A DNA stretch of 64,000 nt from a virus. The DNA lies in the IMG/VR virus record IMGVR_UViG_3300047476_001386, positions 7,344 to 71,343 of that record; one strand, 5' to 3'. Shown here in pieces: positions 1 to 64,000 of the stretch. The translations under genes and the position numbers were made by a program. The notes under the pieces are model-generated. The model was given only the letters and a program-made list of their open reading frames with translations. It did no database searches and was not told the origin of the DNA. How positions within the stretch are numbered: position 1 is the first letter of the stretch; each line of letters starts with the position of its first letter.

Positions 1-168
1 ATGTGGGAACTATTGGGGGAATTGCTATGTCAACCCTTCTAGAGCATAAAGGTTGGTGGTCTTTTCTTAGGGTTGTATTTGGAGCGATACTTATTCGCTA
101 TAAGCACCCCGGTCTTGTCAATTTGAAAAACTAACGCTTGAATTTTCTTAGTATAAAGGAGAAATGAA

Positions 169-462
169 ATGGATAAGCTTATGATTTGCCGGGAACTTCT
201 GAGGGATTTTGTCCTTGCGGAAGGCGCGGAAGTTGCATCGGGCGCTTGGGATGATAGCCGCGCAATGGCTCTAGCGCAAGCGGCTTTTGATGCCGGAACG
301 GAAGCGGGGTTTGATGTGGGGTATGATGTGGGGTATGGGAAGTTTACAGAAACTTACATGGCCGGACGTGTGGCCGGATACAGGGAATGCCTTGACGACT
401 ATGAAATTACTGCTGAGGATGAACTTACGGAAGAAGACGCCCACTATTGGGGCGGACAATAG
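169..462 (+). CDS. hypothetical pre-early protein
   Basis: 97 aa ORF with AAGGAG RBS upstream; acidic, with a short GY/GF-D repeat. Confidence 0.7.
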   Translation: MDKLMICRELLRDFVLAEGAEVASGAWDDSRAMALAQAAFDAGTEAGFDVGYDVGYGKFTETYMAGRVAGYRECLDDYEITAEDELTEEDAHYWGGQ

Positions 463-465
463 CCG

Positions 466-573
466 CCGGGGTGTATCAAATTGATACACCCCCTTGCGCC
501 AAAAAATCGCGACACCCCACTAATCATAACACGTGCGGCTATCCCTTGTCAAGTCTATTTTTCTCAAAAAAAG
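466..573. repeat. pre-early intergenic module copy 1 (palindrome + GCGCC/A-tract + leftward sigma70 promoter)
   Basis: GGGGTGTATCAAATTGATACACCCC palindrome, then GCGCCAAAAAA; minus strand TTGACA-N18-TATGAT. Confidence 0.75.
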
Positions 574-628
574 TGCTTGCAACCTAGGAAAAACGTGATA
601 TTCTCTTTTTATGGATTGGAGAGAACAA

Positions 629-1078
629 ATGAAAGTTGCTGTTTTTGATCTTGATGGAACTGTTATTGATAGCAGCCATCGTCACGCAAGCCTTCCTGAC
701 GGGTCTATTGACCTTGCCCATTGGCGTGAAAATTCTACCCCGGAAAAGATTGCACAAGATACCCTTTTGCCGCTTGTGCAAAAGATGCGGGATTATGCGA
801 AGTCCCGTTATGTAGTTATCTGCACGGCGCGAGTTTTGTCAAGGGCTGATTACGCATTTTTCTACAAGAATAATATTCCCTTTGACTTTGTGCTTTCTAG
901 GCCCAAGGGGTGCGATACTCCCGATGGTGAATTGAAGGTTAAGCAACTTAGTGCGCTTATGTCGCGTTTGGGGCTTCCTCTTTCTCGCGTTACTATGTGG
1001 GATGATAACGACAAAGTAATTGCCGCAATGGGAGCGATTGGAGTTAGGTGTATTGATGCAAAGGCGCTTCGCAAATGA
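629..1078 (+). CDS. HAD-superfamily phosphatase (nucleotidase / PNK-phosphatase-like)
   Basis: N-terminal VFDLDGT motif I, CTAR motif II, K and WDD motifs III/IV; GGAGAG RBS before ATG 629. Confidence 0.8.
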   Translation: MKVAVFDLDGTVIDSSHRHASLPDGSIDLAHWRENSTPEKIAQDTLLPLVQKMRDYAKSRYVVICTARVLSRADYAFFYKNNIPFDFVLSRPKGCDTPDGELKVKQLSALMSRLGLPLSRVTMWDDNDKVIAAMGAIGVRCIDAKALRK

Positions 1079-1239
1079 CTAATGTAATGTATCTAACCCC
1101 GAAAACTGTAAGGCTTCTTTGCTTTGAAATTGAAAATATGCTAAAGCATTATGACACTACAAATAAGCAAGCGGAAGAATTGCAAGAGTTGCTTTATGCT
1201 TTATCAGAATTTGATGAAGTCCGAATTTTCTTGTCCTAA
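1075..1239 (+). CDS. small hypothetical protein (54 aa, MTNVMYLTPK...)
   Basis: ATGA overlap with the previous stop; open frame up to the next hairpin module. Confidence 0.55.
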   Translation: MTNVMYLTPKTVRLLCFEIENMLKHYDTTNKQAEELQELLYALSEFDEVRIFLS

Positions 1240-1242
1240 TTC

Positions 1243-1326
1243 GTGGTGTCCCAAAATGGGACACCACTTGCGCCAAAAATTTGGCACACCCCACTAATTA
1301 TACCACGCTAGGAAATGCGTGTCAAC
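1243..1326. repeat. pre-early intergenic module copy 2
   Basis: GTGGTGTCCCAAAATGGGACACCAC, then GCGCCAAAAATTTGGC; minus strand TTGACA-N17-TATAAT. Confidence 0.75.
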
Positions 1327-1389
1327 AAAACATTTCGCTTGTTTTTCAGAAAAATTCGTGTATGATGACACTTCAATAAGGGAAACCGA

Positions 1390-2103
1390 ATGAAGAAGTA
1401 TTTTATCATTATCGACACTGAAACGACACAAACTGACAAGATTGCCGATTTTGGCGCGGTTGTTTGTGACAAGCAAGGGGAGATTGTAACAGAATGCGGG
1501 GTTCTTGTCAGGGAGTTTTATCTTGACAAGGAAAATCACCCTCTTTTCCACACTAAAGACGCTGATCCGCTTTGGGGCAAGCGTAACCTTCCTAAGCGTT
1601 ACGCTGAATATGACGCTATGTTGAGCAACGGAAGCCGAATGCTTGCAAGCGTTAACGCTGTTAATGCTTGGCTCGCTAAGGTTGCGCTTAAGTATAAGCC
1701 CATTGCTACAGCATATAATCTTAACTTTGACCTTGGAAAATGCCGGAATACTGGTATTGACCTAGACATTTTCTCGCAACAATTTTGCCTCTGGTATGCC
1801 TCTGCTAATCGGTGGATGCACACTAAAGAGTATAGGCAATTTGTGCTTGACAATGTGGCGTTTAACTCGCCAACAAAGTTTAAGAATATGTCTTTTCAGA
1901 CTAAAGCGGAAATCATGGCGCGGTTTGTGTTGAATGATCCCGGCTTGCAAGACGAGCCACATACGGCCCTAGAAGATGCTAAGTATTATGAACTGCCAAT
2001 TCTTAAGAGGCTTGTTCGCACTACTTCGCCAAAGGTTTATATGAACCCGACGCCAGTAACTTGGCGCGACGTTCAAGTAAAAGACTGGTATAGGCCCAAG
2101 TAA
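1390..2103 (+). CDS. DEDDh (DnaQ-like) 3'-5' exonuclease
   Basis: IIDTETT (ExoI), AYNLNFD (ExoII), HTALEDA (ExoIII). Confidence 0.85.
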   Translation: MKKYFIIIDTETTQTDKIADFGAVVCDKQGEIVTECGVLVREFYLDKENHPLFHTKDADPLWGKRNLPKRYAEYDAMLSNGSRMLASVNAVNAWLAKVALKYKPIATAYNLNFDLGKCRNTGIDLDIFSQQFCLWYASANRWMHTKEYRQFVLDNVAFNSPTKFKNMSFQTKAEIMARFVLNDPGLQDEPHTALEDAKYYELPILKRLVRTTSPKVYMNPTPVTWRDVQVKDWYRPK

Positions 2104-2107
2104 AGGA

Positions 2108-2193
2108 AGGGGTGTTGCAAATTTGCAACACCCCCAGCGCCAAAATTTTGGCATAGCACTTCATTATACCACGTATGCGTCTAGCCTGTCAAG
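2108..2193. repeat. pre-early intergenic module copy 3
   Basis: GGGGTGTTGCAAATTTGCAACACCCC, then GCGCCAAAATTTTGGC; minus strand TTGACA-N18-TATAAT. Confidence 0.75.
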
Positions 2194-2349
2194 CAATCTT
2201 TTCTGAAAAAAGTTGTTGCAATCCGCGAAAAAACCTCTATATTCCTAATTGTTGAGGCGGACAACCCGCCGACACAAGGGCCGAAAAAATCACTTGACGC
2301 CCCGTTTAATTCGCGTTAGTATAGGTCATTCAATCGGAAAGGAAAAGAA

Positions 2350-2670
2350 ATGGCTGCCACTGTTAATTTTACCCCGGAACAAGAGGCGGAAATCCGGGCC
2401 TCTGCCCCGCTCAATCTGGAAAAGGCGACTGTCCTTGCCGCCAAGTTTGGCAAGGCGTCTTATAAGTCCATCGTCGCTAAGGCGGTTCGGATGAATGTCC
2501 GGTATGAGCGCAAGGCCCCGACTACTAAGACGGGCGAGCCCGTTATTCGGAAGGAAGAACTTGTTGACTCTATCGGCAAGTATGTTTCCGGTGATCTTGA
2601 CGGGCTTGAAAAGGCCAGCAAGCCCGCGCTGCAAGCTATTCTTGCCGCGCTCACCGTTCGGGCGGAGTAA
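2350..2670 (+). CDS. T5 A2-like pre-early DNA-binding protein
   Basis: HTH-like pattern SYKSIVAKAVRM..Y..K, IRKEELV and LEKASKPALQ, recalled as similar to T5 A2; pre-early position. Confidence 0.65.
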   Translation: MAATVNFTPEQEAEIRASAPLNLEKATVLAAKFGKASYKSIVAKAVRMNVRYERKAPTTKTGEPVIRKEELVDSIGKYVSGDLDGLEKASKPALQAILAALTVRAE

Positions 2671-2675
2671 CAAAA

Positions 2676-2703
2676 AAGCGGCGGGAAGCAATTCCCGCCG
2701 CTT
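2676..2703 (+). terminator. GC-rich hairpin after the A2-like gene
   Basis: AAGCGGCGGGAA-GCAA-TTCCCGCCGCTT. Confidence 0.6.
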
Positions 2704-2725
2704 GACACTCACTAGGAAAGGTGCT

Positions 2726-2944
2726 ATGTTTAAAATCTGGGCAGAATGGGATATCGGGACGGATGATTTTGTATTTTCTTCGCTTGACAAGGCGCGAGAA
2801 TTTGCTAGAATTGCCCTAATGGATAATGACATTATTGGAGATACAGAAGAATTTGGGTTTGACTTTCAAACCCTAGAAGATGTAGAGGATGCGGGCCTGA
2901 TTAGCTTTGACCCCGTAAAGCTTGACCCCGAAATTGTTAACTGA
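2726..2944 (+). CDS. hypothetical protein
   Basis: AGGAAAGG RBS, ATG 2726, acidic 72 aa. Confidence 0.65.
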   Translation: MFKIWAEWDIGTDDFVFSSLDKAREFARIALMDNDIIGDTEEFGFDFQTLEDVEDAGLISFDPVKLDPEIVN

Positions 2945-2954
2945 GGAAAAGAAA

Positions 2955-3155
2955 ATGTTTACTGTAAGAATTGAAACTCCCGCTTATGGTGGTATGTGGG
3001 AATTTCCTTCAAAGGCGGAAGCGCTTGACAAGATTTCCGAATTCTGGCAAGATGCTTTCGATAATGAAAACGCCGAGCATTTTAATGGGGACCCTGATGT
3101 AACGCTTTGGGAACAAATTCCCCTTAAGGTTAACATTCGAGCCTTTGAAGCCTAA
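2955..3155 (+). CDS. hypothetical protein
   Basis: GAGGAAAAG RBS, ATG 2955. Confidence 0.65.
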   Translation: MFTVRIETPAYGGMWEFPSKAEALDKISEFWQDAFDNENAEHFNGDPDVTLWEQIPLKVNIRAFEA

Positions 3156-3160
3156 GCGGC

Positions 3161-3243
3161 GGGTGTGGCATTTTTGCCACACCCCATGCGCCGAAATTTT
3201 GGCAAGTCACTTCAGTATACCACGCCCGCTTGTGTCTGTCAAG
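3161..3243. repeat. pre-early intergenic module copy 4
   Basis: GGGTGTGGCATTTTTGCCACACCC, then GCGCCGAAATTTTGGC; minus strand TTGACA-N17-TATACT. Confidence 0.75.
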
Positions 3244-3253
3244 CGGGCTTTTT

Positions 3254-3510
3254 TGTGACTCATTCGCACCACGCCTAGTTGCGATTGAGAATCATTCGCA
3301 TCACGCCTAGTTGCGAATGATTCTCATTCTCACAGCGCTCCGCGCCAGAGTGCTAAATCAAGTGCAAAATCAACACGTGCGCCAGTGGTTGGTCAAGGCA
3401 TATAGTGTTCCGCGCCAGTGCGCGAGCTACGAGCCCCAAATTATACCACGCGCGGGCAGCCATGTCAAGTCCGAAATTTGGCTCTGCTGGCCGCGCCAGT
3501 GCTAAAATTA
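3254..3510. repeat. repeat-rich non-coding zone, putative T5-like injection-stop region
   Basis: 32-bp-period direct repeat TCATTCGCAYCACGCCTAGTTGCGA, four GCGCCAG copies, and a fifth leftward TTGACA-N17-TATAAT (3440-3469); lies at the end of the pre-early block. Confidence 0.55.
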
Positions 3511-3513
3511 CAC

Positions 3514-3541
3514 TTGACTTTGGCCCCCAATGTGATATAAT
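3514..3541 (+). promoter_or_regulatory. sigma70-type promoter
   Basis: TTGACT...TATAAT upstream of an AGGAGG RBS. Confidence 0.7.
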
Positions 3542-3562
3542 GGTTTCCATAGGAGGCAACTT

Positions 3563-3715
3563 ATGAAACTTTCGCGTGGCAATGTTGAGACGCTCATCGA
3601 GCATCTGGAAGACTTCATTATTCAACTAGAGGAAAGGCTGGACGAATGTGACCTGATTACCACACCTGTTGAGGAGGCATATATTGCTGAAGTGCTGCTG
3701 CGGAGCGGACGTTAA
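3563..3715 (+). CDS. small hypothetical protein (50 aa, MKLSRGNVET...)
   Basis: perfect AGGAGG RBS and a promoter upstream. Confidence 0.7.
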   Translation: MKLSRGNVETLIEHLEDFIIQLEERLDECDLITTPVEEAYIAEVLLRSGR

Positions 3716-3910
3716 ACCGCAACGTGCCATAATTACAGAACTTGCTTAGATTGTGGTTTAGGCACGCAAGCGCAAATTTTGTTCGGCTCCTCTGAGCAAG
3801 AGCAATTACGTACTGATTACTAGGAAAGAGCAGTTAGCACAGCTTGATCCGAAGCGCTGTAACACGTAGCGCGCCGGAAAATTTAATTTTAGAAGGGAGC
3901 ACGGATTATA

Positions 3911-4114
3911 GTGGGAAATACCGAGCCAAGACGGTATGAGGTTATCGAAAAGGAAATAATTCTGTTACAGACTGAACTGCGAAAGATTAGAGAAAAGTGC
4001 GAACACACAAACCTATCTAGAAAAGTATTTAGGCAGTGGGGGACTGGCTGGGAACAATATTCCTGCATTGACTGTGGCCGTGAATGGCCCGCAAGAACGG
4101 AGCTGAAGGATTAA
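3911..4114 (+). CDS. small Zn-ribbon protein
   Basis: CxH...CxxCG pattern. Confidence 0.55.
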   Translation: MGNTEPRRYEVIEKEIILLQTELRKIREKCEHTNLSRKVFRQWGTGWEQYSCIDCGREWPARTELKD

Positions 4115-4115
4115 G

Positions 4116-4265
4116 ATGAGTGCAGTTGTAGAAATTACACATATTGAAGAACCCTGTGAACACCATGAAATAGTTCTAATGTATAAGACTGAGAATGAGG
4201 TAGTATACGGATGCCCGGAATGTTATAAAAAGTTTAGGATACCCAATGAACTATATAGTAGCTAA
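4116..4265 (+). CDS. small Zn-ribbon protein (49 aa)
   Basis: CEH...CPEC pattern; AAGGA RBS. Confidence 0.5.
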   Translation: MSAVVEITHIEEPCEHHEIVLMYKTENEVVYGCPECYKKFRIPNELYSS

Positions 4266-4396
4266 ATGCTGGAACTACCATGACGATAGTGTGGTTGTAC
4301 AAGAAGTACTGCCAGAAGTGTATAATTCCGTAGATGAAGCTAAGTATGAGTCTCAGTTTCATGGTAAAGAGTGGCAGGTTTTTGAATTGGTAAAGT

Positions 4397-4972
4397 ATGA
4401 ATAAGAACGCTAAGAAGTATACAGAGTGGGCCCTTAAATCCAACCGGGGCGAAGTTGAAGGGGAGGAATCCAACCGGGGTGAAGTTGACACAATTATCCT
4501 TGCTGAATCCAACCAAGTAGAAGAGCCCAAACGGCGATCAGTTGCTATAGATGAAGAATTCGATCGAATTACAGGTAAGAGTATAATTGAAGAAGAGCTC
4601 ATCATTGACTACCGTAAGCCCGATCTAGTCGATTTTGCCTGCAACATCCTAGGAATTCCTACTCCAGAGCTTCAACGAGGTTACTTCTCTCATTATGCTG
4701 AAGCTGAGCCCGGAATCATCCGAGTTAACTGCCCCGCTGATAAGCTAGCAGAAGTTATATTTCATGAATGTGCTCATCAGTGGCAGTATGAGCATGGTCT
4801 AATCACTCCTTTCTATAGAGGCGTCGCATACGAAGGATCCTACTGGTGGGCTCCTTGGGAAATCGAAGCTAGAGGAATAGAAGGAGCAATTTTTCACGAG
4901 TGGAGCAAATGTACACAGAAAAAGAGGTCGAAGCACTTAAAGCGTACCCTAGCAAGACTGTTGATGAGCTAG
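4397..4972 (+). CDS. zinc metallopeptidase-like protein
   Basis: IFHECAHQWQ (HExxH) followed by PWEIEAR. Confidence 0.7.
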   Translation: MNKNAKKYTEWALKSNRGEVEGEESNRGEVDTIILAESNQVEEPKRRSVAIDEEFDRITGKSIIEEELIIDYRKPDLVDFACNILGIPTPELQRGYFSHYAEAEPGIIRVNCPADKLAEVIFHECAHQWQYEHGLITPFYRGVAYEGSYWWAPWEIEARGIEGAIFHEWSKCTQKKRSKHLKRTLARLLMS

Positions 4973-5187
4973 CCCTTCAGCTAGGGAAATCCAACCGGAG
5001 CATCATAGCAAAGCTATCAAAGATGGGTCTCTACAGAAAAGAGAAGCTCAACAAGGTTGGTCAGCCTATAATGCCTAAGCTAGAAATGGTTGCAGAAATT
5101 GAAAATGCCCTAGGAATAAGTTGTCCAACCCTCGTGAAGTGTGGTAAGGACGATTTGAGGCTAATTATGCAAACTTTATGCGAATAA
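4909..5187 (+). CDS. A2/D3-family HTH DNA-binding protein paralogue
   Basis: LALQLGKSNRSIIAKLSKMGLY resembles the 2350 protein. Confidence 0.6.
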   Translation: MYTEKEVEALKAYPSKTVDELALQLGKSNRSIIAKLSKMGLYRKEKLNKVGQPIMPKLEMVAEIENALGISCPTLVKCGKDDLRLIMQTLCE

Positions 5188-5221
5188 AAAAAGCGGTTAC
5201 GAGAGTAACCGCTTATTTTTT
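5187..5221. terminator. bidirectional intrinsic terminator
   Basis: A-run, AAGCGGTTAC-GAGA-GTAACCGCTT, T-run. Confidence 0.8.
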
Positions 5222-5502
5222 GCTTTGAATTTTGGAGTAAAAATTGTATTGGTGAGAGAATTGGAAATAAAAAAACGGATAAAAAGTAAGTAAATTTTCA
5301 AGTGAAAGCGGTGGGGCCCATGTGTTGTTCATTGAAAACACACTTCGAGCCGTAGATCCTTAGTAATTTGTAAAGCGTTAATTTATAGATTTGTAAGGTG
5401 CTTTAATTTGAGGTCAATTGTATACGAATTTAAAAATTCGCTTTAGTCGTGACCGGTTACAACTTGTTATCAAGGGTGAATCAATTTATATGGCTTGTAT
5501 TC

Positions 5503-5631
5503 TTAATTGATGCGAAGCAGTTCAACACTGGGGGATATGCATCTATGTGGTTAAGGGGCTCCCTTAGAGTCGCCCCTAACCCAAATGATGAATAACCCCC
5601 AGTTGAACAACTTCGCTTCTGGTCTGATTAA
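5503..5631 (-). ncRNA. candidate ncRNA: ~130-nt imperfect rod-like hairpin
   Basis: GCGAAG/CTTCGC, GTTCAAC/GTTGAAC, CTGGGGG/CCCCCAG and AGGGGC/GCCCCT nested pairs; minus-strand TTGCAT-N17-TACAAT at ~5680-5708. Confidence 0.45.
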
Positions 5632-5748
5632 TTGTTGAGTAGTCACTTGCCTCAGGCCCTCTCTAACAAATCTGTTATGATTGTATCACAAGTTTCTAGA
5701 AAATGCAAGAAATTTTTTTAACCATTTTTTGTTAGGGCACAAAAGAAT

Positions 5749-5777
5749 AGGCACTAGAGATAACTCTCTAGTGCCTT
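5749..5777 (-). terminator. intrinsic terminator ending the leftward accessory block
   Basis: AGGCACTAGAGA-TAAC-TCTCTAGTGCCT with an A-rich tract on its left. Confidence 0.7.
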
Positions 5778-5919
5778 GTTCCATAGGGCTGCATAGTCTA
5801 GTGGATCGAGATTATCTGGAGTAGTTACCCAGAATTCTCCATTAAATACAACCGCTTCAGTCTGACTAAATGCAATAAGCTGTACAACTGATCCGCTGTA
5901 TAGATTTTTCTTAAAATCC

Positions 5920-6102
5920 TTAATTACGGTCCAGCGTACCAGGTAACTTGGAAAATTGCTTTTGATACTCGGTTCGGTACTTATTTCGTGCCTCCTCCCA
6001 AACGGGCTTTAGGGCCGCCCAAAAGGCTCCCTCACTAGAACGTCCATATGCTAGAAGTTCTACATTGACCATCTCGTCATACGCTTCTAAATAATCTTTC
6101 AT
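5920..6102 (-). CDS. hypothetical protein
   Basis: AAAGGA RBS; packed in a leftward operon. Confidence 0.55.
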   Translation of the reverse strand: MKDYLEAYDEMVNVELLAYGRSSEGAFWAALKPVWEEARNKYRTEYQKQFSKLPGTLDRN

Positions 6103-6245
6103 TAATATCCTTTCTTAGTAAGGGTTTTTCATTCCAACCCATAACCAAATTACGAGTAAGACTAGCCAAAAAAGCTCAGCCATCCTTATAAATTTCTCGC
6201 CATATTACGTAGCAAAAACTAAACATTACCATTAAGACTAAAAAC

Positions 6246-6446
6246 TTAAAAAACAATTTGCAGTACCGCCAAAATAAGCACCTTAGCTAGGGCATATGTA
6301 ATAACTACTAGCGGAGTAACACACCAGAAGTACGTCCAAATTTTAATTAAGATTTTAGGTACCTCAGCCCTTTCAAATACTAGCGCGAACACGAATCCAA
6401 ATATAAAAGAACACACTAGAGTGAAATATGCGTGTAGTAGAGTCAT
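6246..6446 (-). CDS. small membrane protein
   Basis: two hydrophobic segments. Confidence 0.55.
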   Translation of the reverse strand: MTLLHAYFTLVCSFIFGFVFALVFERAEVPKILIKIWTYFWCVTPLVVITYALAKVLILAVLQIVF

Positions 6447-6655
6447 CCCATAACCCCCTTAGTCCAAATAAAATAGAGTGGTGGTCCTAACCAGAAAAGT
6501 ATCCATGCACCTAGTGCAAATCGCCTAGGCTTAGACAGAGACAGGTATTGCCAATAACTTAACGCAGTAGCAGACATTGCTCCAATCATAAACATCCCCA
6601 AGAGAGCAAAAACTTGTTCTATGTCCATCGTCCCACCAACCATATTAGTCCACAA
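6443..6655 (-). CDS. small membrane protein
   Basis: two hydrophobic segments; stop/start overlap. Confidence 0.55.
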   Translation of the reverse strand: MWTNMVGGTMDIEQVFALLGMFMIGAMSATALSYWQYLSLSKPRRFALGAWILFWLGPPLYFIWTKGVMG

Positions 6656-6801
6656 ATAAAGGCCCAGTAGCCTAGAACCTCTAAAATCTCTCCCAGCGGA
6701 GCCGGAGTTGTCGAGGGCCTACTAGACGGTTCCTTAAATGCAGAACTAATTGCATTGAGAATGGGACCTACCAAAACGTCCCCCGCGAAAGTATTAATCA
6801 T
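6619..6801 (-). CDS. small membrane protein
   Basis: C-terminal hydrophobic segment; ATGA overlap. Confidence 0.5.
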   Translation of the reverse strand: MINTFAGDVLVGPILNAISSAFKEPSSRPSTTPAPLGEILEVLGYWAFICGLIWLVGRWT

Positions 6802-7013
6802 TTGTACTTCGATCCCTTTTCTGTAAGAACTACATACGTCTGTCTGGTGCGACCTGTACTTTGGGAGCGCTCATAACGAAGAAAACCCCTTTTGAGGAGG
6901 TTTTTCAAAATCGGTGTCTGATGTACCTGCATCTGCCATTTACAGTTAACAAGAAGTTTACCCTCCCTACTTGCTACCAGTTTCAGGAATTGAAGTTTTT
7001 CTTTGTTAATCAT
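6798..7013 (-). CDS. small winged-helix-like basic protein
   Basis: LKNLLKRGFL...R..YVVLTEKG, a MarR-like wHTH tail. Confidence 0.55.
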   Translation of the reverse strand: MINKEKLQFLKLVASREGKLLVNCKWQMQVHQTPILKNLLKRGFLRYERSQSTGRTRQTYVVLTEKGSKYK

Positions 7014-7275
7014 CCAACGTAAACCTCAAATAATTGGCGAGTCTCTTTAGCTCATCCTTAATAACCATATCAACGGTTACTCCGCCATCTGCCACAGACT
7101 CACTCCAGTCCTCGATACTAGCGTATTCCTCTAATGCATACATAGTTTGCTCTATAGCTTGCTCTAGTTGCTTAGATCGCTTTAAAAGTACCTGAACTCT
7201 TTCATTGATATTATCGAGTCTTGTAAAAATGTTATCCACGTTTAGCGTCCTTCCATGTATTATAGAATACACCAT
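7006..7275 (-). CDS. hypothetical coiled-coil protein
   Basis: ORF packing; heptad pattern. Confidence 0.5.
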   Translation of the reverse strand: MVYSIIHGRTLNVDNIFTRLDNINERVQVLLKRSKQLEQAIEQTMYALEEYASIEDWSESVADGGVTVDMVIKDELKRLANYLRFTLDD

Positions 7276-7420
7276 CTTTAAACCATTTATCTTGTACCAA
7301 ATAGATAAATCCCGGTTGATAGTCTATTCCTGTAATTTGCGAATTGTATTTCTGGACTTTAAAATAGCTGCTATTGAGATAGCTATTGATAGCAAGTTTA
7401 CTAGTACTATAATCATTCAT
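7232..7420 (-). CDS. hypothetical protein
   Basis: ORF packing in the operon. Confidence 0.5.
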   Translation of the reverse strand: MNDYSTSKLAINSYLNSSYFKVQKYNSQITGIDYQPGFIYLVQDKWFKDGVFYNTWKDAKRG

Positions 7421-7793
7421 AATAAACCTGACTCACAAAAGTAAACAAGTCGTTACGCTCATCAAATTCTAAAAAGCAAGGAATCCAAAAGTCATCATCT
7501 AGATACTCAAATCGAACCTCGCTAGGAACTCCATACTCATCAAACTCCCCACAAATTCTATGGTTTTCATCCAGAGTAATTCGGTACTCTTTGGAAACCC
7601 AAGAACCTCCTGTGCGATAGTTATACCAATCAGGTCGAACTTCAACGCGCATAGCAAGCTTAGCAATAGCTTGCTTATATGAATAATCGTCCTCGAAAGG
7701 TATAACGAGTTTACGTATTCTTTCCATCCAACTAGTCATTATATCGTCCTTCATAACTTCGGGGTTGTGGTGGTCGGTGAAAGCGCATTTCAT
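7413..7793 (-). CDS. hypothetical protein (start may be ATG 7739)
   Basis: ORF packing in the operon. Confidence 0.55.
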   Translation of the reverse strand: MKCAFTDHHNPEVMKDDIMTSWMERIRKLVIPFEDDYSYKQAIAKLAMRVEVRPDWYNYRTGGSWVSKEYRITLDENHRICGEFDEYGVPSEVRFEYLDDDFWIPCFLEFDERNDLFTFVSQVYYE

Positions 7794-7914
7794 CAGCGAT
7801 TCGCTTTATGCTGACAGCAATTGAGACAAGAGCGGCGTCTGAAATGCTTGTGGTGATAGTTTTTGCTTGAGGCTCAAACTTACCCTCCAAATTGTGAACA
7901 GTAAGATCGCTCAT
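7732..7914 (-). CDS. hypothetical protein
   Basis: AAGGAGA RBS with stop/start overlap. Confidence 0.55.
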   Translation of the reverse strand: MSDLTVHNLEGKFEPQAKTITTSISDAALVSIAVSIKRIADEMRFHRPPQPRSYEGRYND

Positions 7915-8093
7915 TGGTCAGTCTCCTTAAGTAAGGCCCTTTCAATTGGCTTGATATCGTGTTTTTTAGAGCTGCAAGCCTGAAGCTCTGTCTCCAGAGC
8001 ATCAGCACACTCGCTTAGTAGCATTTTTAATGCAGCAATTCTACGGCTTTTCTCTGGAATGCACTCTATTCTAGTTTTTGCGAGCTCGCTCAT
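7911..8093 (-). CDS. hypothetical protein ending KETDQ
   Basis: ATGA overlaps at both ends. Confidence 0.55.
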   Translation of the reverse strand: MSELAKTRIECIPEKSRRIAALKMLLSECADALETELQACSSKKHDIKPIERALLKETDQ

Positions 8094-8455
8094 CGAGCCC
8101 TCTTGCGATAGGCAACTAGTCGATCGAGGTCAAAGCTACACTCCCAATCGGGATCAGCTGGACGCCAATATTTTACATGTTTCCAATTTATGTCTCCTGC
8201 TCGTCGCCTCTCGGAGCGCTGCTTATATTCATAGTAATGATCTGTAGACCACGTCTCTACAACAAGAAATTCCGGGCAGGGGCAGGGTCCCCCATCGTGT
8301 TTTACGGGAGGTTGATGTTCAATCCAGTCAGTCTGAACCCGAAGGGTTTCCTGCAAGGCAGCGTTCTCCTTCTCCAGTTCTTTGATCCTGCAGGTGTTTC
8401 TCCGAATGATGGCGTCCCGTCGCTCTAGTGCGCGGTCAAAAATATCGTCACTCAC
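8090..8455 (-). CDS. modular hypothetical protein (MSDDIFDR coiled coil + HxGxxCP domain)
   Basis: shares its N-terminus with the 8452 ORF and its domain with the 9218 and 9823 ORFs. Confidence 0.65.
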   Translation of the reverse strand: MSDDIFDRALERRDAIIRRNTCRIKELEKENAALQETLRVQTDWIEHQPPVKHDGGPCPCPEFLVVETWSTDHYYEYKQRSERRRAGDINWKHVKYWRPADPDWECSFDLDRLVAYRKRAR

Positions 8456-8750
8456 TGTTCAGTCTCCTTATCCACGGTCGCCAAAAAGTCCTGCACATCA
8501 GTCATATGGCGTGCTGCCTTTGGCCACTGATCCCGCTCAAAAAGTACCTTCCGAGCAGCAATAATGGTGTTATCAAGAACATTCCAATCACGATCACCTG
8601 GACCCCCTTGAACCCAGTCGTAATCTTCAACTACTGCCAACAGCATTTCTTCTAGGGCCTCAATCCTGAGTTTTTGCTTTTCGATAACGACGTCCCGTCG
8701 CGCTAGATTTACACGGTCAAAAATATCGTCACTCACTGTTCAGTCTCCTT
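8433..8750. repeat. 37-bp exact direct repeat at gene junctions (8433-8469 and 8714-8750)
   Basis: CGGTCAAAAATATCGTCACTCACTGTTCAGTCTCCTT occurs twice. Confidence 0.9.
8452..8736 (-). CDS. modular hypothetical protein (MSDDIFDR...KETEQ)
   Basis: flanked by the 37-bp repeat. Confidence 0.65.
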   Translation of the reverse strand: MSDDIFDRVNLARRDVVIEKQKLRIEALEEMLLAVVEDYDWVQGGPGDRDWNVLDNTIIAARKVLFERDQWPKAARHMTDVQDFLATVDKETEQ

Positions 8751-9050
8751 GTGGGGTAAGACAACAACTTCCTGCCCCGTTGCGTCAGCTAGTATTTTTA
8801 GGACTTTGTAGTGATCTTCACCTGGAATAAACGCGGCTGGAATCAGCCTAATAGCCTTCATGAGGCCCTCCTTCAGCGCCTTGATCTTCGCGGCGGATGC
8901 GGCCTGTCCGGCGCGATAGCCTTTCGTCATTTCCGGGATTCCCCAATCATGGTCAGCGTGGCCATTTTTGATGGCGTCCCAATACACAGGGTTTGTGTAT
9001 TCGCGGGCCCGCTTCCTCGCCCAGATCAGGGCTTCGTCGGGTTCAGTCAT
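8733..9050 (-). CDS. hypothetical protein (GC-rich 5' part) ending KETEQ
   Basis: ORF packing; visibly higher GC at ~8860-9050. Confidence 0.65.
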   Translation of the reverse strand: MTEPDEALIWARKRAREYTNPVYWDAIKNGHADHDWGIPEMTKGYRAGQAASAAKIKALKEGLMKAIRLIPAAFIPGEDHYKVLKILADATGQEVVVLPHKETEQ

Positions 9051-9225
9051 CTAATGTATCCTTTAAATAAATTTTAGGCGGAAACCGATCTCGGTACAGC
9101 CACTTGACGCCTCTAGCTCCTCGCACACCGGCTTCTAGTTGCTTAATGTAGATGTAAACTGGCTCTGGAACATTAAATTGTTTCATTTCCGTTCCTTCAT
9201 AGCAGGAAACAATAAACTCACTCAT
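9043..9225 (-). CDS. hypothetical protein
   Basis: GAGGAGG RBS. Confidence 0.6.
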   Translation of the reverse strand: MSEFIVSCYEGTEMKQFNVPEPVYIYIKQLEAGVRGARGVKWLYRDRFPPKIYLKDTLDD

Positions 9226-9526
9226 CTAGTGCCTCCTCAAGCATTCTGACAAGACGCCGCGCAAGAAACAGCGCGGTATACCCATCTACCTTTGAGCGCG
9301 ACTTTTTGTAGTCTTTAAGAGACGCCCGCAAAATACGAAGACTAAAGACCAAAGGACGACTAGGGGCTACCCAATATTCAGTAATGCGGCAACCTTCATC
9401 AGCGGGTCCCCAATACCAAAAATCTGCTCGCTCAAATCCGGGGTCTACCCAGTTACACCCAAAGCTTACCTTAACCATAGTGTCAGGAGGAACTGGGCAT
9501 TCATCCCCAGTATGCTTAACCCACAT
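9218..9526 (-). CDS. hypothetical protein with HTGDECPV domain
   Basis: paralogous to the 9823 and 8090 ORFs. Confidence 0.6.
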   Translation of the reverse strand: MWVKHTGDECPVPPDTMVKVSFGCNWVDPGFERADFWYWGPADEGCRITEYWVAPSRPLVFSLRILRASLKDYKKSRSKVDGYTALFLARRLVRMLEEALDE

Positions 9527-9833
9527 TGTAATTCTCCGAAAATTCAATTACTTTTTGTAGCATTGGCAGCTCCATAAGCTTCATATGACAGTCTCGCTTA
9601 TGCAACCCCATAGCCTTCGCTAGTTCTTTGTACGCTTTTGATCGGCTCATTTGTCCTGACTTCCATAGCCTATCAAAAGCTACGTGAGCCTTAATTCTAA
9701 CCGCATGAGTCTCCGCACTTACTAGTGGAGCATCCTCACCCCAAGACCATAGGCCGCAACACTCACGTCGCGGCCCGTAATGGGTTATTGTAACTGCTGG
9801 AATTGCCCCACAAGTTGGACAATTACTTGCCAT
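9516..9833 (-). CDS. zinc-finger protein (DUF3268-like)
   Basis: CPTCG...ECCG...R.KAH.AFD.LWKSG..SRS.AY..LA..MG....CH. Confidence 0.7.
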   Translation of the reverse strand: MASNCPTCGAIPAVTITHYGPRRECCGLWSWGEDAPLVSAETHAVRIKAHVAFDRLWKSGQMSRSKAYKELAKAMGLHKRDCHMKLMELPMLQKVIEFSENYNVG

Positions 9834-10236
9834 TAAGTACATATCCGAGTAGAAACTCAGCACGATCACACAAATCCTCGGGCCTTGAAGTTGCCGGAGT
9901 CGCAGCAACCGCCAGCTTCAGGCACTCCAGTCGCAGGGCGACGAGGTCGGGTTCGGGCTTGGTCGGGCCGTGGTGGTCGTCGCCACAATAGGCCAGTGCT
10001 GCTGCTTTCTGCTCGTCGGTAAGCGTTGCAATGAAGCCAGTCATCTCAGGCTCCGGGGGCTTGGCGGGGGTGATGATGCGGTAGTGGGTGATAGACCACT
10101 CCTCACCTTTTGTGGCCCAATCCATAAAACGCGACTTCACTATGGCGACGTCACCATCGCAAAACAACACCTGCACCACCGTCTCCGGGTCTACCGGGCA
10201 GGTGTCGCCGGTGTGTTCGATCATCCAGTCCATCAT
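9823..10236 (-). CDS. modular hypothetical protein with HTGDTCPV domain (GC-rich)
   Basis: AAAGGAGA RBS; GC-rich segment ~9870-10230. Confidence 0.65.
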   Translation of the reverse strand: MMDWMIEHTGDTCPVDPETVVQVLFCDGDVAIVKSRFMDWATKGEEWSITHYRIITPAKPPEPEMTGFIATLTDEQKAAALAYCGDDHHGPTKPEPDLVALRLECLKLAVAATPATSRPEDLCDRAEFLLGYVLNGK

Positions 10237-10544
10237 TGTGTCTCCTTTCCAGCTTTGTATGCAGCAAGTGCATAAACCATAATGCATTCACCGTCTAGTT
10301 TACCCTCTAGAAAGTCCTCAGGCTCCATAACGGACCACCTACGTTTAGCAGATTCTTCGGCAAGAACCTTACGTACCACAAGTAGATCGGGATCAATTGG
10401 CTTCCAGCCTGCCCTAGTAAGACGAATTGCCTCTAAAGCAATCTCAACCGCTGGGTCGCAATAAGGTCGAGATTGATTATACCTTCGGGTCGCTTCCATT
10501 AGAATTTCGTAGTCTTCCGTAGTTGTCATTAAACTTCCATTCAT
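10233..10544 (-). CDS. hypothetical protein ending KETQ
   Basis: ORF packing; DPDLL motif shared with the 9823 ORF. Confidence 0.6.
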   Translation of the reverse strand: MNGSLMTTTEDYEILMEATRRYNQSRPYCDPAVEIALEAIRLTRAGWKPIDPDLLVVRKVLAEESAKRRWSVMEPEDFLEGKLDGECIMVYALAAYKAGKETQ

Positions 10545-10665
10545 TCTGTATTATACCCCAACGTAAGGAGCCTGTCAAATATAATAACAGGCCACAATCC
10601 AAACTATAACTAATATGACTAAAAGGCCGCTTCCCGGAAGAAGCAGCTGAGCCAAAAAGAATGCA

Positions 10666-10977
10666 CTAATAGCGCTTAACGCCAGTACCGTCATAGTACC
10701 ACTTTCTATTTTCAGGGTCCAAGAAATACGTATATGCCCTAGAGAAAAGCCATTCCTTGTCCTTAGGGTCAATTCCTGCAAGAAGTCGCATATCCTTGTG
10801 TGCGCTTTCTCGCATAGATAGAATAGCTCCAAGGCCAGACCAGTGGTCTAGCTTTTCTCCAGCACGAAAATGCTCCACAATGGGAACCTTTCCATACTTA
10901 TACTCTAGATAATCGCCACCAATCTTAATCAGGGCCTCATCAGTCAGTTCACTAAGAATCACGTACAATCTCCTCAA
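10666..10977 (-). CDS. hypothetical protein
   Basis: GAGGAG RBS. Confidence 0.55.
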   Translation of the reverse strand: MRRLYVILSELTDEALIKIGGDYLEYKYGKVPIVEHFRAGEKLDHWSGLGAILSMRESAHKDMRLLAGIDPKDKEWLFSRAYTYFLDPENRKWYYDGTGVKRY

Positions 10978-11644
10978 GTGTGAAGGGTGAATCTACCATA
11001 TAATTTCCGCCAATCAATCTAGCGGGTTCTCCGGGTCTTGCGGGGGCGTATTCTGGATTAACGCCGCAAAGATCAGCAATATGCTTATTACTAGCAACAT
11101 GGAAGCCTAAATCGTATGTGCCTTGAGGCTTTTTAAGTAGTGCCTTACATACATCTACAACATGCACGTAAGTTCGAATGGCGGTTCCATCCGGAGTAGG
11201 ATAGTCGTTTCCATAGATTACAGGATTAGATTCCCGCTTAAAAATAGGAATTAGCCGTCTATTGTGATCTTTTACTTTTTCCGTGCCCCCAGCTACGTTA
11301 AAAAGCCGGAATACAGTATACTTGGAATATTGCTGGACCAACCTTTCGGCCATAGCCTTACTGACTCCGTAAGGATTGATAGGCCCCGCTCCTTCGCCGT
11401 ACACAGCGGCGCTACTAGCAAATACATAGTGATCGGCCTCCACTTTTCCAGGCCAGTATGTATTATTTTGAATATACATTTCTGGGTTCTTAACAGACTC
11501 AGTTACTGAGTGATATGCTGCTAGATCAAAGACTACATCATATGATTTAGTAACTGAGTCCCCTTGATCTACAATGTCAGCCTCAATAAACTCTCTGAGT
11601 ACGGAGCCAATAAAGCCCTTACCTCCTAGAATGAGATACCTCAC
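10952..11644 (-). CDS. NAD-dependent epimerase/dehydratase (GalE-like extended SDR)
   Basis: GGKGFIG Rossmann motif, SSAAVYG, YGVSK catalytic YxxxK, YGNDYPTPDGTAIR. Confidence 0.9.
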   Translation of the reverse strand: MRYLILGGKGFIGSVLREFIEADIVDQGDSVTKSYDVVFDLAAYHSVTESVKNPEMYIQNNTYWPGKVEADHYVFASSAAVYGEGAGPINPYGVSKAMAERLVQQYSKYTVFRLFNVAGGTEKVKDHNRRLIPIFKRESNPVIYGNDYPTPDGTAIRTYVHVVDVCKALLKKPQGTYDLGFHVASNKHIADLCGVNPEYAPARPGEPARLIGGNYMVDSPFTLEEIVRDS

Positions 11645-12067
11645 CTATTGGCTCCGTAAACTAGTGCAATAATGAAAACTGTGTACGCAATTCCTGCAAT
11701 ACCTAGCAAAGGATTAATAACTATTACTCCTGCATAGATACACATGGCGAGAGTAAACGCCATAAACATATTCTTATCCATTGTCTAGTTCCCACTTTAG
11801 CACTTTGTCAATATTCTCTTGTGCAACTCGGTAGACATAACCACTAGGTGCTGCCGAGTTTCTAATATGCACTAAAACTCCCTTAAGCTCTTGAATTAGC
11901 CTAAGTGCTTCCTTCAATTCTGTATCCATAATTCACCGTCATCCAATCTTCTAAACAATTTTGTTCATTTATTAAGGGGCATCCGTCACCGTATTTAGAG
12001 ATCATCCGTTCTTTCCACCAGGGGTAGAATTCTGATAGGATTTCTTCCTCAGTAAATGATCTATTAT

Positions 12068-12436
12068 TTAGGGGTGCCCAGTATCTAACCATTTCTTTAC
12101 CTTTACTGCATCTGTGGGTGTTACCCCAAATCTCCAATCTACAAGGTAGTTGGGTCCAATCTCGTCACTAGAAACTATCAATACGAAAGTATCTACAGTA
12201 TTATTGTCTAAATAATCTACTGGATCAGCAATCGTAACTGGTAATCCAACTGCAGCAGTCAATTCAGCCGCAGTAAATGGAGAGCTTCGAGCCACCAGAG
12301 TAGCCCCCGAATCCTCCGCAATATTTTTCAATACTACACAATTCCATGAAGCTAACATAGAGGGATCCTTAAAGATCTCCTCTACGTCATCTCCGACAAC
12401 TAGTACACCTACTACGTCGAAAAATACTACTTTCAT
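12068..12436 (-). CDS. degenerate HAD-domain protein (Swiss-Army-knife RNA-repair HAD-like)
   Basis: MKVVFFDVVGVL resembles KVIFLDxDGVL; second catalytic Asp absent. Confidence 0.5.
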   Translation of the reverse strand: MKVVFFDVVGVLVVGDDVEEIFKDPSMLASWNCVVLKNIAEDSGATLVARSSPFTAAELTAAVGLPVTIADPVDYLDNNTVDTFVLIVSSDEIGPNYLVDWRFGVTPTDAVKVKKWLDTGHP

Positions 12437-12768
12437 TTTTCCTTATAGAAGTAATGGTTTCCAATTTTAATCTTGAAATCCATACTCTTTGCCCAGTAGG
12501 GTCGCTTTCCCGAGTGGAAATGCGTAGCCCCATATGTAACATCTAAAGTTGGGTTATTCCATACATACCTAGCAACAGATTGAGCAACAATCCATGCCTG
12601 TCCATATGGGGCTTTTCTTGATCCGCATTTCCAGCTAAATTGGCTGCACGTAATAACCTTACAGGGTTTACCCCTATTCAGAATAACATACGCAACAGCC
12701 TTTTGGCCTAATGTAGACTCACCACGAGCCTCATAATATACAGCCTGTGCTAAGCAGTCTAATTGCAC
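12433..12768 (-). CDS. cell-wall hydrolase (SleB / Hydrolase_2)
   Basis: CLAQAVYYEARGE...QKAVAYVILNR...QFSW...GATHFH...IGNHYFY. Confidence 0.9.
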   Translation of the reverse strand: MQLDCLAQAVYYEARGESTLGQKAVAYVILNRGKPCKVITCSQFSWKCGSRKAPYGQAWIVAQSVARYVWNNPTLDVTYGATHFHSGKRPYWAKSMDFKIKIGNHYFYKEK

Positions 12769-12959
12769 TACAGAATTAGCTCTGCCTGCCTCTTGCGCTC
12801 TCGCACAATAGCTGCCTTGAGCTTTCTACGACGCCGTTGACTCGGCTTTTCGTAACGCTCCTTTTCAGCCAATTTCGCGAACATTCCATCCTCTGCTAGC
12901 TTTCGCTTTAGAGTCCGAAGCGCGCGATCCAGCTTATTACCTTTAACTTGTACTTGCAT
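12768..12959 (-). CDS. rpsU: ribosomal protein bS21
   Basis: MQVQVKGNKLDRALRTLKRK...YEKPSQRRRRK..AA..R. Confidence 0.9.
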   Translation of the reverse strand: MQVQVKGNKLDRALRTLKRKLAEDGMFAKLAEKERYEKPSQRRRRKLKAAIVRERKRQAELIL

Positions 12960-13179
12960 TAATCATTTCCATAAAATCGGAGCATCCACCAATGTGGTCT
13001 CCATCAATAAAAATTTGGGGAGCAGTCTTTGGTACACTACCCGTCCAGTCTATCCATTCCCATGTACTGGGTTCGTAGAAATCACTCTCTACAATCTCAT
13101 AATTTAGCTCACGAGCAAGTTCCTTTGCTTTATCACACCATTTACAGTTAGGAATCGTATATATTTCAAACATTACCAT
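12943..13179 (-). CDS. glutaredoxin
   Basis: CKWC active site; TAPQIFIDGDHIGGC. Confidence 0.9.
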   Translation of the reverse strand: MVMFEIYTIPNCKWCDKAKELARELNYEIVESDFYEPSTWEWIDWTGSVPKTAPQIFIDGDHIGGCSDFMEMINASTS

Positions 13180-13187
13180 GCCTCAGC

Positions 13188-14282
13188 TTAAAAGTCAAAT
13201 ACTTTTTTATTTACAATCGGTTTATCTCTCAGAGTATACCAACCTTTTCCATTATATATATTTCTAACAGACTCAAAGTAATCCTCATATTGAGGTTTAA
13301 TTGCCTCTAGGCTAAAATTAGCAACAGCAAACTTTCGACATACTTGAGGATCAATATTGTCAATGTTCTTGGCAGCCCACACAAAATCCCCAAAGTTACG
13401 GCATCTATACCCTGTAACTCCATGAATATTGTTCTCAGTAAAAGCACCCCAATCTGTTGTAATTGTGGGAGTTCCACTAAGTAGGCACTCTACCTGAACA
13501 CCTCCAAAAGGCTCATTATATAGCGATGGAACAAAAGCTGCTCTAGCGTGAGCCATTAGCCGCTTTCGGGTTTCATAATCCGCATAACCAACAAACTCGA
13601 CATGAGAGGGACACTCCGTGTACCCCATAGCCTCTAGCGATCCTTGTCCAGCTATCTTTAGCTTAACGCCAGCTTCTTTAGCGGCCTGAATAGCAATATG
13701 AACGCCTTTACCATCGTATACACGCCCTAGAAATAGAAAGTAGTCTTCCTTAAATCCAACCTCAAAATCATTAACATCGAAATAATTAGGAATAACTACA
13801 TCATACCAGTCCTGCTTACACGTTCCTACAGATTCGAGGCCATAGTAAGCATGATAAATGGCGTAAGACTCAAAAACTTTAAATCGAGCCCAGTGTCCAC
13901 CAGCATACCCAATTCCGGGCTCGATAGTAATTAGATCAGGGTGCGCATCGCACACAGGTCTAACTCCAGCGCCCCAAAATGGCAGAATAATGTCGCCGGG
14001 CTGTTTTCTAAGCCCAATCTCTCTAATGGCATTCTTAAAGAAAGTCTGATATGCATGATCGTTCATATCAAACTGAAAAAAGTTGGTGCGCCAATCGTAA
14101 TTATAAGCTTTTGCTAGGTCCGCATTGGTAGTAACGGGTACGTTATTTGGAACTGTAGAGTCTTCATGCCCATAATGGATAACATCCATCATGGAGCAGA
14201 ACTTTAGCACTTTTTGAGTATACGCACACGCAGTATAGTCTTTACTAGTGACTGTATGTGGAAGGCCTAGTACATGTATCAT
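13188..14282 (-). CDS. GT-B (GT4-like) glycosyltransferase
   Basis: [28 protein letters not shown]; probable start ATG 14282. Confidence 0.9.
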
Positions 14283-14431
14283 CCAAAGGTCCACTTTCTT
14301 TTTCTTAGGTAGTAAACCTGATTATAAATCGATTTTTCTGTTTTACCTGGAAAATGCTCAAGAAGCTCGTTCATTGGCATCGTTCCAAATAACTTTTTGA
14401 GTCGGCATTTTTCTTCCCAAGTCCATCGCAT
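14279..14431 (-). CDS. small Myb/HTH-like protein (50 aa, MRWTWEEK...[11 protein letters not shown])
   Basis: open frame after a promoter; ATGA overlap with the glycosyltransferase. Confidence 0.6.
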
Positions 14432-14437
14432 TCATGT

Positions 14438-14513
14438 ATTATATACTAAATGGCATAAAAAGTCAAGAATCATTTTTTAGTTCTTGACATTTGTACCGAC
14501 ATAGGGTAGTATA
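14438..14513. promoter_or_regulatory. divergent sigma70 promoters at the strand switch
   Basis: minus strand TTGACT...TATAAT (14466-14438); plus strand TTGACA at 14484. Confidence 0.7.
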
Positions 14514-14517
14514 GGGA

Positions 14518-14709
14518 ATGTTAAATATTGAGAAGGAAAACGGCCTAGTTACAATCTCAGTAGTGGGACCCAAAGGTAAAAACCTGCAGGTTCCTTATCA
14601 AGTTTGTACGCTAGAAGAATATCATAGCCCAAGCGAGATGTCAAGTAACTATTGGGCGCATTATGGATTTAATCCTTTTGGAGATGAAAATGACTCGTAT
14701 TGTTATTGA
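14518..14709 (+). CDS. hypothetical protein
   Basis: first ORF after the promoter. Confidence 0.5.
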   Translation: MLNIEKENGLVTISVVGPKGKNLQVPYQVCTLEEYHSPSEMSSNYWAHYGFNPFGDENDSYCY

Positions 14710-14986
14710 TGGGGGATTTGGAGAACATTTCCGCCTTTCTGACGCTGCTGTACAACTTTATGAAGAACTATCTGGAAGTACTCTAGATAATCATGCAGAT
14801 ATTGATCGTTCGGACCCTATTCTACTTCAAGTTGTTGATACACTCGGACTTAGAAATGCCGAGGGACCCGACTGTATGTTTTGTATAGTTGAAGTAGCTG
14901 CAGGAACTCGGTATTGCATTATTACTGATGATGTACTTCCTGAGTATGTAGTAACTGAGTTTGACCTGGATAAGGTAGCTACTTAA
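14684..14986 (+). CDS. hypothetical phage protein
   Basis: F.LSD.A...Y and DIDRSDPILLQVV motif typical of a phage family; GGAG RBS. Confidence 0.65.
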   Translation: MKMTRIVIDGGFGEHFRLSDAAVQLYEELSGSTLDNHADIDRSDPILLQVVDTLGLRNAEGPDCMFCIVEVAAGTRYCIITDDVLPEYVVTEFDLDKVAT

Positions 14987-15037
14987 AAAATAGTTCTTGA
15001 CTTTTTGAGCTATCTGATATATACTTATGACTGTTCG

Positions 15038-15424
15038 ATGTACAAGATATGTAAAAGTTGTAATAAAGAAAAATTAAAACAAGAGTTTCATTCTAATGGT
15101 ACCACGACAAGGGGTACCAAAAAATATAAACCAATATGTAAAGAATGCACTAATAAAAATAGTGGACTAATAAAACAGTCAAAAATAAAACAAGTATTGT
15201 CTAGCTTAAATAGAGACTACGCTTGTGAGCTATGTGGATATAATAAAAATTATGCTGCTTTATGCTTTCATCATGTAGACTCATTGCATAAGAGCTTTGC
15301 TATTTCTGAGAAAAGCTGGACAGCTTCTATATCTTCTCTACAACTAGAAATAGACAAATGTGTAGTATTATGTGCAAATTGTCATGCTGAAGTACATAAT
15401 CCTACTTTAGAGAATTCCGTTTAA
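15038..15424 (+). CDS. free-standing HNH endonuclease
   Basis: CxxC...CxxC, CELCGY...LCFHH...KCVVLCANCHAEVH; AT-rich. Confidence 0.85.
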   Translation: MYKICKSCNKEKLKQEFHSNGTTTRGTKKYKPICKECTNKNSGLIKQSKIKQVLSSLNRDYACELCGYNKNYAALCFHHVDSLHKSFAISEKSWTASISSLQLEIDKCVVLCANCHAEVHNPTLENSV

Positions 15425-15718
15425 CATCTATAAAAAACAATATTGGACACCGGGGCAGTACCGGTTACCTCCACCATAGATATACAGGAAGATGCGGCCG
15501 CATAATTAAAGGTATAGTAACCTTGCTACTGTATATTCATCATGGGGGTAAAATAGATCTCGACAATTTTGTGTAATAAATAGACTAGGAATCGGTAAGA
15601 AACGACCGCTAATCAGTTCAAATTTATAACTGCTAACGACAACGATAGCATTGAGGCATACGCTCTAGCAGCGTAAGTACTCTTGGGTTTAGCGCCACCT
15701 AGAAACAGAACGGGGCAA
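15411..15718 (+). ncRNA. ssrA: circularly permuted two-piece tmRNA; tag (A)ANDNDSIEAYALAA at 15632-15676
   Basis: acceptor piece with GGCAGTA T-loop ending TACCTCCACCA (15476) precedes the coding piece starting GGGGGTA (15544); G3-U70; 3' pseudoknot-like GGGTTTAGCGCCACCTAG...GGGGC. Confidence 0.9.
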
Positions 15719-15770
15719 CAACAAGCCGTCCAAGATTACCTTGGACGGCTTACCCTTCTGGAGTTTGAAT

Positions 15771-16592
15771 ATGAAAATTGCACTTGGATCAGACCTTCAC
15801 CTAGAATTCGGAGATATCGAGATTCCTAACGATTTGGGAGCCGATGTTCTCATTCTATCGGGTGATATCATGGTAGCTCATTCGCTGCATGATTGGCCGA
15901 TTGATCGCCCCTCAGAGGGCGGAAGAAACCAAGGTCAAGCTGTACGCTTTCGTGGCTTTCTAAAGCGTGTTAGTACCGACTATACTAGTGTAGTTATTGT
16001 TGCTGGTAATCATGAGTTTTACCATGGGCGTTTCCCAGAAGCTTATGATTGGCTTCGCGAAGAAGCTGCTAGGTATCCAAATGTACACTTTCTACAAAAT
16101 AGTAGCGTAGTTATTGATGGGATCACGTTCCTGGGGGCAACTCTTTGGACTAATATGAATAAGCAAGATCCTACTACCCTTCATCTTATCGAGAATATGA
16201 TGAATGATTTTAGGCTTGTTAAGCGTGGCGCACAGCATAACTATCGTAGGTTTTCCCCACAAGATGCAGTACAAGAGCATCTAAAAACTCTAGCGTACTT
16301 TAAGGAAGCTCTTGCAGCCCCTGGAAAGTATGTTGTAGTTACTCACCATGCTCCTACTGCCCTTAGTATTCATCCTCAATATAAGGATGATACTATTATG
16401 AATGGCGGATACCACAGTGACCTCTCTGAGTTCATTTTGGACCATCCACAGATTGCTCTGTGGACTCATGGACACGTTCATAATCCGGTGACTTACAATG
16501 TTGGAAACACCATTGTAGCCTGTAATCCTCGTGGGTATATTGGCCACGATCCTAACGCTAACAACTTTCAACTTCAACTTATCGAGATTTAA
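15771..16592 (+). CDS. metallophosphoesterase
   Basis: SDLH, SGD, GNHE, THH and HGHVH motifs. Confidence 0.9.
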   Translation: MKIALGSDLHLEFGDIEIPNDLGADVLILSGDIMVAHSLHDWPIDRPSEGGRNQGQAVRFRGFLKRVSTDYTSVVIVAGNHEFYHGRFPEAYDWLREEAARYPNVHFLQNSSVVIDGITFLGATLWTNMNKQDPTTLHLIENMMNDFRLVKRGAQHNYRRFSPQDAVQEHLKTLAYFKEALAAPGKYVVVTHHAPTALSIHPQYKDDTIMNGGYHSDLSEFILDHPQIALWTHGHVHNPVTYNVGNTIVACNPRGYIGHDPNANNFQLQLIEI

Positions 16593-16593
16593 A

Positions 16594-16902
16594 ATGCTAA
16601 AGTATATTCTAGCAGCTGTTATTTTTGCTACGCCTGCAGTGGCAGCAACTCCTATTTGTACGGCCCAAGAGTCTTACGCTAGGTTTATTATGACCGAACG
16701 TCAAAAAGGTACGGCCCTTATTGATATCGTAGACTCCCTCACTAGGGCTGTTGTTGAGAGTTCGGCAAGCGGTACTGTAGTGAGTAACATGCTTGTTATC
16801 ATTACTGCTGCTTATAGGCGTCCTATTGTTGCTGAAAAGCAACAAGCTATTAATGATTTTAGTAAGGCCGTATACAATATCTGCGAGTCTTCACATACTT
16901 AA
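16594..16902 (+). CDS. hypothetical exported protein
   Basis: signal-peptide-like N-terminus (MLKYILAAVIFATPAVA). Confidence 0.65.
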   Translation: MLKYILAAVIFATPAVAATPICTAQESYARFIMTERQKGTALIDIVDSLTRAVVESSASGTVVSNMLVIITAAYRRPIVAEKQQAINDFSKAVYNICESSHT

Positions 16903-16978
16903 GCCGGCTTAGCTCAGTAGGTAGAGCGTCTGTTTTGTAATCAGAATGTCGTGGGTTCGATTCCTGCAGCCGGCACCA
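16903..16978 (+). tRNA. tRNA-Thr(TGT)
   Basis: cloverleaf with encoded CCA. Confidence 0.95.
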
Positions 16979-16983
16979 TTTAG

Positions 16984-17045
16984 TAATAGGGGTCCTTGCG
17001 GCCCCTATTATTTTTCTTGACATTTATAGCTTCGGAGCCTATAAT
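16984..17045 (+). terminator. terminator hairpin followed by a TTGACA-N17-TATAAT promoter (17017-17045)
   Basis: TAATAGGGG...CCCCTATTA-TTTTT, then a consensus promoter. Confidence 0.75.
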
Positions 17046-17051
17046 AGTCTC

Positions 17052-17612
17052 ATGAACATTTTTGTACTAGACGAAGATTTTGATACCTGTGCGGAATACC
17101 ATATTGACAAGCATATTGTCAAGATGCCTCTAGAAGCCGCGCAGCTTCTTTGCTCCGCACATTGGATTAGTCAAGTAGGTTTTATTCCCCGCAAGATTAC
17201 TCCTACCGAACGTGCCGAAGCACAAAAGCTAGTTACTAGTGATTTTTATGGTATGACCCACTATAATCATCCTTGTGCTATCTGGGCTCGTTCTAGTCTA
17301 GATAACTTCGAGTGGCTACATTGCTATGCCAATGCTCTCAATTCAGAGTATGGCTATCGCTACGGAGGTAAGTCTCATAAGTCACTAGGAGTTGTCAACC
17401 GACTTCCCATTCCGAATATTCCTCGGCTTGGCCTTACTCCATTTGCTCTAGCTATGCCGGACGAACTTAAGTCTGACAATGCAATTGAGTCCTATAGAAT
17501 GTTTTATATGCTTGACAAGAGTCCTTTTGCTTCTTGGAAGTATAGGTCTCCCCCACCTTGGTGGGACTCCTCAATTACTGATGGAGTAGAAACGAGGATT
17601 AGTAGACGATGA
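17052..17612 (+). CDS. pyrimidine-dimer DNA glycosylase / DenV-related family protein
   Basis: MNIFVLD...A.YH.DKH.VKM.LE.AQLL...H.NHPC.IW motif. Confidence 0.75.
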   Translation: MNIFVLDEDFDTCAEYHIDKHIVKMPLEAAQLLCSAHWISQVGFIPRKITPTERAEAQKLVTSDFYGMTHYNHPCAIWARSSLDNFEWLHCYANALNSEYGYRYGGKSHKSLGVVNRLPIPNIPRLGLTPFALAMPDELKSDNAIESYRMFYMLDKSPFASWKYRSPPPWWDSSITDGVETRISRR

Positions 17613-18073
17613 TTATTCCCGAATATAAGGATTTTCTTAAGCTTAAGGCCGAAATCCAACCGCAGCGTGCATTAATTTACGATGATGGTTGGACTGAAAA
17701 TCCCGATATTCGGAGTACCGAAGTGCGTTTCATTACTAGAGACGCCTATCCTGAAGTGTTCAGGATTATGCAAGAATACGGCCGCCAAAATCAGGCCCGC
17801 TGTGGTATTGATCGAGTCCTCCAGATCAAAGACCATATTCAGCTTTCTACGTACCATCCAGGGGACTTTTATGGATGGCACAAGGACGCTCGGCTCCTGT
17901 CCTGCTCTTTACTACTTACAGATGGTTTTACCGGAGGTAGGCTAGAGTTTCGTGACTGGGGTGGAACCCTGAAAAAGAAAGCTGGGCGTGCCGTATTCTT
18001 CCCTAATGTTGAACATAGAGTCCGCCCAGTACTGTCTGGTGTGCGAGACTCCCTAGTAGTGTGGTGGCAATGA
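17609..18073 (+). CDS. 2OG-Fe(II) oxygenase
   Basis: WHKD...H.V.PV.SG.R.SLV.W. Confidence 0.85.
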   Translation: MIIPEYKDFLKLKAEIQPQRALIYDDGWTENPDIRSTEVRFITRDAYPEVFRIMQEYGRQNQARCGIDRVLQIKDHIQLSTYHPGDFYGWHKDARLLSCSLLLTDGFTGGRLEFRDWGGTLKKKAGRAVFFPNVEHRVRPVLSGVRDSLVVWWQ

Positions 18074-18519
18074 CAGTAGACAATGAACTTTTGAGAGCGA
18101 TGGGGCTTCCCCCCGGTAAGGCAGGTCTCTCCCGACTGGTGCATGGTAAGACAGGTCCTGCACAGGCCTGTAGCCCGGCAAATTCTGGAGCAAGCGGTAC
18201 TGTAGGGGTTAAGTACGACTCTAATAAGCCCCGCATGGATTTGCTTCCTCCGCGTGCTCTACTTGAGGTCGCTAAAGTATTAAGCTTTGGTGCTGCCAAG
18301 TATGCCCCCGGTAATTGGAAACGTGTGGATAACCTTCAAGCTCGGTATACCGCTGCCGCCCTTAGGCACATTGCAGATCATATGATTGATCCAAATGCGG
18401 TCGATGAAGAATCTCACATTGATACTCTAGCGCATGCTATTTGTTGTTTGATGTTCAAATTGGAAGATAAACTTGAAAAAGATCAAAGTACAAGCACACG
18501 AGCGACTGACGAAGGCTAA
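18070..18519 (+). CDS. dATP/dGTP diphosphohydrolase-domain protein (DUF5664-like)
   Basis: GVKYDSNKPRMDLLP...VLSFGAAKY...NW...AALRH...D.ES...LAHA. Confidence 0.8.
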   Translation: MTVDNELLRAMGLPPGKAGLSRLVHGKTGPAQACSPANSGASGTVGVKYDSNKPRMDLLPPRALLEVAKVLSFGAAKYAPGNWKRVDNLQARYTAAALRHIADHMIDPNAVDEESHIDTLAHAICCLMFKLEDKLEKDQSTSTRATDEG

Positions 18520-19165
18520 TATCGAGCGCGTTATCAAGCTGCTCGAAGACCCCAAGCCTATCACTAAGAAGGCTGCCTATGAAATTCTAAATATCAAGGA
18601 AAACCCCTCTCGCCTCGCTAAGATTATTGAGGAATTCAAAGCTGAAAAGGCCTATGAAGCCTCTCGCCGCGAGAAGAACCGAGGCAAGCCCGCTGATCCT
18701 AGTGAAATTCAAGCAATCATTGAACTTTATCTGGCTGGTGAAGGAACTACCGAGATTGCTCAAAGGCTCTTTCGTAACTCCTCATTCGTTACAGCAATTC
18801 TAGAGCGTATCGGAGTTCCTAAACGTCCTACTGGAGACGCTCGATTTGAAAAGGCAATTCTGCCTGAAAATTGCGTCGCCGATAGCTTTGAAAAGGGAGA
18901 AATTGCTTGGTCCGCTAAGTATCATGCTCCTTGTCGTATCGAGCAAGTTCTTGATGCGGAATTTCTAGCTAAAAATCCCGGTATTTCCGGAAACTATGAC
19001 TACCCTTGCTACAGGATTTATGTTACTGAAGCAATGGAAGACATTCCACCTCGTTTTGCTGGTGTTAGAGTTGGTGGACACTTTGCATATGCTTACGCGT
19101 ACGATCTCGGTAAATTGACTCACCTTCAGGAATATGGGATTAATCTTGACAAACTTAGTTCATAA
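18473..19165 (+). CDS. conserved phage protein with HTH
   Basis: TKKAAYEIL; GEGTTEIAQRLFRNSSFV HTH. Confidence 0.7.
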   Translation: MKKIKVQAHERLTKANIERVIKLLEDPKPITKKAAYEILNIKENPSRLAKIIEEFKAEKAYEASRREKNRGKPADPSEIQAIIELYLAGEGTTEIAQRLFRNSSFVTAILERIGVPKRPTGDARFEKAILPENCVADSFEKGEIAWSAKYHAPCRIEQVLDAEFLAKNPGISGNYDYPCYRIYVTEAMEDIPPRFAGVRVGGHFAYAYAYDLGKLTHLQEYGINLDKLSS

Positions 19166-19514
19166 GCATCTTATCGTTCGAGCCACTCTTGGCTACTGCC
19201 CCGATAACCCTGAGTGGGTTAAGGAATGGCTGGCTCATCTAGTCAATGTTATTGACATGAAGATTCTTAGTGGTCCTCATGTAGCTCGCGTTGACAATGT
19301 TGTAGGCAATATCGGTTGCACTGGTGTAGTCATTATCGAGACTAGCCATATTGCGGTTCATTTCTGGGAAGAAACGGGCCTTATGCAACTTGATGTTTAT
19401 ACGTGTGGGCAATTTAATAAGGACCTTATTTTTAGGGAACTTGCCTGCCTAGAGCCTACGCATATGGATTTTAAGTTCCTCGATAGGGAATACGGCCTGA
19501 TCGAGGTAATTTAA
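19134..19514 (+). CDS. S-adenosylmethionine decarboxylase proenzyme-like protein
   Basis: KHLI...G.TGVVIIETSHIAVHFW...QLDVYTC. Confidence 0.8.
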   Translation: MGLILTNLVHKHLIVRATLGYCPDNPEWVKEWLAHLVNVIDMKILSGPHVARVDNVVGNIGCTGVVIIETSHIAVHFWEETGLMQLDVYTCGQFNKDLIFRELACLEPTHMDFKFLDREYGLIEVI

Positions 19515-19517
19515 CTC

Positions 19518-19570
19518 TTGACTTTGCTGCTCGGCTCCCTTATACTATATGGACAGTAAGGGAGCCGAGC
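19518..19570 (+). promoter_or_regulatory. promoter (TTGACT-N17-TATACT) overlapping a 14-bp inverted repeat whose right arm holds the RBS
   Basis: GCTCGGCTCCCTTA (19529-19542) / TAAGGGAGCCGAGC (19557-19570). Confidence 0.7.
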
Positions 19571-19571
19571 G

Positions 19572-19826
19572 ATGTTGCAATATTGTTATAATCCAGTAGA
19601 AACTCCCGCCTATGTATGGGCTAGAAGCCAAGACCCGAATCTTCATAGAATTTATTCGCAAGCCGGAATTGATGCCGGCCACGCAGACTATAGCCCCGCC
19701 ATTCGCTACCGAGCAGAAGGCTATGAAGCGGGCTATGATGCGGCTCTTGCCGAAGGATACTTGTGGATTTTGGCTAGTGCTTATTTGGGTTGGACGCCTG
19801 TAAATAGAGAACAAAATGAAACTTAA
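19572..19826 (+). CDS. hypothetical protein
   Basis: GGGAG RBS and its own promoter. Confidence 0.65.
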   Translation: MLQYCYNPVETPAYVWARSQDPNLHRIYSQAGIDAGHADYSPAIRYRAEGYEAGYDAALAEGYLWILASAYLGWTPVNREQNET

Positions 19827-20214
19827 GATGTATACCATTTTTGCCCGAGAAAGTATTGTCAAAATGAACGGCAATCGTGGCAAGATGTGCACGCAAGCAG
19901 GGCACGCGTATCTTCATGCTTTCTGGGACTCCGCAAAGAGGTTTCAAGGCGAGCATGGATTTGCAGAGGATCAACCTAGCGATGCAGAGCGCTATCAAGA
20001 CAGCGATCATGCATATAAGATTACTCTGGTTGTAGATACTGTAGAAGAACTTGTTGTACTAAGAAATAAATACCAGCCTATCTGTGGTGTAAGTCTTGTA
20101 ACAGATGCTGGGTTTACAGTGTTTAATGAACCCACCACTACTTGCCTAGGCCTTGGTCCAATTAGTGAAAACGATATTGGCGAAGATTTGAAGTCCCTCA
20201 AACTTTTTATGTGA
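19816..20214 (+). CDS. peptidyl-tRNA hydrolase type 2 (Pth2)
   Basis: GKMCTQAGHA...KITL.V...DAGFT....TTTCLGLGP...LKL. Confidence 0.85.
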   Translation: MKLKMYTIFARESIVKMNGNRGKMCTQAGHAYLHAFWDSAKRFQGEHGFAEDQPSDAERYQDSDHAYKITLVVDTVEELVVLRNKYQPICGVSLVTDAGFTVFNEPTTTCLGLGPISENDIGEDLKSLKLFM

Positions 20215-20217
20215 CCT

Positions 20218-20394
20218 ATGAAAATTGAAATTCCCGACGAAGAAGCAGACTACATTACGGTACAAAATCTAAAAGAGTGGCGGGATGAGCTGCCAAATGT
20301 CCAAGGAATGTTCTCTCTGGACCCTGAAGAAGATCGAGAACAGATTGCTATTCTTGTAGACGCATTTGATAAGGTTATTGCCTGGTACAGTTAA
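20218..20394 (+). CDS. small hypothetical protein (58 aa)
   Basis: open frame between Pth2 and the tRNA cluster. Confidence 0.55.
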   Translation: MKIEIPDEEADYITVQNLKEWRDELPNVQGMFSLDPEEDREQIAILVDAFDKVIAWYS

Positions 20395-20395
20395 C

Positions 20396-20479
20396 GGGGG
20401 TGTGGTGTAAAGGTAGCCACGACGGACTTAAAATCCGTTTCCGTATGGAGTGTCGGTTCGAGTCCGACCACCCCTACCA
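20396..20479 (+). tRNA. tRNA-Leu(TAA)
   Basis: class II cloverleaf, CCA. Confidence 0.95.
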
Positions 20480-20483
20480 ATTC

Positions 20484-20558
20484 GGGTGATTAGCTCAGAG
20501 GTAGAGCAACGGGCCCTTAACCCGTCGGTCCTCGGTTCAATCCCGAGATCACCCTCCA
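20484..20558 (+). tRNA. tRNA-Lys(CTT), atypical C33 and U73
   Basis: anticodon loop CC-CTT-AA, CCA. Confidence 0.85.
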
Positions 20559-20559
20559 T

Positions 20560-20634
20560 GCCCGGTTAGCTCAGTGGTAGAGCGTCTCCTTTACACGGAG
20601 AGGGTCGGCGGTTCAAGCCCGTCACCGGGTACCA
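20560..20634 (+). tRNA. tRNA-Val(TAC)
   Basis: cloverleaf, CCA. Confidence 0.95.
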
Positions 20635-20643
20635 AAATTTTTC

Positions 20644-20672
20644 TTGACTTATTGGTCATTATACCCTATAAT
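20644..20672 (+). promoter_or_regulatory. sigma70-type promoter
   Basis: TTGACT-N17-TATAAT. Confidence 0.75.
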
Positions 20673-20694
20673 GGTTTTTCAAATGAGGAATGAG

Positions 20695-20841
20695 ATGTAT
20701 ACAAGCTTTGTGAACCGGGGTATTTACGTTTTTACGGCTATTGAAGGTTATCGGAAGGCTTTTAAGAGGCGCAAGCAACTTCACTGGCTGCCCTCTCCGG
20801 CTCGGAAGCCGAAGTTTCCGGTACCTAAGTTCGGTATCTAA
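20695..20841 (+). CDS. small basic protein (48 aa)
   Basis: GAGGA RBS after the promoter. Confidence 0.5.
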   Translation: MYTSFVNRGIYVFTAIEGYRKAFKRRKQLHWLPSPARKPKFPVPKFGI

Positions 20842-20917
20842 GGGGAATTAGCTCATTTGGTAGAGCGTCTGCTTTGCACGCAGAAGGCGAGCGGTTCGAT
20901 CCCGCTATTCTCCACCA
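20842..20917 (+). tRNA. tRNA-Ala(TGC)
   Basis: cloverleaf, G3-U70, CCA. Confidence 0.95.
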
Positions 20918-20921
20918 ATTA

Positions 20922-21680
20922 TTAGGTAGCTATGGTATCGCGTCCGGCACTCCGGAATCGCCATCCCACAGCAATTACCTGCACTAACAAGTCAGGGCTG
21001 GCTGGCACGCTGCAACGTGTCGATCCGCGATTGCAGAGCGGGGTAGGTTAGTGAAAAATTTTAGGGCCTAAGCTTTTTGCCGAAGGATAACCAAAGGGCC
21101 ACCGTACGGGACCCCCCTAAATAGGCGGCCCTGAAAAGGTGTCCGTTTCCCGCAAGGGAGTGACTATCTTGAGGCACCGGGCTTAGCGCGCTTACCTCAA
21201 GATATTCTAGGTCTCCATGGCAGCCGCAAGGTCCCCACGGAGTTCCGAAAACAGTGATTAGCTCAACGGAAGAGCCTTCGGGTTCTTGGTTCGAATCCAA
21301 GATCACTGTCTCCGCAAGTAGTTTACTACTTGCCCACCTTAGGTTCCGGCCTAAGGATTAAGCTGACAACGCTGGGCACAGGGTTGTTAGTTTGCCCCCG
21401 AAAGAGTTGAGTGTGGCAGCACTTAAACTCCAAGTACCTGCTGCCGTAGGTAGCGATGCGGAATCGTTGGGGAAGAATAGTCAAGCAGTTGAAAAGAACT
21501 ATTCGCCGCCTGAAAAGGTCCACGCGTGATGCGAGATAACCAAGTGTTTACTGCGACATGGAGCTAAGTATCTTACCACTTATGCCTCCATTAGTTTAGG
21601 TAAGATGCTGTCTAGCTGCCCGCCGGCTAGAACTAAGTTGTAACATGAGGCCCCTGGGCTAAGTGTAGGGCGGGCCAGAT
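20922..21680 (+). ncRNA. ORF-free tract of consecutive structured RNA modules between tRNA-Ala and tRNA-Leu
   Basis: closing stems AGGTAG/TTACCT, CACTAAC/GTTAGTG, AGGGCC/GGCCCT, TATCTTGAGG/CCTCAAGATA, GCAAGTAGT/ACTACTTGC, CCTTAGG/CCTAAGG. Confidence 0.55.
21251..21313 (+). ncRNA. mini tRNA-like element lacking an anticodon arm
   Basis: acceptor ACAGTGA/TCACTGT, D arm TAGCTCAACGGAAGAGC, CTTCGG in place of the anticodon arm, T arm CTTGG-TTCGAAT-CCAAG. Confidence 0.7.
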
Positions 21681-21683
21681 TAT

Positions 21684-21766
21684 GCGAGTATGGCGAAATT
21701 GGTAGACGCACCAGATTTAGGTTCTGGCGGGCAACCGTGTGGGTTCGACTCCCTCTACTCGCACCA
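21684..21766 (+). tRNA. tRNA-Leu(TAG)
   Basis: class II cloverleaf, CCA. Confidence 0.95.
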
Positions 21767-21808
21767 AGGTCCCCTTTGGGGATTTAAGTCCTGCTTCTAG
21801 GGCAGGCA

Positions 21809-21957
21809 ATAGTTTGTAGTCGTCAGCGTAAAATTGGGAGTAGGGAAAGCAACCTGGAAAGAGGGACTCATAGTACAATGAGTTGCAGAATCCTAAACAC
21901 CTCCACGGTTCGAAACGTGATAGAGGAGACGCAATACCTCGGCTACAAATTCTATTT
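21809..21957 (+). ncRNA. ~150-nt structured RNA closed by a long stem, with an internal T-loop hairpin
   Basis: TTTGTAGTCG/CGGCTACAAA closing stem; CACG-GTTCGAAA-CGTG; ACTCAT/ATGAGT. Confidence 0.5.
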
Positions 21958-21996
21958 TTACTTATACAATATTTGTATAGCTACAAATAGAATTAT

Positions 21997-22071
21997 TGGT
22001 TAGTAGCTCAATGGTAGAGCTCTCGGCTGTTAACCGAGCGGTTGTAGGTTCGAGTCCTACCTAGCCAGCCA
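21997..22071 (+). tRNA. tRNA-Asn(GTT)
   Basis: cloverleaf, CCA. Confidence 0.95.
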
Positions 22072-22078
22072 ATAATAT

Positions 22079-22153
22079 GTCGGTGAGGGAAACTGGTAAT
22101 CCGCGGGTCTCCAAAACCTTGAGAAGTAGGTTCGATTCCTACCGCCTTCGCCA
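22079..22153 (+). tRNA. tRNA-Trp(CCA) with mismatched acceptor stem
   Basis: loop CT-CCA-AA, canonical T arm, CCA; two acceptor mismatches. Confidence 0.8.
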
Positions 22154-22157
22154 TTAT

Positions 22158-22247
22158 GGAAGCGTGGCAGAGTTTGGTTTATTGCATCAGTCTTGAAAAC
22201 TGACGAAGGTAACACTTCCGTGGGTTCGAATCCTACCGCTTCCGCCA
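22158..22247 (+). tRNA. tRNA-Ser(TGA)
   Basis: class II cloverleaf, CCA. Confidence 0.95.
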
Positions 22248-22267
22248 TTTTTAACTAGGAAATAGCT

Positions 22268-22852
22268 ATGTCCGCTGTATTTTTAACGTCCGATACGCAT
22301 TTTGGACACGCTAATATATGTAAGTTTACAAACTATGATGGAACACCTCTAAGACCTTGGGATGATGTGGCCCAAATGGATGAGGATATGGTAAAGCTAT
22401 GGAACGATACAGTTCGTCCTAATGATAAAGTTTATCATCTCGGGGACGTAGTAATCAATCGTAAGAGCCTAGCCATTCTAGACCGTCTTAATGGAGATAA
22501 GGTTCTTATTAAGGGCAATCACGATATTTTTCAACTTTCTGATTATACTAAGTATTTCAGAGACATTCGTTCTTATCATGTTATGAATGGTTGTATTTTA
22601 TCACATATTCCTGTCCATAAGGATAGTATTGCACGTTTTGGGGCTAATATCCATGGACACCTTCATGGTAACCGAGTTCGCAAAGTACGAGACGTCGATG
22701 TAAAAACTGGCGGCTTACTGTATAGTGACCAAATTGACCCGGATTATTTCTGTGTATGTGTTGAGCATACTGGATTTAAGCCTATTCTTTTTGAAGATGT
22801 ACTAACGCTTATTGAAAGCCAAGGTGGCCGGATCGGATTTAGGAATAAGTAA
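22268..22852 (+). CDS. metallophosphoesterase
   Basis: SDTHFGH, HLGD, GNHD and HGHLH motifs. Confidence 0.9.
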   Translation: MSAVFLTSDTHFGHANICKFTNYDGTPLRPWDDVAQMDEDMVKLWNDTVRPNDKVYHLGDVVINRKSLAILDRLNGDKVLIKGNHDIFQLSDYTKYFRDIRSYHVMNGCILSHIPVHKDSIARFGANIHGHLHGNRVRKVRDVDVKTGGLLYSDQIDPDYFCVCVEHTGFKPILFEDVLTLIESQGGRIGFRNK

Positions 22853-22853
22853 T

Positions 22854-23096
22854 ATGCAGAATAAGATGTACTTTCTATCGAAAGAGTCAACTCCTAGTTG
22901 GACTTTTTATGCGGATGATTTGTCTGTCATTCTGAAGCAACTAGAGCCTTGTATTTGTGAAGATTGCTGGGAATACGAAACGTTATTTGCAGCGCAACCC
23001 TATATAGAGCTTGATACTAAGGATAAGATTAACGCGCTTCTTGCTACTTCTTGTGGCTGCCAATACTACTTTGGAGAAGATTATGCCCAAGCCTAG
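22854..23096 (+). CDS. hypothetical protein
   Basis: CICEDC...CGC Cys motifs. Confidence 0.55.
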   Translation: MQNKMYFLSKESTPSWTFYADDLSVILKQLEPCICEDCWEYETLFAAQPYIELDTKDKINALLATSCGCQYYFGEDYAQA

Positions 23097-23226
23097 GAAG
23101 AATGAAACTGAGCAGCAATTTATGAAGCGCTGCGTTCCAGCCCTTGTCAAGGAAGGAAAGGCCCAAGATCAAGCAGTTGCAGTTTGTCTCACTATGTGGT
23201 CAAACAAACCCAAAAATAAGTCTTGA
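23083..23226 (+). CDS. small protein (MPKPRKNETEQQFMKRC...QAVAVC)
   Basis: GGAG RBS; recognisable small phage helical motif. Confidence 0.6.
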   Translation: MPKPRKNETEQQFMKRCVPALVKEGKAQDQAVAVCLTMWSNKPKNKS

Positions 23227-23257
23227 CTTTGTAGGTTTTATACCCTATAATACATAA

Positions 23258-23461
23258 ATGAATTGCGAAGAACATACAAAACTTCGACTACAATACCTTT
23301 ACGGGTATACTTGTGAAGTAGTCTCCTTTGACGATGCTTATGCACGGCTAAAGGGGACTAATTCTTTTCAGGTATTTAGAAACCATCGAAGACTTAGAAA
23401 TGATGGTTTTCTAATCAATGGCGTTTATCACCACAAAGGGAGGCAACAATCAGTAGCGTAA
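23258..23461 (+). CDS. hypothetical protein
   Basis: follows TTGACT-N17-TATAAT (23223-23251); possibly leaderless. Confidence 0.5.
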   Translation: MNCEEHTKLRLQYLYGYTCEVVSFDDAYARLKGTNSFQVFRNHRRLRNDGFLINGVYHHKGRQQSVA

Positions 23462-23463
23462 AT

Positions 23464-23655
23464 ATGGTAGCTCTCAACGTTTTTGTGCGTGAAAGGGCCG
23501 AACTAGCTAGGCAAATTATCGAACTTGAAAACGTGGAATATGCTAATGCCACGGATAATAACCTAGCTGACGATGAACGATGGACTCTTATTGAGGTCCA
23601 TAAGTATTTTGATACTAGAATTAAGGAAATTCAGGGCCTTTTAGGAGGTGAATAA
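23464..23655 (+). CDS. hypothetical protein
   Basis: ORF packing. Confidence 0.55.
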   Translation: MVALNVFVRERAELARQIIELENVEYANATDNNLADDERWTLIEVHKYFDTRIKEIQGLLGGE

Positions 23656-23671
23656 TGGCCCTGAATACTAT

Positions 23672-23745
23672 GCTTCTATAGCTTAATGGCAGAGCAAACG
23701 ACTGATAATCGTTCGACCCAAGTTCGATTCTTGGTAGAAGCACCA
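23672..23745 (+). tRNA. tRNA-Ile(GAT)
   Basis: cloverleaf, CCA. Confidence 0.9.
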
Positions 23746-23748
23746 ATT

Positions 23749-23824
23749 GTGCTGGTGGGCGGAAAGGCTACGTCTCGGTCTGCAAAACCGAATCATGAGG
23801 GTTCGAGTCCCTCCCGGCACTCCA
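23749..23824 (+). tRNA. tRNA-Cys(GCA)
   Basis: cloverleaf, U73, CCA. Confidence 0.9.
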
Positions 23825-23825
23825 T

Positions 23826-23901
23826 TGGGGGATGGTGCAACTGGTAGCACGCCGGATTTTGATTCCGGAGGTTGTGGGTTCGAAACCTACTCCCTCAGCC
23901 A
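23826..23901 (+). tRNA. tRNA-Gln(TTG)
   Basis: cloverleaf, U1-A72, CCA. Confidence 0.9.
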
Positions 23902-23908
23902 ATTTTTT

Positions 23909-23983
23909 GTTAGGGTAGCATAACGGTAGTGCTCTGGTCTCATACGCCAGTCTGTGTTGGTTCGAGTCCAACCTCTAACACCA
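23909..23983 (+). tRNA. tRNA-Met(CAT)
   Basis: loop CT-CAT-AC, CCA. Confidence 0.85.
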
Positions 23984-23984
23984 T

Positions 23985-24061
23985 GCACGCATCGTCTAAA
24001 TGGTTTAGGATTACACTCTTTCAAGGTGTAGGTGCGGGTTCGAGTCCCGTTGCGTGTTCCA
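23985..24061 (+). tRNA. tRNA-Glu(TTC)
   Basis: loop CT-TTC-AA, CCA. Confidence 0.85.
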
Positions 24062-24076
24062 TTTTAAGGATAGAAA

Positions 24077-24337
24077 ATGTCTGATGAAGCTACTAGATAC
24101 GTAATACACGTAGTATATAGAGATTACTCTGAGCAAACCAAGAGATTTACTATGTCGCCTGAAAAGGCGCATGAACTAGCAGAAAAGGTTTTGATGTCAG
24201 ATAATGTTAGAGCAATTACTCTTGGTGAAGTTCTACAATATGGACATAAGTCTTTTACAGAGGACTTCGACGTTTTATGGCCGTGTAGCTCAGAGGAAGA
24301 GCATTCGCCTGTCGAGCGAAAGGTCGGGGTATCGTAA
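24077..24337 (+). CDS. hypothetical protein whose 3' end runs into tRNA-Asp
   Basis: AAGGA RBS; the stop codon lies in the tRNA T-loop. Confidence 0.6.
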   Translation: MSDEATRYVIHVVYRDYSEQTKRFTMSPEKAHELAEKVLMSDNVRAITLGEVLQYGHKSFTEDFDVLWPCSSEEEHSPVERKVGVS

Positions 24338-24353
24338 TCCCTCACGGTCGCCA
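24279..24353 (+). tRNA. tRNA-Asp(GTC) with non-canonical T-loop
   Basis: loop CT-GTC-GA; T-loop ATCGTAA; GCCA end. Confidence 0.8.
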
Positions 24354-24360
24354 TTATTAA

Positions 24361-24437
24361 CGGGTATTAGCGCAGTCTGGTAGCGCATCTGCTTTGGGAG
24401 CAGAGGGTCGTAGGTTCGAATCCTACATACCCGACCA
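24361..24437 (+). tRNA. tRNA-Pro(TGG)
   Basis: cloverleaf, CCA. Confidence 0.95.
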
Positions 24438-24439
24438 AT

Positions 24440-24493
24440 TTAGGGGGCGTGGGGACGCTAGTGCACTAACCAAGTTCGACTCTTGGCCCCTAA
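24440..24493 (+). ncRNA. second mini tRNA-like element
   Basis: TTAGGGG/CCCCTAA stem, small GCGT/ACGC and TAG/CTA hairpins, T arm CCAAG-TTCGACT-CTTGG. Confidence 0.55.
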
Positions 24494-24494
24494 T

Positions 24495-24584
24495 TTTATT
24501 ACGCGAACACACTGATACCTACAGGGAACTTAATCTGCTCGGGTATAGTAGACTGTGAACTGACAGTGTGTTCACGTAATAAAA
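24495..24584 (+). ncRNA. ~90-nt RNA closed by a 20-bp stem
   Basis: TTTATTACGCGAACACACTG / CAGTGTGTTCACGTAATAAA (one mismatch). Confidence 0.5.
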
Positions 24585-24586
24585 TT

Positions 24587-24662
24587 GTATCTCTGGTGTA
24601 CGTGGTCGGCACGTGGGACTGAAAATCCTGAGGTTAGGGTTCGATTCCCTGGGGATGCACCA
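24587..24662 (+). tRNA. tRNA-Phe(GAA)
   Basis: cloverleaf, CCA. Confidence 0.9.
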
Positions 24663-24663
24663 A

Positions 24664-24755
24664 CGTCCTATAGCTTAATGGTAGAGCGGTGCCCTTATAA
24701 GGCATGAGCAGCAGATGGCTGCACGATCTCGGTTCGAGTCCGAGTAGGACAACCA
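24664..24755 (+). tRNA. atypical tRNA with TAT anticodon (nominal Ile), long variable arm and C1-A72 mismatch
   Basis: GTGCC-CTTATAA-GGCAT; GCAGC/GCTGC extra arm; ACCA end. Confidence 0.75.
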
Positions 24756-24760
24756 TTTCC

Positions 24761-24836
24761 GGGTCTAGGGCCATCTGGGAATGGCAAGTGACTTTTAATC
24801 ACTTCGTTTTGGGTTCGAATCCCATTAGACCCACCA
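24761..24836 (+). tRNA. tRNA-Lys(TTT)
   Basis: loop CT-TTT-AA, CCA. Confidence 0.9.
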
Positions 24837-24837
24837 A

Positions 24838-24915
24838 GCTTCGGTAGCTCAACGGAACAAGAGCACTACGCTACGGACGTAGGGGTTGAGGGTTCGAATC
24901 CTTCTCGAAGCGCCA
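24838..24915 (+). tRNA. tRNA-Arg(ACG)
   Basis: cloverleaf, CCA. Confidence 0.9.
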
Positions 24916-24922
24916 CAATTAC

Positions 24923-24993
24923 GCCTAAGTAGCTTAATGGTAAAGCAGCGCATTGTGGATGCGCATATAAAAGTTCGATTCTTTTCTTGGGTA
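24923..24993 (+). tRNA. tRNA-His(GTG): no G-1, G1-U72, A73, no encoded CCA
   Basis: GCGCA-TTGTGGA-TGCGC; acceptor GCCTAAG/CTTGGGT-A. Confidence 0.85.
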
Positions 24994-24994
24994 C

Positions 24995-25080
24995 GGAAGG
25001 TGGGCAGGCTGGTAATGCAGCAGATTGCTAATCTGTACAACCTTAGGGTTGAGTGGGTTCGATTCCCACACCTTCCGCCA
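24995..25080 (+). tRNA. tRNA-Ser(GCT)
   Basis: class II cloverleaf, CCA. Confidence 0.9.
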
Positions 25081-25129
25081 AAATTTTTCTTGACTTTTTA
25101 GTTAAACTGATATATTATATAAAAATATC

Positions 25130-25204
25130 GCGGACATGGTATAGGGGATGTGCCCAAGCCTTCCAAGCTTGAGAGGACCGGTTCGATGCCGGCTGTCCGC
25201 TCCA
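25130..25204 (+). tRNA. tRNA-Gly(TCC)
   Basis: cloverleaf, CCA; TTGACT promoter at 25090. Confidence 0.9.
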
Positions 25205-25210
25205 ATTTAC

Positions 25211-25303
25211 GGGTGTGTTGCAGATATGGTGTGTTCTGCTTGGGACTGTAAATCCCATCCCACTGGGTAAACAATCTAGGTTCGACTCCTAGCACACCCA
25301 CCA
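25211..25303 (+). tRNA. tRNA-Tyr(GTA)
   Basis: class II cloverleaf, CCA. Confidence 0.9.
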
Positions 25304-25308
25304 TATTT

Positions 25309-25384
25309 GCGCTGATAGCTCAATGGTTAGAGCCGACCGCTCATAACGGTCTGGTTGTGGGTTCGAGTCCCTCTCGGCGCACCA
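25309..25384 (+). tRNA. tRNA(CAT), probably Ile2 (lysidine type)
   Basis: GACCG-CTCATAA-CGGTC arm typical of Ile2. Confidence 0.85.
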
Positions 25385-25385
25385 T

Positions 25386-25460
25386 GCTCCCTTAGCTCAA
25401 TGGAGAGAGCAGCAGGTTTCTACCCTGTAGATGAGGGTTCGATTCCTTCAGGGAGTGCCA
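25386..25460 (+). tRNA. tRNA-Arg(TCT)
   Basis: cloverleaf, CCA. Confidence 0.9.
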
Positions 25461-25503
25461 ATTTAATACCGGAAGTGTGTTACTTCCGAAGTTTGGAGAT
25501 ACA

Positions 25504-25800
25504 ATGGCTAATAGTGAGCACACTACAAGGCAATTTGATTTTAGTTCAGGACAAACAGTAGCAATTGGAGCCACAAGCGCCCGCTCTACCGTTATTCCTT
25601 TTGAAGAAGTTTTAGTTACAGCTAGTATTGCTTGCTATATTTCAGTGGGCGGTTCTACAGTAACTGCAGCAAACAATGGTAACTCAATGGCACTCGCTGC
25701 CAATGAAAAGATTTTTCTACGGATTCCTATGAACTCCTATATTGCGGTTCTTCAAGCTTCCGCAGCTGGAACTCTAAGGATTCTTCCGGTACAGCTATAA
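25504..25800 (+). CDS. small beta-rich hypothetical protein
   Basis: GGAGA RBS; Ala/Ser/Thr/Val-rich, virion-protein-like composition. Confidence 0.7.
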   Translation: MANSEHTTRQFDFSSGQTVAIGATSARSTVIPFEEVLVTASIACYISVGGSTVTAANNGNSMALAANEKIFLRIPMNSYIAVLQASAAGTLRILPVQL

Positions 25801-25809
25801 AAATATTCC

Positions 25810-25838
25810 TTGACTTTTCTAGGTCAATCGGTTATAAT
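25810..25838 (+). promoter_or_regulatory. sigma70 promoter driving the large non-coding unit
   Basis: TTGACT-N17-TATAAT. Confidence 0.8.
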
Positions 25839-25844
25839 ACTTAT

Positions 25845-27060
25845 ATTGAGAGTGAGGACTACAAAGCCAACCTCTCAATAATAGATAGGCAAATCTAATA
25901 AATACCTATCTAGAGTAGCTCGCCCGCGAATTGCATAAGCGGACCTTATGGAATGCATCTACCGGCTCTGATGGCCATTATCCGGGGACCTGACCGTAGT
26001 AAACTACTCTACTATTGAAGTAGATGAAAAACAATAGGCTTTCCTATATAAGGTTTAGCGGCGCGCTTGTAAAAGTATTTCTACACATTAACGACCCGTT
26101 TGGCTAATGAACCTACCGGTCTAGTAAGTATGCTCAGATGAGCTCTACCTCAGTCCAGCCCTGGAAACACTGATGGATATCTCTTTATTGTTCGACTCGG
26201 CCGGCTCTTTATATCCGGTATCAGCGAATAGAAAACTACTTGCGGGAAGTTCCTAAGTAATTAGGCTTCTTTGGGTACAGCCGAGAGCTGTATCTTAAAA
26301 AGTCTAATAGCCGCGTGTGGCAAGAGCTGTAGTGATACAGTGACAGAAAGCTAGCGATCCTTATAGCTTTCGACGTTGAAAAACGGTTAATCACGCAGGG
26401 CAACTTCTTAAAAGACTTCCCTAAAAAGGAGTCTGCTTCCTACGATATGCCGAACAAGTGGCACTCGGGCAGAGTGTCATTTCCTACCGCAAATAGGATA
26501 CGGATGCAACTTATCTAAGAAGTGAGAGTTACTGCCCCAGGTACAATAGTCTGAGTCTAGCAAACAAAGGCGTGTACCAGTTGTTAGGATAAACGTGTAA
26601 AAGCGTTCCGGTTCTAATGACCACTTAGTAGGGTGCCAACCGAAAAGTACGTAGGTGTGTGGTATTTTGATCTTCAAAAGAGATCGGAGCTACTGGCAAG
26701 CACATCTGCAGGATCTAGTCTTTACTAAACGCTATATGAAGCAATCAAAAGCAAAAGACTTGCCAGGCATTTGAAGTAAGAAGCCAAACACTCCAGTGAA
26801 AACAATGGAGTCATGTAGTAACCGCAAGTTACTTCATGTTGATTGAAAATGCTGTCCTAGAGGTTTAGCGGCCTCGAACTGCCTTAAGCAGAGGGTAGAC
26901 TATCAGTCGAGTATTCAGATGCTTAGCGCTACAGCCTGCGCTATATAAATTGGGCGGCTTTGACGGGATAGGTGTTACACCTGGATACGCACGAAACCCT
27001 ATAAGGAATACAGTGCTAAGACCCGTTGTACCAAGCAGTAATCTCATGCTTGGCTTAATT
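25845..27060 (+). ncRNA. candidate giant (~1.2 kb) structured ncRNA, possibly GOLLD/ROOL class
   Basis: no plus-strand ORF of 60 aa or more; own promoter and terminator; many hairpins; next to a tRNA array. Confidence 0.7.
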
Positions 27061-27061
27061 C

Positions 27062-27085
27062 TAGCCCCATTTTGGGGCTATTTTT
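27062..27085 (+). terminator. intrinsic terminator
   Basis: TAGCCCCA-TTT-TGGGGCTA-TTTTT. Confidence 0.8.
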
Positions 27086-27097
27086 GTAAGGAAAATC

Positions 27098-27547
27098 ATG
27101 TTAGAATCTGCTAAGAAAGCTATTAAAAATAGCTCAAAAGAAAGTTCCGTTTATATTGGTTGCGACTCTGTTAGATTTAAGAAGGAGGGTCGTTGGTACG
27201 CCCGATACTCTACAGTAGTTGTTCTCCATATTGATTCTAATAGAGGTTGTTCTCTATTCTACGACACTGTAGTTCTTCCGGATTATGGTAACATGAAGCA
27301 GCGACTGTTAATGGAAGTTATGAATACTGTTAATGTGGCGCTAGAATTGCTAGATTCGGTTGGAGATAGGCACCTAGAAATCCATCTTGACCTAAATCAA
27401 AACCCTAAGCATAAATCAAATGTTGCAGTAAAGGAAGCCCTATCATATGTAAAAAGTATGCTACCTTATGTTGAAACTAGGATCAAGCCTTTTGCTTTTG
27501 CTGCGGCACATTGTGCCGACCATCTGGCCCGAGGTAAGAAAATATAG
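27098..27547 (+). CDS. RNase H-like YkuK (DUF458) family protein
   Basis: VYIGCDS...RLLMEV...EIHLDLN...S...KP.AFAA...AD. Confidence 0.8.
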   Translation: MLESAKKAIKNSSKESSVYIGCDSVRFKKEGRWYARYSTVVVLHIDSNRGCSLFYDTVVLPDYGNMKQRLLMEVMNTVNVALELLDSVGDRHLEIHLDLNQNPKHKSNVAVKEALSYVKSMLPYVETRIKPFAFAAAHCADHLARGKKI

Positions 27548-27682
27548 TTCTTGACAACTTGGTTGTTCTATAGTATTATATCTTTTCAATGAGAGGTATT
27601 GATGGGCGACCGTTTTTATCAAGCACAAATCAAAGAACTGGGCACTTGCCCAGGTTACACAGGAAAAGGAAAGAAAAAGAAA

Positions 27683-28042
27683 ATGGCATGGGACGACACT
27701 AAGAAGCAAAAGGCTATCAGCATGTATACGGATGCTGGTCCTACTCCCGAAACGTCTATGGAAATTGTCAAGGACATTGCCGAAGATCTTGACGAAAGCC
27801 CTAATGGTGTTCGTATGATCCTGACTAAGGCAGGTGTTTACGTTACTAAGGGCCCTGCGAAGGCTGGCTCAGCTGCCCCTAAGGGTGACGGTGCTCCTCG
27901 TGTTAGCAAGGAAGCTGCCCACGCTAAGCTTACCGCTGCTATTAATGACATTGGAGCCGATGTTGACTCAGAGATTATCTCTAAGCTGACTGGTAAGGCT
28001 GCTCTGTACATTGCAGATGTTCTTGCTCAAGCTAGTAAGTAA
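27683..28042 (+). CDS. T5 D3-like DNA-binding protein
   Basis: MAWDD..K..AI.MY....PTPETSMEIVK.IAE....SPNGVRMIL.KAGVYV. Confidence 0.8.
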   Translation: MAWDDTKKQKAISMYTDAGPTPETSMEIVKDIAEDLDESPNGVRMILTKAGVYVTKGPAKAGSAAPKGDGAPRVSKEAAHAKLTAAINDIGADVDSEIISKLTGKAALYIADVLAQASK

Positions 28043-28051
28043 TCTTCACCA

Positions 28052-28078
28052 GCCCGCTCAGTTTTTAACTGAGCGGGC
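28052..28078 (+). terminator. hairpin after the D3-like gene
   Basis: GCCCGCTCAG...CTGAGCGGGC. Confidence 0.55.
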
Positions 28079-28144
28079 ATTAGTGTTTTCCGAAGCATGT
28101 AAGGAGCAAAGAGGTTTGCCAACCTACTGATAAGGAGTAACGCT

Positions 28145-28435
28145 TTGAAAAAAGAAGATTTGAGAGCAGCATTGCTAGAGCATGGAGACTGCATTATTGA
28201 TTACCGAAGTGCTGAGTCACAGAAGTTAAAGTATAATGTATGTACCCTAGATTTCTCTACGCCATATGTTGCCACCAAGCAAAATAGAGCCAAAGAATCT
28301 GATGATACAATCCTGGTATTTTGCTGGGATACAGACTCTTTTAGATTATTAAAACCAGCGAACGTAGTAAAAGTAGAACCTCTAGCACACGCACTTCAGC
28401 GTAGTCTAGAGAGGAGTAATAATGTTACTCCATGA
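28145..28435 (+). CDS. conserved T5-like protein (SH3/WYL-like)
   Basis: YNVCTLDF.TPY...FCWDTDSFR; syntenic with the T5-like block; TTG start after TAAGGAG. Confidence 0.75.
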   Translation: MKKEDLRAALLEHGDCIIDYRSAESQKLKYNVCTLDFSTPYVATKQNRAKESDDTILVFCWDTDSFRLLKPANVVKVEPLAHALQRSLERSNNVTP

Positions 28436-28721
28436 AGCACCTACAGCCTATGAACGCATAATCCATTATGATCCTATAAAGGAACATCAGGTCCGACTTA
28501 CTGTCAATACTTTTCGAGGAGTAGAATATCTACATCTTAGAAAGTATTACCAAGATTTTGATGAAACCTGGAAGCCTTCTAGTGAAGGAATCGCTATGCC
28601 AATAGACCTAGAGAACTCTCAGGAGTTATTCGCTGGTCTAGTAGAGATTCTTTCTCTCGCTGAAAGTAGGGATATTATTATAGCCCACTTCGAGGATTTA
28701 ATTAAGCATACTTACCAATAA
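28422..28721 (+). CDS. PC4/p15-like ssDNA-binding protein
   Basis: VRLTVNTFRGVEYLHLRKYY....WKPS..GI. Confidence 0.8.
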   Translation: MLLHEAPTAYERIIHYDPIKEHQVRLTVNTFRGVEYLHLRKYYQDFDETWKPSSEGIAMPIDLENSQELFAGLVEILSLAESRDIIIAHFEDLIKHTYQ

Positions 28722-28758
28722 GACTTGACTTTCTCCGAATTATAAGGTAATATATACT

Positions 28759-29655
28759 ATGATTTTAGAACAGGCAAGTAAAGCATATTATGAAGGCGCT
28801 CCCATCTTAACGGATGAGGAGTTTGACGCTATTTCCGATAATTATGATGTTATTGGATACGCTGTAGAAGGCGAAAAGCATACCCATGCATATCCTATGT
28901 GGTCCCTTCAGAAAGCCTATGATGGTGCCGATCCTCTGGATTGGTACACTGGCGTAACTCATACTACCCCTAAACTCGATGGTGCCGCGGTATCTGTAGA
29001 ATTTGATAATGGTCTTAAGGTTGCCGCTACACGTGGCAATGGCAAGCAAGGTCTTGTTATTACTGATAAGATGCGAACTCTAGTTCCTGATATTAGCAAA
29101 GGAACATTTCAGGTAGTCGGAGAAGTGGTTGCGCCGAAGAGCATAAAAAATTCTCGTAACTACGCCGCGGGTGCTCTAGGACTCAAAGACTTGAATGAGT
29201 TTAAGTCTCGTGAGCTAACCTTTATTGCTTACGGCTGTAATCCAACCGGAGCAAGTTGGTACGAGGCTATGGAGTGGCTTCGCTCGCTCGGATTTAGGAC
29301 GGTTCTTGATCCAGTGGATGAATTTCCCCAGGATGGAACGGTCACCAGAATTGACTCTACGCTCGACTTTGAGACTGCCGGATATACTGCTAAGCATCCC
29401 CGAGGCGCCTATGCCTCCAAGGAGCGTGCTAGTGGTTCTATTACAACACTTCTTGATGTTGAATGGAACGTCGGCCGCTCAGGTGTCGTTTCACCTACGG
29501 CTATCCTAGAGCCCGTTCTTGTTGGTGATGCTCTCGTATCCCGAGCTACTCTACATAACATTGCCTATATCAATGCTCTTGGGCTTGAACTAGGCTGTCA
29601 GGTAGAGGTCATTCGATCCGGAGAAATTATCCCTAGAATTGTGAGGCGTGTGTGA
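28759..29655 (+). CDS. NAD-dependent DNA ligase subunit A (adenylation + OB domains)
   Basis: KLDG motif I, TRGNG..G, RNYAAG, RATLHN, RSGEIIP. Confidence 0.9.
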   Translation: MILEQASKAYYEGAPILTDEEFDAISDNYDVIGYAVEGEKHTHAYPMWSLQKAYDGADPLDWYTGVTHTTPKLDGAAVSVEFDNGLKVAATRGNGKQGLVITDKMRTLVPDISKGTFQVVGEVVAPKSIKNSRNYAAGALGLKDLNEFKSRELTFIAYGCNPTGASWYEAMEWLRSLGFRTVLDPVDEFPQDGTVTRIDSTLDFETAGYTAKHPRGAYASKERASGSITTLLDVEWNVGRSGVVSPTAILEPVLVGDALVSRATLHNIAYINALGLELGCQVEVIRSGEIIPRIVRRV

Positions 29656-30017
29656 GTGGTGTCTATAATGAAACCTTCTTTTCTACTAGGCCTGAGATTG
29701 CTTCTTCTCCGGGTATCCTCTATTGTATCATTTTGGTTAATAAAAATTCCCTAGAGCGGGAAGTTTTAAAGATCGGAATTGCTAAGGGTAAAACCTGGAA
29801 GGATGCCGTACGGAGAGGCTTTGGATTTAAAGGATACGACCTTCGTATTCAGAAAATCTATTCTGCAACTCTTTACGAAGTCTGGAAGCTAGAGCAAGAA
29901 TTGCACGCTAAATGGAAGCATAAACAAAAATCACCTTCCATCAAATTTGGAGGACACACTGAGTGCTTCGAAATTTGTCCCGAAATTATTGCTAGCGTGC
30001 CTAAAAATAATTCTTGA
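29652..30017 (+). CDS. GIY-YIG / T5orf172-like putative endonuclease
   Basis: GILY...LKIGI...R...EQELH...G.TECF. Confidence 0.7.
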   Translation: MSGVYNETFFSTRPEIASSPGILYCIILVNKNSLEREVLKIGIAKGKTWKDAVRRGFGFKGYDLRIQKIYSATLYEVWKLEQELHAKWKHKQKSPSIKFGGHTECFEICPEIIASVPKNNS

Positions 30018-30042
30018 CTTTCTCGGTTATATGGACTATAAT
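30014..30042 (+). promoter_or_regulatory. sigma70 promoter upstream of ligase B
   Basis: TTGACT-N17-TATAAT. Confidence 0.75.
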
Positions 30043-30065
30043 CACTATATTGAATTGAGAGGCAT

Positions 30066-30773
30066 ATGGAACCCCCGAAGCACTGTCCATCATGTAATGG
30101 ACCTCTAACCCTAGTAAAAGATCAACTGTACTGCACTAACACAGAATGTGGAGATCGGCAGTACAAGAAGGTAGAGCACTTTTCTTCTACCCTCAAGATC
30201 AAGGGTCTCGGACCCGCTGCTATCCGTAAGCTAGATATTCGTAACTTTTACGATATTTATACTGTGGATACTAGCCCTCTCGGCATAAAGCTGGCAGACA
30301 AGCTTAACGAAGAAATCGAAAAATCAAAGTCTGCTCCCTTAAATCTAGTTTTGCCCGCTCTAGGTATTCCCCTTGTTGGTAGTTCCGCCGCGGATAAACT
30401 CTCTGCTCTCGTGAATACTTTGCAAGAAGTTACTCCCGAGATTTGCCGAGAGGCTGGACTAGGTGAAAAAGCTACGAATAATCTGACGGAATTTCTACAA
30501 AAATTCAATTACGATCTTCCGTTCAATTATACGTTTGCTAAGAAGTCCGCTACTAACGGAGTTGTGTGTATTTCCGGTAAACTTATTAGCTTCAAAAACA
30601 AAGACGAGGCTAAGAAAGTACTAGAGGCTAAGGGATACATTGTAAAGCCCAGTGTCACCAAAGAAGTGACTATTCTAGTAAATGAGAGCGGAATTGAGTC
30701 CGCCAAAACTTTGAAGGCCAGAGAGTCTGGTGTTCGTATTATTAACAATCTAACAGAACTATTAGGAGACTAA
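30066..30773 (+). CDS. NAD-dependent DNA ligase subunit B (Zn finger, HhH, BRCT)
   Basis: CPSC..C..C, IKGLG, LGIPLVG, BRCT SVTK...KA. Confidence 0.9.
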   Translation: MEPPKHCPSCNGPLTLVKDQLYCTNTECGDRQYKKVEHFSSTLKIKGLGPAAIRKLDIRNFYDIYTVDTSPLGIKLADKLNEEIEKSKSAPLNLVLPALGIPLVGSSAADKLSALVNTLQEVTPEICREAGLGEKATNNLTEFLQKFNYDLPFNYTFAKKSATNGVVCISGKLISFKNKDEAKKVLEAKGYIVKPSVTKEVTILVNESGIESAKTLKARESGVRIINNLTELLGD

Positions 30774-30774
30774 A

Positions 30775-31509
30775 TTGACTTTACCCAAGTGGAATGATGA
30801 ACGTACCAACGAACTGCTTAACGCCATTGGTGGCGAGACGCCAGTTTCCGTTGAAACCGTAGCGAGTGTTGCGGAATCTCTCGGAACTAGCCCTCGTTCG
30901 GTAGCTAGCAAGCTTCGTAAGATGGGTTACGACGTTCAATCTGCAGCGGCTGCCGCTGCTGTTAAGGCTTACAGTGACGAGCAAGAGGCCGCTCTGGCTG
31001 CTCTTGTTACCAACAACTCTGGTGTTTTCACCTATGGTGAAATTGCTGAGCAGTTCGAAGGTGGATCGTTCACGCCTAAGTCTATTCAAGGTAAGATCCT
31101 TTCGATGGAACTTACCGAGCACGTTCGCCCAACCCCTAAGGTTGAGGCCGTTCGTACTTATACTGCCGATGAAGAAGCTACCTTCATCAGCCTTGCTTCT
31201 CGTGGAGCTTCTATCGAAGCTATCTCTGAGGCTCTTGGCAAGGCCATCAACAGCGTTCGTGGTAAGGCTCTGAGCCTTCTGCGTGCTGGCCAAATCGAAG
31301 CCATCCCTCATCAGGCTAACAAGGCGGCTGCTAAGGTCGATGCCCTTGACGAGCTTGGTGACGTTAGCGACATGACTGTCCAAGATATTGCTGATAAGCT
31401 TGGAAAGACTGCCCGCGGCGTTAAGACTATGCTTACTCGCCGTCGGATTAAGGTTGCCGACTACGATGGTGCTACTAAGGCGGAAAAGGCAGCAGCAGCC
31501 GCTGCTTAA
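30775..31509 (+). CDS. T5 D5-like DNA-binding protein
   Basis: repeated HTH units (RSVASKLRKMG, SIQGKILS, SVRGKALS, RGVKTMLTRR). Confidence 0.85.
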   Translation: MTLPKWNDERTNELLNAIGGETPVSVETVASVAESLGTSPRSVASKLRKMGYDVQSAAAAAAVKAYSDEQEAALAALVTNNSGVFTYGEIAEQFEGGSFTPKSIQGKILSMELTEHVRPTPKVEAVRTYTADEEATFISLASRGASIEAISEALGKAINSVRGKALSLLRAGQIEAIPHQANKAAAKVDALDELGDVSDMTVQDIADKLGKTARGVKTMLTRRRIKVADYDGATKAEKAAAAAA

Positions 31510-31585
31510 CTAGCTTTTCCTTCGAAAAAAGCTATTGGCGGGAGCGTGGAGATCATGCTCCCGCCTTTATATTGGGGAAAAGCAT

Positions 31586-32926
31586 TTGAATATAGCTAGT
31601 GCGCTACTAAAGAAAGTACTGGAGGCAAGTGACCTAGATACATGGTCTAATCTTAGAAAGCATTATCTTCCCTCTGAGTACCATACTCTATTTGGAGTAA
31701 TTACTAAACATTGCGAATCCCATCATACGCTTCCCTCATTTGAGGAGCTAAAATTAGGGGTACGCGATGCCCAAACGCGTGCCAAATTGTTTGCAGTTGA
31801 AGCTGTTGAAGTTGACGCTGATCCTTCGCTCCTGCTAGAATTCCTAAAAAATGAATATGCCCAACGTGAGATACTGTCAAAGCTAGAGAATTACATTGAT
31901 AATTCAATTGCTTTTGAAACGGCAGAAGAAAGTCTTACGCACTTACACCAGATCGTCCTAGATGTAGAAGAACAAGTAGAGATCAAGGATCCTGCTGAGT
32001 CTATGGAACGCATCACACTCTTTGAGTCTGATGAAGAACTCTCTAGGTATATTGCTCTGGGGTTAAATACAGAGTATGACCACGAGATAAAGTTCTCTCC
32101 CAGAGACTTCGTTCTTATTGGTGGTAAGCGAGGAGCAGGTAAGTCAGTTACTTGTGCCAACTTAGCTGTTAATATCAAAAACAGTGGTAAAGCTAGTGCT
32201 TATTTTACTATCGAAATGGATAGTAGAAACATTCTACAACGGTGTGGCTCTATTGATACAGGTATTCCTTTTGGAAGACTTCGTAATAAAGAGCTTTCTG
32301 TTACAGAGTGGGAAATTGTGGCAAAATGGTGGGCAGATCGTCGAGAACACGGCGGTTTCCACTACGAACAATATCTAGAGCACAGAGACTTTTCTAAGTT
32401 ACATCGAGGGCTCATTCAGGAAAAACTAGCAAAGAACCAGATTGAGATTATTTATGATCCTGTGCTTACTTTGGGCAAAATCCAAAGTGAAGTGGATAAG
32501 CTATATAGAACCCAAGACCTGGGTATTATCATAGTGGACTATCTAAATCAGGTTAAGCGAGGCACTGGTAGGGGTGGTCAATATGACTGGACTGAGCAGA
32601 TTGAAATTGCCAAGGCGCTAAAAGCTATGGCACAGGAATATAACGTTCCTGTAATCAGTCCATATCAGATTGATGCTACTGGAGAGGCTAGATTTGCTAA
32701 GGGTATTCTAGACTCTGCTGATGCTGCTTACACGATGAACACTTGGTCCCATGGGGACGCTTGTATTACATTTGATTGCGTAAAAATGCGAAATAATGAG
32801 CAAAAGTCCTTTACATCTGAAGTAGACTGGTCTAGCCTTAGAATTGGACCGGCTAGCGCTCTTACTCCGAAAGAGAAAGAGGCTATGAAAAAGGCTTCTT
32901 CAGAAGAACCAAACGAGGTGTTCTAA
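31586..32926 (+). CDS. replicative DnaB-like helicase (T5 D6-like)
   Basis: GKRGAGKS Walker A, FTIEM, IIVDY. Confidence 0.9.
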   Translation: MNIASALLKKVLEASDLDTWSNLRKHYLPSEYHTLFGVITKHCESHHTLPSFEELKLGVRDAQTRAKLFAVEAVEVDADPSLLLEFLKNEYAQREILSKLENYIDNSIAFETAEESLTHLHQIVLDVEEQVEIKDPAESMERITLFESDEELSRYIALGLNTEYDHEIKFSPRDFVLIGGKRGAGKSVTCANLAVNIKNSGKASAYFTIEMDSRNILQRCGSIDTGIPFGRLRNKELSVTEWEIVAKWWADRREHGGFHYEQYLEHRDFSKLHRGLIQEKLAKNQIEIIYDPVLTLGKIQSEVDKLYRTQDLGIIIVDYLNQVKRGTGRGGQYDWTEQIEIAKALKAMAQEYNVPVISPYQIDATGEARFAKGILDSADAAYTMNTWSHGDACITFDCVKMRNNEQKSFTSEVDWSSLRIGPASALTPKEKEAMKKASSEEPNEVF

Positions 32927-33760
32927 ATGAAAGTGGATGAGCTACTAAACAAGAAGGGAATATATTTCATGCCTAAAGGGCAGGATTATATTCTTTCTTG
33001 TTTAAATCCAGATCATGATGACAGTAATCCTAGTATGCGAGTAGATCGTATTACTGGAATCTACCATTGTTTCTCATGTGGATTTAAGGGTAATATCTTT
33101 ACTTATTTTAATGTAAAATCAAACCCCTTTCAAATCAGACGTGAGCTTCTTAAAAAGAAAATTCAGCATAAACTAGCTGAAAGTATTGGAATTCTTATTC
33201 CATCAGATGCAGTTCCCTATGAAGGTGACTGGAGAGGAATAAGTGCCGAAACTTATAAGAAGTTCGAGGCATTTCAAAGCACTCTTAGTGATTTTTCTAG
33301 TAGGATTGTTTTTCCTATTAAAGACGTAAGTAATAGAACAGTAGCACTAATTGGTAGACATACTAACTTAGTGCATACTCCTAAGTACTTAATCTACCCT
33401 AGGGAGGCTAAGATGCCTCTATATCCAGTAGTAGAGCCAATTCAAGGAAGGATTATTCTAGTCGAAGGCATCTTCGATATGCTTAATCTTCATGATAAAG
33501 GGCTAACCAATACGGTCTGCACTTTTGGGACTAGGACTATTACGGAAGAAAAGCTAGAACTTCTAAAGATACAAGGAGTCGAAGGAATTGATATTTTCTT
33601 TGACGCAGATGAAGCGGGTCAAACCGCTACAAACAAAGTAAAAGAGCTTTGTGATCGCCTAAACTTAGATTATCGAAATATTGAAATAAAGCAAAATGAC
33701 CCTGGGTCTCTAAGCGAGGCGTCAGTGCTAAACTTAAAAAGGAAATTATATGGTAGCTAA
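32927..33760 (+). CDS. DNA primase
   Basis: CLNPDH...CFSCG zinc domain; TOPRIM EG.FD and FDADEAG. Confidence 0.9.
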   Translation: MKVDELLNKKGIYFMPKGQDYILSCLNPDHDDSNPSMRVDRITGIYHCFSCGFKGNIFTYFNVKSNPFQIRRELLKKKIQHKLAESIGILIPSDAVPYEGDWRGISAETYKKFEAFQSTLSDFSSRIVFPIKDVSNRTVALIGRHTNLVHTPKYLIYPREAKMPLYPVVEPIQGRIILVEGIFDMLNLHDKGLTNTVCTFGTRTITEEKLELLKIQGVEGIDIFFDADEAGQTATNKVKELCDRLNLDYRNIEIKQNDPGSLSEASVLNLKRKLYGS

Positions 33761-36020
33761 AGTAGCAATTATAGAAAGTAAGAAGTCTCGAACTGATTAT
33801 AGTAAATACTTTGATTTTCCTTTTGATAAGTATGCCCTTGCTTCTGATCCTACTCTTAAGAAGATTCTTAAGAAGGATGTGGATATTGAAATTAATCTAG
33901 ATAATTATGAGTGGATTCTTCTAATCGGTAGCGAGCCCCTAAAGTACTTCACTAGTGTTACTTCGGTGACCGAGTACTCGGGTAAGGTTGTTGATGGTAA
34001 GTTTATCCCCCTAATTAATCCAGCAATGCTGGCATTTAAGCCTGAGTCAAAGACCCTTTGGGAAGACTCGGTAGCATCTGCCACCGCCATGGTGACCGGC
34101 GCCAAACAGTCATTTGTTTTGGATAGCTCATATTACGTGGGTATCACCGATACTCAGGAAGCACTCGCGTATATTCAAGCTGCTATAGACGATTCAGGGG
34201 AGGCAGTCGCCTTAGACTCCGAAACTTCGGCACTTTATCCTAGAAATGGTTATCCTCTAGGTATTAGTCTTTGTTATAAAGAAGACTTTGGTGCTTACAT
34301 TAGTACAGAGTGCTTTACTGAGGAAGTAGAGCAAAAGCTGCAAGAACTTTTCAAAAAGAAGATTGTAATCTTCCATAACGCTAAGTTCGATATGTCGTGG
34401 TTCACCTACCATTTTAAGTGGGAATTTCCTAGATTTGAAGATACAATGCTTATGCATTATCTTATCGACGAAACCCCTGGAACTCACGGTCTAAAGCAAC
34501 TTGCTCTTAAGTATACTAAGTTTGGAGATTACGAAAAAGAACAACAAGAGTGGATTACGGATTTTTGTAGGCGTACTGGTATAAATAAAGAAGACTTCTC
34601 ATTTGAGTATATTCCTTTTGAGATTATCACTCCATACGCTGCTATTGACTCGGTAGTGACTTATCTACTATACTTTAAGTTTAAGCCAGTTATTACTAAG
34701 AACCCCAAGTTCCTCAAAGTTTATACTCAAATCCTTATTCCTGGGTGCCGGTTCCTTACTCAAATGGAAAACAATGGAGTTCCATTTGATAACGATAGGC
34801 TAGTAAAGGCCCAAGACCTTATGCAGCAAGAGATTGATCTTGCTATACAAGAGCTGTACAAGCATGAGATCGTAAAAGAATTTGAGCAGTATCAAGGCAA
34901 GCAATTTAATCCAAATAGTGTCAATCAACTTAGAGTGCTACTGTTTGACTTTCTAAAGCTACGTCCCAGTAAGAAAACCAAAAAGGGAGAAAACTCCACT
35001 GATGCGGAAGTACTTAAGGAACTTAGCGAAGAACATGAAATTCCTGGCCTAATTCTAGATATTAGACAAAAGTCTAAAATTAAGAATACCTATCTAGACA
35101 AGATTATTCCGCAGCTAGATAGGGATAGCAGACTACGGACTAACTTCAATCTGCATGGTACTACCAGTGGTCGTCTATCTTCCAGTGGTAAACTTAATAT
35201 GCAGCAGCTGCCACGAGATAATCCTATTGTTAAGGGTTGTATTAAGGCAGCTCCAGGGCACAAGATTGTGTCCATGGACTTGAAAACTGCCGAAGTTTAT
35301 ATCGCGGCAGTTCTTTCAGGGGATCAAGGCCTTATGGACGTTTTCCGTAACAAGGAAGACTTCCACTCTAGTATGGCTAAGAAGGTATTCAAGCTTCCTT
35401 GTGAAGTTTCTGAAATTAAAACCCTCTACCCCGAACGTCGTAGTGCGGTAAAGGCTGTTACCTTTGGTATTCTATATGGTGCCGGTCCCTCAAAGATTAG
35501 TGCTGAAGTTACCAAAGATACCGGAAAGTCCTTTACTATTAAGGAAGCCGAAAAAGTTATCTCTGACTATTTCGGAGCGTTCAGTAAGCTTAAGTCTTGG
35601 ATCGAAAATAACCAAAACTTTATCGCTAATAATGGTTTTATTTATAGCTATTTTGGCAGAAAGCGTAGACTTGCTAATGTCTTTTCTGAAGATAAGGCAA
35701 TCGCAGCTCATACAGTTAGGTCTGGAATTAACTTTCTAGTGCAGTCTGCATCAAGTGATGTAAATCTACTTGGAGCTATCGATATGCAAGCCTACATTGT
35801 AGCTAACAAGATGAAGTCTAGGATTTTCGCTCTTGTACACGACTCCATTCTTGCAGAAGTACCTGATGAAGAACTAGAGCTTTATCAGGAGAAGCTGCAG
35901 CATTTCATTCAAGTTGATAGAGGCATCAGTATTCCTGGAGTTCCTATCATGTGTGACTTTGAAATTGGAGAGGACTACTCTACCGGCAAGTTTGAAAAGA
36001 CTTACGAAGACCTACTATGA
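33750..36020 (+). CDS. family A DNA polymerase with 3'-5' exonuclease and a degenerate UDG-like N-terminus
   Basis: DSET, HNAKFD, SGRLSS, D..TAE, R...KA.TFG.LYG, VHDS. Confidence 0.95.
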   Translation: MVAKVAIIESKKSRTDYSKYFDFPFDKYALASDPTLKKILKKDVDIEINLDNYEWILLIGSEPLKYFTSVTSVTEYSGKVVDGKFIPLINPAMLAFKPESKTLWEDSVASATAMVTGAKQSFVLDSSYYVGITDTQEALAYIQAAIDDSGEAVALDSETSALYPRNGYPLGISLCYKEDFGAYISTECFTEEVEQKLQELFKKKIVIFHNAKFDMSWFTYHFKWEFPRFEDTMLMHYLIDETPGTHGLKQLALKYTKFGDYEKEQQEWITDFCRRTGINKEDFSFEYIPFEIITPYAAIDSVVTYLLYFKFKPVITKNPKFLKVYTQILIPGCRFLTQMENNGVPFDNDRLVKAQDLMQQEIDLAIQELYKHEIVKEFEQYQGKQFNPNSVNQLRVLLFDFLKLRPSKKTKKGENSTDAEVLKELSEEHEIPGLILDIRQKSKIKNTYLDKIIPQLDRDSRLRTNFNLHGTTSGRLSSSGKLNMQQLPRDNPIVKGCIKAAPGHKIVSMDLKTAEVYIAAVLSGDQGLMDVFRNKEDFHSSMAKKVFKLPCEVSEIKTLYPERRSAVKAVTFGILYGAGPSKISAEVTKDTGKSFTIKEAEKVISDYFGAFSKLKSWIENNQNFIANNGFIYSYFGRKRRLANVFSEDKAIAAHTVRSGINFLVQSASSDVNLLGAIDMQAYIVANKMKSRIFALVHDSILAEVPDEELELYQEKLQHFIQVDRGISIPGVPIMCDFEIGEDYSTGKFEKTYEDLL

Positions 36021-36505
36021 TAAGAACGTATAGGGAAATTCCTAGTATCGTGTTCCCTATATATCGGCTACCATCGGATAATGTAGAGTTATCCGATGGA
36101 CTGCTATTTTTAGACGGAGAGATACTAGATGATACAAATATGCCCGGAGAAACTTTAGGACGTCGTAGGTTACAAACTCCTATGAAGGGGCTGTTTCAGC
36201 TTCCTAGAGGCTCCTATGAATTACAGTACTTATTCAAGTACAAATTCTACTTAGATTCTGCGGGCAAAGTATTTATTTATCAAAAGACTAAATCACAGGA
36301 ACTAAAACACTATAAAATCAAAAGAGTTGAGAAAAAAGATACTAAATCTTTAATCTGGTTCTTTGATATACCATTTCCAATTGAGGCTACTAGACCTCCA
36401 AACGAGAAGTTTCCTTATGCTAGGATTCTGTGTCTTAACGGCCACCCTTGGTTTGTCTACGATTTTGTCCTAGAGAAGGGCAAAGATACTAAAAGGAAAG
36501 TATGA
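36017..36505 (+). CDS. conserved T5-like hypothetical protein
   Basis: LDD.NMPG.TLG.RRL motif; position after pol. Confidence 0.75.
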   Translation: MIRTYREIPSIVFPIYRLPSDNVELSDGLLFLDGEILDDTNMPGETLGRRRLQTPMKGLFQLPRGSYELQYLFKYKFYLDSAGKVFIYQKTKSQELKHYKIKRVEKKDTKSLIWFFDIPFPIEATRPPNEKFPYARILCLNGHPWFVYDFVLEKGKDTKRKV

Positions 36506-37173
36506 GTAAATCAAGAAAGAGAGGTATCCAACAACAAAACTTTGACCTGGTAGCTGTTGCTCCTAGAACGGAAAACCAACGAAAAGTTTTTAACGCAAAA
36601 GGCCATCTAGTATTACATGGCGTTGCTGGTACTGGAAAGACCTTTCTGAGTCTCTATTTAGGCCTTAAACACCTATTTAACGGAGATTATGACAAGATTG
36701 TTCTAATAAGAAGCGCTGTACCCACAAGAGATATAGGGTTTCTTCCAGGAAATGACAGAGATAAAGCAGAGATTTACGAAAGTCCATACAGAGATGTTTG
36801 TGAGGAGCTTCTTGAGCGAGGGGATGCCTACCAAATATTAAAAGCACAAAATCAACTTGAATTTAGGACAACATCCTTTATTCGTGGAACAACTATTAGA
36901 AATTCAGTCATTGTTGTTGACGAATGTCAAAACATGACCATGCATGAACTAGACTCTATTATTACGAGAGTCGGGGATAACTGTAGAATTATATTTTCAG
37001 GAGACTTTAGACAATCAGACCTTAAGTCTAATGGATTAAATCAATTCTTTACTATTCTAAGGAACATGGGTGAATTTGAATACGTTGACTTCACTGTGGA
37101 TGACATTGTAAGAAGCGGCCTTGTCAAAAATTACATAAAGGCAAAAACAGAATATGAAAGCAGTTTTAAGTAA
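36502..37173 (+). CDS. phoH: PhoH-like ATPase
   Basis: GVAGTGKT, IGFLPG, RG.T, DECQN, GD..QSD. Confidence 0.9.
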   Translation: MSKSRKRGIQQQNFDLVAVAPRTENQRKVFNAKGHLVLHGVAGTGKTFLSLYLGLKHLFNGDYDKIVLIRSAVPTRDIGFLPGNDRDKAEIYESPYRDVCEELLERGDAYQILKAQNQLEFRTTSFIRGTTIRNSVIVVDECQNMTMHELDSIITRVGDNCRIIFSGDFRQSDLKSNGLNQFFTILRNMGEFEYVDFTVDDIVRSGLVKNYIKAKTEYESSFK

Positions 37174-38431
37174 TAGAATTTATATGGATGTAACTCCAGA
37201 ATTTGAGGAGCATCTAGATAAAGAACTGACATATAAAATACCTTCTTATAATGAAGAAGCACCACCAACTGTAATTAGAAATATGAGTTTAGTTCGTCCA
37301 GGCATTGTAACAATACCAATTGGACGAACTGACTTAATTCCTTCTAATTATGAGATTGTGGATAAAAGAATAAAGAGTCCCTGTGACTTTCCTGACTTCA
37401 AATTTTCACTAAGACCTAGCCAACAAGAAGTATATGATGCGTTAAATGATAACGCTATTATTAACGCTTGGGTTTCTTGGGGTAAGACTTTTACAGGACT
37501 AGCTATTGCTGGAAAGTTAAAGCAAAAAACCCTTATCGTTACACATACGATTCCACTAAGAAACCAGTGGGCTAGAGAAACTGAAAAAGTTTATGGGTTT
37601 TCTCCTTCTGTGATTGGAAGCGGAAGCTTTGATATGAGTAAGCCCATAACTGTTGCTAATACCCAAACTCTCTACAGAAATATACCCAAAGTCAGTAGAG
37701 AGTTTGGGACTATTATTCTTGATGAAATGCACCACGTATCTAGTCCCACTTTTTCTAAAGTACTAGACAGTAACTATGCTAGGTATAAAATTGGTCTAAG
37801 TGGTACACTTCTGAGAAAAGATGGCAAGCACGTAGTCTTTAGGGATTACTTTAGTAACAACATCTTTAAACCTCCAAAAGAAAACTATATGGTTCCGGAA
37901 ATTCATATTGCCGAAACAGGTATTCGGTTTATGGATGGAGCAAATATTCCTTGGGCCAACCGAGTTAATAACTTAACTCAAACCGAAGAATATAAAGTAC
38001 TTGTTACCTTACTAGCAAGAAAATATGCTGACCAAGGGCACAAAGTGCTAGTTCTATCTGATAGAGTAGAATTTCTAGAAACTATTTCTAAAATGATTGG
38101 CGATAAAGCTGTTGCAGTAACCGGAAAGGTTAAGGGAGATAGAGAGAGCATAATCAACTCTATTAACTTTGATAAAGATGTTATCTGTGGAACTCAGCAA
38201 ATTTTCTCTGAGGGAATTTCACAAGATAGCTTAAGTTGCTTAATTCTAGCAACACCTGTCAATAATGAGTCTCTACTAACTCAGTTGGTTGGACGAGTTG
38301 TGCGGGAAAAGAAGGGGAAACAAACCCCCGTAATTGTAGACCTAAAACTAATTGGCAAAACTGCAACACGGCAATTTAACAGTAGGCTCGGTGTTTATAT
38401 GAAGGAAGGGTATAAGGTAACTTATCTATGA
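37154..38431 (+). CDS. SF2 helicase (T5 D10-like)
   Basis: WGKT, DEMHH, SGT, QLVGRV.R. Confidence 0.9.
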   Translation: MKAVLSNRIYMDVTPEFEEHLDKELTYKIPSYNEEAPPTVIRNMSLVRPGIVTIPIGRTDLIPSNYEIVDKRIKSPCDFPDFKFSLRPSQQEVYDALNDNAIINAWVSWGKTFTGLAIAGKLKQKTLIVTHTIPLRNQWARETEKVYGFSPSVIGSGSFDMSKPITVANTQTLYRNIPKVSREFGTIILDEMHHVSSPTFSKVLDSNYARYKIGLSGTLLRKDGKHVVFRDYFSNNIFKPPKENYMVPEIHIAETGIRFMDGANIPWANRVNNLTQTEEYKVLVTLLARKYADQGHKVLVLSDRVEFLETISKMIGDKAVAVTGKVKGDRESIINSINFDKDVICGTQQIFSEGISQDSLSCLILATPVNNESLLTQLVGRVVREKKGKQTPVIVDLKLIGKTATRQFNSRLGVYMKEGYKVTYL

Positions 38432-38829
38432 AGGAACTAAATATTATTAATAATGAAACTGTAATGATCGAAGACGGTATTAACACTCTTGTTGAGAAGT
38501 GTTTTCGTAACTCTGTAAAGTCTGGATGGTGGACAGATATCAATACCGGAGCACCTCTAGAGCGTAATCAGGGTGAAATGCTTATGCTAATCGTATCTGA
38601 GATTGCAGAAGCTATGGAAGCGTGCCGAAAGAATCTTGTAAGTGACAAGATCGATGGGTACCTTGGCGTAGAAGAAGAACTTGCTGATGCAGTTATTCGA
38701 ATCGCTGACTTTTGTGGTGGATTTGACCTTGACCTAGCTGGGGCAATTCTAGATAAGTTAGAGTATAATGCCACTAGAGAAGATCATAAGATCTCCAACA
38801 GACTGCTGGAGGATGGAAAGAAGTGGTAA
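38428..38829 (+). CDS. MazG-like nucleotide pyrophosphohydrolase
   Basis: SEIAEAMEA.RK...EELAD..IR..D. Confidence 0.85.
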   Translation: MKELNIINNETVMIEDGINTLVEKCFRNSVKSGWWTDINTGAPLERNQGEMLMLIVSEIAEAMEACRKNLVSDKIDGYLGVEEELADAVIRIADFCGGFDLDLAGAILDKLEYNATREDHKISNRLLEDGKKW

Positions 38830-39575
38830 GACTTATAGCCATTACGCAACCCGTAAAAGGGCTAGAAGTAGCTACTCCTGAAGACTTAGTTGCCTATATG
38901 GCTAGAGTTTCCAACCCGAGTAATAGAGCTAATGTCAAAACAGCAAAGAAGCTCCTAAAAAGCCTTATTAGGGACGCCCATGTAAGCCCTCTTGAAATGG
39001 TAAACGTAGTCATGGAGATTACCACGACTAGGGATATCAGTAGGCAAATAATTAGGCATAGAAGCTTTACTTTTCAAGAGTGGAGTCAGCGGTATGCAGT
39101 AGTTCCGCCAACACCGCATCTACGTGAAGCTAGAATGCAAGACCCTAAAAATAGGCAAAATAGTATAGAGACAGATGATAAAAATCTGAAAGAAACTTGG
39201 AATATGAAACAAGCTTCTTCTTTCTCTAAAGCTATGGAGCAGTATAATTGGGCTTTAGATGAGGGAATAGCAAAAGAGCAGGCAAGAGTTGTATTACCCG
39301 AGGGTAATACAGAAACTACTTTATTTATGAATGGTACTCTACGTTCCTGGCTTCATTACTGCCTACTTAGAATGGGTAATGGGACGCAGAAAGAGCACAT
39401 GCAAATTGCAAGAGAATGCTGGGACTTAGTCAGGGAACAGTTTCCTGTCATTGCACAAATAGCTCTAGAAGTAAACGAAACCAATGAGTTTAAGCAAAAG
39501 CTTGTTGACTTTATGGAAGAGTTTATGCCGGACACCTTGCATAAAATAAAGCTTGACTTTCAACGCTATCTGTGA
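38823..39575 (+). CDS. thyX: flavin-dependent thymidylate synthase
   Basis: H.SPLE, RHRSFTFQEWSQRY, EQAR..LP. Confidence 0.92.
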   Translation: MVRLIAITQPVKGLEVATPEDLVAYMARVSNPSNRANVKTAKKLLKSLIRDAHVSPLEMVNVVMEITTTRDISRQIIRHRSFTFQEWSQRYAVVPPTPHLREARMQDPKNRQNSIETDDKNLKETWNMKQASSFSKAMEQYNWALDEGIAKEQARVVLPEGNTETTLFMNGTLRSWLHYCLLRMGNGTQKEHMQIARECWDLVREQFPVIAQIALEVNETNEFKQKLVDFMEEFMPDTLHKIKLDFQRYL

Positions 39576-39579
39576 TAGA

Positions 39580-39972
39580 ATGACTATTCTGTATGATTGG
39601 AACAAGATAAATAGAGCAGCTCAAGGAAAAGTAAGTAATATCATAACTATACTTGATATGATTACTTTTAAGAGAAAACCCCGTAGTAAGATTGACCCTA
39701 GGTACAAATTCTACGGTAAAGATTTCTCCGGACTGTCCTACTTACTAAATCCAGAAGAATTACTAGAGTATAAGAACACTGTAACATCAAAAGAAATAGC
39801 CCAGTACCTTGCTCTGGCTAGTTATAGAAGTCACGCAGAATTCGTTATGACAGGAGATAGGAGTCTAAGTCTCCTAAAAAATCCTGTTAGATTAGACTTA
39901 ATAAAACACAACCGCTTGCTACAGATTGACAACAGCATAAAATTTCTGTACGAAGAATTAAAGGAGATATAA
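39580..39972 (+). CDS. conserved T5-like hypothetical protein
   Basis: YDW.KI...QY..LASYR motif; position before D11. Confidence 0.7.
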   Translation: MTILYDWNKINRAAQGKVSNIITILDMITFKRKPRSKIDPRYKFYGKDFSGLSYLLNPEELLEYKNTVTSKEIAQYLALASYRSHAEFVMTGDRSLSLLKNPVRLDLIKHNRLLQIDNSIKFLYEELKEI

Positions 39973-40605
39973 ATGGCTTTAGGTTTCGCAAATCAAAAGG
40001 GTTCCGCTCAAAAGAGTTCAGTAGATACCTACAAGTATAAGGACGGAGAAAACTCTGTTCGTATCGTAGGAGACATTCTAGCCCGTTACGTTTACTGGGT
40101 AAAAGGTGAAAACAACAAGGATATTCCTATGGAGTGCCTTGAATTCAACCGCGACACTGAGCGCTTTGACAAGGCTGAGCACGACTACGTAAAGGAGTAC
40201 TTCCCAGACATTAAGTGTGGATGGGCCTACGCAGTTCAGTGTATTGCCGATGGTAAGCTAACTGTTCTCAATCTTAAGAAGAAGCTTTGGGAGCAAATTA
40301 TTCTTGCCGCTGAGGACCTTGGCGATCCTACCGATCCTGAAACTGGATGGGATATTGTCTTTGAAAAGAAGAAGACTGGTCCTCGTCCTATTAACGTAGA
40401 ATACACCCTGCGAATTCTGCGTTGTAAGCCTCGTGCTCTTAATGAGCAGGAGCTAGCTCTTATTGCTGACCTAAAGTCTATGGATGAAGTTATTCCTCGT
40501 CCTACGGCTGAGGCTCAGAAGGCTCTACTTGAGCGTCTGAGAAATGGTGGTAATAGCGAAAATATTGATGAAGAAACGATTGAGGACGAATACTCAATCT
40601 CGTAA
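39973..40605 (+). CDS. single-stranded DNA-binding protein (T5 D11-like)
   Basis: RYVYW, LKKKL..QI...AEDLGDPTDPETGWD; acidic tail. Confidence 0.85.
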   Translation: MALGFANQKGSAQKSSVDTYKYKDGENSVRIVGDILARYVYWVKGENNKDIPMECLEFNRDTERFDKAEHDYVKEYFPDIKCGWAYAVQCIADGKLTVLNLKKKLWEQIILAAEDLGDPTDPETGWDIVFEKKKTGPRPINVEYTLRILRCKPRALNEQELALIADLKSMDEVIPRPTAEAQKALLERLRNGGNSENIDEETIEDEYSIS

Positions 40606-40613
40606 TATCTATA

Positions 40614-40641
40614 GCGGGGGCCTAACAGCCCCCGTATTTTT
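40614..40641 (+). terminator. intrinsic terminator
   Basis: CGGGGG...CCCCG followed by TATTTTT. Confidence 0.6.
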
Positions 40642-40653
40642 ATCAGGAGTATT

Positions 40654-41589
40654 ATGATTTTATTCATAGCTGATATCCATATAAAGCTAGGGCAGAAGAA
40701 TGTTCCAGTTGAGTGGGCTCGAAATAGGTATTTAAGTTTCTTTAATCAAGTATGGAATATCTCATGCTCTAGAATTATTCTAGGTGGAGATATTTTTGAT
40801 AGACTTCCATCAATGGAAGAACTACAATTATACTTTACTTTCATTAAAGGAATTACAGTTCCTACATATATTTACAGTGGAAACCATGAATCCACTAAAA
40901 AAGGAAAGTCATTCTTTTCTTTTCTAAAAGAAGCTACTACTGCTATAAATCCTCTAGTTGAGGTAGTAGATGAGGTTCTAGTTACTGAGGAATTCACAAT
41001 TGTACCATACGAATTTATACACACAGTGGACTGGGCTAGTCTTCCCCAGCAGCCTTTATATACTCACGTTCGCGGAGAAATTCCGCCGCACGTAAAGCCA
41101 GAAATAGATTTAAGTCTGTTAGATAGATTTCCAATAGTATATGCTGGCGACTTACACTCCCATTCTAATACGCAAAGAAATATAATATACCCGGGTAGTC
41201 CAATGACTACTTCTTTCCACAGAAAGCACGTAGAAACTGGGTATCTACTAATAGATGGCACAGAGTGGAATTGGTACAAATTTGAACTGCCACAGTTAAT
41301 TAGAAAAACTGTTACAAGTGACAAAGACATGGTCCCTACAGATTATGACCATACTATCTATGAACTTGAGGGTGATCTGGTAGAACTATCTAATGTTAAG
41401 TCAAACGATCTACTAGATAAGAAACTTGTAAAGCGTGCTACAGATACAACTTTAGTTCTTAGTAAGGATATGACTATGGAACAAGAGTTAATTGAGTATT
41501 TTCTCTACGTCATGGAAATTCCCGAGGAAAAAATACCAGAACTAATAGGAGTTTTTAATGATAAAGTTAAAAAGACTGACATGGGATAA
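40654..41589 (+). CDS. SbcD/Mre11-like nuclease (T5 D12-like)
   Basis: ADIH, GGD.FD, GNHE, GDLH. Confidence 0.9.
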   Translation: MILFIADIHIKLGQKNVPVEWARNRYLSFFNQVWNISCSRIILGGDIFDRLPSMEELQLYFTFIKGITVPTYIYSGNHESTKKGKSFFSFLKEATTAINPLVEVVDEVLVTEEFTIVPYEFIHTVDWASLPQQPLYTHVRGEIPPHVKPEIDLSLLDRFPIVYAGDLHSHSNTQRNIIYPGSPMTTSFHRKHVETGYLLIDGTEWNWYKFELPQLIRKTVTSDKDMVPTDYDHTIYELEGDLVELSNVKSNDLLDKKLVKRATDTTLVLSKDMTMEQELIEYFLYVMEIPEEKIPELIGVFNDKVKKTDMG

Positions 41590-43360
41590 CTGCTTTAGCT
41601 ATGGTAAAGATAATTATCTAGACCTAGATGAGCATACTATTACACAGATTATTGGATTAAATGGAACGGGTAAATCCTCTATTCCACTAATAATCGAAGA
41701 AATTCTCTTTAGTAAAAACTCTAAGGGAATTAAAAAAGCTGATATCGCTAATAGAAATACTGGTAGTGACTCTTATAATATAACACTATCTTTTGAAGTA
41801 GGAACATCAGATTATGTACTAAAGCTCACTAGAGGTTCTGCTTTAAAAGTGGTTCTTCTAGAAAATGGTACCGATATTTCTAGCCATACGGCTACTAATA
41901 CACTAAAAACAGTACTTGATCTACTTGGTATGGATTTCAAGACAATGTCTCAGTTATTCTACCAGAATACAAATGCTAGCCTACAGTTTCTAACAGCTAC
42001 AGATACAAATAGAAAGAAGTTTCTAATTGATCTTCTACATCTAGAAAATTATGTAGAGCTGTTTGATATTTTCAAGGAAGCAGTAAAAGAAAGTTCGCTA
42101 CAAGTATCTGGACTAGCTTCTAGGGTATCGACCATTCAAAAATGGTTGGACACAAATAAGTTGGAGGCTACGGAAGTACTGCCCCTTATAAATTTAGATA
42201 TTTCTTCGGATAAAGACGAGATTGAATTAGGTTCATTAACGCAGGAACTTAAAAGTATCTCCGAGAAAAATAAAAAAATCTCCATCAATAATGATAATAT
42301 TGAACGGTTAGCTAAGATTGATTTTTCCCAGTACGCGAAGATACCGGCGAACGAAATACTATCTTATGATAAAGAACAGCAAGAACTTGGAGCTAAGAAG
42401 AGCCAAACTCTTAGCCTTAAAAAGTCGATAGAAAAGCTACAAGGTCTAGGAGATCAATGTCCCACGTGTGAGCAGGATATTGCTCCAGAATTCAAACAAA
42501 GGTTAATTGAAGAAGATCGTGTAAATCTAGCACAGCTAGAGACAGACATTGAGTCCCTTCAAGAAACAATAGATAAAATTCAACTTAATAATACGCAGTT
42601 TAATAAGAAGGTTAAACTTCAACGTGATTATGAAGATGCGCTTAGAGCTGTAGATAAAAGTCTGCCAACTACGCTACTTGATCGTCAAGAGTTTGAAGTT
42701 AAAATTGAGACCCTTAGAAAAACTATTGCCGATACTCAAGCAGAGATTGCTCGTATTATTAAAGAGAATGAGCGCAGAACAAAAAGCAACACTAGAATAC
42801 AAGTTATAGAGGAACAAACAGCTTCCTTTTTAGCTGAATTAAATGAGGCATCTACAAGTCTTGACCTCGAAAACGATAGACTTGGTAAACTAGAGATTCT
42901 AAAGAAAGCCTTTAGTTCTAATGGTCTCATTGCATATAAGATTGAAAACCTAATCAAGGAACTCGAAGAGCTTACTAATACATACTTAGCAGAACTATCT
43001 GACGGTAGATTTACTATCGAGTTTGTAGTTTCTAATGATAAGTTAAATGTAGAAGTTACGGATTTTGGTAAGCCTGTGGATATTATAGCTCTTTCAAGTG
43101 GAGAACTTGCACGAGTTAACACAGCAACGCTCCTAGCCCTTAGAAAGCTTATGAATAGCATTTCTAAGTCCAAACTCAACGTATTATTCCTAGACGAGGT
43201 GATTAACGTATTAGACGAAACCGGTAAAGAGAAACTAGTAGAAGTGCTATTAAATGAGGATTTAAATACCTTTATTGTTTCTCATAACTGGACACACCCA
43301 TTGCTCGAAAAGATTGAGATAATCAAGGACGAGAACGGTGTAAGTCGCATAGAAAGGTAA
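41558..43360 (+). CDS. SbcC/Rad50-like ATPase (T5 D13-like)
   Basis: GLNGTGKS, CPTC hook, LSSGE, LFLDE. Confidence 0.92.
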   Translation: MIKLKRLTWDNCFSYGKDNYLDLDEHTITQIIGLNGTGKSSIPLIIEEILFSKNSKGIKKADIANRNTGSDSYNITLSFEVGTSDYVLKLTRGSALKVVLLENGTDISSHTATNTLKTVLDLLGMDFKTMSQLFYQNTNASLQFLTATDTNRKKFLIDLLHLENYVELFDIFKEAVKESSLQVSGLASRVSTIQKWLDTNKLEATEVLPLINLDISSDKDEIELGSLTQELKSISEKNKKISINNDNIERLAKIDFSQYAKIPANEILSYDKEQQELGAKKSQTLSLKKSIEKLQGLGDQCPTCEQDIAPEFKQRLIEEDRVNLAQLETDIESLQETIDKIQLNNTQFNKKVKLQRDYEDALRAVDKSLPTTLLDRQEFEVKIETLRKTIADTQAEIARIIKENERRTKSNTRIQVIEEQTASFLAELNEASTSLDLENDRLGKLEILKKAFSSNGLIAYKIENLIKELEELTNTYLAELSDGRFTIEFVVSNDKLNVEVTDFGKPVDIIALSSGELARVNTATLLALRKLMNSISKSKLNVLFLDEVINVLDETGKEKLVEVLLNEDLNTFIVSHNWTHPLLEKIEIIKDENGVSRIER

Positions 43361-43361
43361 T

Positions 43362-43802
43362 ATGGTAGACTCACGAGCAAAAGGAGCCCGTGGTGAATAT
43401 CTAGTAAGAGATTTACTTAGAGATTATACCGGACTACAATTTGAGAGAGTCCCCATGTCGGGGGCTCTCGAATATCTCAAGGGAGACCTATACATTCCTA
43501 ACTCTAGTAATGTATTCTGTATAGAAGTGAAGAACTATGCAGACTCTCCCTTGACAGACAAGATATTTACACAAGAAAAAACCAACAACTTAGTCAAATG
43601 GTGGATAAAGATTAAACACCAGGCTTCTAATTGTAATCAAGAACCTTTGTTATTCTTCAAATATGATAGGTCCAAAGTATTTGTGGCTACAGTAAGAAAG
43701 CCAGAACGAACTGAAAAGTTTCTTTACATTGGCTGGTTATCATGCTATATTATATTAGCAGAAGAATGGCTAGAAAAAGAAAAAGTGGAATTTATAAAAT
43801 GA
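43362..43802 (+). CDS. Holliday junction resolvase-like protein (T5 D14-like)
   Basis: SRAKGARGE...GDL...IEVKN PD-(D/E)xK motif. Confidence 0.85.
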   Translation: MVDSRAKGARGEYLVRDLLRDYTGLQFERVPMSGALEYLKGDLYIPNSSNVFCIEVKNYADSPLTDKIFTQEKTNNLVKWWIKIKHQASNCNQEPLLFFKYDRSKVFVATVRKPERTEKFLYIGWLSCYIILAEEWLEKEKVEFIK

Positions 43803-44638
43803 AGTTTCCTGAAAACAAAGAACGGCCAAGTGGTAATCTTATGGTTGTGGATGCGCTCAATCTAGCCTTTAGATGGAAGCATAACAAAGAACTTGTATTC
43901 GCAACTAAGTATCGAGATACAGTAAAGTCCCTAGCAAAGTCTTATGACTGTGGCTCTATTATAATTGCCGCAGATTGGGGTAAATCTACATTTAGGCGAG
44001 AAATTTATCCTGAGTATAAGCAAAATCGTCAAGAAATTGTAGATGCTCAAACTGACGAGGAGCGTGAGGAGTCTGAACTCTTTTTCGCCGAGTATGAAAA
44101 CACTCTTGCGCTTCTAGCAAAGGAGTTTCCAGTATTTCGCTACAAGGGTGTAGAAGCCGACGATATTGCAGCTTGGGTTGTCCGTAATCGAAAAAAGTTC
44201 AACTACGAAAACGTCTGGCTTATTAGTTCTGACCGAGACTGGGACCTCCTAATTAGTGAAGACGTAAGTCGCTTTTCTTATGTCACTAGAAAAGAGACTA
44301 CTTTGGCAACTTGGGACTACGATGTATCTCCCGAGTTTTATATCTCTTATAAGTGCCTAATCGGCGATAAGGGAGATAATATTCCTGGAATTGCAGGAGT
44401 CGGTCCAAAGAAAGCCGCAAAGCTTATCGAAGACTACGGCGACGCATTTGATATTCATGCAGCGTGCCCAATTCCTAGCACTTATAAGTATATACAGACT
44501 CTGAATGAAAACAAAGACCAACTACTGATTAATTACGAATTGATGGATTTAATTACTTATTGCGAAGAAGCAATAGGGAAGTCTAACGTATTAGACTTGG
44601 AGTGGAGATTAAATGAATATCGACTACAGCAGGGATAA
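43799..44638 (+). CDS. flap endonuclease / 5'-3' exonuclease (T5 D15-like)
   Basis: VDALN, YK.NR, EADD, SSDRD, GDKGDNIPG..GVGPK. Confidence 0.92.
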   Translation: MKFPENKERPSGNLMVVDALNLAFRWKHNKELVFATKYRDTVKSLAKSYDCGSIIIAADWGKSTFRREIYPEYKQNRQEIVDAQTDEEREESELFFAEYENTLALLAKEFPVFRYKGVEADDIAAWVVRNRKKFNYENVWLISSDRDWDLLISEDVSRFSYVTRKETTLATWDYDVSPEFYISYKCLIGDKGDNIPGIAGVGPKKAAKLIEDYGDAFDIHAACPIPSTYKYIQTLNENKDQLLINYELMDLITYCEEAIGKSNVLDLEWRLNEYRLQQG

Positions 44639-46373
44639 GTTTCTATCCCCTTTTGGTATTGCTACCGTAAAGGATAGGTACCTAGTTCCAGGGGAGGAGT
44701 CTCCCCAAGATGCTTTTGCTAGAGCAGCTAAAGCCTTTGCAGATGATGAGGATCATGCGCAACGCCTTTATGACTACATTAGCAATCTGTGGTTCATGCC
44801 TAGCACTCCAATTCTGTCGAATGGGGGGACTAGTCGTGGACTCCCGATTAGCTGTTTTCTAAACTATGTAGATGACAGCCGTAAAGGAATTACTAATCAT
44901 TACGAAGAAAATGCTTTTCTAAGTTCTGTAGGAGGAGGTATTGGTGGATACTGGGGACGCGTTAGGCCTGTTAGTAGTAAAACTTCTAATGGCTCTGAGT
45001 CTACTGGTGTTATACCTTTCATTAAAGTAGTAGACTCCGAAATGTTAGCTTTCTCTCAGGGAATTACTCGTAGAGGAAGTTACGCCGCCTATCTAGACGT
45101 ATCTCACCCAGAAATTGAGGAATTTCTAGATATTCGTAAGCCTACTGGGGGAGATATTAATAGAAAGTCTACTAATCTTCACCATGCGGTAATTATTCCT
45201 GACAGCTTCATGGAATTAATTAAAAAGGCCGCAGAAATTCCTGGATTTGATGATAGTTGGCCCTTAATTGATCCTAATACTGGTAAAACTGTTAAAACTG
45301 TTCCAGCTAAGGCAATCTGGGCAAAGATTTTAGATAATCGTGTAGAAACTGGAGAACCTTATATTATGTTCTCTGATACGGTTAATAGGTCACTTCCTCA
45401 ATGGCTTAAAGATAAAGGATTAAAAGTCCATCACTCTAATCTCTGCACAGAGATTGTTCTCCCTACTAATGAGGATAGAACTGCTGTATGCTGCTTATCT
45501 AGTGTTAATGTAGAAGAATACGATAGCTGGAAAAATAATAAGAATTTTATTCCAGATATCGTTAGGATGTTAGATAATGTTCTAACTTACTTTATTAAGA
45601 ATGCCCCTCCTGAACTGCATAAGGCAGCATATAGTGCAGCAATGTCGCGGGATATCGGGCTAGGAGCTATGGGACTTCATGCATATCTTCAAAGACACAA
45701 TGTTGCGTTTGAAAGCGTTTTCGCTAAAAAGATCAACAAGGAGATTTATCGTCATATTAAGCAGGAGGCTCTTAGGGCCGACGCTATCCTTTTTGCTGAA
45801 AGGGGTGGAGCACCTGATGCTGCTGGCTACAATCGCCGCTTTTCTCATCTTCTTGCCCCTGCTCCTAATGCTTCTAGTAGTATTATCTGTGGCAATACTA
45901 GCCCTAGCAATGATCTATATACCGCTAATGCATTTGCGCAGAAAACTATGTCCGGAACAGCTTTATTAAAGAATGAGTACTTAGAGCATCTATTACAAGA
46001 ATACGGACAAGATACTGAAGAAGTTTGGAAGAGTATTATTACTAATCAAGGTAGTGTGCAACATCTTGATTTTCTTACTCAACATGATAAAGATGTTTTC
46101 AAAACAGCTAATGAGATAGACCAACGTTGGGTAGTTGAACTGGCTGGAGATAGAGCAGAGGATATTTGTCAATCACAAAGTGTAAATCTTTTTTATCCTC
46201 CTACAGTTTCTAAACTTAAATTGCATCAAGATCATCTTGCTGCATGGGAAAAAGGCATGAAAAGTCTATACTATATTCGTAGTCAAGCAATTAAGCGAGC
46301 AGACAAAATCTCTGTAGAAATTAACAAGAGTGATTTTTCTACAGAAAATGACTGTTTATCCTGTGAAGGGTAA
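44613..46373 (+). CDS. nrdA: class Ia ribonucleotide reductase alpha subunit (no ATP cone)
   Basis: PISCF, SNLCTEI, VCCLSS, APNASSS, SLYY.R, C-terminal CLSCEG. Confidence 0.95.
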   Translation: MNIDYSRDKFLSPFGIATVKDRYLVPGEESPQDAFARAAKAFADDEDHAQRLYDYISNLWFMPSTPILSNGGTSRGLPISCFLNYVDDSRKGITNHYEENAFLSSVGGGIGGYWGRVRPVSSKTSNGSESTGVIPFIKVVDSEMLAFSQGITRRGSYAAYLDVSHPEIEEFLDIRKPTGGDINRKSTNLHHAVIIPDSFMELIKKAAEIPGFDDSWPLIDPNTGKTVKTVPAKAIWAKILDNRVETGEPYIMFSDTVNRSLPQWLKDKGLKVHHSNLCTEIVLPTNEDRTAVCCLSSVNVEEYDSWKNNKNFIPDIVRMLDNVLTYFIKNAPPELHKAAYSAAMSRDIGLGAMGLHAYLQRHNVAFESVFAKKINKEIYRHIKQEALRADAILFAERGGAPDAAGYNRRFSHLLAPAPNASSSIICGNTSPSNDLYTANAFAQKTMSGTALLKNEYLEHLLQEYGQDTEEVWKSIITNQGSVQHLDFLTQHDKDVFKTANEIDQRWVVELAGDRAEDICQSQSVNLFYPPTVSKLKLHQDHLAAWEKGMKSLYYIRSQAIKRADKISVEINKSDFSTENDCLSCEG

Positions 46374-46375
46374 CT

Positions 46376-46965
46376 ATGGACTATCTACAATGTTATATAC
46401 ATTTAATAGACTCTAGGAGCTATAAACCCCTTAATAGAGAGTTAGGGTACGAAATACATCATGTAGTACCTAAGTGTATGGGGGAGAAAACTCTTCCCAT
46501 AACCTAGTCAAATTAACTTATAGGGAACACTTTATAGCCCATAAATTACTGTGTAAAATATTTCCAGACAATAAAAGCCTAAACTATGCTTTTTTATGTA
46601 TGATAAGGGACCCCTATGGGTATAGAAATTTTTCTAGTAGACAAGTAGACAATATAAAAGTATCTTTTTCAAAATTCAGGTCTAAAGAACTTAAGGTAAA
46701 TAATCCTATGTTTACAGAAAAGGCAAGAAAAGTTCATTCAGATAGAATGAAGATAAGTAATCCTACTAGAAATAATCCTTCTTGTAATAGGACTGCTCAG
46801 CCCATAGAAGTATACTATATAAATGGGTCAATAGAAAAATATACTTATGCAAAAGAGCTAACTATAATCAAAAATATACCATATGGTACTGTAAAACACA
46901 TGCTCAAGTATAGTGTTGGTTGCAAAAAACATGGAGTGCTAAAATTGGTACGGTTGGAGAAATAA
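46376..46965 (+). pseudogene. HNH endonuclease broken by a one-base frameshift in a G5 run (46480-46484)
   Basis: frame 1 MDYLQCY...EIHHVVPKCMG stops at 46507; the other frame continues GENSSHNLVKLTYREHFIAH. Confidence 0.8.
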
Positions 46966-47922
46966 ATGTTAACTGAAACGAGAGAATACTATAAACCTTT
47001 TGAGTACCCTTGGGCATTTGAATACTACAAAACCCAGCAACATATGCACTGGCTGCCTAATGAAGTGCCTCTAGCCGATGACCTGAAGGATTTTAGAGAT
47101 AAGCTAGCTCCTGAAAGTCAACTGCTGATTACAAGGCTGTTTCGCTTCTTTACGCAGGCAGATAGTGATGTGGCAGGAGGCTATGCTAGTCACTATCTTC
47201 CGACCTTCAAGCCGCCAGAAATTAGAATGATGCTATCTGCCTTTGCTTCTATGGAAGGTGTACATCAAGAAGCTTACTCTCTACTACTAGAAACTCTTGG
47301 GTTTCCTGATGATGAGTATAAGAAGTTCATGGAAATTAAAGCCATGGCAGAAAAGCATGAGTATCTAAGCCATTTTGGAATGGATACTAAGGAAAATATT
47401 GCTAAGACTCTGGCTATTTATAGCGGATTTACTGAAGGTGTACAACTATTCTCTAGTTTTGCAATCCTTTTGAACTTCCCTAGACATAACCTAATGAAGG
47501 GCATGGGCCAGATTATTACTTGGTCTGTTCGAGATGAGACTCTACACGTAGAAGGTATGAGCCGTCTATTTAGGCAGTATGTTCAAGAAAATCCTGAAAT
47601 ATGGACGGATGAAGTAAAGAAAGAAATCTATAGTGCAGCCGAAAGAACTGTAGAACTAGAAGATGCTTTCATTGATACTTGTTTTGAAAATGCTAGTGTA
47701 CCGGGACTAACGCCGGAAGAAGTAAAAGAGTACATTAGATTTATTGCAGATAGACGACTAGTGGGATTAGGCCTAAAGAAAATCTTTGGTAGCGAGAAAA
47801 ACCCATTAGATTGGTTAGACTATATTCTCAACGGAGTTGAACATACTAACTTCTTTGAAAATAGGTCTACTGAATATGCAAGAGCTTCTACAAGCGGCAC
47901 TTGGTCAGACGTATTTAAGTAA
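46966..47922 (+). CDS. nrdB: ribonucleotide reductase beta subunit
   Basis: FFTQAD, E.VH.EAY, EG..LFSSF, RDETLH, NFFE.R.TEY. Confidence 0.95.
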   Translation: MLTETREYYKPFEYPWAFEYYKTQQHMHWLPNEVPLADDLKDFRDKLAPESQLLITRLFRFFTQADSDVAGGYASHYLPTFKPPEIRMMLSAFASMEGVHQEAYSLLLETLGFPDDEYKKFMEIKAMAEKHEYLSHFGMDTKENIAKTLAIYSGFTEGVQLFSSFAILLNFPRHNLMKGMGQIITWSVRDETLHVEGMSRLFRQYVQENPEIWTDEVKKEIYSAAERTVELEDAFIDTCFENASVPGLTPEEVKEYIRFIADRRLVGLGLKKIFGSEKNPLDWLDYILNGVEHTNFFENRSTEYARASTSGTWSDVFK

Positions 47923-47957
47923 AAATAAACCCCCACAGGAAACTGTGGGGGTTTTTC
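47923..47957. terminator. bidirectional terminator between convergent early and late blocks
   Basis: AAACCCCCACAG-GAAA-CTGTGGGGGTTTTT. Confidence 0.85.
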
Positions 47958-48287
47958 TTATTTAGAAAGTAGTTTAATTACTTCCTTATTTCTTTTATCG
48001 CAAAACTCAACTATAGCTAAAGCATCTTTGAGCTTTCCGTTTGCTTTATCTAAATTGCCCGTTTGGGAGTCTAAGGCTACTGCTAAGTCTCCTACAGTAG
48101 CATTTGGAGGTAACTTAGCTACTCCCTGTACTTCTTTACGAATTTCCTCTGGAATACTTGCAGAACATTCAATTGCTAGAACAGCCAGGCGTTGATTCGT
48201 ACTCGCACAACCCCCGATTGATACTACTGACAAGCTCAGGGTTAAGGCGCTCAGAAGCCCCACTACTCTTTTGTATTGTTGACGCAT
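47958..48287 (-). CDS. outer-membrane spanin (Rz1-like lipoprotein)
   Basis: signal peptide with lipobox-like IGGC; overlaps the i-spanin. Confidence 0.75.
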   Translation of the reverse strand: MRQQYKRVVGLLSALTLSLSVVSIGGCASTNQRLAVLAIECSASIPEEIRKEVQGVAKLPPNATVGDLAVALDSQTGNLDKANGKLKDALAIVEFCDKRNKEVIKLLSK

Positions 48288-48531
48288 TTTTGGTACCTAT
48301 CCCTTCTATAGTAGAATTCCTTTGGCTTGATCTTACTATTACTTTTGTAGAGTCCTTATATAATCCAGCTTCTTGCTGAGCTTTTACTGCGTCCCCTCTA
48401 CTTAGTGCTGCAGCAACTTCAGCCTTTTCTAATTTACTTTCTTTCCATCCGAAGGGATCGTATAAAAAGCCGGCTACTGCTATCACTCCTATAAGTAGTA
48501 ACACAGCAACCCCAATTCTTAAATACATCAT
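48169..48531 (-). CDS. inner-membrane spanin (Rz-like)
   Basis: N-terminal TM segment plus helical periplasmic part; follows the endolysin. Confidence 0.75.
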   Translation of the reverse strand: MMYLRIGVAVLLLIGVIAVAGFLYDPFGWKESKLEKAEVAAALSRGDAVKAQQEAGLYKDSTKVIVRSSQRNSTIEGIGTKNASTIQKSSGASERLNPELVSSINRGLCEYESTPGCSSN

Positions 48532-49046
48532 GCTTCATTCTCCGAAAGCTTACCTGTAGCTTTCACAATATAAGGTTTAACAGAGACAGGTCTATTCATA
48601 TAAAAAGGTCTACGGCCTCCTAGGCATCTAATTTTAGAAATTCTAGTAATAGTTACTGCATCAGATTGATTTCCCCCTAATACATGGTAAGCGGTATCAT
48701 CTTCGGCTATATAGAAGCCAACATGGCCTCCCCCATTCCTAACGAATACTAGCACATCCCCTAAGCCAGGAGTTCCTACTGCCGAACCAAAGTTCATCCA
48801 GTTTCTAGCCCATAGTGGATTTTCAACTACTTCTTTTCCAGCTCGTTTTGCTACTATTGCAGCAAAAAGTCCGCACCAAGGAATACTATCATCTGAATAA
48901 GTTTTTGATAGGCCTACTTCAGCAGCCCAGTCAAGAATAATCTTATTACTTTTAGGTCCTGGAGTTTCTACGGTTCCTAGCAGTTTGATTCCTTCCTTAA
49001 TGGTTTTTGGTAGTGTTACATTAGCTAACCATGCGTATTCACTCAC
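48528..49046 (-). CDS. endolysin, NlpC/P60-CHAP type (TIGR02594-like)
   Basis: D.IPWCGLF...AR.W..FG...GGHVGF...VLGGNQSD. Confidence 0.88.
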   Translation of the reverse strand: MSEYAWLANVTLPKTIKEGIKLLGTVETPGPKSNKIILDWAAEVGLSKTYSDDSIPWCGLFAAIVAKRAGKEVVENPLWARNWMNFGSAVGTPGLGDVLVFVRNGGGHVGFYIAEDDTAYHVLGGNQSDAVTITRISKIRCLGGRRPFYMNRPVSVKPYIVKATGKLSENEA

Positions 49047-49284
49047 TTTTTCCCTTCCATCCAGCGGCTAGTTTAGCGTAGTCTAATACTGATGCACCTG
49101 CTAAATATAGTGTATCAATAATGACCTTCGCCCCTATAAGTGCTAGAGCTATCCATTTAAGTACGTCGTTATCTTCTACTTTTAGGATTATAGTTGTTAA
49201 TGCTGCTGCATAGAAAATAGAGCTAACAAATGTGTACCATCTTCTATAAAACCAGCCTTTTTCTGGTGGAGTTTGATCTTCCAT
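49039..49284 (-). CDS. putative holin
   Basis: 81 aa with two TM segments, directly upstream of the endolysin. Confidence 0.65.
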   Translation of the reverse strand: MEDQTPPEKGWFYRRWYTFVSSIFYAAALTTIILKVEDNDVLKWIALALIGAKVIIDTLYLAGASVLDYAKLAAGWKGKSE

Positions 49285-49290
49285 GGGTTC

Positions 49291-49875
49291 CTATCTAAAC
49301 TTGGGGCCCCCTACCCATGCAACTAAACTTTTTCTAATACCTGAAGTAACTGGGGTTACTCTATGTAGAGTAAAAGAAGGAAAGGCTGTTATTAATCCTT
49401 TTTTCTTTTCTACTTTAACAGGGGTGGCAGAATTAAAAAGTTCTAAATCGCCACCCTCGTACTCAGAAGGGTCACTAAGCTGCATAACTAGGCTAAGTTT
49501 TCTTGGGGGAAGGTCCGATAGCATCTTATCTAAATGCCAATCGTAGTGAGATCCTTCCTCGTCATACACTGTAAATTGAAGGCTCTCATAAAAGCCCCCT
49601 AAGTCAAAATCAAAAAATTCTCCATTTAATTGCCTACAAATATACGCTAGTCTATCATATATGTAGTTTGTTTGTGGTGTATAGTGTATCCAAGCATTTT
49701 TACTATTACGTATAGTTGGAGCAAGTTCTCCTCCTGATATAATAGAATTATTGCTTGGTAAAGAATCCCCTAATTCTATTATATTATTTAATTCTACTTC
49801 TGTAAAACCTCCGTGCCAAAAAGCATGGGTAGTTTCTTTCGTAGCTTTCGAAGGAGAGGGAGATAGTATATACAT
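49291..49875 (-). CDS. 2OG-Fe(II) oxygenase (prolyl-4-hydroxylase-like fold)
   Basis: WHLD...RKLS...YEGG.L...FPS..LHRVTPVTSG.R.SLV.W. Confidence 0.88.
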   Translation of the reverse strand: MYILSPSPSKATKETTHAFWHGGFTEVELNNIIELGDSLPSNNSIISGGELAPTIRNSKNAWIHYTPQTNYIYDRLAYICRQLNGEFFDFDLGGFYESLQFTVYDEEGSHYDWHLDKMLSDLPPRKLSLVMQLSDPSEYEGGDLELFNSATPVKVEKKKGLITAFPSFTLHRVTPVTSGIRKSLVAWVGGPKFR

Positions 49876-49885
49876 TACGTTTCCT

Positions 49886-51300
49886 TTATATTATAGATTG
49901 AAAATGTGTTATTACTTTAGGTAATAAAATTTGATTTACACGAGCTTCTGTAGGATGAAGTCCATCATTATTTATTGTCCAAGCGGCAGCATTAGTGCTC
50001 GTTACAACTAGAGACCCGCTAGAGGTGAAGGTATGGATTGTTTGTCCATTAGCTGTAGTAACATCACCTCCGCTAATAACACAAGATCCTGTAGGATATG
50101 ATAATATGAATATTCCCGAGCCCCCTACACCACCACTAAGCTGTACATTTGGACTTCCAACAGTTCCTCCTCCACCGCCCATACCAGTATTTGGGGTACC
50201 GGGACCCCCTACTTGTTGATCTCCAACTCCACCATTAGGACTTGCTCCTATACCTCCAGGACCTGTTAGTCCTCCACCACCTCCTCCTGGTCCATAATAA
50301 ACACCAGAACCAGAGATTGTTAAGTATAGTCCAGGTCCCCCATTACCACCCATACCAGTACCAAAGAAAGTACTAGCATCGGAGCCAGGGCCACCTGCTC
50401 CACCACCACCTCCGCCTGCGGCGTTTGACTGAGGACTGGTAGAATTTCCTCCTGGGTACCCTGCTGTACCTGCACCTCCATACTTGGTACCACCACCACC
50501 CCCAGCGCCACCTCCATTGGCCCCTGCTTGTGCTGCATATACATAGACTCCACCGCCTCCGCCTCCTAAAGCAGTCATTCCTAGTGCGGTAGTACTTTGA
50601 CCATTACCACCAACTGTAAAGTATCCGTATCCCGCGGTACCCCCGTCTCCTATTACAATATTATAAGTGCCTGGAGCTATAGAATCAAGAGAGCCTGTTA
50701 ATACTTGGCCTCCACCACCCCCTCCACCTGCAGTACCGAGGTAGCCTCCACCACCTCCACCTCCACCTCCACCTACTAATAGGTAAGAAATTCCAGCAGG
50801 AAAACAGTATTGGGTAGAAGCACCGAGTGCAGCTAACCAATCAGCATTTATGTTTAAAAACCGACATCCTTTATTAGACGCAATTGTAGCATCTGAGGCG
50901 TAAAAAGAAGCTAAGTCAGGTCTAAGTGTAGCTCCATCTAACCCCAGAGGGCTCATAGAAGCTAGGGTAATATCTATAGATGGATTATAAGTGCGTAATC
51001 CATCTATAATTGCGTTCATATTAGTGGTATGCCCAGATAAGCCACCAGTAAATAAAGAAGGAGCAGCATCATTAATAGAAAATTCTATGATAGCAGCATT
51101 TGGTTTATGCTGCCCAGCATTAAATATATTTGCTACTCCCCAATCAGATGTTTGACTACCTTTTCCAACATCAAAAACTCTAATAGGCCTATTAACGCTA
51201 GAGGATAAAGCATTTTGAAGTTTAGTAGGCCATCCTCCGGATAGCCTACCTGTTGTTAAACTTGTACCAAAACAAGCAATAGTGTATGGTCTAGGTATAG

Positions 51301-51304
<4 letters not shown>
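49886..51304 (-). CDS. SGNH/GDSL hydrolase with an inserted glycine-rich virion domain
   Basis: FGTSLT, GKGSQTS and EFSIND blocks, a long Gly-rich segment, then DGLHP at the C-terminus. Confidence 0.75.
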
Positions 51305-54434
<3,130 letters not shown>

Positions 54435-54442
54435 ATCAATCC

Positions 54443-54733
54443 TTAACTAGAGTAAACTAGTGCTGTACCAACGTATATTTTAGATACTTGTATATTTCCT
54501 ATATAGAATTTAAGAGGTGTACTGGTTCCCATTCTTATATAGTTTAAGACAGAAGCAATTATTGTTAGCTGATTACTAGCCTGTCCAACTTGCATGAAAA
54601 CATAGTTAGATAAAGCACTAGCAAGTAGGGGCCCTTGAGCAGCACTTCCGTAGAAGTGCTGCTCTTGAACTGGTCCAGCGGTGCCTATATCTCTAACTAA
54701 TACTATAGATCCTCCCCCTACCTGTAAGTCCAT
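54443..54733 (-). CDS. hypothetical tail-associated protein
   Basis: C-terminal YIG..QVSKIYVG..LVY motif. Confidence 0.65.
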   Translation of the reverse strand: MDLQVGGGSIVLVRDIGTAGPVQEQHFYGSAAQGPLLASALSNYVFMQVGQASNQLTIIASVLNYIRMGTSTPLKFYIGNIQVSKIYVGTALVYSS

Positions 54734-54734
54734 A

Positions 54735-56882
54735 TTATGCCACCACTATTTTTGCGTAAAGGGCAACTCCGCCAGGTAGGGAACCTGTTGGAGAAAATCT
54801 ACGTCTAGTTCCAAGCGTGTCGGATCCTAGCCCATTTACCCAAGCTGAACCATCCCAATACTGGAAGTTACCGTTAGTAGACCCAGTGCTAGCTTGTGTT
54901 AGTACTAAAGCATCTGTATCTGCTCTATATATATTTATAGTATGCGTAGTTAAAGCTGCTCCAAATAAAGCTTTTTGAATCCACGCAAAGATACCTGTAG
55001 AAGTTGAGAAGTCAGCATCATTCCATCTATACTGAGATGGCAGATCATCTGTAGTTTCATAAAGAAGGGCTAAAGATAGTACACGAGCAGGAAGCATAAT
55101 TACTCCAGCGGTTCTGAACTGGAATGCAAACTGAATATTTGCCGCGGGTAAAACTCCTGAAATGTCACCTGTTTGAGGAACATCAGCCCAAGCTCCTGTA
55201 TTATCATCGATTCCGGAGGTACGATATTGGATTTTATAAGCGTCCGGGGTCACGCCCATGGTCGCGTCGCCGATGTTTTCCGCGCAGTTGACCATGACGC
55301 GATAGAGCTTGGCGGGCGTGTCTCCAAGGCTGATCTTCGGGCAGATGATGCGGTTGTTCACATCGGCCTGATATTCCCAGTCCGCCGCGAGGGGGTAGAC
55401 GGTCAGCGCGTTGATGTTGGCCGTGATGGCCTGTTGATAAATCCAGAAGAGCCAGCCGTCCTCGACCCAGACAAACGGCGCACCACCGCCCGACGAAGCG
55501 AAGTGGACAAAGATCGGGCTTCCGGGGGCGCGGCTCGCAGACGGAAGTTGAGGGGTCAGGCATCCCGCCCTGCGGTCAAGCTGCTGACCGCCCGTGTAGT
55601 AGTCCGTAACGTAGAGCGTGCCGAAGTTGGTGGCACCGGCGATGACCAGCTTGTCGAGGGAGCCCGCGACGTCCAGCGAGGTGAAGCCGCCCGTGCCCGC
55701 GCTCGTGTTCGCGCCTCCGGGCGGAAGCTCCGTCATCTGGTCGGCAATGAAGGTTGTGCTTCCGCCGATGATGTTAGCCAGCGGGATGCGAAGAATGCGG
55801 GTCAGGGTGAACAGGTAGAGCGAAGGCACGCCTGCGCCAGCACCATGATTGAGCGTCGCCACCCGCCCGTTGTTCGCTTGCGAGAGGTTGCCGCTTACCG
55901 CTTGAGCGCCCGTGATGACAATGTCCGCACCGGTCAGCGTATGAGCGCCCGCAGTCAGGGTGAGTGGCGTCCGGATGTTGTAGCGGTAGAGGATGAGGTT
56001 CGTCGCAGCGCCGTTGCTCGCATAGACAAATTGCTGTGTCCACGAATCCCGGTCGCCTAGGGCGCACCCGCCAATGAGCGTATTGGTGACGGTGGCGGCG
56101 TCCTTGAGCCAGTAGGTCGCCTTGATACGGTCCACTGTGGTCGCCGCCGGAATCGCGGTCGCCGGGTTTTGGAAGTCGGCGAACTGGAGCCCCTTGGTGA
56201 CAAACAGGCCACCGTTGGTCGCGGTCGCATTAGTGTTGGCGTGGATCAGCATCAGGTCCTGGATCACGAATGCCGTGCCCGCCGCGACAGTGCCCGCCGA
56301 AGCGGTCAAGGTCAGAGAGCCATCCGACGCGATGGCCTGAATCTGGTACCACGTGGTGATTTGCGTCGGGTCGGTCGAGCCGAAGCCGATCCGCGAGCCC
56401 ACGCACTGCGTGAGGAAGGCGGTCCCGGTTCCAGTGACAGCGGTTCCAGAGACAGCGATCGTTCCGGTCGTATAGTTTTCGAGGATCACCCGGAAGCCGC
56501 GAACGGTGTGGGTTGTCGCCGTGGGGAAAGTCAGGGTGACAGCGCCCACGAAGGTGTAGCCAGCCGAGCCGAGGCTAGGCTGGAATGTCCAAAGCTGCAC
56601 GCGTCGGGTCGCCGCCGCAGTCGCACCATCCGGGCCGAAGACCCAAAACAGGTCCTCGGTGATTTTGATGGGGTGAACGAATGCGGACGGAATCGCGAGC
56701 GAGGATTCCCCGAAGTTGGCGACGCCAAGCGGAGAGGGACCGATGAACTTGTCCACCTCGCCGCTCCCGAGGTTCCACTGGCCCCCGTGCTTTCCGCGAT
56801 TGATCTTCGTGGCGTCATAAGCACCACCAATTGCTACTTGTGCTAATGACCCATTAAATACTTGTTCAATAGCTACTTTCAT
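54735..56882 (-). CDS. tail-fibre / receptor-binding-like protein with a GC-rich internal segment
   Basis: 715 aa, Thr/Ala/Gly-rich, YTTGTIAVSGTAVTGTGT motif; abrupt GC increase at ~55240-56830. Confidence 0.75.
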   Translation of the reverse strand: MKVAIEQVFNGSLAQVAIGGAYDATKINRGKHGGQWNLGSGEVDKFIGPSPLGVANFGESSLAIPSAFVHPIKITEDLFWVFGPDGATAAATRRVQLWTFQPSLGSAGYTFVGAVTLTFPTATTHTVRGFRVILENYTTGTIAVSGTAVTGTGTAFLTQCVGSRIGFGSTDPTQITTWYQIQAIASDGSLTLTASAGTVAAGTAFVIQDLMLIHANTNATATNGGLFVTKGLQFADFQNPATAIPAATTVDRIKATYWLKDAATVTNTLIGGCALGDRDSWTQQFVYASNGAATNLILYRYNIRTPLTLTAGAHTLTGADIVITGAQAVSGNLSQANNGRVATLNHGAGAGVPSLYLFTLTRILRIPLANIIGGSTTFIADQMTELPPGGANTSAGTGGFTSLDVAGSLDKLVIAGATNFGTLYVTDYYTGGQQLDRRAGCLTPQLPSASRAPGSPIFVHFASSGGGAPFVWVEDGWLFWIYQQAITANINALTVYPLAADWEYQADVNNRIICPKISLGDTPAKLYRVMVNCAENIGDATMGVTPDAYKIQYRTSGIDDNTGAWADVPQTGDISGVLPAANIQFAFQFRTAGVIMLPARVLSLALLYETTDDLPSQYRWNDADFSTSTGIFAWIQKALFGAALTTHTINIYRADTDALVLTQASTGSTNGNFQYWDGSAWVNGLGSDTLGTRRRFSPTGSLPGGVALYAKIVVA

Positions 56883-57056
56883 TTAAAATTCCTCCATTCC
56901 TACCACGGTTCCAGCTAAGAACATACAAGTAGCTTCCTCACAGTCATAACATATGACTTTACATAGTACAAAATCTAAAGGTTGAAAGATACCTCCCACT
57001 ACAACCTCATAAGCAGGGGAAAACACTACAATATCACCAGAACTAATTTCTAACAT
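56883..57056 (-). CDS. small hypothetical protein (57 aa, [10 protein letters not shown]...)
   Basis: open frame filling the gap; overlaps the upstream stop. Confidence 0.55.
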   Translation of the reverse strand: MLEISSGDIVVFSPAYEVVVGGIFQPLDFVLCKVICYDCEEATCMFLAGTVVGMEEF

Positions 57057-58135
57057 TAGATTATCACGTACATAGTATTAGAATACTTAGTAGCTGCGTC
57101 ATACTCTGCTTGACTGCACTGAATTATGTTTACAATATTATCACTTCCGGCTACCGGAGTAGTATTACTACTAATTTTATCACTGGCAGCTATTCTAGCG
57201 TCTATGTTAGCATCACTTTGTGCGGGACCAGTGGCTCCTGTAGGGCCTATAGGACCTGTGGGTCCTGTAGGACCAGAGGGTCCTGTGGGGCCTGTTAGCC
57301 CTGTTGGACCGGCAATACCTGTAGCTCCTATTAGACCATCAGGTCCAGTTGGACCTGTAGGTCCTGTAATACCTGTGGCTCCTTGAACTCCTGTAGGACC
57401 TGTTGGTCCGGCTGGACCTGTTGGCCCCGCTGGACCTGTTGGACCTGTTAACCCCGTTGGGCCTGTAGGTCCTGCTATACCAGTTGCTCCTGCTGGGCCA
57501 GTAGGACCTGCAGGGCCTGCTGGACCTGTTGGACCCGCTGAACCTGTAGGGCCTGCAATACCTGTAGCACCTGTTGGGCCTACGGGACCTGTTGGACCTG
57601 TTGGACCTGTTAATCCTGTTGGACCTGTTGGGCCCGCTACTCCTGTAGCCCCTGTAGGACCTGCAGGACCTGTGGGGCCTGTTAACCCTGTTGGACCTAC
57701 AGTACCTGTGGCACCTGTAGGACCTGCAGCACCCGCTGGGCCAGGAGCCCCTGCCGGACCGTCAATTCCCGTAGCACCTGTTGGACCGCTAAGACCTGTT
57801 GGACCGGCCGGACCTGCTGGTCCACTGGGACCTGCTGGACCACTAGGCCCTATTAATCCCGTAGCACCTTCGGGGCCTGGAGGACCTGAGGGGCCTATAG
57901 CTCCTTCTGGTCCCATAGCTCCAGTAGCTCCTATAGGGCCGCTAGGCCCAGTTAAACCAGTAGGACCTGCAATACCTGTTGCCCCAGTAGCGCCCCCTGG
58001 GGACCCCGCAGGACCTTCTATACCTGTTGCTCCAATAGGACCGGCTGCACCTGCAGGTCCAATAGGACCTGTTGCTCCTGGGGGTCCCGGAGGACCAGCC
58101 CCAATAGAGGTTTGTAATTCTAGATGAATTGTCAT
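57056..58135 (-). CDS. collagen-like protein
   Basis: nearly continuous Gly-X-Y over ~290 aa; C-terminal SQAEYDA..K...TMYVI motif. Confidence 0.85.
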
Positions 58136-58452
58136 CTGGTCACTCCGGGGGTAACTGTAATTTTACCCTCTAGCACTCTTTCAATTTGAGTAGCATTATA
58201 AAGTTCTATATCATAAAGATATATTCCTGGCTCTATAGTATCAGATACTGTAGCTAAAACAGTTAATAGAAAAGTATTTGTATTTACTACTGATGTAGCA
58301 AATTGAAAATTTGTAGGACCATTAATAGTTTTTCTAGCGTAGCCTCGTATACTATATCCTGTTAAATCCCTAACCTCCTCATTCGTTTTAAAACTAAGTT
58401 TTAACTTAAAATCGGAGCCCTGATCTATAACTAGATTATATTTAGTTGCCAT
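58132..58452 (-). CDS. small virion adaptor-like protein (paralogue of 54105)
   Basis: same motif set as the 54105 protein. Confidence 0.75.
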
Positions 58453-59083
58453 CGCCCTCCACTAGTATTCCAGTCCAAGCCACGACTTCGTCATTAAATA
58501 GTACAGGTATTGCTCTACATCTACAGTGTATTATTACACCAGATCTTTCTATTCTATAAGAAGCCTCAAAGATACGTTTTTGTTTAACAGCTAGGTCCCA
58601 CTCATATCTAATAGACTCTAAATCAGCTCCTAATATAGGAACTGTCCAACCCCAATTTATTAACTCAATCTTTGGTCTCCCTACCAGTTTTTCATAACTT
58701 TTAGAGACCCACATATATAGTCCATTTGCATCAGTTTCAAAAATGGCAGCATCTTTAGTGTCTAGATACTGAGCCATTTTTGACTCTGAGATTCTCTGGT
58801 GTCTCTCTAATCTATTTATAGCATCTCTTAGAGAGGATCCTCCATTAGGACTTAACTGAGAAACTACAAAATCTAGTTTCTCAGCAAGTTTCTCGTGGCT
58901 TTTTTCTAGGTGAGCAAGTTTTCTGGTTGTTCCATTAAATGGATAGAATAGAGCATTCCATATACCAACTACCCATTTTCTAGCATTTCCAGCGAATGAG
59001 TTACCAAATATTAAAGCTAGGGCTGTACCGGCGGCTGTTATTAACCCGAGTACTTGACCAATTTGTAATAAGACTTGTTGCAT
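58442..59083 (-). CDS. membrane protein with coiled coil and C-terminal PAS domain
   Basis: N-terminal TM segment, PNGGSSLRDAINRLE, then IFETDANG...VS..YE.L.G....EL...GW...D...F...YRI...G. Confidence 0.7.
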   Translation of the reverse strand: MQQVLLQIGQVLGLITAAGTALALIFGNSFAGNARKWVVGIWNALFYPFNGTTRKLAHLEKSHEKLAEKLDFVVSQLSPNGGSSLRDAINRLERHQRISESKMAQYLDTKDAAIFETDANGLYMWVSKSYEKLVGRPKIELINWGWTVPILGADLESIRYEWDLAVKQKRIFEASYRIERSGVIIHCRCRAIPVLFNDEVVAWTGILVEGDGN

Positions 59084-59111
59084 GTCATCCTAATTTACCT
59101 GGGCAAATACC

Positions 59112-62100
59112 CTATGCCTCCGTTTTATTATCTGTAATACGCATAGTACACTTATTAATACTTTGTGTATAGTTGCCCCCAACGGGGCGGCCTTTTAGCT
59201 CATATGTATGAGTTCCTGCTCCAGGGACATCTCTATATGTAAAAGATGCTGGCTGATATTGGGGTGTCCCAGTTAGAGCATAGAGCCCATTTGTATCAAT
59301 TAAAGTACCATCTCTGTATAAATCAAAAGCAATATTACTAGAATTGCTCATACTTGATACATTAATAAATATATCAATATCTACAGGTCCGGCACTAGTT
59401 GTTACAGTATTACTTACGATAGATACTGGAATACTTTGATTATTCCAAGTAACAGTATAAGTAATTAAGCTAGTCCAGGTTTTGGTTAAACTATTACTTA
59501 CAATATTATTTGCAGTAATAATACTAGCTCCTAGGGTTCCACTGAAATAAGCGTTACCAGCGTAATCAATATAGAACTTTGCATTAGCATTATTGACAGC
59601 TGCAGCGTTTACATTTGAATTATAAGGTCCTGCCCACATTAAATATTGAGATAAATTACCAATTCCCCATCCAGATATTAACATCTGGGAAAAATTAGTG
59701 GCCATCCAATAAGGACCGTTAGGACCATTTAGATCTAATCTAAACGTATTATCCGAAGCTCTAATAAGGCCCGCGGTAAGAGTGCCCATATCTGCTTTGA
59801 TTGCACTTAAATCAGTAACTCCAATTTTTCCAGCAGTAACTTGTCCTGCTCCAATATTATTAGTTAGAACAGAATCTACTCCTAGTTTTCCTGCAATTAC
59901 TGAACCAGCAAAAATTTTAGCAGAAGTAACAGAATCAGTTGCTAAGGAATCAGCAACTACAGCTCCCGCAGTTATTTTTGCGGTAGTAACTGCGCCTGCT
60001 GCAAGTTTTGGAGTAGATATAGCATCATCAGCAATTTGAGTATTTGTTATAGTTCCAGTTAACTTTGCTGCAGCAATAGATTCTAATTGGGCATTTGTTA
60101 ATTGTCCTGTAATATCTGTAGAAGGAATTGCTGCAGTCCAAGCACTCCCATTATACCTATATAACTTATTGTCCGTAGTAAGAAATACCATTCTACCTGC
60201 AAATAAATTTGTACTAGGTAGGGTTCCTACTATTTCATACCCTGTTTTAATTTTATTTACTGTAAAGATTTGTGTATAACTTACTGAATTATATGTAATT
60301 GTAACAGTTAAAGTACCAGAGTCTCCGGTAAGCCCGGTAACTCTATAGTACCCCTTAACTTGTCCAGCTACCGGAGTATTGTCTGCGGTATTAACTGTTC
60401 CGGTTAATCCTGCTGACGCTGTTGCAGTATAGCTTGCAGAAGCCGTTACATCTACCCCAGCACTATATACTTTAACAAATCCATCTATCCCTGCCCATGA
60501 AGGAACACTTCCGTCTGCATAGGCAAATACTCCTATGGAATTTTTAGTAAGATAAACATCTACTGCACTAGTTCCGTTAGTTCCGTTGGTTCCAGCAGTA
60601 CCAGCCCTAGCTTTTGCTAGAGTTTGCACTTTGCGTAGAACTGTACTACCGTAGAGTGCTTGATATACTACAGAAGCTGTGTCTGCAGACATAGCTGTTA
60701 TACTATAAGTACCTGTGCTACTATTAATTACTGGGGTACACCCTGTTGAAGTAACGACAGAATATACGATACCATTTCCAACAGAAATATCAGTTAATCC
60801 TGATAAGACAGCAAATCTACCGTCCGCAGGAGTAAAGTCTGATACTACCCCTGCACTAGTAGCTGCAAGAGTTACAGATTCATTTGTAAGGTACCCACTA
60901 ATAGCCCCCGGGGCTCCATCGGTAGTTCCTAGAACTGCTGCTGACGTTCTTGTAGGGTGGAAGTCAGAATAGTTAGCACTCCCTGAAACAAATACCTTAT
61001 TTCTAATTCTATAATACTTATTTACACTTCCAGTCGAATACACAATATCTGTATATTTAGTTATTGGATAAGTAACTGCATTTATTAAACGTTCTACACC
61101 AGCATACAATGTTAGTCCAGAAGCATTTGCTAATGTTACAGCATTTCCATTAACATCTTTAAGGGAGAATGTATTTAATCCAGTTGGAACAGCTAAATAA
61201 GTTACTCCAGCGGTTATTCCACTTGTACTGGTAAAGAACACAATAGGATCGTCTAAAGTTAACCCATGCGCTGTACTAGTTAGAACACTCGAAGATATAG
61301 TTGTAACTAGTAAATCTTTACCAGCACTGTATATTTCTATATCCGTACCGCTTGGAGTAGCTGTTACGCTATTATCCCAAGTTAGATTTATTGTTACGCT
61401 TGTATCATCAGAATCTGCAACTTGTGTAGCCGACAGATTTGTTGGAGCATTAATTGAAGCTGTTACAGGGTTGCCACTTAGGCCCGTTCCCTCTTGCTTT
61501 GTAACGTTGCTAATGGCGTATAACTTATCGTCATATTCTCTAGCTACGATATCTACTAAGCAGTCTTCTGCAATTGTCATAGACTCGATACGGAACTTCT
61601 TATTTACCCAGCCATATCTGCTATACTGAATCTGTATAACTTGTCCTGGAATTAATAACATACCTCTAGGCGCTAGAGTTACATTAATAGTTAGTCCGTA
61701 TCTTGACTTATTTAGGTACTTGTCAGCTAAAAGTCTAGCATTGTAGTAGTTAGTAATACCTGGAATAGATAGGTTCCCCTTTCTTGGGACATTTCTATCC
61801 GCCTTCAGGTAGTCTGAGTTAAAGAAACTGATATTTCTTGCTTCAAACTTATTACTTGGATCGGCATAAGAGACCGAAAGTGAGTTATAAGAACTTCTAA
61901 TACCTTCGTCTGTTAAGCTAATCTTTCCTACAATATGATCTTCTGTAATATTGTAAGGCTCTGAGTCAGATGTACTAATTGAGCCTACTTGTGCCTCTAC
62001 GTCTAAGAAATACTTTCCGCCACTATAACGAAGCATTCCACCAAAGTGAGATAGGATAGAGTTAATATTATCAAAGACAGACGCCGAAGTATCAATTAAT

Positions 62101-63998
62101 AGATTTCCTTGGTGCTTGGTAACATAGCGCTGATCTGCAGAGTCCCACCCTAGGTACCTCCAGTAATCTACGCCATCTGAGTCATAGAGAGAGTAACCTG
62201 AAGCTAATCTGCCATTCTTTACTGCTTGAACTGGGTTTCCAGTGTAGAATAGAGCTAAAGTAGCGGAACCACTTCCAGTTACTTTAGTTAATGTACAGCT
62301 GCTCTGATAAATTAAATTACCTACAGTGCCGCTCGTATGTGTGGGAGCCGTTGCACTAGGAGCGTATCCGGAAGCAACTTTATACAGGTTATTTCCGTAG
62401 TGTACTAACTCTCCTTCTGCAAAAGTTTTCCAACTATTCCAAGCATTTGTTAATTTACCAAGTATATTAGTAAATGTGACAAATACAGTTGAGGCTCCTG
62501 GCACTGTGCTAGTATAACTAGAAGCTACGGTTCCTTGCCATATAATACTTCCAGCTGTATTCGTAAACTTATATACATCGCCTACGGAAGGTGCGGAACC
62601 ACTAGCTAAACGAACTGTTACATCTGATTGAACATCACAGTCTCTAGCTGCTTGCATCCAGGAGGGAAGGTCAATATCATTAGTTACTGACAGCCCTCTA
62701 CCATAAGTGGGAGAAGTAATATAGTCTAGTGCTTGAATGGCAAAGTTATTACTGACTCTGTGATCAATATAAGCCTGAGTAATTACATATGTATCTGTGG
62801 TTGTTGGAATTGAATTTGCGTCCCATACACCATCAATAGTAGCAATTCTACTTGCACCATCGTAATCAATAATACTCTTTTGTTGTACTATCTGCTTACC
62901 TGTTGTACTGCTAGTTCTAGTAACCGTGATCTTAGCCCCATTGTAGTAGTCGTCCACTGAACTTGCACTACTATGTAGCTTAATTGTGTTTCTAGAAACT
63001 AACTTGTTTCCACTAATGGCTGCATTTGCGTATACTGAAGAAGTTGCATAGGAAATTTCAGTAGTTAGGCTACTTGAAGTATCTACGCCTGAAAGAATAG
63101 CGGAGCCAAAACGCTCATTGCTAATTAAGCCCGATGCGTTGGTTAAAATACTAAACTTTGGTGATTGCTCATAAATGTCGCCTCCGACATTCATATTAGC
63201 ATTTGCAGTAAAGTTAAATACTAACTTACCTGCTCCATTTGAAGCCGACGTTAATGGAGAACTAATCTCAGCGGATACTTGTCCTGTATGCTCACTGTGA
63301 TTATATGTTACCATTGTCCAAGTATTTACGCCGCTCTTTAAGTAGAATTTTGTAATAGTTGGGACACCATTCACGTATCCTAATGCAGGTATGGCGCTTA
63401 ATCTAAAGCGTACATTTGCAGTACCATCGGGATTGTAGAAAGTCCACTTATCTATAATTTGAACGCTAGAGTTAATTATAGTATTAGTGTCTGATCTATA
63501 AACATCTACGGTATCGCCCAGCTTAAAGTTAGCTGCATTTTCACCGGTTGTCTTACTGTGGTGGCTGTAGCTATAGTCGTAATTATAGCAAGGTAGAACC
63601 TTACCATTTACGATAAATTCTAATTCAGGAATACTGGTTTCACCCTCTGCAATAGTATAGTTTACTACCACATAGGCTGTGTCTAGAAGGCGATGATTTG
63701 GACCCCAATATTCGGCTGTATCGGTTCCTGTCCAGTAATCATTCTGAATCTTGAAGTTTCCAGCCTTAGCAATATCTACGAGAGACTGTGCCGCTTTTTG
63801 TGCTTCTTTTCCAGAGAAAAAGTCAATAGTAATAGATTGTGGGCTAGAAAGATGAAGCGTTTCTCCATCTTTAATTCCGGTTTGTGTAACAGGAGCCGTT
63901 ACGATAGGTGCTGTATATCCTAGACTATTAATTTGATCTAGAATATTGTAACCAAAGTCGTATAGATAAGACTCATTAGCATAGTAAGAAGTTACTGT
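59112..63998 (-). CDS. central tail fibre / host-specificity (gpJ-like) protein, 5'-truncated by the window end
   Basis: frame appears open to the window edge; YNSLSVSYADP..KFE, GITNYYNA, FN3-like APTNL and A..IT..K repeats. Confidence 0.85.
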   Translation of the reverse strand, partial: TVTSYYANESYLYDFGYNILDQINSLGYTAPIVTAPVTQTGIKDGETLHLSSPQSITIDFFSGKEAQKAAQSLVDIAKAGNFKIQNDYWTGTDTAEYWGPNHRLLDTAYVVVNYTIAEGETSIPELEFIVNGKVLPCYNYDYSYSHHSKTTGENAANFKLGDTVDVYRSDTNTIINSSVQIIDKWTFYNPDGTANVRFRLSAIPALGYVNGVPTITKFYLKSGVNTWTMVTYNHSEHTGQVSAEISSPLTSASNGAGKLVFNFTANANMNVGGDIYEQSPKFSILTNASGLISNERFGSAILSGVDTSSSLTTEISYATSSVYANAAISGNKLVSRNTIKLHSSASSVDDYYNGAKITVTRTSSTTGKQIVQQKSIIDYDGASRIATIDGVWDANSIPTTTDTYVITQAYIDHRVSNNFAIQALDYITSPTYGRGLSVTNDIDLPSWMQAARDCDVQSDVTVRLASGSAPSVGDVYKFTNTAGSIIWQGTVASSYTSTVPGASTVFVTFTNILGKLTNAWNSWKTFAEGELVHYGNNLYKVASGYAPSATAPTHTSGTVGNLIYQSSCTLTKVTGSGSATLALFYTGNPVQAVKNGRLASGYSLYDSDGVDYWRYLGWDSADQRYVTKHQGNLLIDTSASVFDNINSILSHFGGMLRYSGGKYFLDVEAQVGSISTSDSEPYNITEDHIVGKISLTDEGIRSSYNSLSVSYADPSNKFEARNISFFNSDYLKADRNVPRKGNLSIPGITNYYNARLLADKYLNKSRYGLTINVTLAPRGMLLIPGQVIQIQYSRYGWVNKKFRIESMTIAEDCLVDIVAREYDDKLYAISNVTKQEGTGLSGNPVTASINAPTNLSATQVADSDDTSVTINLTWDNSVTATPSGTDIEIYSAGKDLLVTTISSSVLTSTAHGLTLDDPIVFFTSTSGITAGVTYLAVPTGLNTFSLKDVNGNAVTLANASGLTLYAGVERLINAVTYPITKYTDIVYSTGSVNKYYRIRNKVFVSGSANYSDFHPTRTSAAVLGTTDGAPGAISGYLTNESVTLAATSAGVVSDFTPADGRFAVLSGLTDISVGNGIVYSVVTSTGCTPVINSSTGTYSITAMSADTASVVYQALYGSTVLRKVQTLAKARAGTAGTNGTNGTSAVDVYLTKNSIGVFAYADGSVPSWAGIDGFVKVYSAGVDVTASASYTATASAGLTGTVNTADNTPVAGQVKGYYRVTGLTGDSGTLTVTITYNSVSYTQIFTVNKIKTGYEIVGTLPSTNLFAGRMVFLTTDNKLYRYNGSAWTAAIPSTDITGQLTNAQLESIAAAKLTGTITNTQIADDAISTPKLAAGAVTTAKITAGAVVADSLATDSVTSAKIFAGSVIAGKLGVDSVLTNNIGAGQVTAGKIGVTDLSAIKADMGTLTAGLIRASDNTFRLDLNGPNGPYWMATNFSQMLISGWGIGNLSQYLMWAGPYNSNVNAAAVNNANAKFYIDYAGNAYFSGTLGASIITANNIVSNSLTKTWTSLITYTVTWNNQSIPVSIVSNTVTTSAGPVDIDIFINVSSMSNSSNIAFDLYRDGTLIDTNGLYALTGTPQYQPASFTYRDVPGAGTHTYELKGRPVGGNYTQSINKCTMRITDNKTEA

Positions 63999-64000
63999 AT

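Follow-up and report, generated by a model that had tools for sequence, protein, structure and literature searches.

A repeated intergenic cassette, present once in each gap between genes, is best explained as the regulatory skeleton of the pre-early (i.e., first-entering) region of a phage that, judging from its protein sequences, is an uncultured and distant relative of T5 (its DNA polymerase shares 44% identity with the T5-like counterparts). The cassettes were analysed in a window of 64,000 nucleotides, corresponding to positions 7,344 to 71,343 of the IMG/VR record IMGVR_UViG_3300047476_001386 (hereafter the contig). Read in the direction of the genes, a cassette runs from a stop codon through a GC-clamped perfect hairpin, a GCGCC element with an A/T palindrome and a sigma70-type promoter pointing backward, and ends, 13 nt past this backward promoter, with a T5-style sense promoter and the ribosome site of the next gene. 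The hairpin lies 50–60 nt upstream of the sense –35 and outside the sense promoter. The whole family consists of 11 full modules and two hairpin-less boundary promoters (contig 2953–10811, i.e., window –4390 to 3468) and extends 4.4 kb upstream of the window, the first-pass annotation having seen only part of it. The four modules that this annotation had described (palindrome, GCGCC element and minus-strand promoter) were all recovered in place, as was its fifth promoter (3468..3440; Table 1).

Table 1. Features of the array within the window, in window positions; promoters and terminator are predictions.
Position	Strand	Feature	Details
468..492		Module 1 hairpin	Perfect palindrome, 11 pairs, 3-nt loop; directly 3′ of the stop codon of ORF 169–462
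496..511		Module 1 GCGCC element	GCGCC, A-tract and weak second palindrome (GCG...CGC)
523..552	–	Module 1 backward promoter	TTGACA-N18-TATGAT, TG; 11/12 matches
577..604	+	Module 1 sense promoter	TTGCAA-N16-TATTCT, before the dmp-like gene; read from the sequence, weaker match, absent from the scan list
629..1078	+	T5 dmp homologue	Deoxynucleoside-5′-monophosphatase, HAD fold; marks the region as pre-early
1243..1267		Module 2 hairpin	11 pairs; from sequence, covariation and fold
1270..1285		Module 2 GCGCC element	GCGCC and palindrome GCCAAAAATTTGGC
1297..1325	–	Module 2 backward promoter	TG; 12/12 consensus
1320..1366	+	Conserved core	TGTCAACAAAACATTTCGCTTGTTTTT; two –35 elements back to back, 13 nt apart
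1339..1366	+	Module 2 sense promoter	TTGTTT-N16-TATGAT, for gene 1390–2103
1390..2103	+	Exonuclease-like pre-early gene	phrog_20187, E 1.6e-14
2109..2134		Module 3 hairpin	12 pairs; weak T-rich tail on the minus strand
2137..2152		Module 3 GCGCC element	GCGCC and perfect palindrome GCCAAAATTTTGGC
2163..2192	–	Module 3 backward promoter	N18, TG; 12/12
2216..2243	+	Sense promoter	TTGCAA-N16-TATATT, ahead of genes 2350–3155; promoter scan
2294..2322	+	Sense promoter	TTGACG-N17-TAGTAT, ahead of genes 2350–3155; promoter scan
3161..3184		Module 4 hairpin	10 pairs; after the stop codon of ORF 2955–3155
3188..3203		Module 4 GCGCC element	GCGCC and palindrome GCCGAAATTTTGGC
3214..3242	–	Module 4 backward promoter	TTGACA-N17-TATACT, TG; 11/12
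3224..3254	+	Canonical terminator	9-pair stem and TTTTTT; loop holds the –35 of the module 4 backward promoter
3283..3331		Inverted repeat	Two exact GAGAATCATTC copies; T5 injection-stop region repeat family
3342..3499	+	GCGCCAG(T/A)G repeats	Four copies (3342, 3379, 3412, 3493) in gene-free DNA
3440..3468	–	Fifth backward promoter	TG; 12/12; no hairpin, would fire into the GCGCCAG repeats
3514..3541	+	Sense promoter	TTGACT-N16-TATAAT, 11/12; for ORF 3563–3715, first gene past the array

The backward promoters of the window had been called near-perfect, which is borne out by their 11–12 matches out of 12 and by the TG preceding every –10. Across all 13 backward sites of contig 2953–10811, both hexamers (10–12 of 12 matches) and the TG were kept, while the spacers differed between copies; the –35 is perfect, the –10 extended and the spacing 17–18 nt. 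A promoter scan yielded 17 promoter-like sites in window 1–4000 (vs. 4.9 ± 2.2 in shuffles) and 39 in contig 2000–12000 (vs. 14.9 ± 3.7), and in the latter interval the sites matching at 11 or more of the 12 positions numbered 12 on the minus strand against four on the plus strand. From their sequence, the minus-strand sites thus appear to behave like real sigma70 promoters under selection. At module 4 and at both edges of the array the backward promoter remains where no sense promoter follows, suggesting that it serves what lies behind it rather than the next gene.

The hairpin, in turn, is conserved as a structure and not as a sequence. Its inner NN pairs read AT/AT, CC/GG, TG/CA and GG/CC in modules 1 to 4, exactly as noted in the first-pass annotation, and in an alignment of 17 hairpin copies (ten from this phage and seven from its relative L010) 97.3% of the cells were paired, compared with 39–55% in slid controls. 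Compensatory changes on both sides were present in seven of the 11 pairs, a score equalled in none of 500 shuffles. In relatives the arms were unrelated in sequence, with 6–21 pairs and loops of 2–25 nt. Over 65 unique module hairpins, 766 Watson-Crick, 10 G:T and three A:C pairs were counted. Since G:U in one transcript becomes an A–C mismatch in the other, Watson-Crick stems are to be expected if both transcripts, or the DNA, use the stem, and the near absence of wobble pairs therefore points to a constraint on both strands or on the DNA. The excess of G:T over A:C (10 vs. 3) and the four GAAA loops that the module hairpins show on the sense strand hint at a role in the sense RNA only, but these numbers are too small to weigh. 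A U-rich minus-strand tail was found in two of the 11 hairpins of this phage and a T-rich plus-strand tail in one of 11 (the module at contig 3263), and terminator-like sites occurred at chance frequency (12 found vs. 11.6 expected); by these features the module hairpins do not look like ordinary intrinsic terminators for either strand. The GCGCC element follows each palindrome of the window after 2–3 nt, opens the second, A/T-rich palindrome and was invariant in all 17 aligned copies from this phage and L010.

This composite recurs, running against the genes, in related viral contigs. With the exonuclease-like gene as query, 14 related loci were retrieved (27–81% identity), and those at 81%, 51% and 27% identity all carried backward consensus promoters beside GCGCC and a hairpin. 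In loci holding two or more modules, a pattern scan returned 124 non-identical ones. The array genes all lie on the plus strand, with GGAG-type ribosome sites, and the promoters face the hairpins, as had been stated at the outset; this orientation is kept in three protein-level clades of relatives. ORF length in the module loci amounted to 62.7 kb opposite the promoters vs. 14.2 kb on the promoter strand, and among 49 locus-strands (a count that includes overlapping loci) 36 had more ORF opposite the promoter and four more on the promoter strand, nine being too short for an ORF. Module positions in L010 are collinear with those of this phage, but many of the genes lying between modules are unrelated (13 of the 31 SD-preceded ORFs in contig 1–14000 had a blastp match in L010).

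The label “pre-early” fits the gene content of the region. The ORF at 629–1078 matched phrog_415 (dmp/HAD phosphatase; E 3.7e-25), T5 dmp (33% identity over 173 aa, E 4e-15) and 822 phage records, several of the 40 matches listed being annotated as dmp. Its ATG lies at 629, and a longer ORF begins at 611. The array is flanked by the early genes on one side and by the terminase end of the late operon on the other, a position that matches the gene order of T5. When 15 T5 pre-early proteins were compared by tblastn (E ≤ 0.01) with the 71-kb contig (69% complete) and five relatives’ loci, a search that remote homologues could escape, dmp was the sole match, and homologues of A1 and A2 were not found. 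Contig-level depth values showed no clear doubling. Unstranded contigs from RNA-library run X10 covered window 2267–3075 and 4575–4725, none of them covering a module.

Sense promoters with a GGAG site were predicted in nine of the 11 aligned modules, and part of the conserved core, AACAAAACATTTCGCTTGTTTTT, is identical in eight of the 11 modules of this phage. At the right-hand end of the array, which carries an iss-like 11-mer inverted repeat, the canonical terminator at 3224..3254 probably ends sense transcription of the array. Repeats like GCGCCAG(T/A)G were also seen at its left edge (contig 2890–2940).

We tentatively favor the view that each module is a gene-boundary cassette resembling the promoter-early/stem-loop (PeSL) cassettes of T4-type phages, to which a dead-end backward promoter has been added that insulates each gene. 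The hairpin would act on transcripts arriving from either direction, and the backward promoter would load host RNA polymerase seconds after DNA entry and drive it ~25–35 nt into the hairpin. The outcome would be a dead-end or short antisense transcript, together with a polymerase that, whether standing or moving, opposes read-through from the upstream gene head-on, the combined parts making a two-way insulator. Expression of each small gene would thus depend solely on its own promoter, with the next sense promoter protected from occlusion. As near-identical repeats, the cassettes might also serve as recombination points at which genes are swapped between relatives, as for T4-type PeSL. Against insulation it must be said that a head-on promoter is not an established bacterial design for this purpose, that it would cost the phage polymerase collisions inside its own genes, and that the invariant GCGCC has no role in the model. 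Moreover, a canonical terminator, often a bidirectional one, lies upstream of the hairpin in several modules of the 51% clade, so that the hairpin would not be needed there to stop sense transcripts.

That same clade speaks for the proposal of the first-pass annotation, i.e., a family of ~55–70 nt two-hairpin sRNAs. In a somewhat wider form, which we consider unlikely, the backward promoters would make an abundant, discrete, stem-loop-rich small RNA (about 55–95 nt) after DNA entry, with the RNA itself as the product, e.g., as a decoy for a host RNA-binding or defence protein or as an antisense RNA of the oop type directed at the 3′ end of the preceding message. The folding half of the proposal held, since the predicted minus-strand RNAs of 52–57 nt fold into two hairpins (z –3.7 to –6.5). 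Members of a sub-family share a conserved 5′ leader of the backward transcript, as do this phage and L010. Within the 51% clade, the predicted start lies 2–6 nt before the hairpin, and in at least four module types the transcript would reach an A-tract/hairpin/T-tract terminator ~20 nt on (L014 9385, L019 9478, L012 7728, L012 9182), such that a discrete backward RNA of some 70–95 nt could form there. A discrete RNA of 55–70 nt, however, requires an end signal, and with a U-rich tail in two of 11 hairpins it is not supported in this phage. The stems also differ between modules and therefore provide no common trans-acting sequence, the only shared recognition sequence being GGCGC; the scarcity of G:U pairs is atypical of selection on RNA only, and the boundary promoters have no hairpin. 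A comparison of contig 2500–11500 with Rfam (E ≤ 1) assigned no family, the four weak matches all being far below gathering scores; two of these either overlapped a module or lay directly upstream of one (the last at contig 10491–10599).

The near-exclusive Watson-Crick pairing would also suit an element that works as DNA. In T5, single-chain interruptions fall on the minus strand at 5′-NPu/pGCGCN (AY543070 annotation), with R/GCGCRGG as the extended consensus quoted in the part of PMC3517423 used here, and the hairpin–GCGCC unit could accordingly be a signal for a T5-type programmed minus-strand nick at G/GCGC beside each hairpin, the backward promoter placing polymerase over or beside the nick. 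If the orientations match, G/GCGC is read on the strand corresponding to T5’s nicked strand in four of four window modules and in 11 of 11 contig modules (a match in sequence only). The 7.9% nick site of T5 likewise has an A-tract and GCGC abutting a hairpin that follows immediately, adjoining GAGAATCATT repeats, a family present here at window 3283–3331. Nevertheless, we regard such nicking as quite unlikely: GCGC is just four bases long, none of the four window modules has R/GCGCRGG (they read GCGCAAG, GCGCAAG, GCGCTGG and GCGCATG), and a hairpin was seen at one of four T5 major nick sites examined. The motif with its A/T tract is, moreover, clustered in one 8-kb array (nine of ten contig copies) and paired with promoters, whereas the major nicks of T5 are genome-wide and its left repeat has no backward-promoter array. 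Lying in the template strand for sense transcription, the proposed nick would also end each message.

It is very doubtful that occupancy rather than RNA is the purpose, i.e., that the consensus promoters are a high-affinity sink or trap for polymerase on entering DNA, tied to the pause in two-step DNA transfer or covering free DNA. The quality of the promoters would suit this, as would the two hairpin-less copies at the array edges and the fact that the array fills the entire putative first-step segment and ends at the iss-like repeats. Still, 13 sites cannot titrate a cell’s polymerase at entry, they are scattered along 8 kb and not concentrated at the stop point, their fixed partnership with GCGCC and a hairpin is left unexplained, and T5 and the two cultured relatives checked do without such arrays.

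Lambdoid late promoters have a stem-loop and a conserved leader close behind them, as does each backward promoter here, and all 13 face the minus-strand TerS/TerL genes (contig 74–1823). The array might then be a hairpin-checked bank of late promoters, from which a phage antiterminator would later permit leftward reading that silences the pre-early genes and enters the terminase/structural operon left of the array. This is highly improbable, as TerS is provided with a near-consensus promoter of its own, a stretch of ~1.1 kb that carries three conserved ORFs on the plus strand intervenes, most hairpins are not canonical terminators and no antiterminator candidate was identified. Lastly, the earlier idea of operators or decoys (TGT-N11/12-ACA) for a dimeric host or phage DNA-binding protein, supported by outer arms GGTGT/ACACC that are indeed frequent in this phage and by palindromes often symmetric through the centre, was rejected as having next to no probability, since the inner bases of the arms covary instead of staying fixed, relatives have unrelated arms and differ widely in arm and loop length, and one hairpin centre is flipped between the close relatives L013 and L014.

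In the literature searched, no description was found of a purpose for the conserved hairpin/GCGCC/backward-promoter arrangement. The insulating cassette that we favor is compared below with its nearest counterparts. PeSL cassettes, going by the portions of PMC2839356 and PMC4122927 drawn on here, are likewise repeated intergenic composites with a strong sigma70-type early promoter, an AT-rich upstream region and, past the stop codon that closes the upstream gene, a stem-loop built of a G-run and a C-run, with a ribosome site behind it; they too adjoin small genes of unknown function and mark gene replacement between close relatives (here vs. L010). In reporters, efficient termination is described for PeSL stem-loops with poly-G/poly-C arms in the same portion of PMC2839356, whose figure legend shows G–T pairs in the stems, which are almost absent here. 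PeSL belongs to T4-like myoviruses and has one co-directional promoter per cassette, whereas in the T5-like siphovirus pre-early region an invariant GCGCC and an opposite consensus promoter, neither of which appears in those portions of the PeSL description, part the stem-loop from the sense promoter. Given this second, stronger and opposite promoter in every module and the T5-like setting, the cassette would work like PeSL without being a member.

The first-step-transfer region of T5, as far as the AY543070 and bioRxiv 10.1101/866236 material used here describes it, shares with the array a dmp homologue, strong host-type promoters, small genes of unknown function and a gene-free right end with GAGAATCATT repeats. 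The dmp, A1 and A2 genes of T5 are read leftwards from sense promoters (AY543070), and T5 differs further in having A1 and A2 and in its left repeat, as detailed above. The convergent promoters of temperate phages offer another parallel. Both lambda oop and coliphage 186 pR/pL involve promoter interference or short 3′-overlapping antisense RNAs, with a strong promoter downstream of a gene and facing it. Those are single switches with defined terminators, whereas here the device follows nearly every gene, mostly without a canonical terminator.

The array of hairpins and backward (minus-strand) sigma70 promoters described in the first-pass annotation was confirmed and extended. All of its listed elements were located to within 1–2 bases, the covariation described for the inner pairs was found in four of the four palindromes, and the five minus-strand promoters match 11–12 of 12 consensus positions, each with a TG extension. 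The genes are plus-strand, as had been stated, with ribosome sites and family matches. GCGCC lies 2–3 nt past each of the four palindromes, where it opens a second, A/T-rich palindrome, and promoter-like sites within window 1–4000 number 17 versus 4.9 in shuffles (3.5-fold). Upstream of the window, 7 further full modules and one boundary promoter were found, bringing the array to 11 modules (each a hairpin, GCGCC and a backward promoter) and two hairpin-less edge promoters. When the 11 modules are aligned, the hairpin comes first, then GCGCC, the A/T tract, a reverse –10 with CACG and, beyond a variable spacer, the reverse –35. Next is a 21-nt AACAAAACATTTCGCTTGTTTTT, identical in 8 modules, in which the –35 of the T5-style sense promoter lies; after it come an extended –10, GGAG and ATG. 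An exact 25-mer of the conserved core had no match in IMG/VR, searched possibly without the window's own record. In module 4 the backward –35 sits within the loop of a canonical plus-strand terminator that is separate from the hairpin. At both array ends, a stretch of GCGCCAG(T/A)G-type repeats adjoins a hairpin-less backward promoter; these repeats may mark where the first-entering segment, or a terminal repeat, stops.

Positions of the array elements and of the other features discussed (contig, numbering of the full viral record)
Feature	Window	Contig	Strand
Module 1 hairpin	468
Module 2 hairpin	1243
Module 3 hairpin	2109
Module 4 hairpin	3161
Fifth backward promoter (hairpin-less)	3440-3468		minus
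Whole array		2953-10811
GCGCCAG(T/A)G-type repeats, upstream of window		2890-2940
GCGCCAG(T/A)G-type repeats, other array end	3342-3499
Inverted repeat, right array end	3283-3331
dmp homologue	629-1078
Exonuclease-like gene	1390-2103
Sense promoter	2216-2243		plus
First RNA-library block	2267-3075	9610-10418
Second RNA-library block	4575-4725	11918-12068
Family-A DNA polymerase	33750-36020		plus
Tail-fibre-like protein	51301-54108		minus
TerS-like ORF, upstream of window		1326-1823	minus
Near-consensus promoter of TerS-like ORF		1731-1760
Pentapeptide-repeat protein, upstream of window		3356-3706	plus

The viral record comprises 71,343 bases (completeness rating 69%), of which the window covers 7344–71343, and its family-A DNA polymerase is most similar (best 44% identity) to those of T5-like phages (Aeromonas AhSzq-1, Proteus PM135, Klebsiella Sugarland). 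From the left contig end, minus-strand terminase-like genes are followed by small plus-strand genes over 8 kb and a block on the minus strand; then come replication genes on the plus strand (helicase, polymerase, SbcCD-like, ribonucleotide reductase) and tail genes on the minus strand. T5 has the same gene order. One ORF is homologous to dmp, a pre-early enzyme of T5, with 33% identity across 173 residues (E 4e-15); it is matched by 822 phage records, and several among the 40 matches listed are annotated dmp. In view of this homologue and the gene order, the label "pre-early" given to the region is therefore reasonable. Homologues of A1/A2 were not detected, and window 1–4000 had no DNA match among 50,697 phage records. 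Elsewhere in the record, the likely ATG of a TerS-like ORF lies ~7 nt past the –10 of a near-consensus promoter, which suggests a leaderless late message, and a 935-aa tail-fibre-like protein carries collagen triple-helix repeats (Pfam PF01391, E 4.6e-48). A pentapeptide-repeat protein encoded between two modules, and not present in the related locus L010, may be a DNA mimic.

At the backward sites both hexamers and the TG are kept over spacers that vary between copies, which, as far as sequence can tell, bears the mark of selection for backward-directed polymerase binding. The exonuclease-like gene has 14 related IMG/VR loci (protein identity 81%, about 51% and 27%), and in all three identity groups GCGCC and a hairpin adjoin backward promoters of consensus type; no close cultured homologue of this gene was found. 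The T5 left repeat has no such array, and backward arrays were likewise not found in the dmp regions of the cultured relatives Aeromonas Akh-2 and Vibrio D149, chosen by dmp similarity. A pattern scan of loci with at least two modules returned 124 non-identical modules, an upper bound in that two GCGCC before one promoter gave two counts and some hits may be due to chance. From GCGCC to the reverse –10 the gap is 0–4 nt in 86 of these, placing the predicted RNA start inside GGCGC, 2–6 nt before the hairpin, 18–23 nt in 19, like in this phage, and of another length in 19. GCGCC belongs with the hairpin, from which its distance is constant, whereas its distance from the promoter varies. With overlapping loci each counted, ORF length amounts to 62.7 kb opposite the promoters versus 14.2 kb on the promoter strand, and among 49 locus-strands ORF length is greater opposite the promoter in 36 and on the promoter's own strand in 4, with 9 too short.

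Modules of the loci at about 51% identity (L012, L013, L014, L018–L021; e.g., L014 at 5838, 7792, 9378 and 9993) often read GCTGGCGCC, containing the Chi octamer that the accessible text of PMC5959072 reports for Pseudomonas syringae Lz4W. A Chi site was set aside as a side observation, since the modules in this window do not have the octamer, that strain may not be the host, and the orientation is not obviously protective of the first-entering end (as placed by analogy with T5).

The hairpins were aligned across 17 copies (10 from this phage, 7 from L010), in which 97.3% of cells are paired and 7 of 11 pairs are changed on both sides; none of 500 shuffles reaches the observed covariation values, and pairing falls to 39–55% when partners are slid by 1–3 columns. 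A survey of this phage and all fetched loci holding two or more modules (50 locus-strands with 199 module hits) yielded 65 distinct hairpins passing the criteria, with 766 Watson–Crick, 10 G:T and 3 A:C pairs, following 426, 6 and 2, respectively, for 39 hairpins in an earlier, smaller round. That smaller round also contained 31 GCGCC-promoter sites without a stem ending within 8 nt (the criterion used), many of which were repeated among near-identical loci or had an ordinary terminator ahead of them. The pair counts and covariation are such that the stems are under selection for complementarity, with wobble avoided. This avoidance is read as a constraint on both strands, i.e., on both transcripts or on the DNA itself; assigning the hairpin to one strand by wobble asymmetry was abandoned, as the G:T and A:C pairs are too few to decide. 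Between the close relatives L013 (9992) and L014 (9993), the centre of one long module hairpin is reverse-complemented (loop CTTA vs. TAAG), a flipped palindrome centre.

Our leading, still tentative reading is a two-way boundary cassette, in which the stem-loop would act on transcripts from both sides, the dead-end backward promoter would block read-through and shield the next sense promoter, and the whole would also serve as a recombination joint. Ordinary terminators were rejected as the identity of the hairpins, given that the array has no more terminator-like sites than chance would give (12 vs. 11.6 expected).

Discrete small RNAs are a doubtful alternative. The two-hairpin sRNAs proposed in the first-pass annotation held up in their predicted fold, the minus-strand RNAs of the four window modules (52–57 nt) folding into the main hairpin and a smaller A/U one (z –3.7 to –6.5), but not in their end signals, with a T-rich tail on 2 of 11 module hairpins on the minus strand (plus strand, 1 of 11). 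Several modules of the 51%-identity loci have an ordinary, often two-way, terminator between gene and module hairpin, and there a discrete backward RNA of roughly 70–95 nt is plausible. Nothing meaningful was matched in Rfam. Given the folds, the scarce end signals and the terminators of these relatives, short RNAs would be possible, more so in the relatives than in this phage. Of 24 public runs listed, four were compared with the record, all as assembled contigs; the runs containing this DNA carry the label freshwater. Assembled contigs of a freshwater metatranscriptome (unstranded, without end information) match two blocks at depth 2–6 and 99–100% identity, neither touching a module; gaps over modules are uninformative in such contigs, and DNA contigs break at repeats. 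The first block begins ~17 nt downstream of the predicted start from a sense promoter; the match is low-depth and unstranded, and could be DNA carry-over.

That the modules are T5-type nick signals is unlikely. The annotated major nicks of T5 lie on the minus strand at Pu/GCGC, according to the record annotation and the accessible text of PMC3517423, and the modules of this phage all read G/GCGC on the corresponding strand, whereas the longer T5 consensus is found in none of the four window modules. At the T5 7.9% nick, GCGC abuts a hairpin, beside GAGAATCATT-type repeats, and the inverted repeat at the right array end holds two exact inverted GAGAATCATTC copies (the GAGAATCATT 11-mer), the sole ones in 64 kb; the T5 injection-stop region (T5 9590–9706) has four members of this 11-mer family. 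All four annotated T5 major nick sites examined (9748 in L009, the T5 record AY543070; L024 1837, L025 2247, L026 2074) have GTAAT/GTAAC on the nicked strand, ~30 nt to the 5′ side of the nick, which may be a second recognition element beside Pu/GCGC.

Quite unlikely is a new gene-boundary device for first-entering DNA, in which nick, hairpin and polymerase would together end messages and mark cassettes without a canonical terminator. The invariant GGCGC beside the hairpin would then be a programmed T5-type break, placed in the strand that serves as template for the pre-early genes, onto which the consensus backward promoter would at once load host polymerase; were this correct, the T5 nicks, long unexplained, would gain a function. 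A polymerase sink is improbable, a bank for late antitermination highly improbable. Operators are extremely unlikely, and the decoys for a host regulator raised earlier were rejected since the inner arms covary and the geometry is variable.

Promoters are normally kept for expressing something. In this T5-like lineage each genome retains about twelve near-perfect host promoters, facing the wrong way and straight into a hairpin, in DNA acting in the first minutes of infection. One possible outcome is a new form of gene insulation without standard terminators, useful for synthetic circuits; another is a link between polymerase loading and the T5 GCGC nick signal, the function of which has, to our knowledge, been open since the 1960s–70s. 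The cassettes would explain early-gene swapping among these phages, and this bears on how the unknown host-takeover or anti-defence genes between them are read.

Backward promoter arrays in T5-like pre-early DNA, or PeSL-like cassettes outside T4-type phages, were not found described in the open-access literature searched. The nearest described system, as far as the accessible text of PMC2839356 and PMC4122927 goes, is the PeSL cassette of T4-type phages, in which a repeated early promoter and a G/C-armed stem-loop border small unknown genes. Reporter assays show termination at PeSLs, and genes are shuffled when PeSLs recombine with each other. That description has no counterpart to the invariant GCGCC or the stronger backward promoter of this phage, while the mosaic pattern is alike: the modules are collinear with those of L010, and many of the intervening genes are unrelated.

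Follow-up and report, generated by a model that had tools for sequence, protein, structure and literature searches.

GOLLD RNAs (Rfam RF02032) are the closest described relatives of the locus reported here. According to cryo-EM studies, they have separate 5' and 3' domains and assemble into RNA-only homo-oligomeric cages of 10-14 copies (PMC12286853, PMC12990946). The solved examples are env-38, with a length of 833 nt and a 14-mer cage, and the RNA of Streptococcus agalactiae, with a length of 700 nt and a 12-mer (PMC12286853, PMC12990946); the 5' region of env-38 comprises residues 1-420 (bioRxiv 10.1101/2024.12.08.627333, PMC12286853). GOLLD genes that carry a tRNA embedded in the linker J13/15 have been described from Mycolicibacterium (PMC6582537, PMC12990946). 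ROOL (RF03087) is likewise a large ornate RNA of phages and prophages, found near tRNA genes and forming cages. The parts of PMC12286853, PMC12990946 and the related GOLLD literature available to us contain no description of a large conserved non-tRNA 5' extension of GOLLD.

The window, i.e., the whole 64-kb stretch of DNA analysed, belongs to an uncultured freshwater phage, represented in IMG/VR by a 71-kb virus record that is an estimated 69% complete. In its DNA polymerase, this phage is 44% identical to T5-like phages of Aeromonas, Proteus, and Pantoea, and it is regarded as a distant T5-like freshwater phage. ARAGORN and Rfam revealed an island of 26 tRNA genes on the plus strand (16903-25460) with a permuted tmRNA (15368-15720) upstream of it. 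The last tRNA gene ends at 25460, 385 nt before the predicted start of the unit under study, and a 107-aa ORF without a Pfam match (25477-25800) lies between the island and the promoter of this unit. On the other side, a plus-strand gene for a YkuK/DUF458 RNase H-like protein (27098-27547; Pfam PF04308, E 3.3e-20) is located, and genes for DNA polymerase, helicase, ligase, and ribonucleotide reductase are found downstream. Since the ykuK gene starts 13 nt past the T run of the terminator with no promoter-like site in between, the next one on the plus strand being at 27551, its expression would depend on read-through alone.

The unit itself is delimited by a sigma-70-type promoter, TTGACT-17-TATAAT, on the plus strand at 25810-25838, and by an intrinsic terminator at 27062-27085, composed of an 8-bp stem with five G-C pairs (27062-27080) and a T run. 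The promoter matches the consensus at 11 of 12 positions and both hexamers are kept in a relative, L003, in which the terminator stem and T tract are identical; promoter-like sites as such are not rare here, with six found in 24800-28000 and 5.4 expected from shuffled sequences. Transcription would start at about 25845, 7 nt past the -10 hexamer, which gives a span of ~1.24 kb from promoter to terminator (25845-27085) and of ~1,206 nt to the end of the GOLLD match described below. No further promoter-like or terminator-like site was seen on the plus strand between 25838 and 27062. The longest plus-strand ORFs within the unit encode 31, 39, and 54 aa, in agreement with the preliminary description, which had reported this promoter, this terminator, and no plus-strand ORF of 60 aa or more between them. 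Judged from these DNA signals, 25845-27085 would be one non-coding transcription unit.

Its 3' part is a GOLLD RNA. RF02032 matches 26650-27050 on the plus strand over the whole model (positions 1-416 of 416) with 158.3 bits, the gathering cut-off being 150, and an E value of 1.8e-42 to 4.6e-46 depending on search size. In the RF02032 alignment, the P13 hairpin (~26650-26709) is followed by an A-rich linker without a tRNA (~26710-26765) and by a pseudoknotted 3' domain with its long-range helices, which ends in the GUAAUCUCA loop (27037-27045). The stems listed in the preliminary description are all present in the sequence, and several of them proved to be GOLLD consensus elements, namely GATCTT/GAGATC, the CATG...CGCAA...CATG hairpin, and the 3' AAGCA-GTAATCTCA-TGCTT hairpin. 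L003 and the near-identical L002 reveal the same layout and score 174.6 and 177.9 bits. Between the window and L003, two sequences, 23 both-sided and 15 one-sided pair-keeping changes were counted in 26650-27050. RNAalifold on the same pair, with column shuffles as reference, gave z values of -8.9 (plus) and -2.7 (minus) for 26650-27050, and of -9.0 (plus) and -3.4 (minus) for 26245-26649; such values are as expected of a structured RNA encoded on the plus strand.

The preliminary description had proposed a giant structured phage RNA at the tRNA island, either an enlarged GOLLD/ROOL relative or a new class. The cmscan search against Rfam that it suggested returned GOLLD and supports this proposal in part, namely as regards a giant structured phage RNA related to GOLLD at a tRNA island; OLE, HEARO, RNase P, introns, and self-cleaving ribozymes had no match anywhere in the unit. 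The same applies to ROOL, tested at the gathering score for the window and at E <= 1 for 25700-27200, and no other Rfam family was found in the unit at the gathering score or E <= 1. One might still take the whole unit for a new giant RNA class unrelated to GOLLD and ROOL, or for a relative of ROOL, as the GOLLD score exceeds the cut-off by just 8 bits and the Rfam model leaves two thirds of the unit uncovered. This is refuted, with next to no probability left for it, by the full-length match (1-416/416, E 4e-44), by close relatives scoring 170-178 bits, by a 5' domain homologous to that of other GOLLD loci, and by the lack of a ROOL match at any threshold used. The last 745-806 nt of the unit are thus a member of GOLLD, neither of ROOL nor of a new class.

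These limits follow from the 5' domain. An nhmmer profile built from the 5' domains of two GOLLD loci of related phages, L207 and L226, with the window left out, matches 26306-26662 (E 7.9e-14) and hits L003 at the corresponding place; farther upstream it finds nothing in the window. Profiles including three further loci, L152, L177, and L215, both their own and that of all five comparators joined, gave no match. The window, L003, L207, and L226 have the conserved start GCCGCGTG in common, and in an RNAalifold consensus of four sequences, both-sided changes occur in 29 of the 53 pairs. On the basis of profile and alifold, we assign the canonical, variable GOLLD 5' domain to 26306-26649 on the plus strand. 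It is preceded at 26245-26305 by a junction of two hairpins on the plus strand (fold z -3.9) with two compensatory changes and one wobble change relative to L003. This junction can be matched, if only loosely, to the two hairpins with which the 5' domains of other GOLLDs begin, and may belong either to the GOLLD or to the sequence upstream. Because of the profile limit at 26306 and this loose alignment from 26245 on, the canonical start is placed between 26245 and 26306, so that the canonical part measures 806 nt (26245-27050) or 745 nt (26306-27050).

Compared with the overall length of about 700-850 nt, which is a descriptive and not a formal measure for GOLLD, the whole unit is too long, but its canonical part fits. 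The surplus is visible in the distance to P13, for which the predicted start, 7 nt past the -10 hexamer, or else the tRNA in front served as the point of origin: it amounts to 805 nt in the window and 845 nt in L003, but to ~477 nt in L207, ~413 nt in L177, ~377 nt in L152, at most 456 nt in L215, and ~543 nt in L226, the promoter of the last being weak. The term "enlarged" in the preliminary description therefore holds for the length (805 nt versus ~377-543 nt in five GOLLDs of related phages), but not as a general inflation of the fold, since the excess is a single discrete 5' block (25845 to 26244 or 26305) in front of a normal-sized GOLLD. Judged by sequence comparison, the window accordingly holds a normal-sized GOLLD (745-806 nt) and, ahead of it, one additional block. 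We refer to this first part of the unit, 400-460 nt in length and located on the plus strand at 25845-26244 or up to 26305, as module A; it is conserved, non-coding, and probably structured.

As to its architecture, the unit shares with GOLLD the conserved 3' domain, P13, the A-rich linker, the variable 5' domain, and the site beside a tRNA island in a phage; unlike the solved GOLLDs of env-38 and S. agalactiae, it has an additional 400-460 nt of conserved RNA-coding sequence downstream of the promoter and ahead of the canonical GOLLD start. In the GOLLD literature available to us, the nearest known case is the tRNA embedded in the internal linker, which we also found in J13/15 of L215 and L226. 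In such genes, too, the unit contains extra RNA cargo and is longer than the core fold. However, their insert is a tRNA of ~73 nt within the linker, whereas in the present unit the linker is free of tRNAs and the extra RNA lies at the 5' end, has six times the size, and bears no likeness to a tRNA. L207 resembles the window in its promoter hexamers, in the order promoter-GOLLD-terminator-ykuK, and in a 5' domain homologous from GCCGCGTG on, but lacks module A and has only ~100 nt before the canonical start. For this leader of L207, which directly precedes the canonical start, a degenerate tRNA-like cloverleaf is conceivable, one of its hairpins resembling a T arm. The order GOLLD-terminator-ykuK is common to the window, L003, and L207; in the remaining GOLLD loci, ykuK lies 1.4-2.4 kb away.

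Nothing nearby is as well conserved in sequence as module A. Between the window and L003, 347 of 397 positions are identical (87.4%), with an invariant run of ~75 nt, compared to 79.6% for the ykuK gene (nucleotides), 65.2% for the GOLLD 3' domain, 63.7% for the upstream ORF, and 58.4% for the canonical GOLLD 5' domain. As its identity exceeds that of the adjacent gene, module A is not drifting, though a recent exchange of the block between the two phages could account for part of this value.

Its distribution is narrow. When five stretches of the window served as exact patterns for scanning IMG/VR, just the near-identical pair of contigs from which L002 and L003 derive was recovered; four additional matches, as well as all four matches of the corresponding scan of genome contigs, turned out to be due to chance upon nhmmer analysis. 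Comparison of the whole unit by blastn with 50,697 phage records yielded no match. A first pattern for the GOLLD linker was too unspecific: of 122 loci collected, six had a second motif at the right distance, one of them being the window's own locus (L001), and four others (L025, L029, L095, and L106) contained no GOLLD at the Rfam gathering score. For the downstream YkuK protein, 522 homologues were found, and an alignment of 25 of them led to 160 loci from related freshwater phages, 80 of metagenome and 80 of viral origin. Among the ~292 loci collected altogether, 14 carry a GOLLD; these comprise the window's own and seven groups of identical or overlapping loci, corresponding to six different sequences beyond the window if L002 and L003 are merged. 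In the GOLLD loci collected via YkuK, module A occurs in the L002/L003 groups only and is absent from all five distinct comparators (L207, L152, L177, L215, and L226). Across IMG/VR, phage records, genome contigs, and YkuK-linked loci, it was found outside its own record solely in the L002/L003 contigs, and the 64-kb window holds no second copy.

Nor does module A resemble a known family. In both the window and L003, no Rfam 15 family was found at E <= 10 beyond noise: the sub-threshold hits had 18-20 bits with cut-offs of 43-55, and the single one shared by both sequences, the model of a fungal snoRNA, matched the minus strand (19.8 and 13.8 bits). ARAGORN and Rfam detected no tRNA or tRNA-like sequence in 25845-26305. 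We rejected a duplication of the GOLLD 5' domain, for which there was no profile match. Conserved complementarity to the GOLLD core was not seen either, with five complementary 8-mers found, 6.15 expected, and none shared with L003. The sequence AGGTTTAGCGGC, the recurrence of which had been pointed out before, is indeed present at 26051 and 26861. Since four 12-mers of module A recur in the 64-kb window (E 1.4), this is chance level, and the repeat is not kept in L003; a function of it in pairing, or a duplication, was rejected.

Could module A be something other than a functional RNA? It might be a spacer that happens to be transcribed, the remains of a gene or a tRNA, or an element acting at the DNA level, for instance an origin or a binding region for a protein, with mere read-through from the GOLLD promoter. 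The two possibilities that the preliminary description had set against its own proposal, a replication origin and a decayed gene, found no support: a search for iterons in module A was negative, for which reason the origin was rejected, and no frame in 25801-26330 exceeds 42 codons, the longest from stop to stop in all six frames. The low number of relatives and the ~100-nt leader that suffices in L207 would agree with such a reading; with module A as a mere leader, the locus would be just one more GOLLD gene. A reading of this kind is hardly compatible, however, with 87.4% identity over 397 positions and a 75-nt invariant block, a level above that of the adjacent protein gene (nucleotides). 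Neither iterons nor direct repeats were detected besides two 12-mers at chance level, an ORF remnant would have at most 42 codons, and there is no tRNA-like match.

The folding of module A bears on the same question from both sides. In the two-sequence consensus fold, seven both-sided changes were counted, whereas 60 column shuffles gave a mean of 1.3 and a maximum of four, so that the compensatory changes exceed those of all 60 shuffles, against a non-RNA reading. Thermodynamic support for the plus strand is weak, and the minus strand folds better, which speaks for such a reading: on its own, the plus strand has a z of -0.94, with 23 of 100 shuffles folding as well, and the minus strand one of -2.93, while the alifold z is -2.8 for plus and -4.2 for minus. 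In the minimum free energy structure of the window sequence alone, 18 of 33 changed pairs are broken in L003. Of the stems listed in the preliminary description, TATTGAGAG/CTCTCAATA and TAGATAGG/CCTATCTA are kept in L003, where two U-A pairs are replaced by U-G and one G-C pair by A-U, while the outer pair of TAGAGTAG/CTACTCTA is broken there; changes of these kinds keep the short hairpins at the 5' end of module A paired. Read on the plus strand, the one-sided changes in short local hairpins of module A turn U-A into U-G or G-C into G-U; in all predicted pairs, nine are compatible with the plus strand only and six with the minus strand only, a weak count owing to its circularity. Covariation has little power in this case, as module A is represented by two independent sequences only, plus a variant differing by ~2% in RNA run X8 (see below). 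Support for a folded RNA is thus modest and ambiguous as to the strand. We take the plus strand as the functional one because a conserved promoter fires into module A, because of the changes in its local hairpins, and because it behaves like the GOLLD part in RNA libraries. Given, in addition, an RNA contig at high depth over module A, we consider it very unlikely that the module is not a functional RNA.

Among 22 listed sequencing runs, 20 contain the stretch at least in part, seven of these 20 being filed as RNA. Seven runs include half or more of the words of the stretch, and three of these runs may be the source of the DNA. Contigs could be placed on 24800-28300 for the RNA runs X4, X8, and X9, belonging to three studies, and for the DNA run X10. 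X4 covers 25856-26244 at a depth of 153 and 26318-27025 at a depth of 121, while five other contigs listed for its flanks have depths of 2-5.6. X8 contributes 25928-26246 and 26408-27029 of a variant with 16 substitutions and two insertions. X9 covers 26326-26621 and 26611-26993; module A is uncovered among its listed contigs, which is not evidence of absence. For X10, no contig is listed on 26000-27564 for comparison, which is not evidence of absence either; ten more pieces exist beyond those listed. The unit is far better represented in RNA libraries than its flanks, and module A about as well as the GOLLD part, although ends, strand, and level are not provable from contigs.

Contigs of X4 and X8, two separate studies, stop within 2 nt of each other at 26244 and 26246, and 26245-26317 is uncovered by any listed contig of X4, X8, and X9, which again is not evidence of absence and could reflect an assembly break at a strain-variable hairpin. 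The left end of X4 at 25856 lies 11 nt inside the predicted start. At 25856, 26244, and 27025, the X4 contigs continue into loose letters, all in one orientation, which we take to be Illumina adapter. This is a weak hint of an RNA end near 26244, at the boundary of module A and the canonical GOLLD, and module A may, with due reserve, exist as a separate RNA after processing.

Alternatively, the transcript could remain a single unprocessed GOLLD of 1.2 kb with an enlarged 5' domain, in which module A forms part of the cage as a cap layer, an axial-pore plug, or an internal payload. A single promoter and a single terminator without internal signals would be in line with this, as would the similar X4 depths of 153 and 121 and the fact that no contig displays a joint or an alternative start; moreover, GOLLD 5' domains are described to vary and to set the oligomer number (PMC12990946). 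On the other hand, contigs of two studies end at 26244/26246 and no listed RNA contig bridges 26244-26318. In addition, module A has no sequence relation to canonical 5' domains and no conserved complementarity to the GOLLD core, and its identity of 87% is unlike the 58-65% of the GOLLD domains. Taken together, we regard an uncut RNA of this kind as rather unlikely.

The reading we prefer, and which we consider probable, is that of a GOLLD gene behind a tRNA island together with a lineage-specific functional 5' RNA module expressed from the same promoter and most likely cut away. The shared promoter would transcribe module A and then GOLLD as one RNA; module A would be an addition to the GOLLD gene that functions as RNA, and a cut between 26244 and ~26310 would separate the two. 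This step would be analogous to the release from their neighbours of GOLLDs located inside tRNA arrays, such as that of L215. Taken on its own, the idea that module A is cut off rather than kept on each protomer is put forward tentatively, at somewhat less than even chance. By homology with the solved GOLLDs, the GOLLD part may be expected to form an RNA-only cage of 10-14 copies during infection.

A bolder variant is that module A represents a new phage non-coding RNA carried as a 5' payload of GOLLD, either tethered to each protomer or released beside the cage. We think this unlikely; if true, it would be the first large non-tRNA RNA travelling with a GOLLD cage, and its strict conservation would be due to a partner, which could be an RNA of the host or the phage or a protein like the YkuK-type nuclease encoded next to it, or else to self-processing at the invariant block beside 26244.

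The GOLLD part of this locus is ordinary; it is the well-conserved 5' module that is unusual. That GOLLD cages hold or present cargo, for instance tRNAs embedded in the linker, is an idea already in print (PMC12286853). A natural GOLLD gene with a separate conserved 5' RNA of 400-460 nt provides a concrete construct with which cage formation, the place of the extra RNA, and its cutting can be tested. Beyond this, the unit shows that the carriers of GOLLD include distant T5-like phages of fresh water, and that GOLLD is abundant in assemblies of lake metatranscriptomes.

Within module A, the additional conserved non-coding 5' block of the GOLLD unit, a run of about 75 nt (26181-26256, plus strand) shows no difference between the window and its IMG/VR relative L003; the RNA around it differs by 13-40% between the two. 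This invariant run includes positions 26244 and 26246, at which RNA contigs from two studies stop. In structured RNAs, the tips of hairpins typically vary while the underlying frame stays constant. In module A, L003 has a 26-nt insertion within one hairpin (window 26038-26062; columns 266-296 of the window/L003 alignment), and the tip of another (26148-26175) is 4 nt longer in L003 and replaced by a GUAA loop in the variant of the unit found in the metatranscriptome run X8.

Just upstream of the tRNA island, the phage encodes a permuted, two-piece tmRNA (15368-15720, plus strand), which was recognized by the Rfam models tmRNA_permuted (116 bits) and alpha_tmRNA (97 bits) and received no call from ARAGORN. 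Permuted tmRNAs were also seen in L025 (5218-5418, minus strand) and L095 (4984-5185, plus strand), two unrelated IMG/VR loci fetched by chance. One of the 26 tRNAs of the window (24664-24755, plus strand) is 92 nt in length owing to no intron call but with a long extra arm; its anticodon is TAT, and ARAGORN assigns it to Ile.

Full tRNA genes are present in the GOLLD linker after hairpin P13 in the related-phage loci L215 (6334-6406, plus strand) and L226 (669-739, plus strand), an already known variant of the GOLLD family; unlike these, the linker of the window contains no tRNA. In a third related locus, L207, a degenerate cloverleaf (2575-2645, plus strand) can be drawn in the GOLLD leader of about 100 nt. 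Its acceptor-like stem is 7 bp long, its T-arm-like hairpin carries the motif GGTTCAATTCC, and it ends 12 nt upstream of the canonical GOLLD start. Neither ARAGORN nor Rfam calls a tRNA here. The cloverleaf may be a processing signal.

A gene for a YkuK/DUF458 RNase H-like protein follows the GOLLD terminator in three phage contigs, namely the window (27098-27547, plus strand), L003 (4001-4447), and L207 (3501-3950). In four other phages, ykuK is located 1.4-2.4 kb away from a GOLLD that sits within the tRNA island. The window gene starts 13 nt past the T run of the terminator and, as no promoter-like site lies between them, can be expressed solely via read-through of the GOLLD unit.
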